Positions 1 through 64,000 of a stretch of DNA of 64,000 nucleotides are shown piece by piece. Made by a program: the position numbers and the translations under genes. Numbering within the stretch: the first letter of the stretch is position 1; every line of letters begins with the position of its first letter. The notes below the pieces were generated by a model. That model had not been told where the DNA came from, searched no databases, and saw only the letters and a list, made by a program, of their open reading frames with translations. The stretch comes from an uncultured virus (IMG/VR IMGVR_UViG_3300044646_001664) (Duplodnaviria; Heunggongvirae; Uroviricota; Caudoviricetes), in the IMG/VR virus record IMGVR_UViG_3300044646_001664, one strand, 5' to 3'.

Positions 1-32
1 GTTGCCATAGAATTCTATTCTATCACAAACAC

Positions 33-62
33 AACAAAAAACCCACCTCCGAAGAAGTGGGT
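33..62 (-). terminator. Intrinsic terminator after the major tail protein gene
   Basis: Hairpin ACCCAC...GTGGGT followed on the minus strand by a T-run, 22 nt after the stop. Confidence 0.6.
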
Positions 63-84
63 ATTTGTTTAATCTGAATTTAGA

Positions 85-717
85 TTATGATTGACCGTAT
101 GTGCGATCTACGATTTTACCGTAAGATCCTGATGTATCTTCTGGCAATAAACGGAATGATACTTCAAACATTGAAGCCTCATCACGCTTTGCTGATACAG
201 TTACGTTTTCAATTGACAAAGCACGGTATGCTGTGTAAACTCTTTCAACATCGGCTGCAGTTGCTGGGTTTCCAGTTCCTGGGCCAACAGCAACTAATCC
301 TCGCTCCAATGGAACTTCTCCAATGTCGCCAGCAGAAAGATTTAATGTTCTTCCTGTAGATGCTGCCTTGTTTCCTGAAATTTCGTCATCAGAATACGCT
401 AGAGCAAGAAGCAAGTTTTCTAAAGTTGCTTCGGCAAAGGCTGTTGCAAGATTTACCTGCATACCTTGCTTAAATAGTCTAGCAACGTCAAGAACCTGAT
501 CTACCTGGACTTCACCGAAATCTGGTTGGAACTGTAATTCAAGACCGTTCATTGTATAACCTACGTTAGTGTAGTCTGCTTCATCTGTAAGTGTATCCTT
601 AAAAGACTCACTTGCATCAAATGTTTCCAGTGTTGCTGGAGTTAAAGTTGTGTCAGCAATAAAAAGTGCTGCTGCACCAACGATAATGTTGTTCGACGTA
701 CCACGGCTATATGGCAT
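85..717 (-). CDS. Major tail (tube) protein
   Basis: VGYT..GLE, V.VDQ motifs typical of siphovirus tail tube proteins; lies after the neck genes. Confidence 0.75.
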   Translation of the reverse strand: MPYSRGTSNNIIVGAAALFIADTTLTPATLETFDASESFKDTLTDEADYTNVGYTMNGLELQFQPDFGEVQVDQVLDVARLFKQGMQVNLATAFAEATLENLLLALAYSDDEISGNKAASTGRTLNLSAGDIGEVPLERGLVAVGPGTGNPATAADVERVYTAYRALSIENVTVSAKRDEASMFEVSFRLLPEDTSGSYGKIVDRTYGQS

Positions 718-793
718 GTATTTTACCTCTTTTCATAATAGTAGATATTAAGTTGTATGGCGTTGTTTCCTCGATACTAATTATATCACCGTT

Positions 794-1372
794 TTAAGAA
801 TATCGTTTATTTGAACCTTGCACGCTTACCGTATGATAGTCATACTCAATAACTAACTTGTTTAGCCCCAAGGTTCTAGCAGAAGCCAACTCTACGATAT
901 CCCTGCTTTCATCTGCTTGATACACCTTCAAGTTATGAAAAAATACATTTTTAGGGATTACGGCACCCGCCTCATCCTCTATATCATTATTTGCTATCCA
1001 AAAGTTTAAGGCTTGGGCTGCAACATCTTCTCGATCAAGACATTCTATTATTACCCTAGTTGTATCAAATAATTTAGAAAGATTAGGGCTATAAATAAAA
1101 TATATTAACTGTTCTCTTTTATGCTTGTAAAATGGGGTAGGTCTAAATCTCATAAGTCTATCAAATATAATTACGGTAGTATCAGGATTATTTCTAATAA
1201 AAGGAATGTCATTATATATACCTTCTACACTGTCAGGTACTTGAGCGGGAAAAAATGGCTGAAATGGTTCAAGTCCAGTTGGCATTAAATCAAACTCTTG
1301 AAGTTCGCTGTGAATAAAAGCGTTAATAAATATTGGGGGAAACCCAGTTTCTTTTGATACTAAAGAGGTCAT
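794..1372 (-). CDS. Putative tail terminator/neck protein
   Basis: 192 aa, directly upstream of the tail tube gene; call rests on synteny. Confidence 0.45.
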   Translation of the reverse strand: MTSLVSKETGFPPIFINAFIHSELQEFDLMPTGLEPFQPFFPAQVPDSVEGIYNDIPFIRNNPDTTVIIFDRLMRFRPTPFYKHKREQLIYFIYSPNLSKLFDTTRVIIECLDREDVAAQALNFWIANNDIEDEAGAVIPKNVFFHNLKVYQADESRDIVELASARTLGLNKLVIEYDYHTVSVQGSNKRYS

Positions 1373-1376
1373 AATA

Positions 1377-2054
1377 CTATTCTACACCAATCTTTGCATT
1401 AACAATCCATCTAAATCCAGTATCTACACCTTTTGACTTGCCTAGTCTTGCCCCAGACTTTATTTGTTTTTTAAATATTACTGGTTTTTTAATGTAGTCA
1501 TATATACCGCTAGCACGTAAAAATGATTGTTTAAAATACCTTAAAATAAATTCGTCTATTGTTTTTTCAAAAGATCCTTGAGCCTGACTTCCTCCAGGAT
1601 TTCTAACTGTTACAGAATTTTTAGTAAATACAGTTTCACCACCTTCATTAAAAACAAGAACTGGAGATTTTACTGGTTTAATGACAACTGGAATTCCTTC
1701 TTCCATAATCTTAGCCTTATTATAGAATGGCACATTTGATTCTTTTTTTACACTTCTTGATTGTGTAAATGTTGAATTAATGCTTAGTCCTAAATTGCTA
1801 ACAGTATAATTAATGTTAAATAGTCTTGCGCTTGGACTGCCTGTTTGATACCACTCATATACGTGCTGAAGTGCTGCAGGATTTCCTCTTGCAGAAACAT
1901 CTACATATTTAGCCATTGCATCTATTGTTTCAATTCCTAAGTTTTTTAAAAAAATTGTTTTACCTTTTTGAGCACCATCTAAAAAACCAAATGCATATTG
2001 GACTATGTTGTTCATTTCTTTATTAAAACTTGCTGTGTTGGTTCTAACTATCAT
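1377..2054 (-). CDS. Putative tail completion/neck protein
   Basis: 225 aa in the head-tail joining block; synteny. Confidence 0.4.
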   Translation of the reverse strand: MIVRTNTASFNKEMNNIVQYAFGFLDGAQKGKTIFLKNLGIETIDAMAKYVDVSARGNPAALQHVYEWYQTGSPSARLFNINYTVSNLGLSINSTFTQSRSVKKESNVPFYNKAKIMEEGIPVVIKPVKSPVLVFNEGGETVFTKNSVTVRNPGGSQAQGSFEKTIDEFILRYFKQSFLRASGIYDYIKKPVIFKKQIKSGARLGKSKGVDTGFRWIVNAKIGVE

Positions 2055-2500
2055 TAGTCTTCTACTGTTTGATTTTCTGTTCTACGTAATAAAAACTTAA
2101 AATATTCTACTGATCCAAAAGGACCAGAAAATGGTTCTACTGTTGCTATCTCATAGATTGTTCCACGTCCAGACCTTGACCCTGCTGTTTCTCTATAAAT
2201 AAGTTCATCGTTAGCATTACGAATATTTGTAATTAAAATGTTTGTAATAGCATTATCTGTTTTATTTGATGATACCCTAGGATCTGATTTTGTTCTTGCT
2301 ATTAGTTTATTTTCATGTTGTAGAAATGCTTCTGGTTTGATTTGTTCAGTACCCGCTCCACCTACAGATGTAGCATTACATATAATTGTTCTATCATAAA
2401 ACCAAGTTCTGCTTGCTTGTCCGTATTGAGTTTGATTTATTATTGGATAGTATAAATCAGCCTTCATTGGATAAAGAAAGTCTGTTGTGCAGTCTTCCAT
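2054..2500 (-). CDS. Putative head closure (stopper) protein
   Basis: 148 aa beta-rich protein coupled to the adaptor gene; synteny. Confidence 0.45.
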   Translation of the reverse strand: MEDCTTDFLYPMKADLYYPIINQTQYGQASRTWFYDRTIICNATSVGGAGTEQIKPEAFLQHENKLIARTKSDPRVSSNKTDNAITNILITNIRNANDELIYRETAGSRSGRGTIYEIATVEPFSGPFGSVEYFKFLLRRTENQTVED

Positions 2501-3486
2501 TATAATACTCCTGGACGGATGATATTCTCTTTATATTTTTCTAAAATTTTATCTACTAATATATTGCCAGTGCCTTCTATTAAGCGATCATCATATTGAA
2601 TTTTATATTGATCAGTGCTAAAACTTTTAACATATCTCTTGTAATAGTCCATTTTGCCACACTTAATATCATCAATTAACATTAATGTTGCATCTTGAAT
2701 ATCATAAGGAACAACTTTATATCCAGTCTCTAACAACATAATGTAATCTGCTCCTTCTGGAAATGCAACTCCAGGAACGACAGTTTGAGTATGTCCACTA
2801 TCTTCTGTATCAAACATGCTAATAGAATCTGAGTATCCTAATGGAATACGTGCATATCTTCGTTCTGCCCGATTTATAGAATCAACTGCCTCCATTGGAT
2901 CTTTAGTAATTGCTGTTTTATCTTTAGTAATTAAAAAAGTATAGTCTAATAACTCTGGTCCGTCTGCGTTGTCTATATCATAAACTAGTTGTGCATTTTC
3001 ATATACTTTTAAAATTTTGTGAGTTCTTTTCCAAAGCGGTAAATAATCATTTCCTTGTCCAACAACTTCTAAATAAGTTCTATCATAATAAAATCCACCG
3101 ACAGCAGCATCAATAATTGCTCTTGCTAAATTTTCATAACCTGTATAAAGTGCTATGTCGGTTGCTGTGCCAGATACGGCTAAAGGTGTTGGATCTACGT
3201 ATGGTCTCATAATTTCTAAATTATCTTGTACTACAATATCACCACGTACAATGTTTGCTCCAGAAGATCCACCATCTTCATAAATTGTTAAAGCATATGA
3301 TTTATCATATTTAACAAAATCATCATCTAAAGAGTAGGTTATTTTTTTACTAGCATTAGACTCAATGGTCTCTTCAATTTCTGTTAATTCTGCAACATTT
3401 TCAATAACAATAACATAGTCAGCATTAGCATCTGGAACTGTATAGGTTACAGAAAGTGGATAGGGTGGAAGACGTAATATTTGCAT
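2500..3486 (-). CDS. Putative head-tail adaptor/connector
   Basis: AR.IID and GY..VP.DI..AT..LI.D motifs, C-terminal TGN.LVD.IL..Y; follows the capsid gene. Confidence 0.55.
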   Translation of the reverse strand: MQILRLPPYPLSVTYTVPDANADYVIVIENVAELTEIEETIESNASKKITYSLDDDFVKYDKSYALTIYEDGGSSGANIVRGDIVVQDNLEIMRPYVDPTPLAVSGTATDIALYTGYENLARAIIDAAVGGFYYDRTYLEVVGQGNDYLPLWKRTHKILKVYENAQLVYDIDNADGPELLDYTFLITKDKTAITKDPMEAVDSINRAERRYARIPLGYSDSISMFDTEDSGHTQTVVPGVAFPEGADYIMLLETGYKVVPYDIQDATLMLIDDIKCGKMDYYKRYVKSFSTDQYKIQYDDRLIEGTGNILVDKILEKYKENIIRPGVL

Positions 3487-3488
3487 TT

Positions 3489-3842
3489 TTATTTACCGTA
3501 ATATGATGCTACCTCTTCAGGTGGTGCAATTCTTACCAACCTGTGGGTTAACCATTTTTCGGATGCCTCCTTTGAGACTATGTTGTACCCTACCTTAAGA
3601 GCACCTAGGTTATCCATGTGTAGGTTTCTTTCTGAGTATAACGCTATTTTGTTTATCATACTTTTTGCTTTATCTGCTTCTTGAACTTGTTCTTCTGTTT
3701 TTTCTGGTGGAATCCAACTAGCCAAGATTTCTAAAATTTCAAGTTTAGTGGTTGATTCAAACAACTCTATATTATTTTTTTTTGCATATGCCTTTAATGC
3801 CATTACAGTTTTAGTCGATAATTCTTCTATTGTTAAACTCAT
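3489..3842 (-). CDS. Hypothetical protein with N-terminal Rho-N/HeH-like helical motif
   Basis: L..KTV.ALK.YAK..NI......K.EIL pattern. Confidence 0.4.
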   Translation of the reverse strand: MSLTIEELSTKTVMALKAYAKKNNIELFESTTKLEILEILASWIPPEKTEEQVQEADKAKSMINKIALYSERNLHMDNLGALKVGYNIVSKEASEKWLTHRLVRIAPPEEVASYYGK

Positions 3843-3884
3843 AATTCTCCTATGCTTATTTGTAATTATACCAGAATAAGAATA

Positions 3885-3913
3885 AGGCGGGTAGTTTTTA
3901 CGCTACCCGCCCT
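3885..3913 (-). terminator. Hairpin/terminator after the major capsid gene
   Basis: Inverted repeat AGGCGGGTAG...CTACCCGCC. Confidence 0.55.
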
Positions 3914-3933
3914 AATATTTGATCTTTTAGATC

Positions 3934-5085
3934 TTAGGAATCAGCGCTATCTGAGTCAACATAAGCGACTGCATCTAGTTCTTCCCATTGGATACCAAAG
4001 CGTACAAATACTGTGTACTCAATTGTATCTTTCTTTGGCTTGTATTCACGGTTTACAGTGATGTCTCTCTGGAAACCCCATACACGGTTCTGAGGGAATG
4101 TCAAATCGACATAACCTGCAGGGTAGTAAGGAACTTCTAGAACGTCTACACCAAGTACACGGGTTGTGCGTGAGTTGCCAGTTGTCTGTGCACCACCATC
4201 AAGGAATGCTTGACGATTTGCTTCAGTACTTCCTGGACGGTTAGCAAATGCTTCTGCAACTGCATCAGCAAGTGTACCGTTGTTACGAACAATACCAGCA
4301 AAAGCATCAGTACCTGCGTAGAACTTAAGGTTTGACTTAAGTGCACGATACTTACGAGGCATTGCTAATAGCAAGCCTTGCATTACTGATGTTGAGTAGT
4401 TGTTGTCTGAAACTGTTGCAGCATATTCGTGAGCGTCGTTTCCGACTGTTCCACGAGTTTGCTTAACAAAGCCAGGCATGATGGAAAGGAAGGCATCTGC
4501 GCCTGATCCTAGACCATTAATTGCAAGGTCTTCAATATCGTTAGCGAATGCATTGGTCATTAAGCGAACTAAATGATCTTCAAGTGCTCCACCTTCAATA
4601 TTGTCTTCTAGTGCTTCAGTTGATACTTCCCAATCAAGACGAATCTTTTTGGTAGTTAATTCAACCTTTGAGAATGTTGCACCAATGTTTGTGTAATCTG
4701 GTGCGCCTTGTGCGGCTGCACGGATAACACGCTCTCCAACGTTGACCTTTTCGATCTCCATTGTATTGGCACGCATTGTAACTCTACGACCATCTTTAGC
4801 GAGAACTGTTGCATCCCACACATAGTCGATGAAGCGACGTGCTTGTTCTGGTGCTAGAATACCACCTGCTGCGCCTGTTGGGTTTACTGCGTTTGCTCCA
4901 GATGTTGATCCGAATGCTGCAGTTGCAGTGTTACCAAGTTGTGATCCTACAGACGCTGCTGCAGAATCTAAACCAGTAGCACTACCTACGCCACCAGATA
5001 CGAATGAGCCTTGAGAGTTAATCTCTGCGCCTGCTCCGCCTGATCCTGGGTAGTTTTTTTCTAGGTCTTTATTTTGTTCCGACAT
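3934..5085 (-). CDS. Major capsid protein (HK97-type)
   Basis: GG.L.PEQA.RFID, EALEDNIEG, FANDIEDLAING motifs; AGGAGGTG RBS before MSEQNK (start 5085). Confidence 0.9.
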   Translation of the reverse strand: MSEQNKDLEKNYPGSGGAGAEINSQGSFVSGGVGSATGLDSAAASVGSQLGNTATAAFGSTSGANAVNPTGAAGGILAPEQARRFIDYVWDATVLAKDGRRVTMRANTMEIEKVNVGERVIRAAAQGAPDYTNIGATFSKVELTTKKIRLDWEVSTEALEDNIEGGALEDHLVRLMTNAFANDIEDLAINGLGSGADAFLSIMPGFVKQTRGTVGNDAHEYAATVSDNNYSTSVMQGLLLAMPRKYRALKSNLKFYAGTDAFAGIVRNNGTLADAVAEAFANRPGSTEANRQAFLDGGAQTTGNSRTTRVLGVDVLEVPYYPAGYVDLTFPQNRVWGFQRDITVNREYKPKKDTIEYTVFVRFGIQWEELDAVAYVDSDSADS

Positions 5086-5113
5086 TATTTTCACCTCCTA
5101 GTGATTTTGTACT

Positions 5114-5674
5114 TTAGTTAAATAGGTCGGTTGATGTGAGGAAACGACCGCCCCATAGGGATTTCTGAACTTTTGAGGGTTCAAACTGCACGATCTCGCC
5201 TAGATCGCCAGACTTGCGGAAAGCGGTGTCTTGTTCTACAAGATCTACTCGCTTACCAAACTCATTAAAAACTCCCTTTACATTTTTTACTTCATCAGAT
5301 ACGGTCTTAACCTCACCTGATACGGTGTCAAGAGACTTACTCAATGCAACAATTTGCTCGTGAAGAGACTTAACGGTTGTTGCTAAATCGCCAAAGGCAT
5401 TTGTAAGAGAATTTTTGATTTCTGTAACTGCCTCAACAATTACTTCATCAGACTTTGCTACAACAGTTTCAGTTGCAACAACTTCTCCCTCTTCTGTTTT
5501 TTCAACAGAAGAATCTGCACTACCATCGCTAGATTTAGCAAGAGCAAGTTCTTCAACTGCTGGTGCCTCCTCAGCAACTGCAACAGTTTCTTCAACTGCT
5601 ACTGGCTGTGCCTCTGGAGCGACCTTTACTTCTTCAACTGCAGTGTCAACCACTGCTTCTGTTGTTTCAGTCAT
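5114..5674 (-). CDS. Probable nested in-frame scaffold protein (MTETTEAV...)
   Basis: Internal AAGGAGG 8 nt before ATG at 5674, with TACAAT just upstream. Confidence 0.5.
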   Translation of the reverse strand: MTETTEAVVDTAVEEVKVAPEAQPVAVEETVAVAEEAPAVEELALAKSSDGSADSSVEKTEEGEVVATETVVAKSDEVIVEAVTEIKNSLTNAFGDLATTVKSLHEQIVALSKSLDTVSGEVKTVSDEVKNVKGVFNEFGKRVDLVEQDTAFRKSGDLGEIVQFEPSKVQKSLWGGRFLTSTDLFN

Positions 5675-6433
5675 AGGACTAACCTCCTTTGTAATCTTAA
5701 TTGTACTAATGCCTTTAGCACTATCAACTAAGAACTTTAGTGTTTCTGTATTATTTTTGTCTCCCTTTTCAATAAAGCCAATGTTTTGCATTGCCTTTCC
5801 TGATGTAGGGCTTGTTTCGTTTTCAGACTCTGACACCATAACGATTCCAGTTTCTGAATCCCAAAACACATTTTCAATTTCTGCCTTTGAAAGATATCCA
5901 CTAACAACATTTTTACCATCTACCTTTTCGATAGATACAATGTTTGCAAATTGGTTTGCAGGATTATCAACCAACGACAACTCAAATAAATCATATTCTT
6001 TAATTACACGTATAGTTTTGCTTAGTTCTTCGTTGTATGCGTCGTCCCAATTTTTAATGTTACCGCCAATAGAAAAACCTTTGTATGTTCCGTCTAAAAC
6101 CTTTTCCCATGCATCTTGTGCACCTTTTGAAACATATGCTGAAACATATACTCCACTATAAAACTTCTTAACTGATGGATCAAAATAACGATCTTCTTTA
6201 AATGATACAATTTTTCCAACTGCGGATGGTTGGTGCATCTCACGCAAGTTTCCTCTAAAATTTTTGAATGCTTCAACGCTTGACTCTGTTGTTACGATGT
6301 CGCCTTGCTTATCAATATTATCTAAAGTAGCAAAACCAGAAACCATACGACGCTCTATGTCTACTTTACCAATAGGCATTGATAGGCGAACGCTGTCGCC
6401 AGTAGTTTCCCAATGAGCCTTATTTATTAACAT
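5114..6433 (-). CDS. Prohead protease fused to a C-terminal scaffold region
   Basis: V.GFAT...D.QGD, LREMH, GFSIGG, ELSLVD.PAN motifs; acidic, coiled-coil C-terminus. Confidence 0.85.
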   Translation of the reverse strand: MLINKAHWETTGDSVRLSMPIGKVDIERRMVSGFATLDNIDKQGDIVTTESSVEAFKNFRGNLREMHQPSAVGKIVSFKEDRYFDPSVKKFYSGVYVSAYVSKGAQDAWEKVLDGTYKGFSIGGNIKNWDDAYNEELSKTIRVIKEYDLFELSLVDNPANQFANIVSIEKVDGKNVVSGYLSKAEIENVFWDSETGIVMVSESENETSPTSGKAMQNIGFIEKGDKNNTETLKFLVDSAKGISTIKITKEVSPMTETTEAVVDTAVEEVKVAPEAQPVAVEETVAVAEEAPAVEELALAKSSDGSADSSVEKTEEGEVVATETVVAKSDEVIVEAVTEIKNSLTNAFGDLATTVKSLHEQIVALSKSLDTVSGEVKTVSDEVKNVKGVFNEFGKRVDLVEQDTAFRKSGDLGEIVQFEPSKVQKSLWGGRFLTSTDLFN

Positions 6434-6474
6434 ATCGTTATCTATTATACCAAATATTATTACACTTATCTCAA

Positions 6475-8073
6475 TTATTGAGATGAGCGACCTTCACCCT
6501 GTGCATTACGACCAGAGATGGTTGTAGTAGAGTCAGAATTGTTATTTGTTCGTTCTGCATCTCTTTGACGATTTCCTGCCAAATTAGCCCTTGTATCAGT
6601 TGCCTGTCTTGCAGACATAACAAATGGCTCATCTCCATCGGCTCTTTGTGGAAGATCTAACTTTTCACGAGCCTCATTTGGAGTCATAACCTGTGTTTTT
6701 ACATAACGCTCAATAATTTGAGATTGAGCAATTTCATCTGTAAGTGTTAGTTCATTAAACTTAAGTTCAAGGATATCTGTTTTTTCACGAATAATTTTAT
6801 TAACAACCTTTTCAAGATGCTTTTGTGCTGGACGAGATACTTGCTCTTTAAAGGTACGATCTTGTGATAATGCCGCTGCAATTCCAGAATCTGCTCCACC
6901 AAGTTTAGAGATTGGAACCTGATGTGCAATTAGGATATCATCACGATTTTGTTTGCGATATTCTTTAAATGATCCTTCTTGAATACCGTTTTCAATTGGC
7001 TCCATCTTAAACTCAACCTTATTGTTTTCAGTATCTCCAGGAAGTGGGATATAAAGAGTTCTATGTGATTGAGATTTTAGTCCTGTTTGTAAAAATCTAA
7101 ACATCTTGTCTTCACCGTCAGATGATAATTTTGCACCCTTTAAGGTTACGATGTATCTAGGAACTGCCTTGTTTTCAAAGTAGTCAATGTTGTATTGTGA
7201 TGCTAATTGATCACCAATAAGTGATGGCATAGCAGCAACAATGTCTGGAATACCATAAAATGTATTTAATGGAGAGTATTCTTTATAGTGAATAATCTCA
7301 TTTGGACGTGCATCATTAGTCATTGGGTTTGGATTTTTAGCACCAAAGTTTCTAAAATAAACTACTGAGTTGCCAATAATTTGAACAAAGCCATCATGTA
7401 AACGACGAACACGAACAGTGGTTGCAGGTATATGACCAACGTAGCCAATTTCACCAGTTACAGTTCTACCAATTTCAATAAACCCATTACCAGTTGCTTG
7501 AACATCTGTATAAAATTTTTCCATAGTCTTAGTAAATGAATCATCATCGTTAAGGTTTTCTAGCCAATCCTTTAACTCAAGTTTCATTCTTTCAATTCTG
7601 TTACGAGCACGATCAACTGCTGCTTGATCTTCATTCATTTCAAACCTAAGCATTGTTCTATCTGCAATATCAAAACGGTATCCAAGACCAACTACGTTTT
7701 CTACCTTAGCATCAATAGCAGCATGATTAGCAAATGATGTGTCATAGAAGTTGGCTAACTCATACATGTTATATGGTGGAGTAATTACGTCAAATAGTCC
7801 GTAACCATTTCTATATACCGTGCCAGGATTAATAGCCTTTGATCCTGCATCTACTCCAGATGGTGTAGCATTAGCAGAATCTAAATATTCATTTGTTGCA
7901 AAGTTCATTGCCTTTGTAACATTTCTTGCAGTTTTTCTACGGAAATTTTGTTCTAACCCTGTAAAATCTTTTAATGTATCCCAAGTTTTATTAAATGGGT
8001 CTTGTTGTGAAAATGGATTGTCATTTTTTTCTTGTGTGTTTAATCCAACTCTTACGTATTCTTCACTCATCAT
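6475..8073 (-). CDS. Portal protein
   Basis: TGNGFIE, NEIIH, YGIP, YFEN.AVP, VMTPNEARE.L.LP motifs of phage portals. Confidence 0.9.
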   Translation of the reverse strand: MMSEEYVRVGLNTQEKNDNPFSQQDPFNKTWDTLKDFTGLEQNFRRKTARNVTKAMNFATNEYLDSANATPSGVDAGSKAINPGTVYRNGYGLFDVITPPYNMYELANFYDTSFANHAAIDAKVENVVGLGYRFDIADRTMLRFEMNEDQAAVDRARNRIERMKLELKDWLENLNDDDSFTKTMEKFYTDVQATGNGFIEIGRTVTGEIGYVGHIPATTVRVRRLHDGFVQIIGNSVVYFRNFGAKNPNPMTNDARPNEIIHYKEYSPLNTFYGIPDIVAAMPSLIGDQLASQYNIDYFENKAVPRYIVTLKGAKLSSDGEDKMFRFLQTGLKSQSHRTLYIPLPGDTENNKVEFKMEPIENGIQEGSFKEYRKQNRDDILIAHQVPISKLGGADSGIAAALSQDRTFKEQVSRPAQKHLEKVVNKIIREKTDILELKFNELTLTDEIAQSQIIERYVKTQVMTPNEAREKLDLPQRADGDEPFVMSARQATDTRANLAGNRQRDAERTNNNSDSTTTISGRNAQGEGRSSQ

Positions 8074-8434
8074 TACCATACTTATCATAGGTTTGTCGTG
8101 CTGCTACCCAAGCACCATGATCATTCATGGAAGGAATTAAGCCATTCTTCATTCTATCTAGTTGTTCAGAATGCTCTTCCTCGCTAATTCTTGTAAGTCC
8201 AGGAACAAATACTGCACTTCCTTCACCGTCATCACCGTAATGAATAGCAACTTTTTTTAATTCTGAAATTTTTGTAATATCACCACGCTCTGCTGGTATG
8301 TTTAATATGCTACCAGAGCCATCTGTAAACCATGAACCATCTGACTTTTTGTACACGTAAAGACCCCAATTGTAATCTTTTTCTATTACTTTGCGTCGGA
8401 CATTGCCAACTTTTTTAAGAATATCGTTATTCAT
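8063..8434 (-). CDS. Hypothetical phage protein
   Basis: Open ORF directly upstream of portal; TGCTATACT 7 nt before the ATG. Confidence 0.55.
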   Translation of the reverse strand: MNNDILKKVGNVRRKVIEKDYNWGLYVYKKSDGSWFTDGSGSILNIPAERGDITKISELKKVAIHYGDDGEGSAVFVPGLTRISEEEHSEQLDRMKNGLIPSMNDHGAWVAARQTYDKYGNDE

Positions 8435-8452
8435 AACCATCAGTATAGCATA

Positions 8453-11400
8453 TTATAGGGCTGAAGCGACAGTCGTTGACCAAGTTACAGCCTGATATAT
8501 TTGCATTTTGTCTGAGTCTACACTTAAACCACTTTCATCATCAAATATTATTTTATTAGTGCCTAGGTATGCTCGATAGATGTCTCCTGGATTTACTCCA
8601 TACAAGTTTGATGATCCTATAACCAATGTTTCATACCAAGTTTTATTTGTTTGCCAATAGGACCACGTAAAGTTAATGGCATCCTCTGTTTTTACCCTAA
8701 GCCAAGGTCTTGTAACTGTTCCCTGAATTTGTTGTAAATTATTTGCTTGATAGTATGCCACATTATTAAAGAGTACAGGGCCATTAATATTAATTGCTCC
8801 TAAAAATTCATCAAAATTAAGTGCGGTAGAAAAAAATATTCCAAGAACTCCCCACTCTTTAGAAGTAAGGATTGGCTCTCTAACCTCTAGACCATTCCAA
8901 TAATATTGAAAATCATCAACTATTTGACCAGTTGAAAGACTTTTTGCAAAAACTCTTGCTCTTGATCCAGTGTCACTATCTGCTACTATGTAAAATTTAA
9001 AGGTATCTTCCTTGTAAATAATTTCAAACAATTCTGTTGGAACTGGTGGAAACTCATCTTCTGAATATCTAAGCCAAAGTTGTACTGCACTAACAAGATA
9101 ATCTGAAGACAATGCCTGATTTATTGGTAAAGAAATACCACGATCTTCTAAAGAAAGAATATCTCCACGAACTTGAATTCCAGAGTCTTTTGTTAAATAA
9201 AGGTATGGCGTAGTGCCTTTATAAATAGTAAAAGGGTTTTTAGATTTATAGTCATAATAAATTCCTGAACGTTTATAGGGAAATAAGTCAACTCCAAATC
9301 TTGTTCCAACAGGATTAAACGAGTTATCATTAAATGCTTGAGAGGCAAGTTGAAGTCTATTTAATAGAATTGGTTTATTTAATATTCCCCGTACTTTAAA
9401 TTCTAAATGATAAACAATTGCGAGATCATTAAAATCTACAGTTTTACTTGGATAAACTATTGCATTATTTACAACTTCAAACTTTGTTGTTTCCCAATTT
9501 TCATATTCATCTACATCAATAATGGAGTCACGTAAAACTGGTTGAGTAATGGTAAAATCACTATCTAATAAGTTAGCACCATCTTCGATATATTGAAAAG
9601 TTAAATAACATCTAACTGCAGAATCCGTGGTGTCATATTTATAAGTTTTTACAGCATTCTGATTGGCATCTTCGTAGTTATTCCATCCAGTTAGTAGTTG
9701 ATTGTCAAATTGATAGTATGTTTGTTGAGTTGGTTGAAAATAATTTTGATATAAATCTGCGTAAGTCCAGGCTGAAACAGTTTCATTTTCTATTAAAGAG
9801 GTTGGTGACGGAACGCCTACGTTAAACTGTAAAAAATCTAAATCATAAAATTGATTGCCAACGTCATTGGTTACAAACTGAGCAAAATAAGAAAGCGGCA
9901 GATAGTCTTGCCAAGATCCAGAGACGCCTATATCTAAAAAGTAAGAATCATAATTTTCTATAGGTAGTAGGGTGTAACTTGATAAATGATTAAATAATGC
10001 AATAGCATTCTCTTCTTCTGTGATACCAGAAACAGACATGTCGTCAAAAATTGCTATACCATCAGAATTAAAATAATCAGATATAAGGGTTGTATTTTTT
10101 GTTGTAGCAAACCCAACAGAATACATTTTTCCTAAAAAGGTTTTGCTTAAAGAGCCATCTCCACCTATATAAACTTTAAGTGAATTTCGACTACCAAAAA
10201 ACGTAGAGACATTTCCGCCAAAAGTTTCTATTAATAACTCTATATTAATACCTGCAGAAAATAATTGATGGGATTCAATAACTTCAGATGTATATATTAC
10301 TTGGTTGATATCGTTATAGTATAGGTTATATGTAATTACATTTTGATCTTGTTCAATTGAAAAATAATTATTGTTTAAAGAATTATAAATTTTAAACAAG
10401 GTTTGATTAGAGTTAAGGTTGTGATTACTAAATACACCGTAAAAACAATCAACCTTAGTATTTAGAATATTAAAATTATCAAAGTTAAGGTAGCAAGTTT
10501 TTGTATTCCAAGAACTATTAGGCCTAAAGGTTATAAAGGTTTCATCATCAATTGGTCCAGAAACGCTATTTTGAATTGACTTATTATCTTCATACAGTTC
10601 GGTTAAAGTTTTATCTGATAAAAAAATTTCTGGAAGTTCGTATTCAGGAGTTCTTAAAACTTTTGTTGTTGTTGTTAAATTATCAAAAGACCCTTGTTGC
10701 CATTGAGCAAAATCTGGATAACTGTAGTTAGCGGTGTAATCTGCAAAAGAATAATCAATAAATGCAGATGTTCCTCCGTAAGAAGAGTTAATTCCTTCTG
10801 GAGAAATAACTCCTTGTCCATAAACCCATCTCCTTTTTGCTACATTTATAGGAACCTGATAAGAATAAATAGCAACACAGTCTATATCAATTGGAGTAAT
10901 ATCGTTATATGCATAAAATCCTAGCCAGTCTTGGCTTTTATTTGATTCATTACGTTCTTCTGGTAGTTCAAGGTTATCAGTTTCAATTGTTAAAGATATA
11001 ACTTCTTCTCCATTTAAAATTAAACTTGCAGCATTTCTAATTAATCTAATTTGAATAAGCATTGGCCTAAACCATTCTCCAACAAAATGAGAAGAAAAGT
11101 TTTTACCTATTACTAATGTTAAAAATCCATTATCAGCATAAAGACCATCTTCTGATGCTATTGGACCAAATATTTTTTTAGAAGTAGGAGAGTCTGAATT
11201 TATTCTTGCCCAAAACTCTACGGTGTAGTCTTTATACTGACCAACTTTATTTAAAAACCCTTTTCCTGGAACAATTAAGGATGGTTCTCCGCTAGGATTT
11301 GCTCTAAGAGTTGTTATATTTGATGCTCCATAAACTAAAGGTATGCTTGTATTTTTTGCAAAAAGACTATTATCTGAAACTATATGATAGGCATTATCAA

Positions 11401-12100
11401 GAACATTGTTTCCAGACACTCCGTAGGCTGGTGAAGGAATTACTTGATCTGAAGTTAATGCTATTTCCGCTGGCATTGATATTGGGACAACCCCAAGTGA
11501 TTGATAATTAAATTCTTCAGACCATTGACCAACGCTGACTCCATTTATATAATACAAATAGTCAGAGGATGTTGCACCACCAGTTTGAGAAGTTATTTTT
11601 ATTACAACCCTAAGTGTTGTATTTTCACTGACTATTTCTGAAGTTTGTGAAACAAAAACCCAAGAATTTTCTGTAAGATTTTCATAAGTTTTTAATTTTT
11701 GGACTACACTTGCTGTTGTTGTGTCTGTGTATTCAAAACCAATAGATATAGAGTTTATGTGTACGCTGTCAACGTATATGTGAGCACCTACACAAAATGT
11801 ACCAAGATCTGCATTTAAGTCTGAAAAGTTTACTAACTCTGGGCTGATGCAAACAATATCTGCAGTTGCTCCTGCAGGAACAGTTCCTAATAGTTTATTT
11901 ACTTTTACTGTAGAAAATGGTGCGTCTACGTCTGATGTTTCTAAAGAGGCGGTTGCTCCACTTACCGTCCAAAAACTTTGAATATCCTGATAGTTTAAAT
12001 TAAATAAACTTATATAGTCAACAGTTTGATCCAAAGCCCATAGCGCCAGAGGATGCTCAGAAAATATCTTTTCTGCATATAAGTTAGACGGGTTGGCCAT
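8453..12100 (-). CDS. Large virion structural protein, possibly with LamG/concanavalin-like domains
   Basis: 1215 aa beta-rich; P.ALW.LD and YTVEFW motifs. Confidence 0.45.
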   Translation of the reverse strand: MANPSNLYAEKIFSEHPLALWALDQTVDYISLFNLNYQDIQSFWTVSGATASLETSDVDAPFSTVKVNKLLGTVPAGATADIVCISPELVNFSDLNADLGTFCVGAHIYVDSVHINSISIGFEYTDTTTASVVQKLKTYENLTENSWVFVSQTSEIVSENTTLRVVIKITSQTGGATSSDYLYYINGVSVGQWSEEFNYQSLGVVPISMPAEIALTSDQVIPSPAYGVSGNNVLDNAYHIVSDNSLFAKNTSIPLVYGASNITTLRANPSGEPSLIVPGKGFLNKVGQYKDYTVEFWARINSDSPTSKKIFGPIASEDGLYADNGFLTLVIGKNFSSHFVGEWFRPMLIQIRLIRNAASLILNGEEVISLTIETDNLELPEERNESNKSQDWLGFYAYNDITPIDIDCVAIYSYQVPINVAKRRWVYGQGVISPEGINSSYGGTSAFIDYSFADYTANYSYPDFAQWQQGSFDNLTTTTKVLRTPEYELPEIFLSDKTLTELYEDNKSIQNSVSGPIDDETFITFRPNSSWNTKTCYLNFDNFNILNTKVDCFYGVFSNHNLNSNQTLFKIYNSLNNNYFSIEQDQNVITYNLYYNDINQVIYTSEVIESHQLFSAGINIELLIETFGGNVSTFFGSRNSLKVYIGGDGSLSKTFLGKMYSVGFATTKNTTLISDYFNSDGIAIFDDMSVSGITEEENAIALFNHLSSYTLLPIENYDSYFLDIGVSGSWQDYLPLSYFAQFVTNDVGNQFYDLDFLQFNVGVPSPTSLIENETVSAWTYADLYQNYFQPTQQTYYQFDNQLLTGWNNYEDANQNAVKTYKYDTTDSAVRCYLTFQYIEDGANLLDSDFTITQPVLRDSIIDVDEYENWETTKFEVVNNAIVYPSKTVDFNDLAIVYHLEFKVRGILNKPILLNRLQLASQAFNDNSFNPVGTRFGVDLFPYKRSGIYYDYKSKNPFTIYKGTTPYLYLTKDSGIQVRGDILSLEDRGISLPINQALSSDYLVSAVQLWLRYSEDEFPPVPTELFEIIYKEDTFKFYIVADSDTGSRARVFAKSLSTGQIVDDFQYYWNGLEVREPILTSKEWGVLGIFFSTALNFDEFLGAININGPVLFNNVAYYQANNLQQIQGTVTRPWLRVKTEDAINFTWSYWQTNKTWYETLVIGSSNLYGVNPGDIYRAYLGTNKIIFDDESGLSVDSDKMQIYQAVTWSTTVASAL

Positions 12101-12135
12101 AGTTCTCCTATCCTCTTATTATAGCAGGATGAAGG

Positions 12136-14169
12136 CTAGTATAATTTAATTTCGCAAGCGTCTGTTGAGCAATACTTTTCAGACTCTGCGTCAAGATTAT
12201 CCTTGCCATCATAGATAGCGGACCAATCAATTTTACCAATTTTTCCAACGTAAGAGTTATATTCTTCTCTTGTAATATTTGTATATGGTTGTTGAGGATA
12301 AGTTTTATTACCCATCGGCAGAAATGAAACTGCCTTTAATTGACCTTCATACATGTGTAATGCTGGAGCAATATGCTTAGTCTCAGATTCCTTGTCAAAT
12401 GATAAAGTTACAGATACTCCATTGTCAGACCAATACTTTTGAGCGGTAGCAGCCAAACCAATCTTTTCAAAAAGACTTACATCTTTTTCAGAACGAGGAT
12501 GTCCAGATGCTACTGGGAAATATACTACTGAAGTGTTTGCAGATACTACGTCATCTTCAATTTTATACCCTGCCGCTTTAAATAAATGCACCATTGGATC
12601 TGTATTGCCAAACCTTATAGCACGAAGATAGAATTCTCCTCCTGGACCCCAATGAACTCCTGGTGTTGCACCAGATAATAGGGAAACAGATCCTGAAGGT
12701 TTGACGGTAGTTACACGAATTGACTCACGTACACATAGCCATTCTGAGTATGAGTGATCGTATGCACGAATCTTTTTATACCCTTCGTCCATCCACTCAC
12801 GAATTACTGGCATACCTTTTGTGTCTGCAAATGATGCAATACCAGTTAGAGATGTTCCAATACGACGATTACGTTGCATAATTCCATTTGTGGTTTGCCA
12901 ATGTGTTGGCATAAGTGTAACGGTCTTACCATATAGATATGCAAACTTTAGTGTACGAAGAAAATCTTCTTTGTCTTCATGACGGTTTAAATGAACTTCT
13001 ACAAGTGTGCATAACTCATAACTTTCTAATGGTTGTTCAGCGCAAGGATTAAATCCCATAACACGAGAATCTTTATAGTCTGCAGGATCTGCTAGTCTTC
13101 CATAATCTCTAGCAACGTCTAGCCAAATAAATCCTGGCTCACCATTGTCTGCAATTAAATTAACATAGTCTTCATATTTTGTTCCAACCTCTGCAGCAAT
13201 AGAATTATTAGACATCCATGCCCATCCTGGATTTTCTGAATCAAATGAGTTTCTGTCTGGAAAAACCTCTGCATTTTTTAAATTAATAAAATCTTTGTCT
13301 TCTGGTAATCCTAAAGCCAAGGTAGCAGAACGACGAACATTTCCAGAAACAACACATGTACCAATAAGGTTAACAATATCTACAATTGCACGAGAATCAA
13401 GTTTTTCTCCTGCTCTACCGCCGATTACTGCGTCTATCTTGTTATGTAGTGCAATGAGTGGTGCTGGACCGCTAGCAACCCCTCCAAAGCCTTTTATAGG
13501 GGCACCTAGAGGACGGATAAGGTCGTAGTTAAACTTTTGTATAGCCTGATTAGGACGTAGGTATGAGTTTAATAACATTCTTACAGAGTCTACCCAACCT
13601 TCACGAGTATCTGGAATTTCCCATACATTTTCTGGCTCTGTAGGAGCATTAATAGTGATTTCTTTGTCTTGACCGACGGTATCAAAACCTACACCTATAC
13701 CTAACATTAAAGCATCCATAACCCAAGCAAACAATGCTCCTGGATCATTACGATCAATATCACGAGTAGACACCATTGCACAGTTTTGTAGAGAAGCAGA
13801 GTTGCGCTTTTCCATAGTCATAGGAGTTCCAAATGCCCAAAGACCTCTACCTGGCGGAGTCCATTTTAAATTAAACATACGGTCATATGCTTCTTGAGCA
13901 GATTTTTGACTCTTGTTATCGTTCCACGGTAGACGATTATCTTTAGCGTGGTTTTTTTGTACTGAGTACATTCCTTCAATTACCCGCTTACAAACCTCAT
14001 GCCATCTTTCTTTTGTTCCGTCTTCTTTCATACGAGAGTATGTGCGTATAAACGTAATTTCTCCTAATGAATTAGAGCCTGCGTCTGAGAATCCAAAGGG
14101 TGCAGGAGTTAATGAGTACTTTGTTACAAAGTCCTCTGATAGACGAAATGAGAATACGCTTTCTGACAT
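12136..14169 (-). CDS. nrdJ: Class II (adenosylcobalamin-dependent) ribonucleotide reductase, monomeric RTPR type
   Basis: PPGRGLW, VSGNVRRSA, NPCAEQ.L...ELCTL, TTVKPSG.VS, C-terminal CSTDAC. Confidence 0.95.
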   Translation of the reverse strand: MSESVFSFRLSEDFVTKYSLTPAPFGFSDAGSNSLGEITFIRTYSRMKEDGTKERWHEVCKRVIEGMYSVQKNHAKDNRLPWNDNKSQKSAQEAYDRMFNLKWTPPGRGLWAFGTPMTMEKRNSASLQNCAMVSTRDIDRNDPGALFAWVMDALMLGIGVGFDTVGQDKEITINAPTEPENVWEIPDTREGWVDSVRMLLNSYLRPNQAIQKFNYDLIRPLGAPIKGFGGVASGPAPLIALHNKIDAVIGGRAGEKLDSRAIVDIVNLIGTCVVSGNVRRSATLALGLPEDKDFINLKNAEVFPDRNSFDSENPGWAWMSNNSIAAEVGTKYEDYVNLIADNGEPGFIWLDVARDYGRLADPADYKDSRVMGFNPCAEQPLESYELCTLVEVHLNRHEDKEDFLRTLKFAYLYGKTVTLMPTHWQTTNGIMQRNRRIGTSLTGIASFADTKGMPVIREWMDEGYKKIRAYDHSYSEWLCVRESIRVTTVKPSGSVSLLSGATPGVHWGPGGEFYLRAIRFGNTDPMVHLFKAAGYKIEDDVVSANTSVVYFPVASGHPRSEKDVSLFEKIGLAATAQKYWSDNGVSVTLSFDKESETKHIAPALHMYEGQLKAVSFLPMGNKTYPQQPYTNITREEYNSYVGKIGKIDWSAIYDGKDNLDAESEKYCSTDACEIKLY

Positions 14170-14385
14170 TTATTATTTACCTTTCATAGCAAAATTGAGT
14201 GAGTACTTCTTATTTTACGAAGTGGTCTTAAGTATATCACAAATTTAAAAAGAAAAACACGCTTAAAAAAATATGTAAATCTTTTGTTGAGGGTTAGTGC
14301 TTTTGTTTTTTTAAAGTCTATATGTTATTTATAATGCTTGTTTTTATGGTATAATTATAGAAAGTTTACCACAGCGGAGGTGCCT

Positions 14386-15042
14386 ATGAATAATGTTTGG
14401 ATAGTAGTTCCAGTTATTTCTAACGATATTGATTTAACATCATATGTTGATAGACTATCTGGCGGCTATACCGCCCCAGAAACATATGAAAAAACTGTTT
14501 TTAACCCTGAAACACAAGCAAGTGAAAAAGAAGATGTGGCTCATCCATATGCTGGTCAAGTGTCACATGATTTTTCAAATAAAATTATTTTTGTAAACAA
14601 AGTAGACGGGTACGGCGAGTATGAAGGCGTAGTTCATTTGGAAGATTTTAATGATATAGGCATATATCGTTATTGGAATACTGGACTAGAGTATGCTTTT
14701 GCAAATGGGGCAGACTCAGTAATCTTAACAAATGGTGTTTTTGAATTTGATCCATTTGTAATTAAAGAAGCATATGATGAATTTTCTAAGGGTGAATCAG
14801 AGGTTATAAATATCTCTGATGGGGCTATGTTGTTAGTTTCATCATCTTCTAGCCTACGTGCTGATGAGCAATTTCAAATATGGTTTGGTGATAATGATTT
14901 TTATCGTAGAGCAGAGCCTGTATTAGGATATTCTCGTTCAGAATATTTATGGGGAGATTATTTAATTGATTCTAGTTCTACCGAATCTTTTGATAGCATT
15001 GTTGCTTCTGATCAAGTAAAATATAATGCTAAGTGGAACTAA
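14386..15042 (+). CDS. GT2-like (GT-A fold) protein, divergent
   Basis: WIVVPV, WNTGL, DEQF..WFGDND motifs; GGAGGTG RBS before ATG 14386. Confidence 0.5.
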   Translation: MNNVWIVVPVISNDIDLTSYVDRLSGGYTAPETYEKTVFNPETQASEKEDVAHPYAGQVSHDFSNKIIFVNKVDGYGEYEGVVHLEDFNDIGIYRYWNTGLEYAFANGADSVILTNGVFEFDPFVIKEAYDEFSKGESEVINISDGAMLLVSSSSSLRADEQFQIWFGDNDFYRRAEPVLGYSRSEYLWGDYLIDSSSTESFDSIVASDQVKYNAKWN

Positions 15043-16003
15043 TTTTTTCAAACAATCTATTCCACTCTTTAGACCTTAAATCCCAAGAGTAATTTTCATT
15101 ATAAAAATCTGATTGTTTTTGTAATTTACTTTGTGTTTCTATAGACCAATAATTGTCAATCTCTTCATTTAGTGTTTTTGCATATGCTGGAATAAATGTT
15201 TCTGGTACCGCTTGCATTGGCATAAGCCTTGCATATTCTGATCCAGTTTCATATAATGCACCAAGATTAGTTGTAACCATACGACATCCCGCAGCACCAG
15301 CCTCAACCATAGCCAAACAACATGTTTCTTCAAACGTACTTGGGTATGCAAATATATGAGATTCTTGTAAGGCTTTTTTAATTACATCATTTGTAGCGTA
15401 TCCCATATAATTAACGTTTTTCATATTACGGGCTATTTCAAAATGTTCTTCGTATACCCCGTTTGTATGAGCCTCATATCCAGTTCCATACATCTTTGCT
15501 GATGAATAAATATCAAGTTCAACATCATCTCTATTTAGCATTTCAAATGCTGGCAAAAGCATGTCTAATCCACGAAATGGGGCAGAAGTATAAATTAACT
15601 TTATCTTGCCATCTTTTGTCTTAGGTTTAAACTCTATTGGGTCAATAGCATTTTTAATTACATATGCATTTTCAAGAGGGATTTTAAATATCCAGCGATA
15701 CTTTTCATGTTGCCAGTGAGAAATATATACAAATGAATTTATGGCATTCATAAATAAGGGATCTGTATATCCTGATCTTAACGATTCATCACTATGAGCC
15801 AAATGCTGCCATAGCAAATTCTTTTTTGTATATTTTACATTTTTAAAATATGGATTAGATAGCAAAAGGTTAATATCTTTATGCTGTGCTATATTAGTAT
15901 ATTTATATAGTCCAGATTTTAATATTTCTGTACCGCCCATTGGGGGCAAAGATTCTTCTACCACCCCAATATCGTTTTGTGGAACCTGCTGCAACCAATC
16001 CAT
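15029..16003 (-). CDS. Glycosyltransferase, GT4-like (GT-B)
   Basis: GGTE, YTS.P.RGL, YPSTFEETCCLAMVEA..AGC motifs; start MDWL after AGGAGA. Confidence 0.85.
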   Translation of the reverse strand: MDWLQQVPQNDIGVVEESLPPMGGTEILKSGLYKYTNIAQHKDINLLLSNPYFKNVKYTKKNLLWQHLAHSDESLRSGYTDPLFMNAINSFVYISHWQHEKYRWIFKIPLENAYVIKNAIDPIEFKPKTKDGKIKLIYTSAPFRGLDMLLPAFEMLNRDDVELDIYSSAKMYGTGYEAHTNGVYEEHFEIARNMKNVNYMGYATNDVIKKALQESHIFAYPSTFEETCCLAMVEAGAAGCRMVTTNLGALYETGSEYARLMPMQAVPETFIPAYAKTLNEEIDNYWSIETQSKLQKQSDFYNENYSWDLRSKEWNRLFEKISST

Positions 16004-16011
16004 GCTATCTC

Positions 16012-16734
16012 CTAATTGTAAGTTTTTTTCTGCCAAAACTGTTGTTTATATGAACGAACTATTTTTGATTTTAATAAGAAACCATTTTTACGATTTTCTT
16101 CTTCATCAAATTCTACAACATCGCTTTTCCAGTCTTCTCTCTTAAATGGAATAACCTGACAGATAGGAGTTCCCTTTTCAAGAATAAAAACATTTTTGTC
16201 AATTATGGAATCCAATAGTTGAAATGGAAACTCAACACCAAGTTTATACATATCAGTATCCACAACACCAGAAAATGTTCTAAATGGAAGATCGTGCCTG
16301 TTTGTTGGGTGCGTAAACAGACAACTATAGCCTTTTGGAGTAATAACTCTCCATCCTGGTCTCCACTTAAGAAGACTTGAAGAGCCACCAAATGGTCCTG
16401 GTAATCCTGGTGCTTGATCTGGTCCGTGTTGTCCTATAAGATTAATATTTGTTGCCCAACGAACATTAATCATTCCTTTATCATTTTTTCTAAACTCCAT
16501 ATCAAATGGTAATTCAAACATGTAGCCTGTACTTAAAGCGTCAAGAAAAGGAGAGCATCCCTTTAATGTTAAGTTACTAACTGCAACCCCATCTTTTGAT
16601 AAACCGTCTAATTTTTCTTCATCCATTCTTGTTGGCATATCTTTATACCATTGTGGAAGAGACTGAACTGCTGGCTTTGGACTTTCAAACAAAAGTTCTG
16701 TTTCTTTATCAAATGCTTCAAATTGTAATTTCAT
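16012..16734 (-). CDS. Conserved phage protein, DUF6065-like
   Basis: K.C.PFLDA...GY, TPKGYS.LF, SGVVDTD, KGTP..Q.IP motifs; distantly similar to 32567..33283. Confidence 0.45.
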   Translation of the reverse strand: MKLQFEAFDKETELLFESPKPAVQSLPQWYKDMPTRMDEEKLDGLSKDGVAVSNLTLKGCSPFLDALSTGYMFELPFDMEFRKNDKGMINVRWATNINLIGQHGPDQAPGLPGPFGGSSSLLKWRPGWRVITPKGYSCLFTHPTNRHDLPFRTFSGVVDTDMYKLGVEFPFQLLDSIIDKNVFILEKGTPICQVIPFKREDWKSDVVEFDEEENRKNGFLLKSKIVRSYKQQFWQKKTYN

Positions 16735-17438
16735 TATTTATTTTCCTGTGGATAATTTTTTTGTAAAACATCCATCCAATGAAGTTTAAATGTTTTTTGA
16801 TGAGTTACTCTAACTTTGGGATCCGCCCAAATTTCAAAACCAGAATTAATGGCTTTTGTGCACCAAGAAAGATCTTCACCAATAAGTATAAACTCAGGAT
16901 TTGTGTCTTTGTTTTCATCTGTATTGGGTATTGCTACTGGGCCAAACCAAGGTCTTGGCATTTTTTCAAATACTCCTTGTTTAACGGCTAGGAACCCAAA
17001 TCCAGCCCCAGCAACTTTGAATGGCTCATTCTTATCAAGGAGCATTTGTTCTGGCATCATTCCGCCTCTAGGCTGATTATAAATAGGAACGTGGCGATCT
17101 TCCATTAAATAGCATCCAGAAATAATATCTTTTTCAGAATTATATAATGCAAAAAAGTCTGATGGCTCCCACTCAATATCTGAATCAATCCAAATAATTT
17201 TGTCGTAAGTCCATTCACCACTACATGGCTCTGTCATATTTATATTATTTGTATCCCAGCCACCAATTGTACACTCACGGGCCATTGCAACTAAAGATCC
17301 ACCTTGATTTAAAAAGTTCCAAGATAAGCCTTCTTCATTTAGTATGTATGTTGTTTTAAGAATACTTCTCATATATCCAGGAGTAAATCCATTTCCTGGA
17401 GTAGCGATTACTACATTAAAATGTGGCTTATTTGCCAT
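16734..17438 (-). CDS. Glycosyltransferase, GT-A fold
   Basis: IATP, WIDSDI (DxD), GFGF, GEDLSWC. Confidence 0.8.
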   Translation of the reverse strand: MANKPHFNVVIATPGNGFTPGYMRSILKTTYILNEEGLSWNFLNQGGSLVAMARECTIGGWDTNNINMTEPCSGEWTYDKIIWIDSDIEWEPSDFFALYNSEKDIISGCYLMEDRHVPIYNQPRGGMMPEQMLLDKNEPFKVAGAGFGFLAVKQGVFEKMPRPWFGPVAIPNTDENKDTNPEFILIGEDLSWCTKAINSGFEIWADPKVRVTHQKTFKLHWMDVLQKNYPQENK

Positions 17439-18099
17439 AGTTATCTAACCTTACCTTTACTTTTTTATAATGCGACAAACTTACTGTAGGATCTAAGTAT
17501 ATCTTAAATCCTGCTTTCTGTGCTTTTTTGCACCAAGAAAAATCTTCTCCGTAAGGAATAAAAATTTCTTTTTCCCCATCTTCTGAAGTCATTTTTTCAA
17601 ATACTGACTCAAACCATGGTCTTTTTATATTTTCAAATACGCCTTGTTTCATTGCTATAAAACCAAATCCTGCAGCAAAAATTTCTTCTTCCTTATTGCT
17701 TTTTAAAATTTTATCAATTTCTGTTGCTGCATCTTCTACTGCTACAGAAAACATTGGTACCATTTTTTCATTAAAATATAAACCAGAAACAATATCTTTA
17801 TCAGATTCATATATTTTCATAAAGTCTGTTATTTCCCATCCAATATCAGAATCAATCCAAAAAATTTTATCATATGTTACTTGTCCACGAACTGGGCTAT
17901 TATTAAAAGGATCGAGATATTGATCCCCCATTGCTGTTGCTTCTCTAGCGGTACTAACCATAGATGAATATTCATTTAAGAACATATATGAAATACCTAC
18001 TTGATTTAGATATGAAATAGTTTGTATTAGACTTTTTACATATTCTGCTTCCATATTTCTACCAGGAGTAGCGATAAGAATATTTACATGTGGATTCAT
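17428..18099 (-). CDS. Glycosyltransferase, GT-A fold (tandem paralog)
   Basis: IATP, WIDSDI, GFGF, GEDFSWC; TAATG-coupled to the sulfotransferase. Confidence 0.8.
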   Translation of the reverse strand: MNPHVNILIATPGRNMEAEYVKSLIQTISYLNQVGISYMFLNEYSSMVSTAREATAMGDQYLDPFNNSPVRGQVTYDKIFWIDSDIGWEITDFMKIYESDKDIVSGLYFNEKMVPMFSVAVEDAATEIDKILKSNKEEEIFAAGFGFIAMKQGVFENIKRPWFESVFEKMTSEDGEKEIFIPYGEDFSWCKKAQKAGFKIYLDPTVSLSHYKKVKVRLDNYGK

Positions 18100-18914
18100 T
18101 AGTTTCTCCAAAATTCTTGACCAGAATATTTATTTATTACATATTCAGATAATAGTTCTTGTTTATTTATATTTCGACGGGATATAGAAGATCTTACATC
18201 ATGTTGTCCTATAAGTCCATAGACATTATCATCTTCTTTAATGTTGTTTGCTATATTTGAATAATCATGGGTAAATCTTTCAATACCGTAAAAATCATAA
18301 ATCTTGTTAATTTCTTCTTCTGGATTTGCTATTAAATCATCGTATTCTACAAAATGGAAATACTTTCTGTTGTCTGGATGCATTGCAAATGCTATACCAT
18401 ATAAGCAGTTATCAATAATGCCTTTTGGTCTCATTAAACTATCACACCTAATATCATCTGCTGGACGGTAAAAATTAAATTCCTGTCTTGTCTGTATTTC
18501 AGAATCAATAAAATTATTTTTATTTGGATTTTTCTTAACTAGACTTATAAATGATGCAAGGATATCTGTTATTCCTCTTATTGGTAGTATTATTTTTGGT
18601 TCATATCCAAGATTTCTTTGCAATACCCCGAAATGTTCAGGCATTGACCATTCTCTTGATTTATCAATAATGATAGGTTTATTTGTATCAGAGTAGTATC
18701 CTTCTAATACCCCCATAATTGTATTTGGCATTACTACAGGTTTGGGATATGCAGAGTATTGTTCTGATGCCAAAATACTACGTTCTAAATTAAATATCAT
18801 TCCACACATAGGTGAATTTGCTGATGAATAAATATCAGGATTTTGATTTAATATAGATGATATTAGAGTACTACCAGATCTTGGAAGACCTGCCATAAAA
18901 TAAAAATTTTTCAT
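18099..18914 (-). CDS. Sulfotransferase family protein
   Basis: GLPRSGSTL PAPS-binding loop, IIDKSR.W, YDDL..NP. Confidence 0.85.
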   Translation of the reverse strand: MKNFYFMAGLPRSGSTLISSILNQNPDIYSSANSPMCGMIFNLERSILASEQYSAYPKPVVMPNTIMGVLEGYYSDTNKPIIIDKSREWSMPEHFGVLQRNLGYEPKIILPIRGITDILASFISLVKKNPNKNNFIDSEIQTRQEFNFYRPADDIRCDSLMRPKGIIDNCLYGIAFAMHPDNRKYFHFVEYDDLIANPEEEINKIYDFYGIERFTHDYSNIANNIKEDDNVYGLIGQHDVRSSISRRNINKQELLSEYVINKYSGQEFWRN

Positions 18915-18961
18915 ATTACCCCCGTAATATCTATTATAGCAGAGAGATATTTTTTTTCAAA

Positions 18962-21900
18962 TTATGCAAGTTCAATATCAGTTAAATTATAATTAGATAT
19001 TGGTAATGTCAATGCTTGAGTAGTCCATGTAGCACCATCAGTTGATACATATATGCCTAGGTTTTCATTTACTGTTGAGGTATTTATGTCTCCTGATCCT
19101 GAAATTGCTGTCCATAGGTTGTTGCCATAGGCTACTGAAAATATATCATTTACAAAGTTTAAGGTTTTGGTAGTCCAGGTTACTCCATCGGTTGAAGTTC
19201 TTAGGGCTCCAAAATTGCCACCTGCTACCCAAATACTGTTTCCGTAGGCTATTGATCGTATAGTTCCACTTCCAAAGTTTGAAGTTTGTGTGGTCCAGGT
19301 TGTGCCATCTGTTGAGGTACGGAGTGTGCCTGAAATTCCACCTGCTATCCAGAGGTTATTTCCGTAGGCTACTGATATTATACGTGTAGTTCCAAAGTTA
19401 GAGGTGCGTGTAGTCCAGGTTATGGCATCGGTTGAGGTGCGCAATTGGCCTCCATCCCCACCTGCTATCCAAAGGCTGTTGCCGTAGGCTGCTGACCATA
19501 TAGTGGTATTTCCAAAGTTAGAGGTTTGGGTAGTCCAGGTAGTGCCGTCTGTTGAGGTACGGAGTTGTCCTGTATAGCCAGTTGCTACCCAAAGGCTGTT
19601 GCCGTAGGCTACTCTTTGTATTTGTGTATTTCCAAAGTTAGAGGTGCGTGTGGTCCAGGTTGTTCCATCCGTTGAGGTACGTAACTGGCCTGTATTTCCA
19701 CCTGCTATCCAAAGATTGTTTCCGTAGTCTACTGAGTTTATCTGTGTATTACCAAAGTTAGAGGTGCGTGTGGTCCAGGTTGTTCCGTTTGTTGATGTAC
19801 GGACTTGTCCTGAACCACCACCTGCTACCCACAGGTTATTGCCGTAGGCTACTGATGTTATAAAAGTATTGCCAAAGTTGGAGGTTTGTGTTACCCATCT
19901 ATTTGGTGTTTTTCCATCTACATATATTGAATAAGTGTTATTATAAGAATTTACTTTTTCTACCCAACCCAAAACTCCTGTTCTAGTTGAGGCATATGTA
20001 GAATTTGATGTATTAAATGTATAAAATATTCCTTGATCTGATGCTAATATATCTGTGTTTATTGATGTAATAATTGGTGATATTGATGGGGTGTAGGAAA
20101 TTCGTAGTTGTCCTGCCTCACCACCTATTGCCCATAGGTTGTTGCCGTAGGCTACTGAGTTTATAACGGTACTTCCAAAGTTAGAGGTTTGGGTAGTCCA
20201 GGTTATGGCATCTATTGAGGTACGTAACTGGCCTGCATCTCCAACTATTGCCCAAAGGTTGTTAGCGTAGGCTACTGAGTTTATAGTTGTAGCACCAAAG
20301 TTAGAGGTGCGGGTGGTCCAAGTTATTGCATCAGTTGAGGTGCGGAGATTGCCTGCCTCACCACCTGCTACCCAGAGGTTGTTGCCGTAGATTATTTTGT
20401 TTATAAGTGAAGCACCAAAGTTTGAGGTTTGGGTGGTCCACGTTATAGCGTCTGTTGAGGTGCGGAGTTGTCCTGAATATCCACCTGCTATCCAAAGGCT
20501 ATTACTATAGACTGCTGTGCGTATACCTGAAGTTCCAAAGTTTGAGGTTTGGGTGGTCCATGTTATTGTATCTGTTGAGGTACGGAGTTGTCCTGAACCA
20601 CCAACTGCTACCCAGAGGTTATTTCCGTAGGCTATTTCGTTTATAAGTGAAGCACCAAAGTTTGAGGTTCTGGTAGTCCATGTTATTGCATCTGTTGAGG
20701 TGCGTAGTTGGCCATTAGCCCCTCCTATTACCCAAAGGTTGTTGTTATGGGCTAATGCAAATATACTGTCAACAGCAGAAAAGTTAGAGGTTTGGGTAGT
20801 CCATGTTATTGCATCTGTTGAGGTGCGTAGTGTGCTAAAGATTCCACTTGCTACCCACAGGTTATTGCCGTAGGCTATGTCTCTTATAGCAAGGTTTCCA
20901 GAAATATTTGAAGTTTGAGTAGTCCATTGCAAATTTTGAATGGTATATGAAATTAAATTATTACTAGTAACAAAATTATTATCTGCTATTAATCCAAATG
21001 CTGTATTTCCAAATGCAGATATTGACTTTATATTGTTGAATAATGGTGTTACGGTTGAGGTGCGGACTTGGCCTGCACTACCGCCTGCTACCCAAAGGCT
21101 GTTGCCGTAGGCTACTGATTGTATACGTGTATTTCCAAAGTTAGAGGTTTGGGTATCCCAGGTTGTGCCATCTGTTGAGGTACGGAGTGTGCCTGTGTAG
21201 CCAACTGCTATCCATAGGCTGTTGGCGTAGGCTATTGACTCTATGCGTGTAGTTCCAAAGTTGGAGGTGCGTGTGGCCCAGGTTATGGCATCTGTTGAGG
21301 TACGAATTCGGCCATATACTCCACCTGCTACCCAAAGGTTGTTGCCATAGGCTACTGAGAATATAGTTGTTCCAAAGTTGGAGGTGCGGGTGGCCCAGGT
21401 TATGGCATCTGTTGAGGTACGTATTTGGCTTCCAGTACCACCTGCTACCCACAGGTTATTGCCGTAGGCTATTGCATATATATTTGAGGTTCCAAAGTTG
21501 GAGGTTTGGGTGGTCCAAGTTGTGCCATCGGTTGAGGTGCGGATTTGTCCTGTATAGCCGCCTGCTACCCAAAGGCTGTTGCCGTAGGCTATTGATTGTA
21601 TCTCTGTATTACCAAAGTTAGAGGTGCGGGTGGTCCAGGTTATGGCATCTGTTGAGGTGCGGAGTTGTCCTGTATTACCACCTGCTATCCATAGGCTGTT
21701 GGCGTAGGCTACTGATTGTATAAAAGAGGTTCCAAAGTTTGAGGTACGAGTGGTCCAGGTTATGGCATCTGTTGAGGTACGGAGTGTGCCTGAACTACCA
21801 CCTACTACCCACAGGTTATTGCCGTAGGCTACTGATGTTATAAAAAAGTTTCCAAAGTTAGAGGTGCGGGTGGTCCAAAAAATTCCTGCCTGATACAAAC

Positions 21901-24127
21901 TTCTATATTGATTATATTGATCTGTATTTCTATCAGAATATAAAAGAGATCCATTTATATTTGATATTGCTTTATAGCGTTCTGTTGTTGCTATGCCGCT
22001 TGATTTTACGTTGGTATCTACAGAAGCAATAGCATTTAAAATACTAATAGTAGTCCATGATATTCTATCAGTAGACACTCTTGTATTTGTTCCTGTTGAA
22101 GATGCTACTGTTGATATATTTGGATTATATAATAAGATTGAGGTACGGAGTTGGCCTGACTCTCCACCTGCTACCCAAAGGCCGTTTCCATAGGCTACTG
22201 ATGTTATACTTGAAGTTCCAAAGTTGGAGGTTTGCGTAGTCCAAGTTATTGCATCTGTTGAGGTGCGGAGTTGGCCTGTATTTCCACCTGCTATCCAAAG
22301 ATTGTTTCCGTAGTCTACTGAGTTTATCTGTGTATTACCAAAGTTAGAGGTGCGTGTGGTCCAGGTCGTACCATCCGTTGAGGTACGTAACTGGCCTGTA
22401 TCCCCACCTATTGTCCATAGGTTGTTGCCATAGGATATTGCTCTTATGGCTGTACTTCCAAAGTTTGAGGTACGGGTAGTCCAGGTTATGGCATCTGTTG
22501 AGGTACGAAGTGTTCCTGTATAGCCGCCTGCTATCCAAAGATTGTTTCCGTAGTTTAACCTTAGTATATCCGTATTACCAAAGTTTGAAGTTTGGGTAGT
22601 CCAGGTGGTGCCGTCTGTTGATGTTCGTAGTTGTCCTCTATTTCCACCTGCTACCCAGAGGCTGTTTCCATAGGCTATTGAGTGTATAAAAGAGGTTCCA
22701 AAGTTGGAGGTACGAGTGGTCCAGGTTGTGCCATCTGTTGAGGTGCGTAGTGTTCCTGCATTACCACCTGCTATCCAAAGGTTATTGCCGTAGGCTATTG
22801 AGTATATACGTGTACTTCCAAAGTTGGAGGTGCGGGTATCCCAGGTTGTGCCATCTGTTGAAATTTGTATTTGTCCAGTATCTCCACCTGCTATCCATAG
22901 GCTGTTGCCGTAGGCTACTGAGCGTATTGTTGTGCTTCCAAAGTTAGAGGTTTGTGTATTCCAACTAGATATTGCATTATTATTTTCAGCAATTTGCACA
23001 TTATTTATATTACTTGATCCAAATCCAGCATCTATTGTTGTCCATGATATGGAGTCGGTAGAAAATAAGAGTCTATTATTGTTCCCGCCGACAATATAAT
23101 TATTTAAAGTAGGATTATATGAAATATCGTTTAAAGAATCATCTGCTGAAGTGCGGATTTGTCCTTGATTTCCACCTGCTACCCAGAGGCTGTTGCCATA
23201 GGCTACTGAGTATATATCTGAAGTTCCAAAGTTAGAGGTTTGGGTGGTCCAGGTTATGGTATCTGTTGAGGTGCGCAATTGGCCATATTGCCCACCTGCT
23301 ACCCAAAGACTGTTGCCGTAGGCTACTGAGAATATACTTGTATTACCAAGGTTTGAGGTTCTGGTAGTCCAGGTTGTGCCATCTGTTGATGTGCGTAGTT
23401 GTCCTGAATTTCCACCTGCTATCCAAAGGTTATTGCCGTAGGCTATTGAGCCTATAGATGTACCACCAAAGTTGGAGGTTTGGGTAGTCCAGGTTATGGC
23501 ATCTGTTGAGGTGCGTAAGGTGCCTGTATTTCCACCTGCTATCCAAAGACTGTTGCCGTAGGCTATTGAGCGTATTGCTGAAGTTCCAAAGTTTGAGGTT
23601 TGAGTGGTCCAAGTTGTGCCATCTGTTGAGGTGCGCAATTGGCCATATTGCCCACCTGCTACCCAAAGGCTGTTGCCGTAGGCTACTGAAAATATATTTG
23701 TATTACCAAAGTTTGAGGTTTGAGTGGTCCAAGTTGTGCCATCTGTTGAGGTGCGCAATTGGCCTGTATAGCCGCCTGCTATCCATAGGCTGTTGCCGTA
23801 GGCTACTAATCGTATATCCGTATTTCCAAAGTTGGAGGTACGAGTGGTCCAGGTTATGGTATCGGTTGAGGTGCGAAGTGTGCCAGATTGCCCACCTGCT
23901 ACCCAAAGGTTATTTCCATAGGCTACTGCTCTTATCTGTGTGTTTCCAAAGTTTGAGGTTTGTGTGGTCCAGAATGTGCCATTATTTGACGGTATATTAA
24001 TATCAAAAGTTGTTAAATCTCCAGTAGATGATCTTAATGTTCCATCAGTTCCAGTAATAAAAAGTTTTTTTAAAAAGTTGAATGTTGATACAAATACAGC
24101 GCTAGCAGTAATTCCTAAGATTGGCAT
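18962..24127 (-). CDS. Giant beta-propeller repeat protein (5 x 7 blades), probable fibre-tip receptor-binding protein
   Basis: 35 copies of a ~40-aa Asp-box-like repeat TWTT(R/Q)TSNFG...YGN.LW.AGG..G.LRTSTD; start MPILGI at 24127 by TAATG overlap. Confidence 0.75.
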   Translation of the reverse strand: MPILGITASAVFVSTFNFLKKLFITGTDGTLRSSTGDLTTFDINIPSNNGTFWTTQTSNFGNTQIRAVAYGNNLWVAGGQSGTLRTSTDTITWTTRTSNFGNTDIRLVAYGNSLWIAGGYTGQLRTSTDGTTWTTQTSNFGNTNIFSVAYGNSLWVAGGQYGQLRTSTDGTTWTTQTSNFGTSAIRSIAYGNSLWIAGGNTGTLRTSTDAITWTTQTSNFGGTSIGSIAYGNNLWIAGGNSGQLRTSTDGTTWTTRTSNLGNTSIFSVAYGNSLWVAGGQYGQLRTSTDTITWTTQTSNFGTSDIYSVAYGNSLWVAGGNQGQIRTSADDSLNDISYNPTLNNYIVGGNNNRLLFSTDSISWTTIDAGFGSSNINNVQIAENNNAISSWNTQTSNFGSTTIRSVAYGNSLWIAGGDTGQIQISTDGTTWDTRTSNFGSTRIYSIAYGNNLWIAGGNAGTLRTSTDGTTWTTRTSNFGTSFIHSIAYGNSLWVAGGNRGQLRTSTDGTTWTTQTSNFGNTDILRLNYGNNLWIAGGYTGTLRTSTDAITWTTRTSNFGSTAIRAISYGNNLWTIGGDTGQLRTSTDGTTWTTRTSNFGNTQINSVDYGNNLWIAGGNTGQLRTSTDAITWTTQTSNFGTSSITSVAYGNGLWVAGGESGQLRTSILLYNPNISTVASSTGTNTRVSTDRISWTTISILNAIASVDTNVKSSGIATTERYKAISNINGSLLYSDRNTDQYNQYRSLYQAGIFWTTRTSNFGNFFITSVAYGNNLWVVGGSSGTLRTSTDAITWTTRTSNFGTSFIQSVAYANSLWIAGGNTGQLRTSTDAITWTTRTSNFGNTEIQSIAYGNSLWVAGGYTGQIRTSTDGTTWTTQTSNFGTSNIYAIAYGNNLWVAGGTGSQIRTSTDAITWATRTSNFGTTIFSVAYGNNLWVAGGVYGRIRTSTDAITWATRTSNFGTTRIESIAYANSLWIAVGYTGTLRTSTDGTTWDTQTSNFGNTRIQSVAYGNSLWVAGGSAGQVRTSTVTPLFNNIKSISAFGNTAFGLIADNNFVTSNNLISYTIQNLQWTTQTSNISGNLAIRDIAYGNNLWVASGIFSTLRTSTDAITWTTQTSNFSAVDSIFALAHNNNLWVIGGANGQLRTSTDAITWTTRTSNFGASLINEIAYGNNLWVAVGGSGQLRTSTDTITWTTQTSNFGTSGIRTAVYSNSLWIAGGYSGQLRTSTDAITWTTQTSNFGASLINKIIYGNNLWVAGGEAGNLRTSTDAITWTTRTSNFGATTINSVAYANNLWAIVGDAGQLRTSIDAITWTTQTSNFGSTVINSVAYGNNLWAIGGEAGQLRISYTPSISPIITSINTDILASDQGIFYTFNTSNSTYASTRTGVLGWVEKVNSYNNTYSIYVDGKTPNRWVTQTSNFGNTFITSVAYGNNLWVAGGGSGQVRTSTNGTTWTTRTSNFGNTQINSVDYGNNLWIAGGNTGQLRTSTDGTTWTTRTSNFGNTQIQRVAYGNSLWVATGYTGQLRTSTDGTTWTTQTSNFGNTTIWSAAYGNSLWIAGGDGGQLRTSTDAITWTTRTSNFGTTRIISVAYGNNLWIAGGISGTLRTSTDGTTWTTQTSNFGSGTIRSIAYGNSIWVAGGNFGALRTSTDGVTWTTKTLNFVNDIFSVAYGNNLWTAISGSGDINTSTVNENLGIYVSTDGATWTTQALTLPISNYNLTDIELA

Positions 24128-26379
24128 TATGCGCTTAAATCCCCTACAGCCACCCAAGTATTTGCTGCTCTTTTAACAATTGTGGCGACAGACCATTGTC
24201 CTCTTAGTTTTAAACCAGGACTTCCATTTACTGTTGTAGTTGCTGGAGTTACCGCTGCAATTGTTATTTGTCCTGCTCCAGTTTGTAAAATATTTATTTG
24301 TGATCCTATTGCAAAATTTGCAGTAGCATCTGTTGGTATATTTAGTGTACCCGCAGTTGCTCCATTACTTAACTCAAGCCATTTATCTTTATCTGCTAGA
24401 ACTACTGTGTATGCATTTGTTGTAAATGTAGGTGTTGAAATAGTTAAAGTAGAAGAAGCAAACTCAACTGCTTGTGACACCGAATTAAGAGTGCCCCCAA
24501 CAAGAATTTTGTCATTAGTAGAATCCCAAGCAATTCTGCCATCTGTTGTAGAAGATGTAGTAGATAGAGTAAGGAGTGGTGTATCAATTGTTGGACTTGT
24601 TAAAGTTTTATTTGTAAGGGTTTCAGATACATCTTTAAGAGCAGTTCCATTCATAGAGTATGACTTACCAGAAGCAAGATTTATGTGTTCCGATGAAGTC
24701 CAAGAATCTGTAGAGTCAACCCAGTTAAAGGTTTTATCGGTTGTGCCTTTAAGTGTAATACCTCCGCCATCGGCAGTTATGTCTGTTGGAGTTTCTACAT
24801 CTCCAAGAATAATATTTTTATCTTCAACAACTAGGTTAGTTGAGTTAATATTTGTAGTTGTACCGTTTACGGTAAAGTTTCCAGATACCGTCAAAGAAGG
24901 AACTGTAAATTCTCCAGATGAAGATACATTAGCAAGGATTGTTCCGCTTGAGTTTTGCCATTCTTGCAGGTTAGCGGTTTGTGATGCTATGCCTCTAATA
25001 ACTTGTCCAATATTTGTTGTAGCAGTTGTGGTAACTTCCATTTGTGCGCCGTAGTTAGTAGTACCACCAGTACGCATTTTTCCAGTTGATGTTACAAAAG
25101 ATACACCTGTAATAAAATCTGAAACAAATGCGCCATCTGATTGAATTCTTGCCAATAGTGTACCAGCACTATCCTGCCATTGTTGAAGGTTGGCGGTTTG
25201 GGAGGTTGCACCACGAACAACTATCGGAGTAATTGCTGCCGTACCAGCAACAAAACTTCCAACGGCAGACAAAGTAAATGTTCCACCTGTACCTGCTACA
25301 TCTGTAAATCCTGAACCAAGAACCGTAAAGGTTGTTGATGTAACTGCTGTGACTGTCCAAGTTCCATTGTAAGTGCCACCACTTACTGATGCCACTGTAA
25401 CTCGCTGACCTGCTTGCACAAGTGATGTGCCACCATAGGTAAAGACTGCAACTGTCGCAGATGTATATGCAGCCGATGTGATTGCCGTAGTAGTTGAACC
25501 ATTGATGCTTGTGGTAGTCCCTGCGTATATTTGTCCAGCAGAATTAATTCCTGAAAGAACAGTTCCAGCACTACCCCTCCATTGTTGTAGGTCTGAAGTT
25601 TGAGTTGAAATACCTATTACTTGTAAAGATGGATAACTTCCTGCTGTTGATGTGACAGCAAAATAGGCAGAATTATTTCCTGATTGAAATACTAGTTGGC
25701 TTCCTCCGCCACCTACATATCCCATTGAACCTGAAATACGTAAATTACCACTTGCCTGGATTGATGCCAACGTTGTACCAGCATTATTCTGCCATTGTTG
25801 AAGGTCGTTTGATTGTGACGTTGCGCCTCTCACAACTATTCCAGTAGTAGTATTATTTATAGGAATTACTGATAATTGTGTTCCTGTTATTAAGGTTCCA
25901 AGATTTAGTGCGCCAGTATTTCTTAGGCTTGCCCTTACCGTTCCATCAAAATTGTGCCATTCTTGCAGGTTAGCGGTTTGAGATTCGGTGCCCTTTACAA
26001 TTAAACCAATAGTTTCAGCATTAGCAGTAGTAATCTGTTGCACTCCACCAGTAAAAGTATTGGCGGTAGCAAGATAAGGAACACCAGTAATTGCTGAACC
26101 TGCTGGAATTGTTACTGTGCCAGTAAAAGTGGGGGAAGCAAGTGGGGCTTTAGCATCTATCTGAGTTTGAATTGCTGAAGTTACACCATCTACATAATTT
26201 AATTCTGTAGAAGTTGCTGTAAGATCAACGTTCTCGTTAATTTTTGGGGTAGTTAAAGTTTTATTTGTAAGAGTTTGTGTATCCGATGTGGTAATAACTT
26301 GATTACCATTGACCGTAGCAGAGTTTCCTTCTACGATCAAACCATTCTTGACCCTAAAATCTTTATTTGTTGTAGTCAC
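24127..26379 (-). CDS. Tail fibre/appendage protein
   Basis: N-terminal [17 protein letters not shown] repeats, five Q(T/S)..LQ.W repeats, C-terminal ...WVAVGDLSA domain. Confidence 0.75.
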   Translation of the reverse strand: MTTTNKDFRVKNGLIVEGNSATVNGNQVITTSDTQTLTNKTLTTPKINENVDLTATSTELNYVDGVTSAIQTQIDAKAPLASPTFTGTVTIPAGSAITGVPYLATANTFTGGVQQITTANAETIGLIVKGTESQTANLQEWHNFDGTVRASLRNTGALNLGTLITGTQLSVIPINNTTTGIVVRGATSQSNDLQQWQNNAGTTLASIQASGNLRISGSMGYVGGGGSQLVFQSGNNSAYFAVTSTAGSYPSLQVIGISTQTSDLQQWRGSAGTVLSGINSAGQIYAGTTTSINGSTTTAITSAAYTSATVAVFTYGGTSLVQAGQRVTVASVSGGTYNGTWTVTAVTSTTFTVLGSGFTDVAGTGGTFTLSAVGSFVAGTAAITPIVVRGATSQTANLQQWQDSAGTLLARIQSDGAFVSDFITGVSFVTSTGKMRTGGTTNYGAQMEVTTTATTNIGQVIRGIASQTANLQEWQNSSGTILANVSSSGEFTVPSLTVSGNFTVNGTTTNINSTNLVVEDKNIILGDVETPTDITADGGGITLKGTTDKTFNWVDSTDSWTSSEHINLASGKSYSMNGTALKDVSETLTNKTLTSPTIDTPLLTLSTTSSTTDGRIAWDSTNDKILVGGTLNSVSQAVEFASSTLTISTPTFTTNAYTVVLADKDKWLELSNGATAGTLNIPTDATANFAIGSQINILQTGAGQITIAAVTPATTTVNGSPGLKLRGQWSVATIVKRAANTWVAVGDLSA

Positions 26380-26407
26380 TGAAGTTCCCTATCCCCTCAG
26401 ATACATA

Positions 26408-28789
26408 TTAGGCTTCTATAAGCGTCTTATGCACCTTTACTGTTGTCTCGTCTGATGCCGTTACAAGTAGTCTAACATTTCCGCCTGAGTAATCTGCATT
26501 AGTTGTTCCTAAAGATGCTGCTGCATTGATTACATCTGCGTATTCTGTAAGAGCAACGTTGTTGCCTCCGTCTACGTTAACAAGGATTTCTATGGTTTGA
26601 ATTTCTGTACCCTTTTTCATTTGTACTAAATATTTAGCACTTGAGTATGTGGTTGCTGACCAAGAGTCAACTACGGTTGCAGTTCCACTTGTAAGTGCTT
26701 GTGTAGCAGTTCCAATTAATGCATCTGTCAGTGTAAGCGATGTTGCAGTTGCTGCACCAATGTTTGGAGTTGTAAGTGTTGGAGAGGTGCCAAATACTAG
26801 AGCGCCAGACCCTGTTTCGTCAGAGATTACTGATGCTAGTTCTGTTGAAGTGGTTGCTGCAAAAACGTCCAATTTGTTGTTTGTAAGAGCAACAGTACCT
26901 GTAGCATCTGGAAGAGTAATTGTTCTGTCTGCAGTTGGATCAGTTACTGTAATAGTTGTTTCATGGTCGTTTGCTGTAGCACCTTCAAGAACGATACTTC
27001 CGTCTGAAAGGGTAAGTCCTGAAATTGTTGGTGATGTTAGAGTTTTGTTTGTTAAAGTGTCCGTTGAAGAGGTAGTGACAACATTAACACCTTCAACAGC
27101 AATAACACCTGCTGAAACTCTTGAAATTGTTGTGTCTGTAGCATGGCCTAACTCAACAGTTCCTACACCTAAAGCGGTGGAAGTTGAAGCAACTAATCCA
27201 CTAATCGGTAAGCCAGTTGCATTTGTTAAAGTTCCTGATGCTGGAGTTCCAAGTGCTGGAGTAGTTAGTGTTGGCGATGTGAGAGTTTTATTTGTAAGGG
27301 TTTGTGTATCTGTTAATGTTACTACAGTTGAATCAATATCAAGAGTGTTTCCAGTCTTGTCTAATCCTGTACCCGCAACAATTTGTCCAAGACCAGTAAA
27401 CTGAGTAAAGGTAAGTGCTGTAGTTCCAACTGTAATTGCACCATCGTTAGTTAATACATAACCTTGATCAGCGTTTACAGTTCCTTCTTCTACGAATACC
27501 GCAAAATTTGAAGTAAGTTCAGCACCTTCATCACAATCTTGTGCACGATCTGGATTACCAAATGGTCGAACTATATAAATACCGTTTTCTGAAGCAGTTG
27601 ATTGATTCTTAACAAGAATACGCTCATTAACAACAAGAGTTACTCCGTCAATAACATCTCCATTGTTAAGATCACTGAAAAGGTTAACGTTTGCAGTTGT
27701 TGCTGCACGTACTGATGGTTTCCAGTCAATACCTACAACTGCTGTATCAACATAACCTTTTGTTGCTGCATCTGATGAATCAGTTGGTGTACCAAGACCT
27801 GTAATCTTGTAAGTTGCCATACTGACGTTGCCAGTTGGTGCTCCAACAGCGCTTAGTGCAAACTCTGAAGGGTCTACAGAAATTGCGCCTGTTGAATCAT
27901 CATAGTCAAGACCATTTCCTACAACAGTTCCAATTGCATCTTGTGCTCTTTCGTCTGTGAAGTATTTGTTTGTTGAACCTTCTGCAATATCGTCAGATCC
28001 AAGAGTACGTGAACCACCAAGAGATGTTGATGTACCGTTAATAGTAATTGCTGAGTTTGATAGTTTATCGTTTGCAATTGATCCTGCAAGCATTGTGTTT
28101 GTTACAGAACCTGTATCTCCAGTTGTTACAACAGTTCCAGTTACGTCTGGAAGAGTAATTGTACGGTCTGCTGTAGGGTTTGTTACTGTAAGAGTTGTCT
28201 CGTTAGCATCTGCTGATGAACCTTCAAAAACAATGCTTGAATCTGAAAGTGCAAGTCCTGAAACCACTGGGCTTGTAAGAGTCTTATTTGTAAGTGTTTC
28301 AGTTCCTGCAAGAGTTGCAAAGTCTTGATCTGTTAGTGCTGTATTAAACTCTGCAATAGTTCCTGTAATTGTGTTTGTAGTTAGTGAAACCGATTTGTTT
28401 GTAAGTGTATCAGTTGTGTCTTTAAGAACTACCGTTCCAGTTGCATTTGGAAGTGTAATTGTTCTATCTTCAGTTGGATCGGTTACTTGAAGGGTAGTTT
28501 CAAAGTCATTTGCAGTTGCACCTTCAAATGAAACGCTTGCTTGAAATACTCCAACTGGTTGTGTTTCTTTCCAGGCAATTCCATTTGTTGCTTGATCGTC
28601 TGCTGTAAGCACATAGTTATTTGTTCCAACTGCTAGACGAGTTACTGCATCTGCACCAGATGCAACTAGTAAATCACCTTTTGCGTCTACTAATGCTTCT
28701 GTTAATATATCGTGGTTGTTTACAGTTGCAGTTGATCCTTCAACTACTAGTCCCGCTTTTACTCTAAAATCTTTTGTTACGGTTGCCAT
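26408..28789 (-). CDS. Tail fibre/appendage protein
   Basis: N-terminal [15 protein letters not shown] repeats, three EG..A...ETT....P..DRTITLP repeats, DAATKGYVD motif. Confidence 0.75.
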
Positions 28790-28804
28790 CTTATATCTCC
28801 TTGG

Positions 28805-29251
28805 TTAGGCCTTTAATCCCATACGCATGTAGCGTAGGGTTATAGGTGTAATTCCCCCTACTGGAACAACAGTTAGTGAAACTGTGTCTCCAGCCCTTGA
28901 AACAGAGATGGTGCCAATATTCCCATCATTGTCAATTGTTGCATACTGAGTAAAGTTAACATCTGTACCGTCAATCAGAATGCTAAGTTCTGTAGAAAAG
29001 TACTTGTTAGCCCCACCTACCACATATTTGAGTGAGATCATATATTTCATTGATCTAAACTCGCTTGCTAAAAAGTTATCAAAAACCGTTGGGTTTTCAA
29101 TTCCATTAATTGTTGACTCGTTATTACCATCTGATCCAAGATCGGTAGACCTAGCAGAAGTACTATCAATTAAGTCTATATAGTTTTGTTCCGTTGGTCT
29201 ATCACCTGTTTGAAACAGGGCTTTTACATTGGTGGTTGATATCTTTGCCAT
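28805..29251 (-). CDS. Fibre-associated structural protein
   Basis: N-terminal FQTGDRPT....DLIDS; C-terminal domain homologous to that of 26408..28789. Confidence 0.55.
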   Translation of the reverse strand: MAKISTTNVKALFQTGDRPTEQNYIDLIDSTSARSTDLGSDGNNESTINGIENPTVFDNFLASEFRSMKYMISLKYVVGGANKYFSTELSILIDGTDVNFTQYATIDNDGNIGTISVSRAGDTVSLTVVPVGGITPITLRYMRMGLKA

Positions 29252-29271
29252 AGGTCTATTATAGCATTATG

Positions 29272-29532
29272 TTAAAGAATATAGTTAGAAAAACCAATCA
29301 TCTGAACACCAATTACTGGTGGATTGTTTGGGCTATAGCCTTGAATGCCAATATTGGTTATGCTTAGTCTAAATGGAAGAATTTCTGTTAATATAACTAC
29401 CTTCGAATAATTGACTAATGCAACAGGATTTGATGCTGGCTTAATGTCTGAAATTGCTATTGTTGGAGAAATTGTTGCTGCTGAAACTAATACCGCTAAA
29501 GCAATACCTTGGGAAATCGAGGTTGTTGCCAT
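29272..29532 (-). CDS. Small structural/hypothetical protein
   Basis: 86-aa ORF coupled to its neighbour. Confidence 0.4.
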   Translation of the reverse strand: MATTSISQGIALAVLVSAATISPTIAISDIKPASNPVALVNYSKVVILTEILPFRLSITNIGIQGYSPNNPPVIGVQMIGFSNYIL

Positions 29533-29978
29533 TATGAATCCTGATCTGTTACTTCACCAAGCATAATCATTTCGCCTTGACATACTGTCCAAATACGATC
29601 ATTGTCTGTTAGTTGAATATCAAAAACATCTCCAGTTCTTAACTGTTTTGATTGTACTGCAGATACCGTTACTGTAAATTCTCCTGGATCATCAAACTCT
29701 GTTGCATAAGGATAGACTGTAAATAATAAATCATCTCCGACATCGTCTGAATACCTTCTAAAATCTCCTTTTATGTCCCAACCAGTGATATCTCCACTTT
29801 CATCATTTGTATAATCTAAAGGATTTCCTAAATCATCTTCTACGTAAATTCTAAAAGATATAGTATCTCCTATTACAGCAGTCCAGTTAATTAATGGTGG
29901 CTTATTGCCAAGGTTATATACTGAAGGTGTTGTTACATTTGTAATTGAACTTTCATCAGGGTTTCTATATGTAGCCAT
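29532..29978 (-). CDS. Ig-like virion protein (baseplate-upper-like), paralog of 37121..37462 and 37595..37996
   Basis: GDT, FDIQ, TV..G......EVT motifs shared with the two paralogs. Confidence 0.45.
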   Translation of the reverse strand: MATYRNPDESSITNVTTPSVYNLGNKPPLINWTAVIGDTISFRIYVEDDLGNPLDYTNDESGDITGWDIKGDFRRYSDDVGDDLLFTVYPYATEFDDPGEFTVTVSAVQSKQLRTGDVFDIQLTDNDRIWTVCQGEMIMLGEVTDQDS

Positions 29979-29993
29979 TATTTAATTATACCA

Positions 29994-30515
29994 TTAAGCA
30001 AGTCCATTTTTTAATGCCCCCCATGTTCCGTTGCCCTTTGGTTGACCAACAATCAATATTCCAGTAGTTGCATTAGATTTTGCTACTACTGCTACCGCTC
30101 CAGAACCAGTTGCTGGTTGTGTTGCTGTTAATCCTCCACCATCTGCTACATAAAGAACATTGCCAGCAGTAAATGAATTTGTATTTGCATCAAGGATTAC
30201 ACCAGAAATAGTAACAACGCCATCTGTATTATTTCCAATTGCAGAACTTGTTAGTCCTAATACTGGAAATGTGGCAATGTTATCAGAGTCACATTTTCCT
30301 ATTGTTGTTTTTGTATTAAATCCAGTAACAAAAACTGGTGTTGCTTTTGCAATACTTGCACCACTTACATTTCTAACCTCTATTGTATGATTTACAAGAT
30401 CAGGAAGAATTAATTCAATTTGTTCCGCTAAGTCTTGCAAATCTTCATGAATGTTTACTGGATCGCTAGAAAGCGGAAAGGGAATATCATAATTTGCGGT
30501 TGCACCAGTAGCCAT
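29994..30515 (-). CDS. Virion fibre-type structural protein
   Basis: T.NY..P.P...DP N-terminus; N.SG..I.K.TPV; G..LYV...GGLT...P. Confidence 0.45.
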   Translation of the reverse strand: MATGATANYDIPFPLSSDPVNIHEDLQDLAEQIELILPDLVNHTIEVRNVSGASIAKATPVFVTGFNTKTTIGKCDSDNIATFPVLGLTSSAIGNNTDGVVTISGVILDANTNSFTAGNVLYVADGGGLTATQPATGSGAVAVVAKSNATTGILIVGQPKGNGTWGALKNGLA

Positions 30516-30657
30516 AATCTTATTATTATACCACTTCCTAAAGCAATATTTTTAATAAATGTGCGGGTATATTGATAAAGTTGACTTTAATCCCTAAATC
30601 ATGTTATAATTAATATACTACCGAAAGGTAGTTTTTGTTTCTAAGGAGGTAACACTA

Positions 30658-31209
30658 ATGAGAAACATTGAAAAGAAGGTTTGGTTGGGGTTACTATCTA
30701 TTGTTGGTTTGGTTGCGCCTTTTAGCAATTCTGCTAATGCTTTAGATAATAATTTATTGACTAAACCCTCCGTTGAAGCCGTTCCAGCCCCTACAGGGGC
30801 TTTTCTGGTTTCTAAGGAGAGTATATTAAAAAAATATGAAAATGCTCATAAATTAACTGATAGCCAGTTAGTTGACCTATTGAAGGCTATAGGGTTTAAA
30901 GGTGATAAATTAAGAACAGCATGTGCAATTGCAAAGGCTGAATCTAATGGAAGACCTTTTGCTTTTAATGGCAACTCAGAAACTGGAGATAGTTCTTATG
31001 GAGTATTTCAAATAAATATGATAGGAAAACTGGGTCCTGATCGTAGAGAAAAATTCGATCTTGACTCTAACGTTGAATTATTTAACCCAGTTACTAATTC
31101 ACAAATAACATTTCACATGACTAAGGGTGGTAAAGATTGGTCAGCATGGAGTTCTGTGAATGGACCACGGTATCAAGAATGGTACAGCAAGTATCCTTGT
31201 AAAGTCTAA
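30658..31209 (+). CDS. Lysozyme-like lytic transglycosylase (SLT-type) with N-terminal signal/TM segment
   Basis: AIAKAES, SYGVFQIN, LFNP..N, DWSAW motifs. Confidence 0.8.
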   Translation: MRNIEKKVWLGLLSIVGLVAPFSNSANALDNNLLTKPSVEAVPAPTGAFLVSKESILKKYENAHKLTDSQLVDLLKAIGFKGDKLRTACAIAKAESNGRPFAFNGNSETGDSSYGVFQINMIGKLGPDRREKFDLDSNVELFNPVTNSQITFHMTKGGKDWSAWSSVNGPRYQEWYSKYPCKV

Positions 31210-31219
31210 TAATTAAAAT

Positions 31220-31256
31220 ACCCTCCTTGCTTTTGGCTTGGAGGGTTTTTTATTTT
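31220..31256 (+). terminator. Intrinsic terminator
   Basis: ACCCTCC...GGAGGGT followed by a T-run. Confidence 0.65.
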
Positions 31257-31292
31257 AAACATTAAACATTTTATTGTAAATATAGGTTTAGT

Positions 31293-31883
31293 CTATTCGT
31301 GTTTTTTAATACTTGCTCTAATTTCTTTTTCAAATATATTATATTTAGTAGGAATCCAAAAAGACGGAGTTGTGTATCTTACGCCTTTAGTTATTTCACG
31401 CACACCATGTATGTACATAGTATTTGATGGGAAAAAAACTAATGTTCCAGCCTTGGGCTTAAACTCTAGTTTGTGATCTGGAAAATATATTTCTCCACCT
31501 TCATAGTCATCATTTAAATATATAACAGCCCCATAATCAACTATAAATGCTTCATTTGGATGCCCCTCTGGATCTTCTCCATCTGCATGTAATGGTTGAT
31601 ACTCTCCTACATCCCATCTTCTTATTCCAGCAGAATTAGTTTCAAGTGGTCTGCCAAAATGAAACTCAATCTCTTTTTGTACCCTATTAATTGCATTTAA
31701 TAAAATTTTATGAATCTCTGGTTTTTCTTTATGAAGTTTTTCTGTAACTTTGTCTGGTATGCCAGCCATTGAATTAGATCCCCAAGAAATTGAATCATCA
31801 ATTGAAGATAAAATCAAGTCTAAGTCTTCTTTAGAAATAAAGTTTTCTTTAATAACTATATTTTTTGTTGATCCTATTTTCAT
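31293..31883 (-). CDS. 2OG-Fe(II) oxygenase, prolyl-4-hydroxylase-like
   Basis: HAD...YLNDDYEGGE.YF...HGV.....G.RY. Confidence 0.9.
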   Translation of the reverse strand: MKIGSTKNIVIKENFISKEDLDLILSSIDDSISWGSNSMAGIPDKVTEKLHKEKPEIHKILLNAINRVQKEIEFHFGRPLETNSAGIRRWDVGEYQPLHADGEDPEGHPNEAFIVDYGAVIYLNDDYEGGEIYFPDHKLEFKPKAGTLVFFPSNTMYIHGVREITKGVRYTTPSFWIPTKYNIFEKEIRASIKKHE

Positions 31884-31894
31884 TATATTTCTCC

Positions 31895-32053
31895 TTAGTT
31901 AGGTAATTTATATTGTTCTGCTATTTCTTTTGCTTTGTCAAAATTTGATACATCAATCATTGAATATAAAACATAGCACAACCATTGGTAAGATGATTTC
32001 TCACAATACCCTTTTGATTGCATTGTTTTAGCAATGTCTTCTATAATTTCCAT
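31895..32053 (-). CDS. Small hypothetical protein (52 aa, not in ORF track)
   Basis: MEIIEDIAK...KLPN, TAATG-coupled to the upstream oxygenase. Confidence 0.45.
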   Translation of the reverse strand: MEIIEDIAKTMQSKGYCEKSSYQWLCYVLYSMIDVSNFDKAKEIAEQYKLPN

Positions 32054-32574
32054 TATTTATATTCCATAAACAAATTAATGGCATATCTAGTTCCTGAAAT
32101 AACACTATGTGCTACGTGTGCATATGGGTAGTTAGAAGGAAATAAAACCATTGAATTTTTTATTGGTTTTTCTTTAATTCCAAAATTAACAAACTCTATT
32201 TCTCCGCCCTCATAACTATCGTTTAAATAAATAACACAACTTGTTACCCTATTTGATACATGTTTAGATCCATCATCATAATGCATAACATATTTTTGAT
32301 TAGGCTCATACTTTAATGCCTCTATTGTAAAGTATGTTAATTCTGGTAAATAATACATATTCCTATATTGTCCTAAAAATTTATCTATTCCGCTTTGTAC
32401 AATATTAAAAATTTTTTCATACTTTTCTTTATCGTTAAAATATATAACAGAGTTAGACCTATCTTCTACTTTAACATTTTCTGGCTTAGACCATTCATAC
32501 TTATTTATTTCTTCTATTAGCATTTCTGGATTTTCTAAAACATCATAATAAAATTCTATACCATTTTTAGACAT
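32053..32574 (-). CDS. 2OG-Fe(II) oxygenase, prolyl-4-hydroxylase-like
   Basis: HYD...YLNDSYEGGE...FPSNYPYAH.......GTRY; likely start MSKNG. Confidence 0.9.
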   Translation of the reverse strand: MSKNGIEFYYDVLENPEMLIEEINKYEWSKPENVKVEDRSNSVIYFNDKEKYEKIFNIVQSGIDKFLGQYRNMYYLPELTYFTIEALKYEPNQKYVMHYDDGSKHVSNRVTSCVIYLNDSYEGGEIEFVNFGIKEKPIKNSMVLFPSNYPYAHVAHSVISGTRYAINLFMEYK

Positions 32575-33283
32575 TGCTATGCCTTTCGTCTTTTGTATAA
32601 AGTTTAATTTTTTTAACTTCATGTTCTCCAATTTTATTACCATATTGATCGGTGGCACTTCTATAAAAATCAGACCATTTTGGAATTTTATTGTTTTCTA
32701 AAATAACATTTCCATAATTTGTTAAATTTTTGTGATATTCATTTATATCGTATGGATTGTTATTTAAAGTCATTGTAGATTCATTTAAGTTAAAAAGAGA
32801 TATTGGCATTACTGCCATAAAAGGTTCGTTTGCCTTAAAGGTTATTGAAACATTTGGCTTTGTAATTTTCCAAGAAACTGGTATTGGAGAATTCCAAAAA
32901 CTTGTACTAATAATATTAGTTAGTGGCGATGCTCCGTCAATAACTAGGTTTGGTGGTCCAAAAAACAAAAGACTAACATTTGGATCTGTTTTAAAAAACC
33001 ACCCAATATTAAAAATTAAGGTTGCAGTTCCTCTATTTGTATCAACAAACTCTTGTCCCTCTAAAACCTTTATATGATTTCCTTCTTCTGTGTCGTTTCC
33101 ATCCCATATTACGGTTATATCTTTTGGAAATGAGAATCCCCAACCCATTTGATTGGTTAGGGATAATGGAAAACAGCGATATGCATGACCATCAAATGTT
33201 TTATCCATCCACTCTCTTTTTACTGGAAGTTGCTCTATCTTTGCTGCTCCCTGAAAAATTTCGTATGCTTCAATATTATACAT
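32567..33283 (-). CDS. DUF6065-like protein
   Basis: REWMD.T...HAYRCFPL...N..GW motif. Confidence 0.65.
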   Translation of the reverse strand: MYNIEAYEIFQGAAKIEQLPVKREWMDKTFDGHAYRCFPLSLTNQMGWGFSFPKDITVIWDGNDTEEGNHIKVLEGQEFVDTNRGTATLIFNIGWFFKTDPNVSLLFFGPPNLVIDGASPLTNIISTSFWNSPIPVSWKITKPNVSITFKANEPFMAVMPISLFNLNESTMTLNNNPYDINEYHKNLTNYGNVILENNKIPKWSDFYRSATDQYGNKIGEHEVKKIKLYTKDERHSNV

Positions 33284-33949
33284 TTATGCTGTTGTTCTAT
33301 TTTTTAAAATTTCATTTGCTCCGTGTGCTCGATCATTATAATCAAACATTGTCACTGCTGAATATTTTAATCCTTCTTCTACTGGAAGCGCTGCATGTGA
33401 ATAAATAAAGGTAGATGGAAACAAAACAATATCTCCTTCTTCTGGTTGATAAGTATAATTTAGGTATGGGAAAAATAATCCACCACCAACAAAGTTATCA
33501 TTTAAATACATGACTGTTGAAACTGTACAAATATAACTAAAACCATGATCTGAGTGAACTCCAAAATGGTGCCCTGGTCCATACTTTACAAAATTAACTG
33601 CTTCTTGATATCTCATTTGAATGTTATACATAGAACAATAATGGCTTAAGCATGATTGCAACCTAACATCGATATCTTCATAAATATTTTTTAAATCTGA
33701 ATTGGCTACAGATGGATTATTGGTTATATCATATTTTCTAACTTTAAAGTCTACACAATCTCGGTAATCTTTCATTGTTTGATAGTCGCCTACTTGTGCT
33801 TCAGACCACTTAAAAAATGTATCTTTATCTTTATTATTATCGATTACACTTTCTAATCTTTCTACCAAGTTTAATGATTTATTTAAACTATTTTTGTAAA
33901 TAAAAACACCATTTGCTGGATTTAAAATTTCAATATTTGTTGCTTCCAT
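33284..33949 (-). CDS. 2OG-Fe(II) oxygenase, prolyl-4-hydroxylase-like
   Basis: HSD...YLND...GG.L.F...FPS.FIYSH...PV..G.KY. Confidence 0.9.
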   Translation of the reverse strand: MEATNIEILNPANGVFIYKNSLNKSLNLVERLESVIDNNKDKDTFFKWSEAQVGDYQTMKDYRDCVDFKVRKYDITNNPSVANSDLKNIYEDIDVRLQSCLSHYCSMYNIQMRYQEAVNFVKYGPGHHFGVHSDHGFSYICTVSTVMYLNDNFVGGGLFFPYLNYTYQPEEGDIVLFPSTFIYSHAALPVEEGLKYSAVTMFDYNDRAHGANEILKNRTTA

Positions 33950-34021
33950 AGCAGACCCCTTTTCGTTATTTTAATTATACACCATATAGAGTTTTATACG
34001 CTACTATGGTAAAATATATAG

Positions 34022-34618
34022 ATGATCAATAAAAAATCTATAATCCCGTCTGGATATTATGGCAACTCTAAAGAAAATATAGTAATTATTAATAATTTTA
34101 TATCTCATGATGATATAAAAAAAATAAAAATATTTTGCTCAGAATTAAATACCTTTATGTCTATTCCTGGAGACAATTGGGATAATCGTGTTTGCAATAA
34201 CTCAATCCTTAAAGAAATTGCTCCTGATATTGAACAAATATTATCTACTTATCAAAAAAAACATAAAAAAATTATAGAAGATTTTTTTAGTATTGAATTA
34301 AAAGATAATGTGCCAAGCGTTGTTATATGGAGACAGGGTGATCTTCAACCACCACATGCAGATAAAGAAAATCTTGATGGAAGCCCAAACCTATATCCTG
34401 AAAACGACATTGCTTCCTTGTTCTATCTTAATAATGAGTATATTGGCGGAGAAATTTATTTTCCAACACAAGGATTACAATTTAAATTAAATGCTGGAGA
34501 TGCGGTATTTTTTCCAGGAGATGTTAACTATCAACATGGTGTTACTGAGGTAACTGAAGGAAAAAGATTTACCTGTCCAGCATTTTGGAATGTTATAAAA
34601 AATAATAAAAATATTTAA
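34022..34618 (+). CDS. 2OG-Fe(II) oxygenase, prolyl-4-hydroxylase-like
   Basis: HAD...YLN..Y.GGEIYF...HGV.EV..G.RF. Confidence 0.9.
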   Translation: MINKKSIIPSGYYGNSKENIVIINNFISHDDIKKIKIFCSELNTFMSIPGDNWDNRVCNNSILKEIAPDIEQILSTYQKKHKKIIEDFFSIELKDNVPSVVIWRQGDLQPPHADKENLDGSPNLYPENDIASLFYLNNEYIGGEIYFPTQGLQFKLNAGDAVFFPGDVNYQHGVTEVTEGKRFTCPAFWNVIKNNKNI

Positions 34619-34630
34619 TATTTTATTAAA

Positions 34631-34864
34631 TTATTCTGGTAGTGTAAAAGTATCTGTTTCTGAATTATAAATAACTCCTGCTTGAACAATTCCACCTTCT
34701 ATAGCAGTTTGACCAGTAACATCTTTAATTATAGGATTACTCATCATCATTGCATAAAATTTTTCACTTGCTGTAATTACCTGAACAACCTCATTGTCAA
34801 TTATTAAAGCAATATAAAACAAGTTATCTGGCAATGCTGGAACTTCACTATCTTCTATAGCCAT
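34631..34864 (-). CDS. Small fibre-associated hypothetical protein
   Basis: A.IIDNEVV...G..Y....DTF..P pattern, common next to phage fibre genes. Confidence 0.4.
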   Translation of the reverse strand: MAIEDSEVPALPDNLFYIALIIDNEVVQVITASEKFYAMMMSNPIIKDVTGQTAIEGGIVQAGVIYNSETDTFTLPE

Positions 34865-34913
34865 TTTTTCTCTTTTCTGTTATATTAATTATAGCACTTA
34901 TGACGCAAAGGCT

Positions 34914-35147
34914 TTACCATTTTCCAATCGGACATTTTGAAGCCTCTAGTCTTGTTTTTATTTCCATAAAACAGCCACATTTTTTACATGTTTTTGTTAA
35001 TTGTATTAATTCTGGGCAAGATATGCATATGTCTAACCTTTTATTTTTAATTTCAATATCAACCGACTTTGTATTTGGATTTAACAAGTCAAAAGGCGTA
35101 GTTCCATATTTTTCTTTATATTGTTGCCATTTATTTTTTTCTGACAT
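34914..35147 (-). CDS. Cys-rich DUF6171-like protein
   Basis: RL.IC..C.......C..CGCFM..K.......CP..KW. Confidence 0.7.
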   Translation of the reverse strand: MSEKNKWQQYKEKYGTTPFDLLNPNTKSVDIEIKNKRLDICISCPELIQLTKTCKKCGCFMEIKTRLEASKCPIGKW

Positions 35148-35165
35148 TTTTCCCCCTTTATTTTA

Positions 35166-35765
35166 TTACAAACAGAATAGGAACGTTGTACTTGTACAGA
35201 CACATTGATAATCAGATGAACCGCTAGTGTATACTCCGTCAAAGTAACAATTTCCAAATACATTCAAGCATCCGCCTCCAGCAATAGCACATGGTTGTGG
35301 AGAAGGTGGTGGGAATGGTGGTGGGAATGGTGGTGGGAATGGTGGTGGGAATGGAGGTGGGAATGGAGGTGGGAATGGAGGTGGTGCTGGGAATGGCGGT
35401 GGGAATGGTGGTGGGAATGAAGGTCCAAATGATGGTGGGAATGAAGGTGCTGGTGCTGCTGGTGTAACTGAACTAGTAGGTGATGAAAAATCAGAGTCTA
35501 AAATAGTATTATTTAACTTTACTGTAAATGTATATGCAGTTCCATTTGATAATCCAGTTACTACTATTGGTGAACTAGATCCAGTTTGTGAAATTGAACT
35601 AGGTGATGAAACAACTGTATAAGTTAAAGAAGAATCTGGTTTACCTAAATATGTTGGTACTGTAAATGTTACAGACGCTTGACCGTTACCAGCGGTTGCA
35701 GTTCCAATTGTTGGTGTTCCTGGTGTACGACCAGCAGAAGATAATACGGGTCCTAGTCTTGACAT
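35166..35765 (-). CDS. FN3-domain protein with polyproline (FPPP)n stalk and Cys-rich C-terminus
   Basis: P..PTIGTAT.G..ASV.FT and GLSNGTAYTFTV FN3 motifs; start MSRLGP at 35765 by TAATG overlap. Confidence 0.75.
   Translation of the reverse strand: MSRLGPVLSSAGRTPGTPTIGTATAGNGQASVTFTVPTYLGKPDSSLTYTVVSSPSSISQTGSSSPIVVTGLSNGTAYTFTVKLNNTILDSDFSSPTSSVTPAAPAPSFPPSFGPSFPPPFPPPFPAPPPFPPPFPPPFPPPFPPPFPPPFPPPSPQPCAIAGGGCLNVFGNCYFDGVYTSGSSDYQCVCTSTTFLFCL
35305..35450. repeat. 12-bp coding tandem repeat GG(T/A)GGTGGGAAT encoding FPPP units
   Basis: About a dozen perfect or degenerate units read directly. Confidence 0.9.
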
Positions 35766-36493
35766 TATGCAACTAAGTCTCCAAGAACAACCCAAGAGTC
35801 AGTAGCACGTTTAATACATACGGCAGATGACCATTGTGCTCTTAATTTTAATCCTGGAGTTCCGTCTACAGTTGTAGTTCCTGGAGTAGTTGCTGCAATA
35901 GTTACCTGTCCCGTGCCTGTTTGTAAAATTGTAATTTGTGCACCTGTTGCAAATGCTTGGTTGGCGTTTGTTGGAATTGACAAGGTAACTGCAGAAGCAC
36001 TTGACACCTCAACCATTTTTCCATTATCGGCAAGAACAAGTTCATAAGCAACTGTTTGTGGGTTAATTGAAAGATTTATAACTGGAGCAGTTAAAGTTTT
36101 ATTGGTTAGTGTTGCGCTATTAGTAAGTGTAACATCTGGTGTTGTCCAGGCTAGTCCTGATGCCGTTGCAGAGTTGGCTGTTAAAACGGTTCCATTACTT
36201 CCAACAGATAAAATAGATAATGTGTCATTTGCTGAAGCAGAAAGTAGGTCACCTTTTGCTGCAAAATCTGTTTTTAATAGTGCAGTTGAAAGATCAATTG
36301 CAGTTATTTGAGTTTGTAAACTATTAAGTGTATAAGCAATAGATGGACTTACAAGGTTTGCTGCATTAGAGTTTGCCGAATTATAATTTTCGTCTCCATA
36401 GTGATATAAACGAAATGCTGCCTGTATGTCGGCAGGATCTGATAATCCTGGAATTTTAGTTGGTATTAACGTACCTATTGATTCTGCTGCCAT
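35765..36493 (-). CDS. Short fibre/appendage protein
   Basis: AKGDLL..., TLTNKTLT; C-terminal domain homologous to that of 24127..26379. Confidence 0.7.
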   Translation of the reverse strand: MAAESIGTLIPTKIPGLSDPADIQAAFRLYHYGDENYNSANSNAANLVSPSIAYTLNSLQTQITAIDLSTALLKTDFAAKGDLLSASANDTLSILSVGSNGTVLTANSATASGLAWTTPDVTLTNSATLTNKTLTAPVINLSINPQTVAYELVLADNGKMVEVSSASAVTLSIPTNANQAFATGAQITILQTGTGQVTIAATTPGTTTVDGTPGLKLRAQWSSAVCIKRATDSWVVLGDLVA

Positions 36494-36530
36494 ATATCAC
36501 CTCATTAGAATTATATCATAAAGATATAGA

Positions 36531-37121
36531 CTAAGACTCCTCATCTTCTAAAATTGTTATAAATAAATGTGTTGTTACTTGCCCCTCTAAAACCGCCCAA
36601 TCTCCATATGGGCCAGAATCTACATCTGTTCTATGCTCAACTGCTTTAAAGTTTATAACTAAATTTTGATTGTTTCCAGCAAGAGCGGGTATGCTCATAG
36701 AGGCTGCAATTGGATTATCATTTACAATACTAAATTGAACACTAAAGTTACTAGAAGTTAGTGATGTTAAAGAGGTAATATTTGAAATAGGAATCACAAT
36801 TTGTGCAATTCCATTGGTGTAGGTTGTTGTGTGATTAACTGAATAAATTGTTGGATTTAACTCTAGCACCTCAATCCAGGTATTTGCTCCAGGTTGAGAT
36901 ACGTATTGATATAGATATCCATAATCTGTACCTGGAGAGGTATTAATATATAGATCATTAAGAAGTGGGGTTTGACCAACTCCCTCTGTATTTGGATTTC
37001 CTGCGCCAACAAAAACTTGACTTCCACGAGTTCCTGTTGGTCCAATATCTACTAAAAGTTCTACAACTTCTGGGGGACCAAGAACTGTAATGTCATCGTT
37101 GTCTAATAAAACATCAGGCAT
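36531..37121 (-). CDS. Virion structural protein
   Basis: GP.G.RGS..F.G.G.P, DLYINT motifs typical of fibre proteins. Confidence 0.45.
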   Translation of the reverse strand: MPDVLLDNDDITVLGPPEVVELLVDIGPTGTRGSQVFVGAGNPNTEGVGQTPLLNDLYINTSPGTDYGYLYQYVSQPGANTWIEVLELNPTIYSVNHTTTYTNGIAQIVIPISNITSLTSLTSSNFSVQFSIVNDNPIAASMSIPALAGNNQNLVINFKAVEHRTDVDSGPYGDWAVLEGQVTTHLFITILEDEES

Positions 37122-37462
37122 TATACTGCACCTGTTACGTCATCTACTACTGATACTTCTCCTGTAAGAAGTGTATAAATTTGTGTTCCGTCTGTAATCT
37201 GAACATCATAAACATAAGTAGCAGCAGCAAGAGTTCTACCAACTGCTGGTGTTATTGTACATGTAACAATATCTGTTGTTGCATTCACTACTGCAGAGGC
37301 AACGGTCTGTACTCCAGCAGAACCTCTTACGGTTGAAATTGTAAAAGCAGCGCTATAACCTGCTAAATCAAAAGTCCCGCCATTTGCTGTCTTTGGACGA
37401 ATTACAAATTGAGATGTGTCACCACGGTAATACAAAAAGTTATAAAATCCTGGAAATGCCAT
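37121..37462 (-). CDS. Ig-like virion protein (baseplate-upper-like)
   Basis: RGDT, DL.GY, YVYDVQ, TLLTG.V.V..DVT. Confidence 0.5.
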   Translation of the reverse strand: MAFPGFYNFLYYRGDTSQFVIRPKTANGGTFDLAGYSAAFTISTVRGSAGVQTVASAVVNATTDIVTCTITPAVGRTLAAATYVYDVQITDGTQIYTLLTGEVSVVDDVTGAV

Positions 37463-37594
37463 TATTCCTCCTAACTTATTATACCATTAAGAATTAACTC
37501 TGGTAGAATTATTTTTTTACTTTAAATACTTTTTTACCAATTTTAATAATTGGTGGAAGATTATCCTTTTTCGCTGATATTTTTACTATTGGCA

Positions 37595-37996
37595 TTATAG
37601 ACCTGGAGTTACATCACCTAGCACGCATATGGTTCCAATTACTGGAGTCCATACTGTGTCTGCGTTTGCACCGCTACCGCCTTCAATTATTACTTGTAAA
37701 TCAAACTGTAGTTCGGCAACAATTGAGCGGTATTTAGTACCACCCCAATTTTCAGTAATGTTTGCTGGAGCAAAAATTTCAACATACCCATTACCATCGG
37801 TAGTAATAAGTTCATCTAAAACATCTCCATTGGAATCATAAGATGTAGCGCTATATGTCCAGTCTGAGGTGTCGTATGGTGTGGTTTCGTCATCTTCAAA
37901 AAACTCTACCTTTAGGGTTGCACTATCTCCACGGACTACTGTCCACTGTATGTTGGCTGGTGTTGCGCCATATTTTTCAATTGTAGATACGCACAT
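37595..37996 (-). CDS. Ig-like virion protein (baseplate-upper-like)
   Basis: RGDS, FDLQ, T...GTI.V..DVT. Confidence 0.5.
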   Translation of the reverse strand: MCVSTIEKYGATPANIQWTVVRGDSATLKVEFFEDDETTPYDTSDWTYSATSYDSNGDVLDELITTDGNGYVEIFAPANITENWGGTKYRSIVAELQFDLQVIIEGGSGANADTVWTPVIGTICVLGDVTPGL

Positions 37997-38268
37997 AATA
38001 TTTGATTATACCATAAAATATGCTAACCCCTAGGCGCAGTGGGGGGGGTGGGGGCAACCTAGGGGCAGCACTAAAATTATAACATTATATATTAATAGAC
38101 ATTATATTTGTAACAAAACGTTATAAACCAGATATATAAAAATTGTTATTGAACCGTTATAAAGGTTTGGCATAAAGTTCGAAAAATCCAGGAGTTATGG
38201 TGTATACTTAAAATATATAAAGAAAAGAATATACTGTAAATAGGTTTTTAAGATATCTTTATATATAG

Positions 38269-38493
38269 TTACTTAGAATGATCTTTTAAATGTTCGATCA
38301 TTAAGTCAAAAATTTTTTCAGTCTTCTCTTCTAATCTTGTAATTTGGTCCTTCATCGAGGATCCATTATTGGGCTTCATTTCGTAAACAATATCTTCTAC
38401 GTATTTTTTAACAATCCATCTTACGCCCATTCCAACAATTGCAAGTATGGACAATAAAGTTAAAATCATTCCTGCCCAGTCTTGAGTTGTCAT
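38269..38493 (-). CDS. Small membrane protein (possible holin/lysis-associated)
   Basis: N-terminal TM helix followed by PN.GSSMKD...RLE coiled coil, a pattern seen in actinophages. Confidence 0.5.
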   Translation of the reverse strand: MTTQDWAGMILTLLSILAIVGMGVRWIVKKYVEDIVYEMKPNNGSSMKDQITRLEEKTEKIFDLMIEHLKDHSK

Positions 38494-39406
38494 GAATCCA
38501 ATTATAACATTATTTATTTTAAATTTCGGCGGGAATTAACGAAGCCGAAAAATAGAGATAACAAACCTTCCACCACCTAATATGTATGACACATACACTA
38601 TGGTGTAATATATGTCAAACCTTCTATGCGGCTATATGCTCTATATGAGGTTTGTTATTTAAAGTGTTTATTGACCAGAGAAACGATAATTGTTATACCT
38701 GCCAAAATTGCAAGAATTAACAAACCTCTATCTGAGTGATCATAACTTCCGCTACAACCAACCCATTCTTGATCTACGTAGCAGTCTTTAAACATACCTG
38801 CATATTGATTATTCTTCAAATGAGGTTTGAGATTCCAGGAGATTATTAACTACCGTGGTTTTGCAAGAACAATGATTACAAACCTCTTCTTCAAAAACTT
38901 TTAATGCCAAACCATTGTTTATAACTTTTTCGTTATTAGAGTGTGGGTCATAGCCTTTAGGGGTTTGTCTACTCCAGGATTCTGGATATGAAGGATTATC
39001 TATGTTATCTAGTATAGCCATGTGATTATTATATACTATATTGACCACCAGGTATTGGTGTTGTAGAAATACCCGACTTTTTCCTTGTACTCGAAATATT
39101 TTTTATTTACCTGGTTCCAGTCAGGATCGTTAGTTGACAAACCACAATATCCGCATAGCCCAGAACCTGTGTATCTATATACGTGTTGGCACATATATTG
39201 ATTATACCCTATACCCTGGAAATCTGAAAAAATTTTCATTTTGACAAAATCTGAATATTTTTATCAGATGTACGATACATGTTTAAAAAAAATAAAATAT
39301 AAAAAATTAGTGAGCACACTACTCTGGGTAGTGCGCCCTATCATAGTCTGCAAGGCTGCCACCATTGTCTAGGTGCGCCTTGCGTCTTAGTTGTTCAGCA
39401 GAATAC

Positions 39407-39592
39407 TCAGACACTTTTGCGTCCTTGTATCCAACCTGAATGAATACCAACTAGCGGTGCGTCAATGTTTACTGCTGTGCCAATTGGTAATGCGTTAGAG
39501 TATTGATCAATAAACTCTAGTATTTTTTCTTTGCTTGTAAATGGCATGTCTGCCACCGAGCCGTTAACTGTTGTTAGTTTTACTGGTATCAC
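39407..39592 (-). CDS. Small early protein, paralog of 41806..41991
   Basis: VKL.T.NG.V...FI..Y.N.LP.G..V.I shared. Confidence 0.6.
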   Translation of the reverse strand: MIPVKLTTVNGSVADMPFTSKEKILEFIDQYSNALPIGTAVNIDAPLVGIHSGWIQGRKSV

Positions 39593-39726
39593 TTGTCTCT
39601 CCTAATCAATTTAATTGAATAAATGAACGCAATAGTGCCAACCAACAACCATGTTGGTATCTCTACTGCTAAGGCAATGCTCTCGGCATATAAACCAAAA
39701 CCATCTAAGTCTAAAAATAGTTCCAT
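39589..39726 (-). CDS. Small membrane peptide (45 aa)
   Basis: GAGGAGG RBS; hydrophobic C-terminal half; coupled to its neighbour. Confidence 0.45.
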   Translation of the reverse strand: MELFLDLDGFGLYAESIALAVEIPTWLLVGTIAFIYSIKLIRRDK

Positions 39727-39728
39727 AA

Positions 39729-39884
39729 CTACTTAACCTCCTCATCTAAATTGTATTGAGCAGATAGATAAGCGTTAGCCTGACTTAGTGCGTCAAGCAA
39801 GGACTTATCCTCTCTATCATAGCGAGCCTGTTGGGCTTTTCTAATATCCGCAATAAGGTTATTGTTAGGGTTATTCTTTATCAT
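39729..39884 (-). CDS. Small early protein (51 aa)
   Basis: GAAAGGA RBS; first gene after the leftward promoter. Confidence 0.5.
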   Translation of the reverse strand: MIKNNPNNNLIADIRKAQQARYDREDKSLLDALSQANAYLSAQYNLDEEVK

Positions 39885-39926
39885 TTTAGTTTATCCTTTC
39901 GTTAGATAACTTTCTTTATACCTGCA

Positions 39927-39948
39927 ATTCTAGCAGGGGGGTCTGACA
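39927..39948 (-). promoter_or_regulatory. RecA-NDp/PafBC-type promoter
   Basis: TGTCAG-ACCCCCCTGC-TAGAAT. Confidence 0.7.
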
Positions 39949-39976
39949 ATTTAGGGGGGTTATTTGCTAGGCTCAC

Positions 39977-39992
39977 TGTGATTTGTCTCACA
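39977..39992. promoter_or_regulatory. CRP/GlxR-type site, perfect consensus
   Basis: TGTGA-TTTGTC-TCACA. Confidence 0.75.
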
Positions 39993-40048
39993 TTTACTTG
40001 CTAGGCTCACGCCCCTAAATAATTCTATATTTAATTTTCTATAATGGA

Positions 40049-40077
40049 ATTATAGCAGGGATAAGCCCAAAAGTCAA
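40049..40077 (-). promoter_or_regulatory. Housekeeping-sigma promoter, leftward
   Basis: TTGACT-N17-TATAAT with extended TG. Confidence 0.75.
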
Positions 40078-40181
40078 CACGACACGCCGTTAATAACACG
40101 CATGTAATTAGTGATATGCACCACACGACATATCGGACATATCGGACATGCAGCCCGGCTCGGTCGGGTGTGTCTGAGAGG

Positions 40182-40247
40182 GTTATCCACATGACGTAGA
40201 TCACATACCTATTTCACGCTCAAGTTATCCACATGACCTACATCACA
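40182..40247 (+). promoter_or_regulatory. Two DnaA boxes, each fused to a CRP-like site (24-bp direct repeat, 42-bp period)
   Basis: GTTATCCACATGACGTAGATCACA and GTTATCCACATGACCTACATCACA. Confidence 0.7.
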
Positions 40248-40287
40248 AGACACAATGTCCGTTTTGTACTACTTACTGGTGAGTAAA

Positions 40288-40309
40288 TGTCAGTGGTCGC
40301 TGTTATACT
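40288..40309 (+). promoter_or_regulatory. RecA-NDp/PafBC-type promoter
   Basis: TGTCAGTG-GTCGCTGT-TATACT. Confidence 0.75.
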
Positions 40310-40357
40310 TCTAGTATAAAGAAAGTTAAATAAAGGTTATTTAACAGAAAGGACAAA

Positions 40358-40465
40358 ATGAAAGATTTTGTTAAAAAGTTAGAATTAGAAAACTATCTTG
40401 ATGAAAGTCAAGATGAGTTAAGTCTAAGACTAGATGAGTTAATCGCTCTTGGTTCATATAACTAA
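40358..40465 (+). CDS. Acidic micro-protein (35 aa)
   Basis: GAAAGGA RBS, MKDFVKKLELENYLDESQDEL... Confidence 0.5.
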   Translation: MKDFVKKLELENYLDESQDELSLRLDELIALGSYN

Positions 40466-40569
40466 ATATAAAAAAAATCCTAGTGAGCCTTACTAAAAAA
40501 GTAAGCAAATAATCTAGGTCAAGGAAAAAGATAAACACAAGGTTTATCGCTTAAAGAAAGGAATTCAAA

Positions 40570-40743
40570 ATGAATTCACTAAAAAATAAAGTGTGTAAGC
40601 ATACACCTAATAAAAATGCTATCTCTATCCATCAGGATATGAAATATACTTTCTGTGAGAATTGCGAAAGCAATATCTACTCTCACTATATTGAGGACAA
40701 TGACTTAATGTCTTATTGGTCTTCATGGAAGGTAGGTAAATAA
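40570..40743 (+). CDS. Small putative Zn-binding protein (57 aa)
   Basis: GAAAGGA RBS; CxH...CxxC. Confidence 0.5.
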   Translation: MNSLKNKVCKHTPNKNAISIHQDMKYTFCENCESNIYSHYIEDNDLMSYWSSWKVGK

Positions 40744-40848
40744 ATGTTTTCTACAATAAAACTAAATTGTCGCATATGTGATGAACCTATTTATAGCGTT
40801 CATTTTGATACGCAAGACATAATCACTTGCTCAAATTGTTGGGAGTAA
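40744..40848 (+). CDS. Zn-ribbon micro-protein (34 aa)
   Basis: CRIC...CSNC. Confidence 0.45.
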   Translation: MFSTIKLNCRICDEPIYSVHFDTQDIITCSNCWE

Positions 40849-40849
40849 A

Positions 40850-40972
40850 ATGCTTAACGAAATAAAAAATAAAATAATTCGTATTCAAGAATTGCGCCGT
40901 AGTAATGCGGCAACACCAATTCCAAATAAAAAAAAATATAGTAGAAAGGTAAAACATAAAAATGCAAAATGA
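40850..40972 (+). CDS. Basic micro-protein (40 aa) with KKKYSRKVKHK motif
   Basis: GGAG RBS; translated by hand. Confidence 0.5.
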   Translation: MLNEIKNKIIRIQELRRSNAATPIPNKKKYSRKVKHKNAK

Positions 40973-41127
40973 AAATATAACTAAGCAATTTGAAAACGCA
41001 GTTGAATTAACTAATTTAACCGAAGCGCAATTAGAAATTGTTAAACAAATTTTATTAGATAAATTTAACTAATAAAAAATTTTTGCAGAAATAAAAACTC
41101 TGCAAAAAACCCGGCTCCCCTGGCGTG

Positions 41128-41160
41128 TCGTCCACAGCCTGTGGATAAACCTGTGGATAA
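41128..41160 (-). promoter_or_regulatory. DnaA box cluster
   Basis: TGTGGATAA at 41140 and 41152, plus an inverted 7/9 box TCGTCCACA at 41128. Confidence 0.75.
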
Positions 41161-41171
41161 CTTACGTACGA

Positions 41172-41187
41172 TGTGATTTTTCTCACA
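41172..41187. promoter_or_regulatory. CRP/GlxR-type site, perfect consensus
   Basis: TGTGA-TTTTTC-TCACA. Confidence 0.75.
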
Positions 41188-41235
41188 CAGTTTGAGCGTC
41201 TTATTATTTGAGATTACTGGCTAGTAGGTTGTAAA

Positions 41236-41257
41236 TGTCTGCTAATTCTGCTAAACT
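41236..41257 (+). promoter_or_regulatory. RecA-NDp/PafBC-like promoter (variant)
   Basis: TGTCTG-N10-TAAACT; also TTGTAA at the -35 position. Confidence 0.55.
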
Positions 41258-41299
41258 TACAGAGTAAGAAAATAACAAAAAAGAAAGTAGGTAGCAAAA

Positions 41300-41497
41300 A
41301 TGGCTAACCTTTACACAATAGAAAACCTTTTACAAGGTAAACAATATCGCTCTAATTCTCTTAATGGAGAAATTATTAGCGGTGAAAAAACCGACCATTG
41401 GTTTGGTAATGATAGAGAAGCGTATCGTGTTTTAATTCGCACACCGCATTCTTATACAGACCACTATCGCATAATTGCGGTTAAGGTAGGTGAATAA
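41300..41497 (+). CDS. Small early protein
   Basis: 65-aa ORF after promoter and RBS. Confidence 0.55.
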   Translation: MANLYTIENLLQGKQYRSNSLNGEIISGEKTDHWFGNDREAYRVLIRTPHSYTDHYRIIAVKVGE

Positions 41498-41706
41498 ATG
41501 ATAAAACTTTGTGGTATTTGTGGTATCAATTCCGCTCATGTATCTAAGCATGGCATTCCCCCAATGTGTGATGAATGTATTGCTAAGAATTGGAGGAGGG
41601 TCAATGTCTGATTATCTTAACTCTCTAGATGAGGTCTATACCGACCTAGTAGCCGAGTATGGCGAGGAGATAACCCTTGCTTATCATCAGGCTAATATAA
41701 AGGAGA

Positions 41707-41722
41707 TGTGAGGCAACTCACA
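41707..41722. promoter_or_regulatory. CRP/GlxR-type site, perfect consensus
   Basis: TGTGA-GGCAAC-TCACA. Confidence 0.75.
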
Positions 41723-41750
41723 CTCCAACACACCCCCTATAATTGGAAAA

Positions 41751-41772
41751 TGTCAGCGATAACTGATAGAAT
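41751..41772 (+). promoter_or_regulatory. RecA-NDp/PafBC-type promoter
   Basis: TGTCAG-CGATAACTGA-TAGAAT. Confidence 0.7.
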
Positions 41773-41805
41773 AATAACTCAAACAAAAACGAAAGGTGGT
41801 CAGAA

Positions 41806-41991
41806 ATGACTTATACTGTAAAACTAGAAACCTTTAATGGTGCTGTAAAAAATATCAACCTACCTTCTCAGGGTGCGGTTGCTCAATTCATAAACACTTA
41901 CCCAAACCAATTACCTGTTGGCGTATCTGTAAAAATTGCTTGTGATGTGTTAGGTGTTCGTGGCACACTTAGGGGAAAGGCGTTAGCATAA
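41806..41991 (+). CDS. Small early protein, paralog of 39407..39592
   Basis: GAAAGGTGG RBS; shared motif. Confidence 0.6.
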   Translation: MTYTVKLETFNGAVKNINLPSQGAVAQFINTYPNQLPVGVSVKIACDVLGVRGTLRGKALA

Positions 41992-42140
41992 TGATAAGTA
42001 GCGTAATGACTTTTAAATGCGACCAATGCAATAATGCAGGTTATATCTTTTGGGGAGATAACCTTGACTATGATGTAGAAAAATGCCAATGCGAAAATTT
42101 TGCCCTTGGAACTTTATTTACTAGCGGGGAGGCTGACTAA
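41991..42140 (+). CDS. Zn-finger micro-protein (49 aa), paralog of 42907..43071
   Basis: CDQC...G.I.WG...DYDVE.C.C. Confidence 0.5.
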   Translation: MISSVMTFKCDQCNNAGYIFWGDNLDYDVEKCQCENFALGTLFTSGEAD

Positions 42141-42349
42141 TGAAAACAATTAAACACTACATAACACTAGAAACTGAAATTCTTAACGAAAACGATATAA
42201 CTGCTAAGGCTCTTTTATCTTTACCTAAAGAAACACAACAAATTAGACTAACTGAATTAGCCTATATTGCTTTATCTGAAACAATAGAAAAAGAGTTAAT
42301 AAAGTTAAATAAAAACAATTCTTTTGCTGTCTTAAAGTTGGTTAAATAA
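42140..42349 (+). CDS. Hypothetical early protein
   Basis: GGAGG RBS, TAATG coupling. Confidence 0.55.
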   Translation: MKTIKHYITLETEILNENDITAKALLSLPKETQQIRLTELAYIALSETIEKELIKLNKNNSFAVLKLVK

Positions 42350-42561
42350 TGATGACTAGAAAATCTTATATCCAAACCGCAAACATCTTAAAAGGATTTG
42401 TAGATGAAATTCCACAAAATACTTATGAGGATTTAGTTCAAGAATTTGCTGAGTGGTTTAAATCAGATAATGAAAACTTTGACTACGCAAGATTTGAAAA
42501 GGCTTGCGGAATTGATGAAATTGGTTTAATTCCTGTTGGTTCTGAAATGTGGAAGGGGTAA
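42349..42561 (+). CDS. Hypothetical early protein
   Basis: MTRK.Y...A.IL...F..DN.NFD..RF..AC pattern, seen in phage early regions. Confidence 0.55.
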   Translation: MMTRKSYIQTANILKGFVDEIPQNTYEDLVQEFAEWFKSDNENFDYARFEKACGIDEIGLIPVGSEMWKG

Positions 42562-42718
42562 AACAATGATAACTAATTTAGATTTAATTGCAATAATTAT
42601 TGCGCTAAGTGGTTCAATGTTGGTAATGTTTTTATTTTATAAACAAAATGTTGCACAACAAAAAGAAATTCGCAGATTGCGAAATGAATTGCGTAAAGCA
42701 TTTAAAGTATAAATAAAA

Positions 42719-42746
42719 ATTCCTGAGCAAGAATAAAAACTGCTCA
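42719..42746 (+). ncRNA. 3' H-type pseudoknot motif, copy 1
   Basis: ATTC-C-TGAGCA-A-GAAT-AAAAAC-TGCTCA. Confidence 0.65.
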
Positions 42747-42759
42747 AACATTTGTTCGA
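42744..42759. promoter_or_regulatory. Actinobacterial LexA (SOS) box
   Basis: TCAAAC-ATTT-GTTCGA; one mismatch to TCGAAC-N4-GTTCGA. Confidence 0.5.
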
Positions 42760-42859
42760 AAAACCCGGCGCAGGCGGCGTGTCGCAATCTATACATGACC
42801 TTTACGTGTGGTTAAGATCACACCCTAAATTCCCCAGATTAAGGCGTCTAATTGGATTT

Positions 42860-42881
42860 TGTCAGTTGTATCTGCTAGGAT
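42860..42881 (+). promoter_or_regulatory. RecA-NDp/PafBC-type promoter
   Basis: TGTCAG-TTGTATCTGC-TAGGAT; 9/10 CRP site upstream at 42807-42822. Confidence 0.7.
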
Positions 42882-42906
42882 AAAGATATAAAGAAAGAAG
42901 GAACAA

Positions 42907-43071
42907 ATGGGTAAAGTAAAAGAAGCACTAATGGATATATTAGAGCATGACCTATGCTATGGCTATGGTTGGTTATATCAAGGAAATAATGTAGACTTTG
43001 ATAGTGAGGTTTGCGAGTGTAATCCTTACGCTATATCTGCTGATGAAATAATGGAATGGAAAGGACTATAA
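42907..43071 (+). CDS. Zn-finger micro-protein (54 aa)
   Basis: AAGGA RBS; HDLC.G.GWLY.G...DFD.E.CEC. Confidence 0.5.
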   Translation: MGKVKEALMDILEHDLCYGYGWLYQGNNVDFDSEVCECNPYAISADEIMEWKGL

Positions 43072-43286
43072 TGGATAAAGAATATACTTATTCACTTACT
43101 ACTTCATATGATGGAGAGTTAATAAATACCCTGCGAGTTAGCGATATGCTAGAAGCAGTTAGGGCTTGGGATAAATGCGTGGACTATGGCTTTGCTAAAG
43201 AATACGCAACCTATAACTTGTCTGACCCAACAGGTAAGATGTATACTAAAACCTTCTACACTAACGGAGAGGTCGTAATTAAATAA
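43071..43286 (+). CDS. Hypothetical early protein
   Basis: MDKEYTY start by TAATG overlap, GAAAGGA RBS. Confidence 0.55.
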   Translation: MDKEYTYSLTTSYDGELINTLRVSDMLEAVRAWDKCVDYGFAKEYATYNLSDPTGKMYTKTFYTNGEVVIK

Positions 43287-43582
43287 TGGGAAGCATAACA
43301 GCAATAGGTTTAGCAGATACAACGCTAGACCTAGAAACACAATTAAAGTATCACCTGCAAGGTAATCATTATCCACCAATACCAACAGTAATGGTTCAGC
43401 CATGTATTGAGGCTATTGACGCATACTATGAGGAGGATTATTCTCGTAGAATAGAATTACCAGTTGTAGATGGATTTCAAATTAGTTGGAAAGGCAACAC
43501 TTGGACTACCGCCAGCGCATTGGTATCACACGCACACCTAGAGTGGTTCATTGAGCCAGCAGATGAGGACTTATATGAGTAA
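43286..43582 (+). CDS. Hypothetical early protein
   Basis: HL..NHYPP.P...C.EAI motif, seen in phage proteins. Confidence 0.6.
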   Translation: MGSITAIGLADTTLDLETQLKYHLQGNHYPPIPTVMVQPCIEAIDAYYEEDYSRRIELPVVDGFQISWKGNTWTTASALVSHAHLEWFIEPADEDLYE

Positions 43583-43667
43583 AGACTTGCAAGATAAGTT
43601 AGACGCAGTTGCTAAAATTTTAGAACCTATCCTATGGGAAACATTAGCAGAAATTGAGGCTGAATAA

Positions 43668-43901
43668 ATGGCTGCTACAATGATGAACATGGAATTAAAG
43701 AAAATAGATATTCTCAAACCTTCTATGATGATGGTTGGAGATTTTATTAGATACAATGATGAGGTAGTTGAAATACTTTCTCTTGAATCTGATCCTGACC
43801 AATACTTTTGGTATGCAGAATATCAAAATGAGTTTGGTGAAAAAGATACCGCTCAGTTAGTTGATAATGAATACTATGATTGGTATATTCACTTAGAATA
43901 A
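43668..43901 (+). CDS. Hypothetical early protein (SH3/KOW-like)
   Basis: VGDFI....V.I pattern. Confidence 0.45.
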   Translation: MAATMMNMELKKIDILKPSMMMVGDFIRYNDEVVEILSLESDPDQYFWYAEYQNEFGEKDTAQLVDNEYYDWYIHLE

Positions 43902-44004
43902 TTTTTCTGCACTTCCCCGCAGAAAAACCCGGCCCTGCCCGATTTGTCCGTTTTGTACCTTACGTACACTTGATATTTTCTCCACATTCTGCTAAAATAT
44001 TTAT

Positions 44005-44733
44005 ATGACAACATCACAATTAAAAAGATCATTTGACAGAAAGGTTGCTAATCTTGTCACAAAAAATGGAAAGCAAGCCGCAATTGCAAACACGTTCGGT
44101 CTTCCCGCTGGAAAGAATTATTCATGCCCTGGTGCCACTAGTGTTTGTGAAAGTGTTTGCTACGCAGGAAAACTTGAAAAACTCTACAAAGCCGTAAAGG
44201 CAAACCTAATACATAATTGGGAATTATTAAAAGACGCTGACGAATCGACTATGATTGATCTATTGCAGAATATGATTAATGATTTTAAAAAAGATTGTGA
44301 AAAGAAAAATGCGTCATTGTTATTTCGTATTCATTGGGACGGTGATTTCTTTAATGACACGTACACCAAAGCATGGAAACAAATCATCCTTAACAATACA
44401 GATATAAAATTCTGGGTATATACAAGGGTACAGCCTGCAGCGGTAATGCTAAAGGATATTCCTAATCTATCCTTATACTATTCAACAGACAGCGAGAATA
44501 AGCAGATAGGCGTTAGTTTAAAGAAAGATCATGGGGTACGCCTTGCATACCTTGCACAGAATTTTGCAATAGGTCAGGCAGATATGAAGGAGTTATTTAA
44601 TCGACCTGGTGCTAAGTGCCCTGAAAACCTAAAAGCCATTCCACTTATCTCAAGCGCTGGCTCGGCTTGCGTATCTTGCGGTTTGTGTGTATACTCTAAG
44701 AGCGACATAGTCTTTTCATCATCTAAGAAATAA
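44005..44733 (+). CDS. Gp88-like Fe-S/radical-SAM-related phage protein
   Basis: SCPGAT..C...CYA, FRIHWDGDF, FWVYTR, C-terminal CP...CxxCxxC. Confidence 0.65.
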   Translation: MTTSQLKRSFDRKVANLVTKNGKQAAIANTFGLPAGKNYSCPGATSVCESVCYAGKLEKLYKAVKANLIHNWELLKDADESTMIDLLQNMINDFKKDCEKKNASLLFRIHWDGDFFNDTYTKAWKQIILNNTDIKFWVYTRVQPAAVMLKDIPNLSLYYSTDSENKQIGVSLKKDHGVRLAYLAQNFAIGQADMKELFNRPGAKCPENLKAIPLISSAGSACVSCGLCVYSKSDIVFSSSKK

Positions 44734-44806
44734 GGGGCATATGGAGATACTAATAGTATTATCACTTATATTCTTATATATCCTATTCTCAGGCATGGGG
44801 CATTAG

Positions 44807-44822
44807 TGTGATGTATCTCACA
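44807..44822. promoter_or_regulatory. CRP/GlxR-type site, perfect consensus
   Basis: TGTGA-TGTATC-TCACA, abutting TCTCA-N5-TGAGA. Confidence 0.75.
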
Positions 44823-44917
44823 TCTCAATATATGAGATTATCCATGAGATAATTTGTATTTTTGACCAAAAAATGTTAGACTTATACAGTAAGCAAAAAC
44901 CAACAAGAAGGAGAACC

Positions 44918-45088
44918 ATGTCCGTATCAAACGCAACATACAAGGTAGGCGACACCTACACATCACAAAAATCAAAGGTAGTAGGAACTATTACCGAAAT
45001 TGTGCCAACTAACAAAAACACAGTTAGAGTTAAGTTAGATGTTAATGGCTCAACTCGCTGGACAACTTGGACAGCAAAGAACGCTTAA
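44918..45088 (+). CDS. Small SH3/KOW-like protein, paralog of 45678..45848
   Basis: AAGGAG RBS; TY..GD..T..K..V.G.I....P......RV.L...GS.R. Confidence 0.6.
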   Translation: MSVSNATYKVGDTYTSQKSKVVGTITEIVPTNKNTVRVKLDVNGSTRWTTWTAKNA

Positions 45089-45107
45089 TCTTAGCCTAGT
45101 GGCTAAA

Positions 45108-45134
45108 GTCCTGAGCATGACGAGAAACTGCTCA
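45108..45134 (+). ncRNA. 3' H-type pseudoknot motif, copy 2
   Basis: GTC-C-TGAGCA-T-GAC-GAGAAAC-TGCTCA. Confidence 0.6.
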
Positions 45135-45173
45135 ACTCAAAAGCCCCACTAACAGAAATGGAAACCCATCACA

Positions 45174-45596
45174 ATGGCAAGAAGCAAACCCATCAGCGTA
45201 AAAATCGCTACTGCTAAGGTTATTACAGCCTTAGAAAATAGATTAGCAGAGTTAGAGGCTAACTATAAAACACAAGACGAGAACGAAGCAAAGTTCCAAG
45301 TCGCAATAGAGGCTTGGAAAAAAGAACTATTTGCTTTTGCTATCGCTAATGTTTCTAAGGCAGAAAACCTACGCACTAACTATCGTCAATGGTCAAGCAA
45401 CCTTAATGTTGATTTTGATTTAACAGTTAAGGAAGGCGAGTTCCCTGCTGAGCCTCAAAGAGAGTTTGAGCAACTCCATGCTCATACCTATCGTGAGCAG
45501 AAAGAGGAAATGGAAAACGCTATCCGTATCCTCAAAATGACCGACGAGGAAACAGTTAATACTAGCACATATAACGCTATCGCAAGATACTTGTAA
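45174..45596 (+). CDS. Hypothetical coiled-coil early protein
   Basis: 140-aa ORF with highly-expressed-type codon usage. Confidence 0.65.
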   Translation: MARSKPISVKIATAKVITALENRLAELEANYKTQDENEAKFQVAIEAWKKELFAFAIANVSKAENLRTNYRQWSSNLNVDFDLTVKEGEFPAEPQREFEQLHAHTYREQKEEMENAIRILKMTDEETVNTSTYNAIARYL

Positions 45597-45677
45597 TAGT
45601 TTGGGGGTATTTGACTATGCCCCCAAAATATGTTAGACTAAATAAGTAAGCAACCACCACAACAGAAAAGGAAAATC

Positions 45678-45848
45678 ATGACACTAGGCGGATACACATA
45701 CCAACTAGGTGATTTATTCACCACTAGTAAAACAGGCGTAACTGGTAGAATTGTAAAGTTCTCACCACTTAACTCTAAACTTACTAGAGTATCACTACAA
45801 TTAGCAAACGGCTCTCGTCGTCTTGCTATGGTAAGCACAACTAAATAA
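45678..45848 (+). CDS. Small SH3/KOW-like protein (56 aa, not in ORF track)
   Basis: TTGACT-N17-TAGACT promoter, AAGGA RBS, MTLGGYTYQLGDLFTTSK... Confidence 0.6.
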   Translation: MTLGGYTYQLGDLFTTSKTGVTGRIVKFSPLNSKLTRVSLQLANGSRRLAMVSTTK

Positions 45849-45954
45849 ATAATCTTGGGGTAGGTTTGTAACGTGTAATCACTTAAGTCCCTGCCCCAAC
45901 CATATTTATCTCTGATAAGCACTTGGCTTAATTGCTAAGTTATTCCTGAGATAA

Positions 45955-45984
45955 GACTCCTGAGCATGAGTTCTAAACTGCTCA
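45955..45984 (+). ncRNA. 3' H-type pseudoknot motif, copy 3
   Basis: GACTC-C-TGAGCA-T-GAGTT-CTAAAC-TGCTCA. Confidence 0.65.
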
Positions 45985-46119
45985 TCTTTTAATTGCCCCC
46001 GCAAAAATCCGGGGCAGCGTGATTTAAATCACATCTCATTATGTGAGACTAATTAAGAACTGAACTTGCATTTCCACAATCTTGATGATATTATTGTATT
46101 AACAGAAAAGGAACCCCTA

Positions 46120-46587
46120 ATGAGCGAAGTAATGACACAGGAGCAGTTATCTGTTCCATACAATCCTAACCTACTTGTTACGTACAAGTATGTTCCAGAA
46201 ACATATGCAGCACCTGAAAGCCCTACATTCATGACTGATAAGGTTACTCAGATTGAATGGGACCTACATAACGGTCGTACTACTCAAAAACAATTAGCAG
46301 AGAGACGCTTAGATATAAGTTGGTTAGAGGAACAAATTGTAGAATGGTATGACCCTAACTATACTAAAGAAGAAGTGTTGCAAGCAATCATAGAACACTT
46401 TGGGTTTAATCCAACTAAGCAAATTGAAGTTCAAGGTACCGTATCGTTCAGCGGAACGATTAATATTCCACTGTCAGAGATTGAAGACTTTGACCTTAGC
46501 AATGTAACAATTGATGTTGATCTAAGTTCATATGAGTATGACGCAGATCTTAATGTGGACGAAGTATCTTTGGAGGACCACTACTAA
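46120..46587 (+). CDS. Acidic hypothetical early protein
   Basis: AAGGA RBS before MSEV; D/E-rich C-terminus. Confidence 0.6.
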   Translation: MSEVMTQEQLSVPYNPNLLVTYKYVPETYAAPESPTFMTDKVTQIEWDLHNGRTTQKQLAERRLDISWLEEQIVEWYDPNYTKEEVLQAIIEHFGFNPTKQIEVQGTVSFSGTINIPLSEIEDFDLSNVTIDVDLSSYEYDADLNVDEVSLEDHY

Positions 46588-46606
46588 ATTTGATAGGGGG
46601 CTATCA

Positions 46607-46636
46607 ACGTCGTGGGCCAAGACGTAAAACTGGCCC
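46607..46636 (+). ncRNA. 3' H-type pseudoknot motif, copy 4 (compensated variant)
   Basis: ACGTC-GT-GGGCCA-A-GACGT-AAAAC-TGGCCC. Confidence 0.65.
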
Positions 46637-46712
46637 TAACAAAAACCCGGCCCCGCCCTAAATGTCCGATTTGTACCAATTAAGAAGATTAAACCATTTT
46701 CCCCAATCCTAG

Positions 46713-46741
46713 TTGACATTGTCAGCCATGACTGCTAAACT
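46713..46741 (+). promoter_or_regulatory. Dual promoter: canonical -35 plus RecA-NDp/PafBC element
   Basis: TTGACA-t-TGTCAG-CCATGACTGC-TAAACT. Confidence 0.75.
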
Positions 46742-46767
46742 TAGTTAAAACAACCGAAAGGATAAAA

Positions 46768-47784
46768 ATGGCTCATGATTTAGAAACTCAAAATGGCGTA
46801 GCAAGTTTTGCATCATTTAGAGAGCCTGCATGGCACAATCTTGGTACTGTATTTGATACTGAGAAAAATACAAGTGAAATGCTTGTTGCTGCTAATCTTA
46901 ATAATTGGAATGTTAGACTAGAGGATTTAGAAATCCCATCTAGTTTAGTATCTGACAAACAATATCAATATGTTGTTCGTACAAATCCTACTGATAAATC
47001 TCAAACTGATGTTTTGGGAATTGTTGGGCAGCGTTATGTTCCACTACAAAATGAGGATTTATTTGCCTTTGGCGATAACATTCTTGATGGTGGTGGGCGT
47101 TGGGAAACCGCTGGCTCAATTAGTGGTGGGCGTGTAGTATTTGGCTCATTAGCATTAGAGCGTGAAACTGTATTAGACCCTAATGGCGTTGCTGATGTTG
47201 TAAAGACTTATTTACTCATCAACACTTCACATGATGGTTCAATCGCTATTCAAGCAAGCATAACACCTGTTCGTGTTGTGTGTGCTAATACTCTTAATGT
47301 TGCACTAAACCGCACTAAGAAAAAAGATGGCGTAAAGCAATCTTTCAAAATCCGTCATACCCAAACTGCTGAGGGCAAAATTGCTATTGCTCGTCAGGCA
47401 CTAGGCATGGCTAACGCTTACATGACTGAGTTCGATAAGATGGCTCATGCTATGATAGCAAAAGAAATCTCAGCACAAGATTTCAATAACATTATTCTTG
47501 CTGCTTATCCTAAGCCTGAATTAGATACTAAGGGCGCAGTAAAGAAATGGGAAAACAAGGTAGATATGATTAACGATATCTATACTGGTGAATTTAACGG
47601 AATGATTGCTGGTAATGCGTGGGGTGCGTTCAATGCGCTAACTGAGCGTTTAGACTGGTATCGTTCATCTCGTAGTGCAAATGGCGAAAGCATGTTTGCT
47701 GCTGCTTCTGGATTTGACCCTGCTACCAATGCAGAAAAAAATCGTTTGCTAAGTATTGTTCAAAATACTTTACAAATAGTTTAA
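46768..47784 (+). CDS. DUF932 (phage/plasmid-like TIGR03299) family protein
   Basis: PAWH.LG, LG.VG..Y..LQN, ETAG...GG..VF, SHDGS, TPVRVVCANTL, AWGAFNA.TE. Confidence 0.85.
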   Translation: MAHDLETQNGVASFASFREPAWHNLGTVFDTEKNTSEMLVAANLNNWNVRLEDLEIPSSLVSDKQYQYVVRTNPTDKSQTDVLGIVGQRYVPLQNEDLFAFGDNILDGGGRWETAGSISGGRVVFGSLALERETVLDPNGVADVVKTYLLINTSHDGSIAIQASITPVRVVCANTLNVALNRTKKKDGVKQSFKIRHTQTAEGKIAIARQALGMANAYMTEFDKMAHAMIAKEISAQDFNNIILAAYPKPELDTKGAVKKWENKVDMINDIYTGEFNGMIAGNAWGAFNALTERLDWYRSSRSANGESMFAAASGFDPATNAEKNRLLSIVQNTLQIV

Positions 47785-47789
47785 CAATA

Positions 47790-47818
47790 AAATCCTGAGC
47801 AAGATTTAAAACTGCTCA
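47790..47818 (+). ncRNA. 3' H-type pseudoknot motif, copy 5
   Basis: AAATC-C-TGAGCA-A-GATTT-AAAAC-TGCTCA. Confidence 0.65.
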
Positions 47819-47823
47819 TCATT

Positions 47824-47897
47824 GGTTCTGTAGCATAGTTGGTTAATGCGCTACCCTGTCACGGTAGAGATCGTGGGTTCAAGTCCCATCAGAGCCG
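47824..47897 (+). tRNA. tRNA-Asp(GTC), CCA not encoded
   Basis: Acceptor GGTTCTG/CAGAGCC, anticodon arm CTACC-CTGTCAC-GGTAG, T arm GTGGG-TTCAAGT-CCCAT, discriminator G. Confidence 0.92.
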
Positions 47898-48539
47898 CCC
47901 CGGGTTTTCTTTCTTTAAATAATAACACATGATTGCTTCATTAAGAAAGATTGACTTTTTCCCCAGTTTCCTGTAAAATATTAACATGACCACAATTAAC
48001 AAACCACTAACCATAGACGGCCTAATAATGAATATATATGAGGACAACTCTGAACATTTTGACTTTATATATAGCATGAATAATGGAGACTGCGATTGTT
48101 GTCTTCACTTTGCAATGAATTTGATTAAGGAGTATGATAGATAATGTTAGGTTATACATATAAAGATATACAGGCCTTTGGTAATAGTTTAACTTGGGCT
48201 ATTGATACCGCCAAAAACCAGGGGGATGAACAAAACTATAAACAATTACTAATAGTATGGGACTTCTTTGAGGGACTACTAGCAGAAGGTTACATAGATG
48301 AGAACACATACTATGGATAATGGCGAGATCTTAGATAAGATTATAGAACTTATAAACACAGACGGAGAGATCATGTCTGATGAAGAGGTTGTTAATAATA
48401 TTAGGGGACTTCTTGAGACTAACCCTCAAACCTATTGGGGAGCAAGCCAAAGCAGTGTGATGTAGATCACCTTACGATATCTTGTAATTTTTCCCAGTTC
48501 GTAGTAAAATTGTATTAAGAACCTAAAGAAAGAGACCCA

Positions 48540-48863
48540 ATGCCAAACCTTATACAACTTACAGAGGATGAATGGTTTGAACAGTTCAAGCCTATCCCAA
48601 ACCATTTAGACGAGAATGCCTCATTCAATGACGGTGAGCACGGCTATATGTTTGAGACATATGGTGATGAAGTAGAGTTTGTTAGGGACCATGTGTTCTT
48701 ACATCCCAACACTGTATGGACTTACTATGACGGAGATAACGGTGGTACGTATATCTCTGACGGTATGCATATGGTTAATAGGATTGGTTACTTTGTAACT
48801 ACCGTTCCCTATGATGACAGCCAGTATTATCAGATACAACTAATTGCAGGAAAGGACGACTAA
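48540..48863 (+). CDS. Hypothetical early protein
   Basis: FETYG.E...V...VWT...G.H.VNR.GY..T..P motif, seen in phage proteins. Confidence 0.65.
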   Translation: MPNLIQLTEDEWFEQFKPIPNHLDENASFNDGEHGYMFETYGDEVEFVRDHVFLHPNTVWTYYDGDNGGTYISDGMHMVNRIGYFVTTVPYDDSQYYQIQLIAGKDD

Positions 48864-49420
48864 TGCATACCCTACACTATATAGCAGTTGAAGCAGATAA
48901 CAAGCAAGAGGCTTTTGACAAAGTTGTTGTAAGCCTACAAACAAACGAAGACGGATACCGCATAGGCGATTGGTCAGATTGGCACGTCGTTGGCGGAGGA
49001 AGGTGGAGCACTAATGCACAAAAATCTAAAGACTTTATGGACGGTTATAACCATGACAGTACTGATGTTATTGGCTATGCTAAAAATAAAGAAAAGTTCC
49101 AAGAAGTAATTAAGGACATCTTACGCTTTCGCTCTCAGAGTATGAACAGGAACATAGTAGAGATTAAGACTGATAAGTTTATTAGTCAAATGGTCGACTA
49201 TGCTTCAGAGGGTGGGAGAGGTCCCTGGAATGGGGATACTCTAATGAATGTTTATTCTATCAAACAGGCAGCAGAAATGCTAATGGGTTCTTGGACATGT
49301 GATAGTGGGTTTTACGATCTTGAAGAACATGTCTCCGAATTTGAGTATTTAAATGAGCGACTTGACAAACCTGATCGAGCCGTGAGACAATATCTAGTAC
49401 CAGTTGACTTCCACTTCTAA
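48863..49420 (+). CDS. Hypothetical early protein
   Basis: WSDW.VVGGGRWS, C-terminal VDFH. Confidence 0.65.
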   Translation: MHTLHYIAVEADNKQEAFDKVVVSLQTNEDGYRIGDWSDWHVVGGGRWSTNAQKSKDFMDGYNHDSTDVIGYAKNKEKFQEVIKDILRFRSQSMNRNIVEIKTDKFISQMVDYASEGGRGPWNGDTLMNVYSIKQAAEMLMGSWTCDSGFYDLEEHVSEFEYLNERLDKPDRAVRQYLVPVDFHF

Positions 49421-49429
49421 GGAGACCTA

Positions 49430-49747
49430 ATGATAAAAACAAAAGATTTAATCTTAGCAGGACATTTTGCAGTTGATAGCGGTCAGGCCATGGTAGGCGA
49501 CCCATGCTATATTGATAATTGGGATACCAACAAAAATGATGATTGGAATATTGACGGCAAAGAAGGTCAATACTCTTATCATGGTGCTAGTGCTACTACC
49601 CTTGCTAATTCATATGGCGAGTTAGGTAATGGCACGGCAGTAGTATTTAATACAGGTTATGGCGATGGCCTATATCCAGTATATGTCCAGATGAACGATG
49701 ACGGCAGAGTTTCTAAAGTTGTAATCGATTTCGAAGGGGACCTATAA
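49430..49747 (+). CDS. DUF4241-like protein
   Basis: VDSGQ....DP and TGYGDG.YPVY motifs. Confidence 0.7.
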   Translation: MIKTKDLILAGHFAVDSGQAMVGDPCYIDNWDTNKNDDWNIDGKEGQYSYHGASATTLANSYGELGNGTAVVFNTGYGDGLYPVYVQMNDDGRVSKVVIDFEGDL

Positions 49748-49892
49748 TGGCTACATGGGATGTTGAAATAATCTTTGAACCCACAGGTACTTATATGAAT
49801 TTTGAATATGAGACTGACACCGAAGACGAGAACGATATTTTTAATGAGATAACAAACCAAATATCAATCATACCTGAAAGGACGGATGCATA

Positions 49893-50291
49893 ATGGGAGC
49901 ACGTTGTACATTCATATTTAAACAATCAGAGGATCTAGCAGTAGCGCTGTATAGCCATTGGGGTGAAGACAGCATGTATGTGGATCTTGCTAAGGCCCTT
50001 CAGCATGCGACGGTACGTAAAGGTGATACAGAATACTATACCCGCATGGCTATTAGTTATCTATTGCAAGACTCTATCTTGGATGAAACAGGGTTTGGTA
50101 TCTATGCCTGCAATCCTAATGACTTAGGGTTTGCGGACCACCCAATATTAATCGATCTCACAGATAATACTATTAGTCATGATGGTGTAGACCACAAAGA
50201 CATTGATAGTTTTATTACTTATAATTTGCCCAGCAGTGCTCTCTCCACTGTGGGGGCTTCATCAGCGGAGGTTGGGGTCACCTCTCGCTAG
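49893..50291 (+). CDS. Hypothetical early protein
   Basis: MGAR...LYSHWG motif. Confidence 0.6.
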   Translation: MGARCTFIFKQSEDLAVALYSHWGEDSMYVDLAKALQHATVRKGDTEYYTRMAISYLLQDSILDETGFGIYACNPNDLGFADHPILIDLTDNTISHDGVDHKDIDSFITYNLPSSALSTVGASSAEVGVTSR

Positions 50292-50365
50292 CAATATGGG
50301 GAGGGCGTTAACTGTGGTGGGTTGCGCTTTCCCTTTTCCTTTGGTATAATTTAGATAGGGGTTTC

Positions 50366-50599
50366 ATGTATCGTATTAACAGAGTAAAGCGACAGACCAA
50401 TGAGGAAAAGGTTGCGGTTGGAATTGGCAAATTGCTATCTGACTTTTACCTTGACTTAGAAAAGGTTGGCTATTACTTGGCTACAGCAACTCCTTATTTA
50501 ATTTATCGCAGGTCATTAGAAGTATTAGAAAGCGCACAGTTCCAAGAGGACAAGATAGAGCAAAACAGATTGGGGTATGATAGTGACCGACTTCCGTAA
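50366..50599 (+). CDS. Hypothetical protein
   Basis: ORF after TGGTATAAT. Confidence 0.55.
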   Translation: MYRINRVKRQTNEEKVAVGIGKLLSDFYLDLEKVGYYLATATPYLIYRRSLEVLESAQFQEDKIEQNRLGYDSDRLP

Positions 50600-50861
50600 T
50601 GTATGTGAGATTTTAGGAAAACTTTATTCCGTATATAAAGATGATGAAGAGTTTAAAGACTTCATAGAGTTTAATGACTTAGGGCTACCGCTTGCTTACT
50701 TTGTTTCTGAGAACCTTTGTGAGGTAGCAGATGACGGGGCACGGTATATAACAGAAACATGGGCACTATTCTTAGCAGGGTTAAACCTAGAGGATACTGG
50801 CTTCTCTGATTTAGATGAGGTCTTTGAGAGTGCAGAGGAGAAGAACAATGGAACTGAGTAA
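50577..50861 (+). CDS. Acidic hypothetical protein
   Basis: F..FNDLGLPLAY motif. Confidence 0.55.
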   Translation: MIVTDFRNVCEILGKLYSVYKDDEEFKDFIEFNDLGLPLAYFVSENLCEVADDGARYITETWALFLAGLNLEDTGFSDLDEVFESAEEKNNGTE

Positions 50862-51419
50862 TAACTATTTAGATGAACAGTTACTTAAAGCCCAACAGTT
50901 GCTATGGTCTGGCTCTCTACATGAAGTGGACCAGGCACACAACATCATTGCTAACTTAATTAAAGATCGCCTACCAGCATAGGAAAAACCCGGTATCAAT
51001 TACCAAACCTTCAAACCTTATTTACGAAAAAGACATTAAGAACCCAATTCAAAAAATCCCAGAAAGTTTGACAAACCTTCAAACCTTTATATTTAAAGAT
51101 AGTATAATATATATATGAGTCCTCGTAACTACTATAGTAAGAATCGTATTGATAGATATAATATGAGTCCTTCTTTTGTATCTACCGCTTCAGGTATGGC
51201 AGAGAAAAAGGTAGAGAGGTTTGTTACTAGGGTATTACGATCCATCTTTAAGTCCCGCCGTCGCAATAAATCATAGTACTAATAGACATTACGAAGCGGG
51301 AAAAAAAATCCCAGAAATATACAGATTATTCCCATAATTACCAAACCTTTCTAGATTTTTTCTGGGGTTTTTCCTACATTTTCCTACATTTTCTGGGCAT
51401 TTTTATAGGGGTTTTTTAC

Positions 51420-51448
51420 TTGACAAACCATGGTATTGGGGGTATAAT
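51420..51448 (+). promoter_or_regulatory. Perfect consensus promoter with no protein gene directly downstream
   Basis: TTGACA-N17-TATAAT. Confidence 0.8.
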
Positions 51449-51454
51449 GCATGC

Positions 51455-51652
51455 CGCATATGGGGATAGGAAGGTTTGGGATAGGGAGGTTTGGCCGCCA
51501 GAGGATTACGACGCCATCTATAAAATCGCCCAATCCCCCACTATGCTCCACTTTCCTCCATTCTAACCCAATCTAAAAAATGTCAGTAAGGATTATCTTT
51601 CATACCAAACCTCCAAACCACCTATTTAAAAGCCTTCCAAGCCCTATTTGCG
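51455..51652 (+). ncRNA. Candidate ~200-nt structured non-coding RNA
   Basis: Starts at the predicted +1; 5' and 3' arms pair in four colinear helices. Confidence 0.55.
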
Positions 51653-51796
51653 ACGGTATTTAACCATCTCGCTGGTTCCCAAACCAGACATATCTGGCTA
51701 TCTGAGATATGGGGATAGGGGGATATAAGGTTTGTTATTACACTGGGGATTATGATACTCCTTCTGTACCCGCCAAAAATAGGATACAATAAGTTT

Positions 51797-52411
51797 ATGT
51801 CTAATACTGGTTGGCTGGGATCAAGGTTTGGTAAAGGGCATTACCCAAATTGGTTTGAAGCATCAGGTCAATATAACTTTGAAGAATTCTTGTCTGAGTA
51901 TAAAGATAAACCTAACTTAAACTATCTTCAATTAGGTGTCTTTACTGGAGATACAAGTTACTGGCTAATGAATCATGTATTAACCCATGAAACCTCACAT
52001 TTAACGGATGTTGATACTTGGCTAGGATCATCTGCTGAAAGCGATGTTCATGATAATTATGACTTTGAAGATGTCTATCAATTATATTTAAGTAGGATGC
52101 AACCATTTTCTCCTCGTGTTCATAGTGAAAGATCTACAACCTTTGATTTTTTAAATGCTGAAAAAAACAACACCTATGATTTTATTTACATTGATGCAGA
52201 TCATGTTGCCAGTAACGTATTAAGTGATGCCGAACTGTCTTGGCCATTATTAAAGACTGGTGGAATTCTTGCATTTGATGACTACTCTTGGGGTGATGAA
52301 AAACCTGCTCACCTAAGACCTAAAACTGCTATTTTGTCATTTGTTGAAAAATACAAAAATGAAATAGAAACAATGGCTATGAACCATCAATATTGGATTA
52401 AAAAAATATAA
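51797..52411 (+). CDS. Class I SAM-dependent methyltransferase (Methyltransf_24-like)
   Basis: LQLGVFTG, VDTW.GS, YDFIYIDADH, LKTGGILAFDDY. Confidence 0.85.
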   Translation: MSNTGWLGSRFGKGHYPNWFEASGQYNFEEFLSEYKDKPNLNYLQLGVFTGDTSYWLMNHVLTHETSHLTDVDTWLGSSAESDVHDNYDFEDVYQLYLSRMQPFSPRVHSERSTTFDFLNAEKNNTYDFIYIDADHVASNVLSDAELSWPLLKTGGILAFDDYSWGDEKPAHLRPKTAILSFVEKYKNEIETMAMNHQYWIKKI

Positions 52412-52646
52412 CTGTTTACTATCTATGGTATTACGATCTTTCTTGCTATTCCCGCCGATTTATGGTATGCTTAATGTAAACAGAAGGGAAAATTATGACA
52501 ACAGAAATGATACATGAAATAATGCAAGAAATGTTTAGCAATGAAAAATCAGGTGGACTTTTCTATATTGAAAGCGACAAAGTTAATAAAATAATTCAAA
52601 GTTACTTTCCAAAGGCTTTTGAATCATTTGAACCTGCTTACTAATA

Positions 52647-53015
52647 ATGAAATCTAAAAAAGAAATAGATTGGTCTGAAGCAGAAGAACGAGCAAGGGCT
52701 AGCCTTAATAGAAATAAATCCGCTATTGAGGCTACTGCCTTTGGGACACCTGCTAACTGGTCTAGACCTGTTTATAACAAACCTTTAATTGCTCCAGATC
52801 CTAGCGCTCCTGACACTCATGTCAAAACTCATAAATTAAATAAAAAACAACGTAAAAAATATAACAAAACCTTTGTACCCAAACAAAAAGCAAAGGCTAG
52901 AAAATCAGATGAAAGTGGTGGTTTACCAGTGGTCAATAAAAATGTTAATCTTTGGGTTGAATTAAATGAACAAGATAAAGGTTTTATATCAAATTGGAAG
53001 TGGCACAATGGGTAA
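52647..53015 (+). CDS. Basic hypothetical protein
   Basis: 122-aa ORF. Confidence 0.45.
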   Translation: MKSKKEIDWSEAEERARASLNRNKSAIEATAFGTPANWSRPVYNKPLIAPDPSAPDTHVKTHKLNKKQRKKYNKTFVPKQKAKARKSDESGGLPVVNKNVNLWVELNEQDKGFISNWKWHNG

Positions 53016-53803
53016 TGTAGATTATGACAAACCAATTAACCAGTATATCTTTCAATCTTGTATTAATTGCGGAAGGTTTATTAGGACAAAAGACAAGGTT
53101 AGATTAACCCTATTTATGTACGATCATTATGGGGAAAAGGGTATTAGACGTTGTTCTAATAAGTGGTACGGAGAGTTTGTTTATACCCTGCTAAACTGGA
53201 GGTATCGAAATGCATGAATCAATGGATACAAACCTTACTTGGGATGACGGGGATATTTGGAAAGGCTGGACATATAGCATTGAAAACAATCGTTATTACT
53301 TTGATGATATTGGAGATGAGTCTTTAGATACCCTTTGGAATAGTGAGTTCTTGATGCGGGGTAATTAGAGATACTAACCGCTATTGCCCTCTTAGGGCAG
53401 GGGAAGGTTTGTTACCTCCTATTTTGCCGCCGAACTCAAACCGTGATACACTTATAATATGAAAAAAAACAATGCGATTATTTCCCAGAAAAAACTTAGA
53501 CGGTATGCCAAAAACAAAAAGCGTATGTCTAACAAACCATATCACAGCATGTCCAAATTTGAAAGAAGCCAGGAAGATGTTAGGCAGCGTATCATAGCCC
53601 AATCCTTGGCAAATGCATCAAGGTCTTAAAGTTTAATATCAAAACTTTCGTTACATTTTTTACAATATGAGGTAGGATCATGCTTGGTATGATAAGTGGT
53701 TGATACTAAAAATACCAAACCCTGCTTATGCATATCTACATACTTGGGGTTAGCGTATCCGTATAATATTGGAATTAACGGGGTATTGCAATGCGGACAC
53801 ATA

Positions 53804-54142
53804 TCAAGGTCTTATCCTATATGAGTATGTATTAAGGGGATCGTAGTTGGTTCCACCAGTACTTTTGTTATACCGTGCCGCAAGTGAGTTATATCTATTA
53901 ACAATATCATCAATTACGGAGTTTGCGTTATCTACCGTCCGACTATGGGCGTCTTGTTCTCTTATTAAATCAAGACGGCTGCTTGCAATAATATCACTTG
54001 TGTATCTTATGCAGTAATTGCTTTGATCTAGACTCATCTTACGAGAGTGCTTTAGGTCCCCCCCCAAAAATAACAAGGCAGTAGATAGTATTACGATTAG
54101 AAAAATTTGTACCCAAACCAAGGTTTTCATCTTTATACTCAT
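53804..54142 (-). CDS. Membrane-anchored coiled-coil protein
   Basis: N-terminal TM helix. Confidence 0.5.
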   Translation of the reverse strand: MSIKMKTLVWVQIFLIVILSTALLFLGGDLKHSRKMSLDQSNYCIRYTSDIIASSRLDLIREQDAHSRTVDNANSVIDDIVNRYNSLAARYNKSTGGTNYDPLNTYSYRIRP

Positions 54143-54216
54143 ACCCTACAATTATAGCGTATCTTGATAGTATGGGCAAACTTTACAAATTGGTAGATCT
54201 TTGCTATACTGGAATT

Positions 54217-54318
54217 ATGGCTCATATAATTGTTTGTCCAGTATGTAAAAAACAAATAGAGTCTAGGTCTAGCATGGCTTCGCAAACCTTAACTAACCAC
54301 ATGAAGGAGCATAAATGA
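54217..54318 (+). CDS. C2H2 zinc-finger micro-protein (33 aa)
   Basis: CPVC...LTNHMKEH; leaderless TGCTATACT-N6-ATG. Confidence 0.55.
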   Translation: MAHIIVCPVCKKQIESRSSMASQTLTNHMKEHK

Positions 54319-54855
54319 ACTATGAGGATATAGTCCAGATGGCTGTTACTATGACTGAGATGGATAATGGGGTTTCTTTAAATCCCGCCGAAAGACAGGC
54401 TATGGTAAATAGAATTTTGGGCAAGGTAGAAAAAGAATTAGGTGTATAATAAAAATATGAAAAAATTTATTAAAAAACAAAAGACCAATAACCTAGTATT
54501 AAGATTCATAGGAAATGTTTCTGGATCAATCTTTACCTTTTTTCTTATTAGAGAGATTAGGGCTGAGGATAAAAATCATATTATAAGAGCAAAAATGTTT
54601 GCTAAAATATGTAATCCTTTTGGTAAAGCACAAAATAAATGGGCTACTTACTATATCTAAGATAGTTTGATATACTAGATATATGGGGAAACTACTTAGT
54701 ATATTTATTGCATTTTTAATTTCCCTTGGTCTTTGGAAATTATGGACAAAGGTAGTTGATTCTTTTTATGAATGATTATTGCAATAGTTGTAACAATAAA
54801 TTAATTAATGGTGATTGTGGATTTTGTTTAAATAATTCTAATGCATTAAGGGAGT

Positions 54856-55080
54856 TTGAAGAAGAAAATGAGTAACTGGACCGAAGAACTATCAGATGAA
54901 CACAAAGAACAAATTTGGCATTTTATTGTGGAGACTGTTAAAGAAATTCGTGAACAGATTGCTCAAGACATTGAAGGTACCAGTGACCTATGGAAGGCTA
55001 AGGGTCTTAATAAGTCTCGTCGTACAACAAAAGCATTTGAAATATCTGCAGCCATAGCAAGAGGACAAAATGAAATTTAA
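54856..55080 (+). CDS. Hypothetical protein
   Basis: IREQIA.DIE...A.IARG motif. Confidence 0.5.
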   Translation: MKKKMSNWTEELSDEHKEQIWHFIVETVKEIREQIAQDIEGTSDLWKAKGLNKSRRTTKAFEISAAIARGQNEI

Positions 55081-55158
55081 TGATTTTATCAAGAACATTT
55101 TAATTTCTGTTGTTATAATTTTTATTGCAGCAATATTTTTTAGTACTAAGGATTAATT

Positions 55159-55428
55159 ATGAATGCAGAAGAAATAATCCAAACCATAAAAGACCAGTAT
55201 TACCTTTGCCCCAACATAGACGATGATGTTTGCTATACATGGTGGAAACATGATGAGTGTGAAACATTACGATCACTTCTTTATACCGTCACAAAAGATC
55301 TAAGGTATGTAGAACCATTAAGTAAGTTAAGACCAAATGTAAAAGAGGCTATTGAAGAAATGTTAAGTGATCCAGAGAGCCAAGCATTAATGGAACGATT
55401 AAAGTATATGGAAGATAATGGAATCTAA
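55159..55428 (+). CDS. Hypothetical protein
   Basis: 89-aa ORF. Confidence 0.45.
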   Translation: MNAEEIIQTIKDQYYLCPNIDDDVCYTWWKHDECETLRSLLYTVTKDLRYVEPLSKLRPNVKEAIEEMLSDPESQALMERLKYMEDNGI

Positions 55429-56200
55429 TTTAAAAACCAGCATATTAGATACGTTAGAATATTCTAAACAATTAATTATTTCTCCTGATATTGATGGATT
55501 TATGACTGCTAAGTTAATTAATCGATACAATGGGTCAGTTGTTGTTGGAGCATACGATAAAAACATTTTAACTATTGCTGATGGAATTAATCCAGAAGAT
55601 TGTCTTTTTGTGGATTGTGATATGAATACGCCAGAGTTTGTCTCTATTGGTAACCATATGCGGTTGCCTTCTGACAACATTTCTATTAATTCTTTTAATC
55701 CAAACCTACACTTTGAAGTAATAAAGTATACAGATAAATTTCCTTATGCTACTTGTTTTTTAATAACATTTGCAACTGGTGTAACTACCTCTGATCTTGA
55801 TAAGAATTTTATGGCTTACGCAGATTCCACATACAAGAATTTAATAAATTATGAAAGAAATATGAAGAGTTGGTCTACAAGAATATATCACAATGAAGTA
55901 GAAAGAGTGTTAAATCCAAAACCTTCTGATCATAACGAAAGACTATGGATAGAAAAAACATATCCAAAACAATCATTTCTTTCAAAACAGTTTGGCAAAA
56001 CTAGATATATACAAGCACTAAATAATTCATTGGCATCAGAAAATATAGAACATTTGCCAATTATGCATGGTAAAAAATATAAAACAGGCTTAGTAGATAA
56101 GAATACTGTGACACGATATAACAAAGATATGATCTCATATGCAGAAATATACTCTGGAGAATACTCTGTTACGTATAATCAGATAGCCGATTGGGAGTAG
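55418..56200 (+). CDS. Divergent DHH-like phosphoesterase-fold protein
   Basis: SPDIDG and FVDCD motifs; NH where DHH is expected. Confidence 0.4.
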   Translation: MESNLKTSILDTLEYSKQLIISPDIDGFMTAKLINRYNGSVVVGAYDKNILTIADGINPEDCLFVDCDMNTPEFVSIGNHMRLPSDNISINSFNPNLHFEVIKYTDKFPYATCFLITFATGVTTSDLDKNFMAYADSTYKNLINYERNMKSWSTRIYHNEVERVLNPKPSDHNERLWIEKTYPKQSFLSKQFGKTRYIQALNNSLASENIEHLPIMHGKKYKTGLVDKNTVTRYNKDMISYAEIYSGEYSVTYNQIADWE

Positions 56201-56202
56201 GA

Positions 56203-56895
56203 TTACTGTTCGTAAGGGCTAGGGTTTGTTAGTAATTCTTTAAATATATTATCAACCATTATAGTTAAACCTGTATCTTCTGTTGATAAATAAATAGAAT
56301 TTTTAGTTATTTGTGCTGATCTTGCAGCATGCCTTTTGTTTTTATATACTTTAACATCTTCCATTTGACTACCCCCAACATTAAATAAATTACCATACAT
56401 TGATCTCCATAAACATTCTGGATATTGGTTTAATATATAAAGTAATCCCGCTTTATGCATTGGCATTGGTACGTGTAACTCATAGTCTAATGGTTTTGTA
56501 AACCCCAACTTGTTTAATTTATTGTTTGTTGTTATAAGTTTTCTAATATACATTGATGATCCAGTAATCTTTGTAAACTTATCTATTTTTTCAGACAACA
56601 GCCCATTGTAAAATTGTTCTATTGTTTCTATTTTTTTAATAATAAAAAAATCATCATTCATTAATATAAAATTATCAGATATATCTGAGGTATCGCAAAC
56701 AGCCTTTAAATTATTTACAGCATTAGCATATTTGTTATCATTTTGTTCTAAAAAAACATGATTGCCAGAATACCATTTTGGCTTTCCACCTACGACCCAA
56801 ACCTTTGCCTCTGGAAAACTAAGCAAGACAGACCTAATGGAGTATCTTAACTCTTCATTTTCTCCATCACGACAAATATAAACAAAATCCATCAA
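56203..56895 (-). CDS. Stealth-like hexose-phosphotransferase
   Basis: DFVY, ELRYSIRS, FILMNDDFF, HVP.P motifs. Confidence 0.7.
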   Translation of the reverse strand: MMDFVYICRDGENEELRYSIRSVLLSFPEAKVWVVGGKPKWYSGNHVFLEQNDNKYANAVNNLKAVCDTSDISDNFILMNDDFFIIKKIETIEQFYNGLLSEKIDKFTKITGSSMYIRKLITTNNKLNKLGFTKPLDYELHVPMPMHKAGLLYILNQYPECLWRSMYGNLFNVGGSQMEDVKVYKNKRHAARSAQITKNSIYLSTEDTGLTIMVDNIFKELLTNPSPYEQ

Positions 56896-56954
56896 ATACC
56901 CCGCTTTCTTATAAGTATATCAGAATCTGGTATACTGTTATAAACACAGAATGG

Positions 56955-57923
56955 GTGGGATCCTTGGCTAATATAGTATTTCTAGGCAACTTTGAAGTGC
57001 CTTATAGTAGTGAGAATCATCATGCTAAGTCTTTGGAATCTCTTGGCCATACCGTGCAAAAACTGCAAGAAAAAAAAGCAGGTAGCACAGAAATATTAAA
57101 CGCAGCATTAAACTCTGATCTATTTATCTGGGTACACACACATAGATGGCAGACTCCAGGATCTAGATCTATGACTGATGTACTAAAAGAATTAAAGGCT
57201 GCTGGCATACCAACTATGACTTATCACTTGGATTTGTGGTTTGGAATTGAGCGTGAAAAAGATTTAAAGAATGATGACTTCTACACAAACATAGGTCATT
57301 TTTTTGCTACAGATAAGTTAATGTGTGATTGGTTTAATAAAAATACAGAAGTTAAAGGACACTTCTTGCCTGCTGGTGTGTATGATAAAGAATGCTACGT
57401 TCATCAAGATTACGATCCACACAACTTTGAACATGACATAATTTTTGTTGGTAGCAGAGGGTATCACCATGAGCATAAATACCGTCCACAACTAATAGAT
57501 TTCTTACGAAAAACATACGGTAAAAGATTCCTACATGTTGGTGGCGATGGAGATACTGGAACTGTGCGTGGAGAAGCGCTTAATCGCATCTATGCAAGAA
57601 GCAAAGTAGCCATAGGTGATAGTTTAAACATTAACTTTAACTATCCGTACTACACAAGCGATAGACTATTTGAAAGCACTGGTCGTGGTGGTTTTACTAT
57701 CTATCCTCGCATCAAGGGGCTTGATGAATATTTTGAAGATGGTAAAGAAATTATATTTTATGAACATGGTAATCTTGAAGATCTTAAACAAAAAATAGAT
57801 TACTACATCTTAGATGGATTAACCAGGGAAGAAATAAGGATTGCTGGTCATGAACGGACTAAAAAAGAACATACATATGTTCATAGATGGGCAAGCATAT
57901 TAGAAACTTTAAACATAAAATGA
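56955..57923 (+). CDS. Glycosyltransferase (CgeB/Glyco_trans_1_2-like)
   Basis: DIIFVGS, SDRLFE..G.G, HTY.HR. Confidence 0.8.
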   Translation: MGSLANIVFLGNFEVPYSSENHHAKSLESLGHTVQKLQEKKAGSTEILNAALNSDLFIWVHTHRWQTPGSRSMTDVLKELKAAGIPTMTYHLDLWFGIEREKDLKNDDFYTNIGHFFATDKLMCDWFNKNTEVKGHFLPAGVYDKECYVHQDYDPHNFEHDIIFVGSRGYHHEHKYRPQLIDFLRKTYGKRFLHVGGDGDTGTVRGEALNRIYARSKVAIGDSLNINFNYPYYTSDRLFESTGRGGFTIYPRIKGLDEYFEDGKEIIFYEHGNLEDLKQKIDYYILDGLTREEIRIAGHERTKKEHTYVHRWASILETLNIK

Positions 57924-58807
57924 AATATTTAGTTACTGGTGGTGCTGGTTTTATTGGATCAAACCTTGTTGATAAGTTAATTAGTCTTGGTCACGAGGTT
58001 ATTTGTATTGATGATGAGTCTGCAGAATGTCATGAGCAGTTCTATTGGAATAATAAAGCACAAAATTATAAGCATGACATTTGTGATTATGACCTAATTG
58101 CACCACTCTTTAAAGATGTTGACTGCGTATTTCACGTAGCATCTGATGCAAGAATACAGCCAGCAATATTAAATCCAAAAAAATCTATTCAATCAAACGC
58201 AGTAGGAACAGCCAATGTTCTTGAACTCTGTAGGGTTAACAAGGTAGGTAGACTAATCTATTCAAGCACATCCTCTTCTTATGGTAAAAAGGCTTTGCTT
58301 CCAAACCAAGAAACACAATCCCCTGATCCACTAACCCCATACTCTGCTGCTAAAGTTTTTGGTGAAAACCTTGCAAGAGTTTACTACAACCTTTATGGAT
58401 TAAAGACTATATCCCTTAGATATTTTAATGTTTATGGAGATAGACAACCATTAAAGGGGCAGTATGCACCAGTAATAGGATTATTTTTAAAACAACATCA
58501 TGAGTCAAAGCCACTAACAGTAGTTGGCGATGGCTCTCAACGTAGAGATTTTACTCACATATCAGACGTAATAGAAGCAAACATCCTTGCATCTGAGGTT
58601 GAAAATGGATTTGGTGAAGTGTATAACATTGGGTATGGAAGTAACTACGCTATACTTGATATTGCTAATATGATTTCAAATGATATTAAATTTATACCGC
58701 CAAGAATTGGTGAGGTGCAAGAAACTCTTGCCTCTAACGCCAAGTTTAAAGATCTAACTGGATGGATACCAAAAGTATCATTAGTAGAGTGGATACAGAA
58801 TGACTGA
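57920..58807 (+). CDS. NAD-dependent nucleotide-sugar epimerase/dehydratase
   Basis: TGGAGFIGS, YSAAK, LRYFNVYG, GDGSQRRDF. Confidence 0.92.
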   Translation: MKYLVTGGAGFIGSNLVDKLISLGHEVICIDDESAECHEQFYWNNKAQNYKHDICDYDLIAPLFKDVDCVFHVASDARIQPAILNPKKSIQSNAVGTANVLELCRVNKVGRLIYSSTSSSYGKKALLPNQETQSPDPLTPYSAAKVFGENLARVYYNLYGLKTISLRYFNVYGDRQPLKGQYAPVIGLFLKQHHESKPLTVVGDGSQRRDFTHISDVIEANILASEVENGFGEVYNIGYGSNYAILDIANMISNDIKFIPPRIGEVQETLASNAKFKDLTGWIPKVSLVEWIQND

Positions 58808-59513
58808 AATGATTAAGGCTACTGTTAACGGGGAATTTGAAATAATGTTACCAAAGCATCGTGCAGATAGACCAGAATGGTATCAACCACATGGTTGGGA
58901 AAAAATTAGATTAAAATCAATGCATGAAAATATTGGTAAAGGCGATGTTGTTTACTATGTTGGAGCAGAAGAAGGAGAGATGCCTGCCCTATGTCAAATG
59001 TGGGGAGCAGAAGTTGTTTTATTTGAACCTAATCCAAAGGTTTGGTCACACTTTCCTTTGCTTTGGAGTGCTAATAATTTAGAAAAACCAATTGCATGTA
59101 TTCCTGGGTTTGCATCAGATAAAGATAATAAACTTGCACGTATTTATTATGGCGAGTTTCCACCAGAAGCAGATGCTCCTATTGAGGCTGCTCATGGATT
59201 TAAAGAACTGCAGTATGAAGCAGATAAATATGGTCAAACAAAAATTGATACGCTTGTATATGAAAAAAGAATGAAGCCGCCTACTGCAATTTCTCTTGAT
59301 GTTGAGGGTAGTGAATGGAGGGTCCTAGGAGGGGCTGAAAGGGTCCTTAGAGAGCACAAACCTAAGATTTGGCTATCTGGACACCCAGAATTTATGATGA
59401 TCTATTGGAAAGAATATTTGCATGATTTAAGACAGTTTATTAAGGGTATTGGCTACAAAGAAACATTGCTTGACTATCAACATGAAGTACACTTATATTA
59501 TGAGCGATCTTAA
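58800..59513 (+). CDS. FkbM-family methyltransferase
   Basis: VGA..G, FEPNP, LDVEGSE..VL.G. Confidence 0.8.
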   Translation: MTEMIKATVNGEFEIMLPKHRADRPEWYQPHGWEKIRLKSMHENIGKGDVVYYVGAEEGEMPALCQMWGAEVVLFEPNPKVWSHFPLLWSANNLEKPIACIPGFASDKDNKLARIYYGEFPPEADAPIEAAHGFKELQYEADKYGQTKIDTLVYEKRMKPPTAISLDVEGSEWRVLGGAERVLREHKPKIWLSGHPEFMMIYWKEYLHDLRQFIKGIGYKETLLDYQHEVHLYYERS

Positions 59514-60354
59514 AGCATATCTTTATTCAGTTAAACAAGAAGATTGTGCTGCTGATAAATGGGATTACGGTTTATTAAAACAATTTTTTAATAAAAATAA
59601 TATTAAACCAGATAAGGTAACAATTTTACCTAACACAGATAGAGCCTTTGTTGTTATTCCTGGACCACAAAATGTAGACTATGAAGATAAAATATCTGAA
59701 GAGTTAAACAAGATAGGTAGAGTAGTTTTGTTTATTACTGGAGATGAAAGTGCTACATTTAAAGTTGATAAGATAAAGCATAAAAATATTGAAATTTGGA
59801 TTCAATACCCACACAGAAAACATTCACAATATAATAAATTAGCATTGGGTGTGCCAAGAGATTTACACAAAAATTTGCCAAAGTATCAAGATAAGTTATA
59901 TGATGTATTTTTTTCAGGGCAGATAACTCATCAAAGAAGACAAGAACTTGCAACTGTTATGCCTAACATACCCAATTCTTTTTATAATCCAACTACTGGT
60001 TTTGCAGAAGGACTAAAACCAAAACAATACTATGACAAAATGTCTTTATCAAAGATTGTTCCTTGCCCTAGCGGGGCGATGGTCATTGATTCATTTAGAT
60101 TTTATGAAGCAATTGAAATGCTTTGCTTGCCAATAGGAGACAAGTTAGACTCAAAAATGCAAAATACAGATTTTTTTAATTTTGTATTTGAAGATAATCA
60201 TTCAGTAAAAACTGTTGATAATTGGAATCACTTGGTTGACTTGTTACCTGAACTATTAAATAATTATACATCTGAAATGCATCAGATTGTTTGTTGGTGG
60301 ATTAAATATAAAAGAGATCTTTTTATTAAGTTAATGAGGCAAGTAAATGCATAA
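59500..60354 (+). CDS. Exostosin/GT47-like glycosyltransferase
   Basis: FFSGQ, Y...M..SK..PCP.G...DSFRFYEA. Confidence 0.7.
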   Translation: MSDLKAYLYSVKQEDCAADKWDYGLLKQFFNKNNIKPDKVTILPNTDRAFVVIPGPQNVDYEDKISEELNKIGRVVLFITGDESATFKVDKIKHKNIEIWIQYPHRKHSQYNKLALGVPRDLHKNLPKYQDKLYDVFFSGQITHQRRQELATVMPNIPNSFYNPTTGFAEGLKPKQYYDKMSLSKIVPCPSGAMVIDSFRFYEAIEMLCLPIGDKLDSKMQNTDFFNFVFEDNHSVKTVDNWNHLVDLLPELLNNYTSEMHQIVCWWIKYKRDLFIKLMRQVNA

Positions 60355-61108
60355 AAGGGATATAACAATTGTCATGGCTACATCTGTAGTTTTAGATCAT
60401 CCAAACACAAAAATGATAGATCAAACCATTAGTGATATTCGTGTTCATTTTCCAGACAACGAAATTATTATGCAAATAGATGGTCTTAGAGAAGAACAAC
60501 AAGATCGTAAAAAAGATTACGATGAATACAAAAATCGTATTTTATGGAAATGTTTACATGAAGATAAAAACATATTACCTTTTATATTTAAAGAGCATAG
60601 CCATCAAACCAACATGATGCGTCAAACAATCAATGAAATTAAAACACCACTATTACTTTATATTGAAGGAGATGCTCCTTTAACTCCAGACACACCTATA
60701 GACTGGGATAAGTGCTTAGATATGTTTGAATACAATAAAGCAAATACTATTCGTTTTCATTTTGAAGCATTTATACCAAAAGATCACGAACACCTTATGT
60801 TTGGTTTAGAAGATGGGTTTATGAAAACTATACAATGGAGTCAACGACCACATCTAAGTAGAAAACAATATTATAAAGACATTGTGCTTCCAAGATGTAA
60901 AGATAAATTTTTTATAGAAGATACATTTCATGGAGCAATTCAAGATGATATATCTCCATATGGGGAATTTAATAAAGAAGGTTGGGAAACTCACAAACTT
61001 TGGATTTATCATCCTGAAGGAAACATTAAACGTTCTTATCATTTAGATGGTCGTCAAGGCGGAAGAAAGTATACTTCAGATGATGAAACTTGGGGGTACA
61101 AAGAATGA
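60347..61108 (+). CDS. GT-A-like glycosyltransferase
   Basis: ITIV..TS, TPLLLYIEGD, WS.RPH, HLDGR. Confidence 0.55.
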   Translation: MHKRDITIVMATSVVLDHPNTKMIDQTISDIRVHFPDNEIIMQIDGLREEQQDRKKDYDEYKNRILWKCLHEDKNILPFIFKEHSHQTNMMRQTINEIKTPLLLYIEGDAPLTPDTPIDWDKCLDMFEYNKANTIRFHFEAFIPKDHEHLMFGLEDGFMKTIQWSQRPHLSRKQYYKDIVLPRCKDKFFIEDTFHGAIQDDISPYGEFNKEGWETHKLWIYHPEGNIKRSYHLDGRQGGRKYTSDDETWGYKE

Positions 61109-62142
61109 GACTAGGAATCATAGCAAGATCAGACAACACTGGTCTTGGCAATCAGACTAGAGAGTTAGTTAATATGCTTAATCCTAATAAGATTCTTTTA
61201 ATTAACTCTGCCCCGTTTAATAATAATAAACAAAATCCCGATTGGTATAAAGATTACAACGTTTACTCAACCAAAAACGGTATGCCAACAAGAAAAGAAA
61301 TTGTTTGGTTTTTAAAAGATGTTGATGTAGTAATTAGTTGTGAAACCTTTTATCATTTAGACCTTGTAGATCTTGCTAGGCAACAAGGAACAAAGACTAT
61401 TCTTCAATACAACTACGAACTTTTTGGTAACTTAACAAACCCTAACTGGTCATTACCAGATGTATTGCTGTCTCCTAGTCTTTGGAATATAGAGATAGTA
61501 AAAGAAAAGTTTGGCTCTGTGTGTGATGTAATTCACTTGCCACCACCAACAAATGAGTCTTTATTTAATAAAGCAAAAGACAATAATCTTTCAAAAGATC
61601 ACAACCGCATACTTCATATTGCTGGTAAAAAGGCTGCAAAAGATAGAAATGGAACTGAAAGTATTTTTGAAATGATCAAGCACTCTAAAGAAGATTACGA
61701 ATTAGTAATTAAATCTCAAACCCCACTTAATCCAAACTGTAAAGATTCTAGGGTAAAGATTGAAATAGGTAATCCAGCCAGTAGGGAAGACATGTATGAT
61801 GGCTTTGATGCAATGATTCTTCCTAGAAGGTATGCTGGTCTTTGTTTACCTATGAATGAGGCTCTTATGAGTGCCCTGCCAGTTTTTATGACTAATGTAT
61901 CTCCGAATAATAAAATATTGCCTGAAGATTGGTTAGTAGAATCAACAAAGATAGGATCATTTAGAACAAAGTCAATGGTTGATATTTATGATATTGCTCC
62001 AGATAAATTTGCAAATATAGTTGATGGATATATTAAGAATAATAATAAAAAAGAATTTAAAGAAAAAGCATTATCGATTGGTTTAGAAAACTTTTCTATA
62101 GATAAATTAAAACAAAAATACTTAGAAATTATAAACAAATAA
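61105..62142 (+). CDS. Glycosyltransferase, GT4-like
   Basis: TGLG.QT, LPRRYAGLCLP..EAL...LPV. Confidence 0.75.
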   Translation: MRLGIIARSDNTGLGNQTRELVNMLNPNKILLINSAPFNNNKQNPDWYKDYNVYSTKNGMPTRKEIVWFLKDVDVVISCETFYHLDLVDLARQQGTKTILQYNYELFGNLTNPNWSLPDVLLSPSLWNIEIVKEKFGSVCDVIHLPPPTNESLFNKAKDNNLSKDHNRILHIAGKKAAKDRNGTESIFEMIKHSKEDYELVIKSQTPLNPNCKDSRVKIEIGNPASREDMYDGFDAMILPRRYAGLCLPMNEALMSALPVFMTNVSPNNKILPEDWLVESTKIGSFRTKSMVDIYDIAPDKFANIVDGYIKNNNKKEFKEKALSIGLENFSIDKLKQKYLEIINK

Positions 62143-62169
62143 AAAAGCCAGCCTATCTCTAGACTGGCT
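62141..62169 (-). terminator. Intrinsic terminator between convergent genes
   Basis: AGCCAG...CTGGCT with a minus-strand T-run. Confidence 0.6.
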
Positions 62170-62186
62170 ATCTTATAGAAGATTAT

Positions 62187-62453
62187 TTACTTCTTTTTAG
62201 CAGCCTTTTTTGCTGGTGCTTTTGCAGCCTTTAAAGCCTTTGCAACCTCAGCAGCATCAGGCAAAATACCAAATGCCTTATCTGCAGGATTGAGCGCTCT
62301 CAATGCAACGGGCGCTATAGCAGCAACAAGTGCAGCCCATAGATCCTTTGGATCTGTTACGCCTGCCATGTATAGTGCAAGACCTGATGCAAGAACTGAG
62401 CGACCATATGACGCTAGCATTGCCTTTGTCTTATCATTAATTAAGTTATTCAT
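62187..62453 (-). CDS. Small two-TM protein (holin-like) with Ala/Lys tail
   Basis: SYGRS.LA...P..LRALNP.D.AFG; AGGAGG RBS before MNNL. Confidence 0.5.
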   Translation of the reverse strand: MNNLINDKTKAMLASYGRSVLASGLALYMAGVTDPKDLWAALVAAIAPVALRALNPADKAFGILPDAAEVAKALKAAKAPAKKAAKKK

Positions 62454-62461
62454 TATTCCTC

Positions 62462-62620
62462 CTAGGATATAATTTGTGTCATTGTTGTAAAGCCAATCCA
62501 AATCCCAATAATTCCTGCGACTCCCGCAAAAACTGGTGGTGCTGGTACTGGCAATTTGAATGCAGCAAACACGAGACCGCACCCAAAACCTGTTAATACT
62601 GAAAGTAATATATCTCTCAT
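62462..62620 (-). CDS. XapX/DUF1427-like membrane protein (52 aa, not in ORF track)
   Basis: G..F...KLPVPAPP..AG..GI.G.W.G. Confidence 0.7.
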   Translation of the reverse strand: MRDILLSVLTGFGCGLVFAAFKLPVPAPPVFAGVAGIIGIWIGFTTMTQIIS

Positions 62621-63048
62621 GTATTTTTTATTTCTGATTCACTTGGCAAAAACTTTTTTAAATCTTTATATGCAGAAGATATTTTTTTCATACCCACGTT
62701 TAAAGGATTGCCTTCTTGTATAGAACTAAAATCATCAAAATAACTAATAGTTGGATCAACCTCTTCAACAAATTTGGTCAAACCTTTTTGAACATCCTCA
62801 ATGTATGTAAAAGCCCAGTCACGAGAGTCTGATAGAAATTTAATAAAGTTTTCTCTGTGTATGTCATTATCAGTTAACTCTTGATTTGCTTTAATAGATT
62901 CAGCATCTTGATTAAGTTTAAAGTTTTCTAAAAATAATTGAGCGGAAGTTAGACTAAGTTTTTTTAATTTATGCAATATCGCTAAATACGATATAGCAAA
63001 AGAAACAGACAACACTATAAAAAATATCAACAAACCATTTTGCATCAT
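62617..63048 (-). CDS. Membrane-anchored hypothetical protein
   Basis: N-terminal TM helix; FLSDSRDWAF.YIE.VQ. Confidence 0.55.
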   Translation of the reverse strand: MMQNGLLIFFIVLSVSFAISYLAILHKLKKLSLTSAQLFLENFKLNQDAESIKANQELTDNDIHRENFIKFLSDSRDWAFTYIEDVQKGLTKFVEEVDPTISYFDDFSSIQEGNPLNVGMKKISSAYKDLKKFLPSESEIKNT

Positions 63049-63539
63049 ACTACCCCCAATAAACTCTTCTCAATATGCGTTGCCCAATAGTATAAACATT
63101 TATCACAACAAGGTCTATTATACTCGTTCTTAGTGTCCATGTAAAACTCAGCATAGTAGATAGGGTCCTTACGATATAAGTTAGCCCTGTGAGTGATATT
63201 TACACGGTTTATGTGAGAAGGCTTGTTCCAGACTGGCTTACCAGTACCCCAAATCTGCCCACAAACAGCCTCTAGAGCCTCTATATTGGCTTCGTTCTTA
63301 TCTGTCCTTATACCCCTTGCCTTGGCCTCTTTAATCATGACCTTAGCATAGTTACGTAATGACCATTCAGCATTTTTCCACATCAATACCGCTGGATGAT
63401 TGCGCCATGCCCCTGATGGGGACTTTCCAGACAAAACCTTAAGTATCTGATAGGCTTCTAATATCTGTTTATTTAATCTTTTATTGTCTAATATTTCTGC
63501 ACACTGATCATAATCTTTATAAGGTAGGAAGGTTTGCAT
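63045..63539 (-). CDS. Pyrimidine-dimer DNA glycosylase-like protein (MSMEG_6728 family)
   Basis: MQTFLPY, LD.KRL.KQ..E..QIL, W.NHPAV.MW, HR.NL.RKDP.YY. Confidence 0.85.
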   Translation of the reverse strand: MQTFLPYKDYDQCAEILDNKRLNKQILEAYQILKVLSGKSPSGAWRNHPAVLMWKNAEWSLRNYAKVMIKEAKARGIRTDKNEANIEALEAVCGQIWGTGKPVWNKPSHINRVNITHRANLYRKDPIYYAEFYMDTKNEYNRPCCDKCLYYWATHIEKSLLGVV

Positions 63540-63799
63540 TACCTAATAGCCTCCCTAGTAATCATTACGATTGCCCCATTATCCTCTAAAGCCTTTTTTA
63601 CTCTTACCATATATTCTACAGCATGTCGCTTCTCTGTGTCAAATAGACGCATAAACATATCCTCATTAGCCTTAATGGTTATAAAATGTTCGTTATCAAT
63701 AATTTCTACCTTGAAATTTTTAGGGGCTGGAATAGAATGAAATGCCATTTTCATTTTATCTGTATACATTATTTTCTTCCCCATTGGATATAGTTCCAA
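63539..63799 (-). CDS. Hypothetical protein
   Basis: ORF coupled to its neighbours; real start probably MYTD. Confidence 0.5.
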   Translation of the reverse strand: MELYPMGKKIMYTDKMKMAFHSIPAPKNFKVEIIDNEHFITIKANEDMFMRLFDTEKRHAVEYMVRVKKALEDNGAIVMITREAIR

Positions 63800-63972
63800 C
63801 CACGCTCATGTGCGTAGTATATAAATATTTTAACAACCGTTTCCCAAAACGCAATTGTTACAGAAAGAGCAGCGTTTTTTGTTATAACATAGGCAACAAC
63901 AACAGATGAAAGAGTTCCCCATATGCGATAACTTACTGCTTTCGCAAATGATCTTGCTCTAGTTACTTTCAT
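63769..63972 (-). CDS. DUF2061-like membrane protein
   Basis: RS..KA.SYR...YY.HER.W..I.WG. Confidence 0.75.
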   Translation of the reverse strand: MKVTRARSFAKAVSYRIWGTLSSVVVAYVITKNAALSVTIAFWETVVKIFIYYAHERGWNYIQWGRK

Positions 63973-64000
63973 TATCTATATCTTCCTTAAACATACTTTT

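Follow-up and report, generated by a model that had tools for sequence, protein, structure and literature searches.

The window considered here, that is, the whole 64,000-nt stretch of an uncultured virus (IMG/VR record IMGVR_UViG_3300044646_001664, Caudoviricetes), contains genes for portal, protease, capsid and tail proteins and a ribonucleotide reductase, as well as four 2OG-Fe(II) oxygenase paralogues and a sugar-modification cluster. Another IMG/VR record, which is 98% identical (G001), adds a DnaB-like helicase, a primase, an SSB, a DnaE-like polymerase and a UvsX-like recombinase. The polymerase is 53–55% identical to the polymerases of Streptomyces phages, e.g., BillNye and Ankus. Given its own replisome genes and this likeness of the polymerase, the virus can be regarded as lytic and actinophage-like. 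No recognisable initiator was found among the genes of the replisome set in the window and G001. GC skew has no inflection at 51.4 kb; it mainly reflects the gene content of the window and is given no weight here.

The locus of interest is a gene-free gap, the features of which are collected in Table 1. Its upstream half carries, in addition to the repeat copies listed there, copies of ATTACGA/TTACGAA and T-rich inverted repeats, AAAAATCCCAGAAA / TTTCTGGGGTTTTT. The small ORF in this half is probably leaderless, to judge from its start region. The beginning (MSPR...) and the end (...FKSRRxNK) of the encoded protein are kept in one of the relatives (L008), and a family search with the basic 53-aa sequence gave no match. 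In the remainder of the gap, the ATATGGGGATAGGGGGATATAAGGTTTG block repeats, in the same direction, the beginning of the left array. The first-pass annotation, made from the letters of the sequence, credited the gene at 51797 with a promoter of its own. Only the -10-like TATGAT was found there, with no -35 hexamer, and the promoter scan lists no + strand site. The methyltransferase gene lies outside the module described below, since the downstream genes of the relatives are unrelated to the methyltransferase.

Table 1. Features of the gap and of the gene that follows it (positions in the window)
Feature	Position	Strand	Details
Gene-free gap	50985-51796		about 0.8 kb, amid a long run of small + strand genes
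Upstream half of the gap	50985..51419		CAAACC(T) at 51004, 51012, 51072, 51080, 51342; GGTTTG at 51218
Small ORF, 53 aa	51115..51276	+	start region: TATAAT 6 nt 5' of ATG
Promoter P1, TTGACA-N17-TATAAT	51420..51448	+	consensus scan, 12/12
Left array / 5' arm	51455..51494	+	G-rich; AGGTTTGG at 51472-51479, 51487-51494
Conserved fixed-length core, 107 nt	51493..51599		ATTACGA 51505-51511; (A)AnnGCnCnAT block; A+T-rich ATCTAAAAAATGTCAGTAAGGATTAT at the end
Right array / 3' arm	51603..51652		CCAAACC at 51605-51611, 51613-51619; also AAGCCTTCC, CCCTATTTGCG
Remainder of the gap	51653..51796		CAAACC copy within small palindrome CTGGTTCCCAAACCAG; block ATATGGGGATAGGGGGATATAAGGTTTG; TATGAT 51751-51756
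Methyltransf_24-type methyltransferase gene	51797..52411	+	downstream of the gap

The perfect promoter noted at first sight (P1) is indeed present: TTGACA at 51420-51425 and TATAAT at 51443-51448 are separated by a 17-nt spacer, which gives the full score of 12/12. It is the only exact TTGACA-N16-18-TATAAT sequence in the 64-kb window, and at least one such sequence occurred in 18 of 100 shuffles. The -35 hexamer is overlapped by a CAAACC copy (51424), and a degenerate heptamer lies inside the spacer. No ORF begins behind P1.

It had been proposed that P1 drives a discrete, structured non-coding RNA of about 200 nt. The pairing on which this proposal was based can be reproduced in the window. 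The minimum-free-energy (MFE) fold of 51455-51652 contains all four named pairings in colinear order, with 51455, the predicted +1, as the first base to pair. The + strand fold has an energy of -52 kcal/mol and a z-score of -2.81, with none of 200 shuffles as good, whereas the - strand reaches a z-score of -1.33, with 17 of 200 shuffles as good. A repeat search places the arms at 51455-51494 and 51613-51652 (40 nt, 70% complementary). The reported bias of G-U pairs toward the + strand holds for the window's copy when the arms are folded alone: 35 pairs, four of them G-U, and -48.7 kcal/mol on the + strand versus 34 pairs, one G-U, and -40.5 kcal/mol on the - strand. The pyrimidine-rich stretch was found at 51535-51563. 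No intrinsic terminator was found in 50500-52500, so a discrete RNA of about 200 nt would have no defined 3' end.

Rather than unique sequence, the two arms of the helix carry, in opposite orientations, copies of the heptamer (A)GGTTTG(G)/CCAAACC(T); in the left array, the AGGTTTGG copies sit in 15-nt GGGATAGGrAGGTTT units. Since the heptamers on the right flank of the window's copy are inverted, they cannot but be complementary to those of the left array, and the "RNA helix" of the window is best regarded as a by-product of this.

The heptamers are piled up through the whole 0.85-kb gene-free gap. Their six-mer core is present 14 times in 50985-51830 (846 nt), where 1.5 copies would be expected (P about 1e-9 under a Poisson model); the copies run in both directions and extend into the -35/spacer region of P1. 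The 8-mer CCAAACCT occurs 25 times in the window versus 2.4 expected, about 11 of these copies being in-frame repeats of one 1731-aa ORF, which were treated as unrelated. Other short motifs recurring in the gap are ATTACGA, GGGGATA and AAAAATCCCAGAAA; GGGGATA is found only seven times in the window, three times within the gap.

A blastn search in distant mode with 50900-52400 against 50,697 phage records revealed no match. Relatives were gathered through the downstream methyltransferase and through a 15-mer of the pyrimidine stretch, which gave at least 119 loci; among the matches listed, 34 unique loci, the window included, have the same modular layout. The 15-mer query forces two of the core repeats, and the family is therefore defined through these two repeats. 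Five short contigs (132-208 nt) from relatives with 85-99% similarity cover 51028-51085 and 51347-51567. Their source run, which contains 5% of the sampled words, is labelled RNA-Seq and is probably DNA; it says nothing about expression. A fixed genome terminus at the module was considered and rejected: the contigs end at differing positions, and the end overlap of the sole contig classed as DTR is only 109 nt.

One conserved part of the locus is the core, which measures 105-110 nt in 32 loci. Within it lie three repeats whose CCA triplets, at 51538-40, 51548-50 and 51558-60, are invariant and spaced exactly 10 bp apart, only two of the three triplets being forced by the search pattern. The alignment of 32 loci also contains an invariant ATTAnG, the GCnCnAT block and an invariant AGTAA. 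In the family profile, the A+T content is highest (82%) in positions +30 to +49, counted from the core start, between the core repeats and the DnaA boxes described below; the corresponding A+T-rich stretch of the window is 51570-51604. The module is single-copy. In the nearest diverged relative (L006), the methyltransferase is 91% identical at the protein level and 51466-51665 is identical to the window, with most of the approximately 40 differences falling within the 196 nt that precede this segment. The downstream genes of the relatives are mutually unrelated. The module can thus be regarded as a unit in its own right, with stronger conservation than the neighbouring genes.

P1 belongs to this unit. 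Of the 32 loci with full upstream sequence, 26 have a P1 with the perfect score of 12/12 and 27 one with at least 11/12; the spacer measures 17 nt throughout. The identity of the spacers across loci is only 55%, and a GGTTTG-like copy usually lies within. Promoter hits across the related loci number 29 on the forward strand versus five on the reverse strand. Judging by this pattern, P1 is under striking selection; its perfect preservation despite the divergent spacer makes it very probable that the region is transcribed.

The heptamers change their orientation across the core. In 31 loci, 119 GGTTTG versus 23 CAAACC copies lie upstream of it, and 38 CAAACC versus two GGTTTG copies lie downstream. 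The left array behind P1 has 2-6 GGTTTG copies, at least two of them in 30 of the 31 loci, and the downstream heptamers are absent in 12 of the 31. The repeats behave like protein-binding sites in DNA.

Comparison with the 33 related loci does not bear out the proposed structured RNA. RNAalifold found no conserved pairs in the 32-sequence alignment of the 107-nt core. From +1 to the core end, the + strand has a mean folding z-score of -0.12 and the - strand one of -0.47 in 31 loci, and the full-length folds of 12 members have no strand preference (means about -1.3 on + and about -1.1 on -). A long-range helix appears in these 12 folds only where inverted heptamers exist, and 12 of the 31 relatives do not have the downstream arm that it needs. 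The sole 5'-arm substitution between the window and L006 is uncompensated and changes the fold from -53.1 to -46.2 kcal/mol. With Rfam 15, which includes 6S RNA, Ms1 and phage sRNAs, and E up to 10, no match overlapped 51420-51652; chance matches nearby have 14-23 bits against gathering scores of 35-90. The suggested polymerase decoy of the 6S/Ms1 kind has no Rfam match, and the relatives have neither a conserved helix nor a central bubble. A conserved small ORF was not found either: among the + strand frames through the core, none stays open from a consistent start codon in the 33 loci. The idea of a replication RNA overlaps with the role in replication discussed below. From these comparisons, the conserved part is neither a folded RNA nor a gene.

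Perfect DnaA boxes (TGTGGATAA) were found in 19 of the 34 unique loci, 57 boxes in total, all in the same orientation. The first box lies at +48 to +54 from the core motif, usually as a pair 2-3 bp apart (offsets +52/+64 and +54/+65), and some loci have up to five boxes. This position is the place of the 3' arm in the window. The window itself, L006 and 13 other loci have no box at this position, and 50985-51796 of the window contains no DnaA box with one mismatch or fewer; in the window's clade, CCAAACC copies, i.e., inverted heptamers, stand where the boxes would be. At least 120 bacterial species carry the 21-mer box pair of the relatives, in many cases within arrays of boxes that resemble oriC; the boxes of the relatives are therefore genuine DnaA sites. 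In a literature text search for the motif strings, none of the matches listed contained the 21-mer box pair; their topics were unrelated (human, plant, animal).

The window does carry DnaA boxes elsewhere. Two TTATCCACA copies lie in 42-bp direct repeats at 40183 and 40225, and a tandem 21-mer lies at 41140-41160; at these 40.1-41.2 kb positions, leftward and rightward gene blocks diverge. Oppositely oriented boxes 9-13 kb upstream of the module, across small early genes, are present in all four long contigs, and this box region is collinear with that of a complete 100-kb relative.

We tentatively interpret the region as a conserved cis-acting DNA module, perhaps a transcription-activated replication origin, in a group of uncultured lytic phages that look actinophage-like and encode their own replisome. 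The mirror-oriented repeats, fixed-length core, helical phasing, A+T-rich stretch and boxes argue for a DNA element that assembles proteins rather than for an RNA fold, as do the single-copy status of the module and its conservation above that of its neighbours. The module would begin with T-rich DNA, followed by P1 (an invariant consensus promoter of the sigma-70 type), the GGTTTG heptamer array (with one copy in the P1 spacer), the 107-nt core with its three repeats on one helix face, an A+T-rich stretch of approximately 20-30 bp and a right flank of host DnaA boxes in tandem, of heptamers in the inverted (CAAACC) orientation, or of both. A heptamer-binding phage protein, plus host DnaA in most relatives, would come together on the two flanks of the core and the A+T-rich stretch. 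P1 would fire a non-coding transcript through these two elements, and the transcript may open or prime the DNA for the phage DnaB-like helicase, primase and Pol III alpha. The layout of the module, its preservation among the relatives and the absence of a conserved RNA fold are observed; protein binding, transcription and any replication role are what we infer from its sequence.

Several of the hallmarks of an iteron origin can be noted at the locus: the repeats are locus-specific and clustered, occur in both orientations and have an A+T-rich stretch alongside. The genes adjoining the module are the 53-aa ORF and the methyltransferase, and no initiator gene is among them, which speaks against an origin. 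The same is true of the window's copy being devoid of DnaA boxes and of the perfect boxes at 40183, 40225 and 41140-41160, which offer an alternative site; for an origin, the 40183-41160 position would be no less classical than the module. In addition, the chromosomal DnaA-trio pattern is absent beside the boxes: inspected by eye, the family consensus has no more than two consecutive NAN in any frame, the strand convention being uncertain. The distance of the A+T-rich stretch from P1, about 120-150 nt, exceeds that in T4 origins. Finally, the advantage of 8 kcal/mol that the window arms have as + strand RNA over - strand RNA also counts against this interpretation.

The main rival explanation, somewhat less likely, is that the module controls transcription only and has no role in replication. 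P1 would then serve as a very strong promoter of the early or middle phase, followed by a variable set of genes, the heptamers would be operators through which a phage regulator switches off P1 or stops elongation, the core would be a conserved leader or a regulator platform, and the boxes would tie the next promoter to host DnaA. The placement of the repeats agrees with this explanation: besides the heptamer in the P1 spacer, seven relatives have CAAACC at about +3, so that an inverted pair brackets the -10 hexamer, a classical operator layout. P1 is also parallel to all flanking genes. In five relatives, the genes begin 73-124 nt past the core with neither boxes nor heptamers between, and P1 would therefore be the gene promoter there. 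Five of the 19 box-bearing loci have their third box within the spacer of another TTGACx-N17/18-TATxxT promoter farther downstream, with the ATG exactly 6 nt past the -10 hexamer, and in two further loci such a leaderless promoter follows the boxes and does not overlap them. The boxes within downstream promoters look like DnaA-controlled transcription, and this arrangement is at the same time a point against an origin.

A regulon operator is unlikely, since the heptamer is found at five of the window's 51 other promoter-like sites versus about six expected. For the same reason, the heptamer was rejected as a genome-wide promoter operator, and locus-specific iterons are favoured over a general operator. 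Transcription control also leaves unexplained the fixed 107-nt core, its 10-bp phasing and the A+T-rich stretch, as well as the fixed distance of the tandem boxes and the mirror orientation of the heptamers. Moreover, a promoter that serves expression rarely needs to be perfect in 26 of 32 diverged lineages.

An abundant non-coding RNA made from P1, the function of which resides in its sequence rather than in a conserved fold, appears improbable. Such an RNA would carry SD-like GGAGG/GGAAGG at its 5' end and CCUCC/CUCCAC in the core and could sequester ribosomes, mRNAs or an RNA-binding protein in the manner of a sponge or decoy, the long closing helix having been gained in the window's clade. 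The invariant, perfect P1 with no ORF behind it, the leaderless look of the neighbouring genes and the preservation of the core in both sequence and length are consistent with this explanation. The window's + strand z-score of -2.81, the arms that are 8 kcal/mol better on this strand with their four G-U pairs, and the downstream heptamers, which are nearly always (38 versus 2) in the pairing-competent orientation, point the same way. Against it stand the missing Rfam match and terminator, the RNAalifold result and the mean z-score of -0.12 up to the core end, the equal stabilisation of + and - strands in the full-length folds, the absence of the downstream arm in 12 of 31 relatives and the uncompensated change in the 5' arm of L006. 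The exact 10-nt phasing and the perfect 9-mer DnaA boxes are what one expects of DNA rather than of RNA.

A site similar to the T5 iss, i.e., an untranslated repeat region whose paired DnaA boxes mark the end of the first-entering DNA and which acts on DNA entry or membrane tethering via host DnaA, is less probable still. The box pairs 2-3 bp apart, the better conservation of the module than of its neighbours, the oppositely oriented boxes 9-13 kb upstream in 4/4 long contigs and the breaks of 6 or 7 of the 34 contigs within or beside the module are in keeping with such a site. There is, however, no sign of a long terminal repeat or genome end in these contigs, with their differing end positions and the 109-nt DTR overlap; the window's copy has no boxes, and the T5 model is itself proposed rather than demonstrated. 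Most improbable is that a very abundant, largely unstructured P1 RNA titrates ribosomes or mRNA leaders through its GGAGG/GGAAGG + UUUGG units and CCUCC/CUCCAC at 10-nt spacing and so favours the leaderless mRNAs of the phage: such a sponge RNA would also show conservation of sequence without a fold and is thereby compatible with the alignments, and the DNA repeats and DnaA boxes would be left with only the regulation of its synthesis. These explanations are not mutually exclusive, because promoters belong to the origins of T4, T7 and lambda.

If a transcription-activated origin or a transcription switch is the right interpretation, the module marks the replication start or the early-transcription switch of a large group of uncultured phages, probably with actinobacterial hosts, from freshwater and wastewater. 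It would also represent a natural swap, in which the same core is flanked by host DnaA boxes in some lineages and by phage repeats in others; dependence on the host initiator thus becomes testable as an evolving trait. P1 would be a rare natural case of selection for the perfect consensus and a possible handle as a strong portable promoter or origin cassette for phages with hosts not yet in culture. The locus, taken in a single copy for a hairpin RNA candidate, is better seen as one copy of a promoter-and-repeat module, a putative non-coding DNA element of many uncultured phages. More generally, a convincing "RNA hairpin" in a single sequence can come from inverted protein-binding repeats.

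Among known systems, 6S RNA, Ms1 and RBS-blocking sRNAs resemble the window's copy in the strong promoter, the absence of an ORF, the length of about 200 nt and the long imperfect closing helix around a large interior; unlike them, the module has no Rfam match, conserved helix, central bubble or terminator. The SAS of Cluster K mycobacteriophages is a 13-bp GGGATAGGAGCCC-like motif located a few nt upstream of many start codons (PMC3203893). A SAS-like translation signal was rejected for the GGGATAGGrAGG of the window, which, unlike SAS, is not followed by a start codon.

A study of T5-like phages describes conserved untranslated repeat regions that exceed the neighbouring ORFs in conservation, form inverted partner regions and contain DnaA boxes "always in pairs separated by 3 bp" (10.1101/866236). 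These regions are like the module in their non-coding direct and inverted repeats, in boxes paired about 3 bp apart and in conservation above that of adjacent ORFs. The T5 regions lie inside a 10-kb terminal repeat, whereas no such repeat is seen for the module (the DTR contig overlap is only 109 nt); the T5 element has no perfect consensus promoter, whereas the module has P1, and there is no sequence similarity between the two. The chromosomal unwinding module BUS combines tandem DnaA boxes with a run of three or more consecutive NAN trios no farther than 16 bp from the first box (PMC8287927). Tandem consensus boxes no more than 3 bp apart and adjoining A+T-rich DNA are shared by BUS and the module of the relatives. 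The required trio run is absent in the family consensus, and the window's copy has no boxes.

Iteron origins, such as P1 oriR and those of iteron plasmids, are built of short direct and inverted repeats that overlap a promoter, an A+T-rich stretch and DnaA boxes, and lambda ori depends on transcriptional activation driven from pR. The module is similar to both in its direct and inverted repeats overlapping a promoter, its A+T-rich stretch and its adjoining boxes. The differences concern the repeat unit (17-22 bp in iterons versus 6-8 bp here), the Rep or O gene, which adjoins these origins and has no equivalent beside the module, and the DnaA boxes, which in the module are optional (19 of 34 loci, not the window), unlike those of iteron-type origins. 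The 107-nt core with three 10-bp-phased repeats has no known counterpart in iteron origins or lambda ori. In the T7 primary origin, a promoter is an integral part of the element.

The T4 origins oriF and oriG consist of a promoter and an A+T-rich unwinding element and are primed by an R-loop (PMC3016281). The T4 origin promoters depend on MotA, whereas the promoter of the module is a perfect host-type consensus. The T4 unwinding element directly follows the promoter and is not sequence-specific, whereas the module first has about 120-150 nt of repeats and conserved core; T4-type origins have the A+T element within about 100 bp of the promoter, and here conserved sequence lies between. T4 origins contain neither iterons nor DnaA boxes, and R-loop formation, a feature of T4, is only putative in the module. 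The T4 origins oriF (uvsY) and oriG (gene 34) are like the module in that a promoter is integral to a small cis element with A+T-rich DNA downstream and no ORF is needed. T4 is also like this phage in encoding its own helicase, primase and UvsX-type recombinase.

The core repeats of the module (the conserved non-coding promoter-and-repeat unit, best read as a candidate replication origin) are also found in a second family of at least 35 viral loci, including L015, L034, L037, L048, L054, L069, L019, and L043. The upstream part of these loci contains TTGACA promoters and the TTGACATTACG motif, after which very A+T-rich DNA extends up to a -10-like TAGTATAAAT/TAGTATGAT. Three CTCCAC repeats with a 10-nt spacing follow immediately, then a short GC hairpin and a stretch rich in GGAG/GGGAGGGGG. 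The first CTCCAC repeat is often TTCTCCACA, with one mismatch relative to the DnaA-box consensus; perfect DnaA boxes were found in none of the loci of this family.

At the point from which one block of genes runs leftward and the other rightward, the window has a second non-coding hub (see the table). Besides DnaA boxes, this hub contains TTGCTAGGCTCAC as a repeated unit and a tandem of CATATCGGACAT, and in three other long relatives boxes are likewise located 9–13 kb upstream of the module. The hub is an alternative candidate origin, in addition to the module. When this region is compared with G002, a complete relative of about 100 kb, the flanks are collinear, but two short segments (window 39911-40077, G002 13834-15021) match in reverse orientation, which points either to inverted repeats or to an inversion of local extent.

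Copies of the module's heptamer, (A)GGTTTG(G)/CCAAACC(T), occur elsewhere in the window. A looser second cluster, situated among small minus-strand ORFs, has 10 six-mer cores within 1.2 kb, in both orientations and holds an inverted heptamer pair. The CCAAACCT copies in the 1731-aa ORF, for which the PHROG comparison gave no match, are spaced by multiples of 3; they look like protein-level repeats whose likeness to the heptamer is coincidental.

The 53-aa ORF within the gap is probably leaderless, because its ATG follows TATAAT so closely. A family search with this ORF returned no match; in the related locus L008 the residues at both its N- and C-terminal ends are preserved. The C-terminal end is basic. 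Its product is a candidate for a protein binding the surrounding repeats.

The contigs of L013, L041, L070, L074, L078, and L120 end inside the module or at most 300 nt away from it, and the contig behind L076, from the second family, has an assembly break of the same kind. Since contigs often break at or near the module, and the positions vary from contig to contig, this suggests that its repeats or strain variation disturb assembly there. Among the other genes of the window, the cluster with glycosyltransferases is perhaps involved in sugar modification of DNA or of the surface.

Features of the window outside the module's core
Feature	Position	Strand	Details
1731-aa ORF	18962-24157	-	~11 in-frame CCAAACCT copies, the same 8-mer as in the module
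2OG-Fe(II) oxygenase genes	31293-34618		four paralogs in a row
Second heptamer cluster	38100-39200		inverted pair at 38616 / 38649
Non-coding hub	39900-41300		divergence of gene blocks
Perfect TTATCCACA boxes (n=2)	40183, 40225		each within 42-bp direct repeats
Tandem box pair TGTGGATAA-acc-TGTGGATAA	41140-41160		near-box of opposite orientation before the pair
tRNA-Asp	47823-47900		
53-aa ORF	51115-51276		TATAAT 6 nt before ATG
Glycosyltransferases, NAD-dependent epimerase/dehydratase, FkbM-type methyltransferases	55400-62150		gene cluster

As for known systems, the start-associated sequence (13 bp, GGGATAGGAGCCC) of Cluster K mycobacteriophages is similar to the GGGATAGGrAGG units of the window (51463-51494 and 51707-51734); these units, however, neither precede start codons nor are dispersed over the genome.
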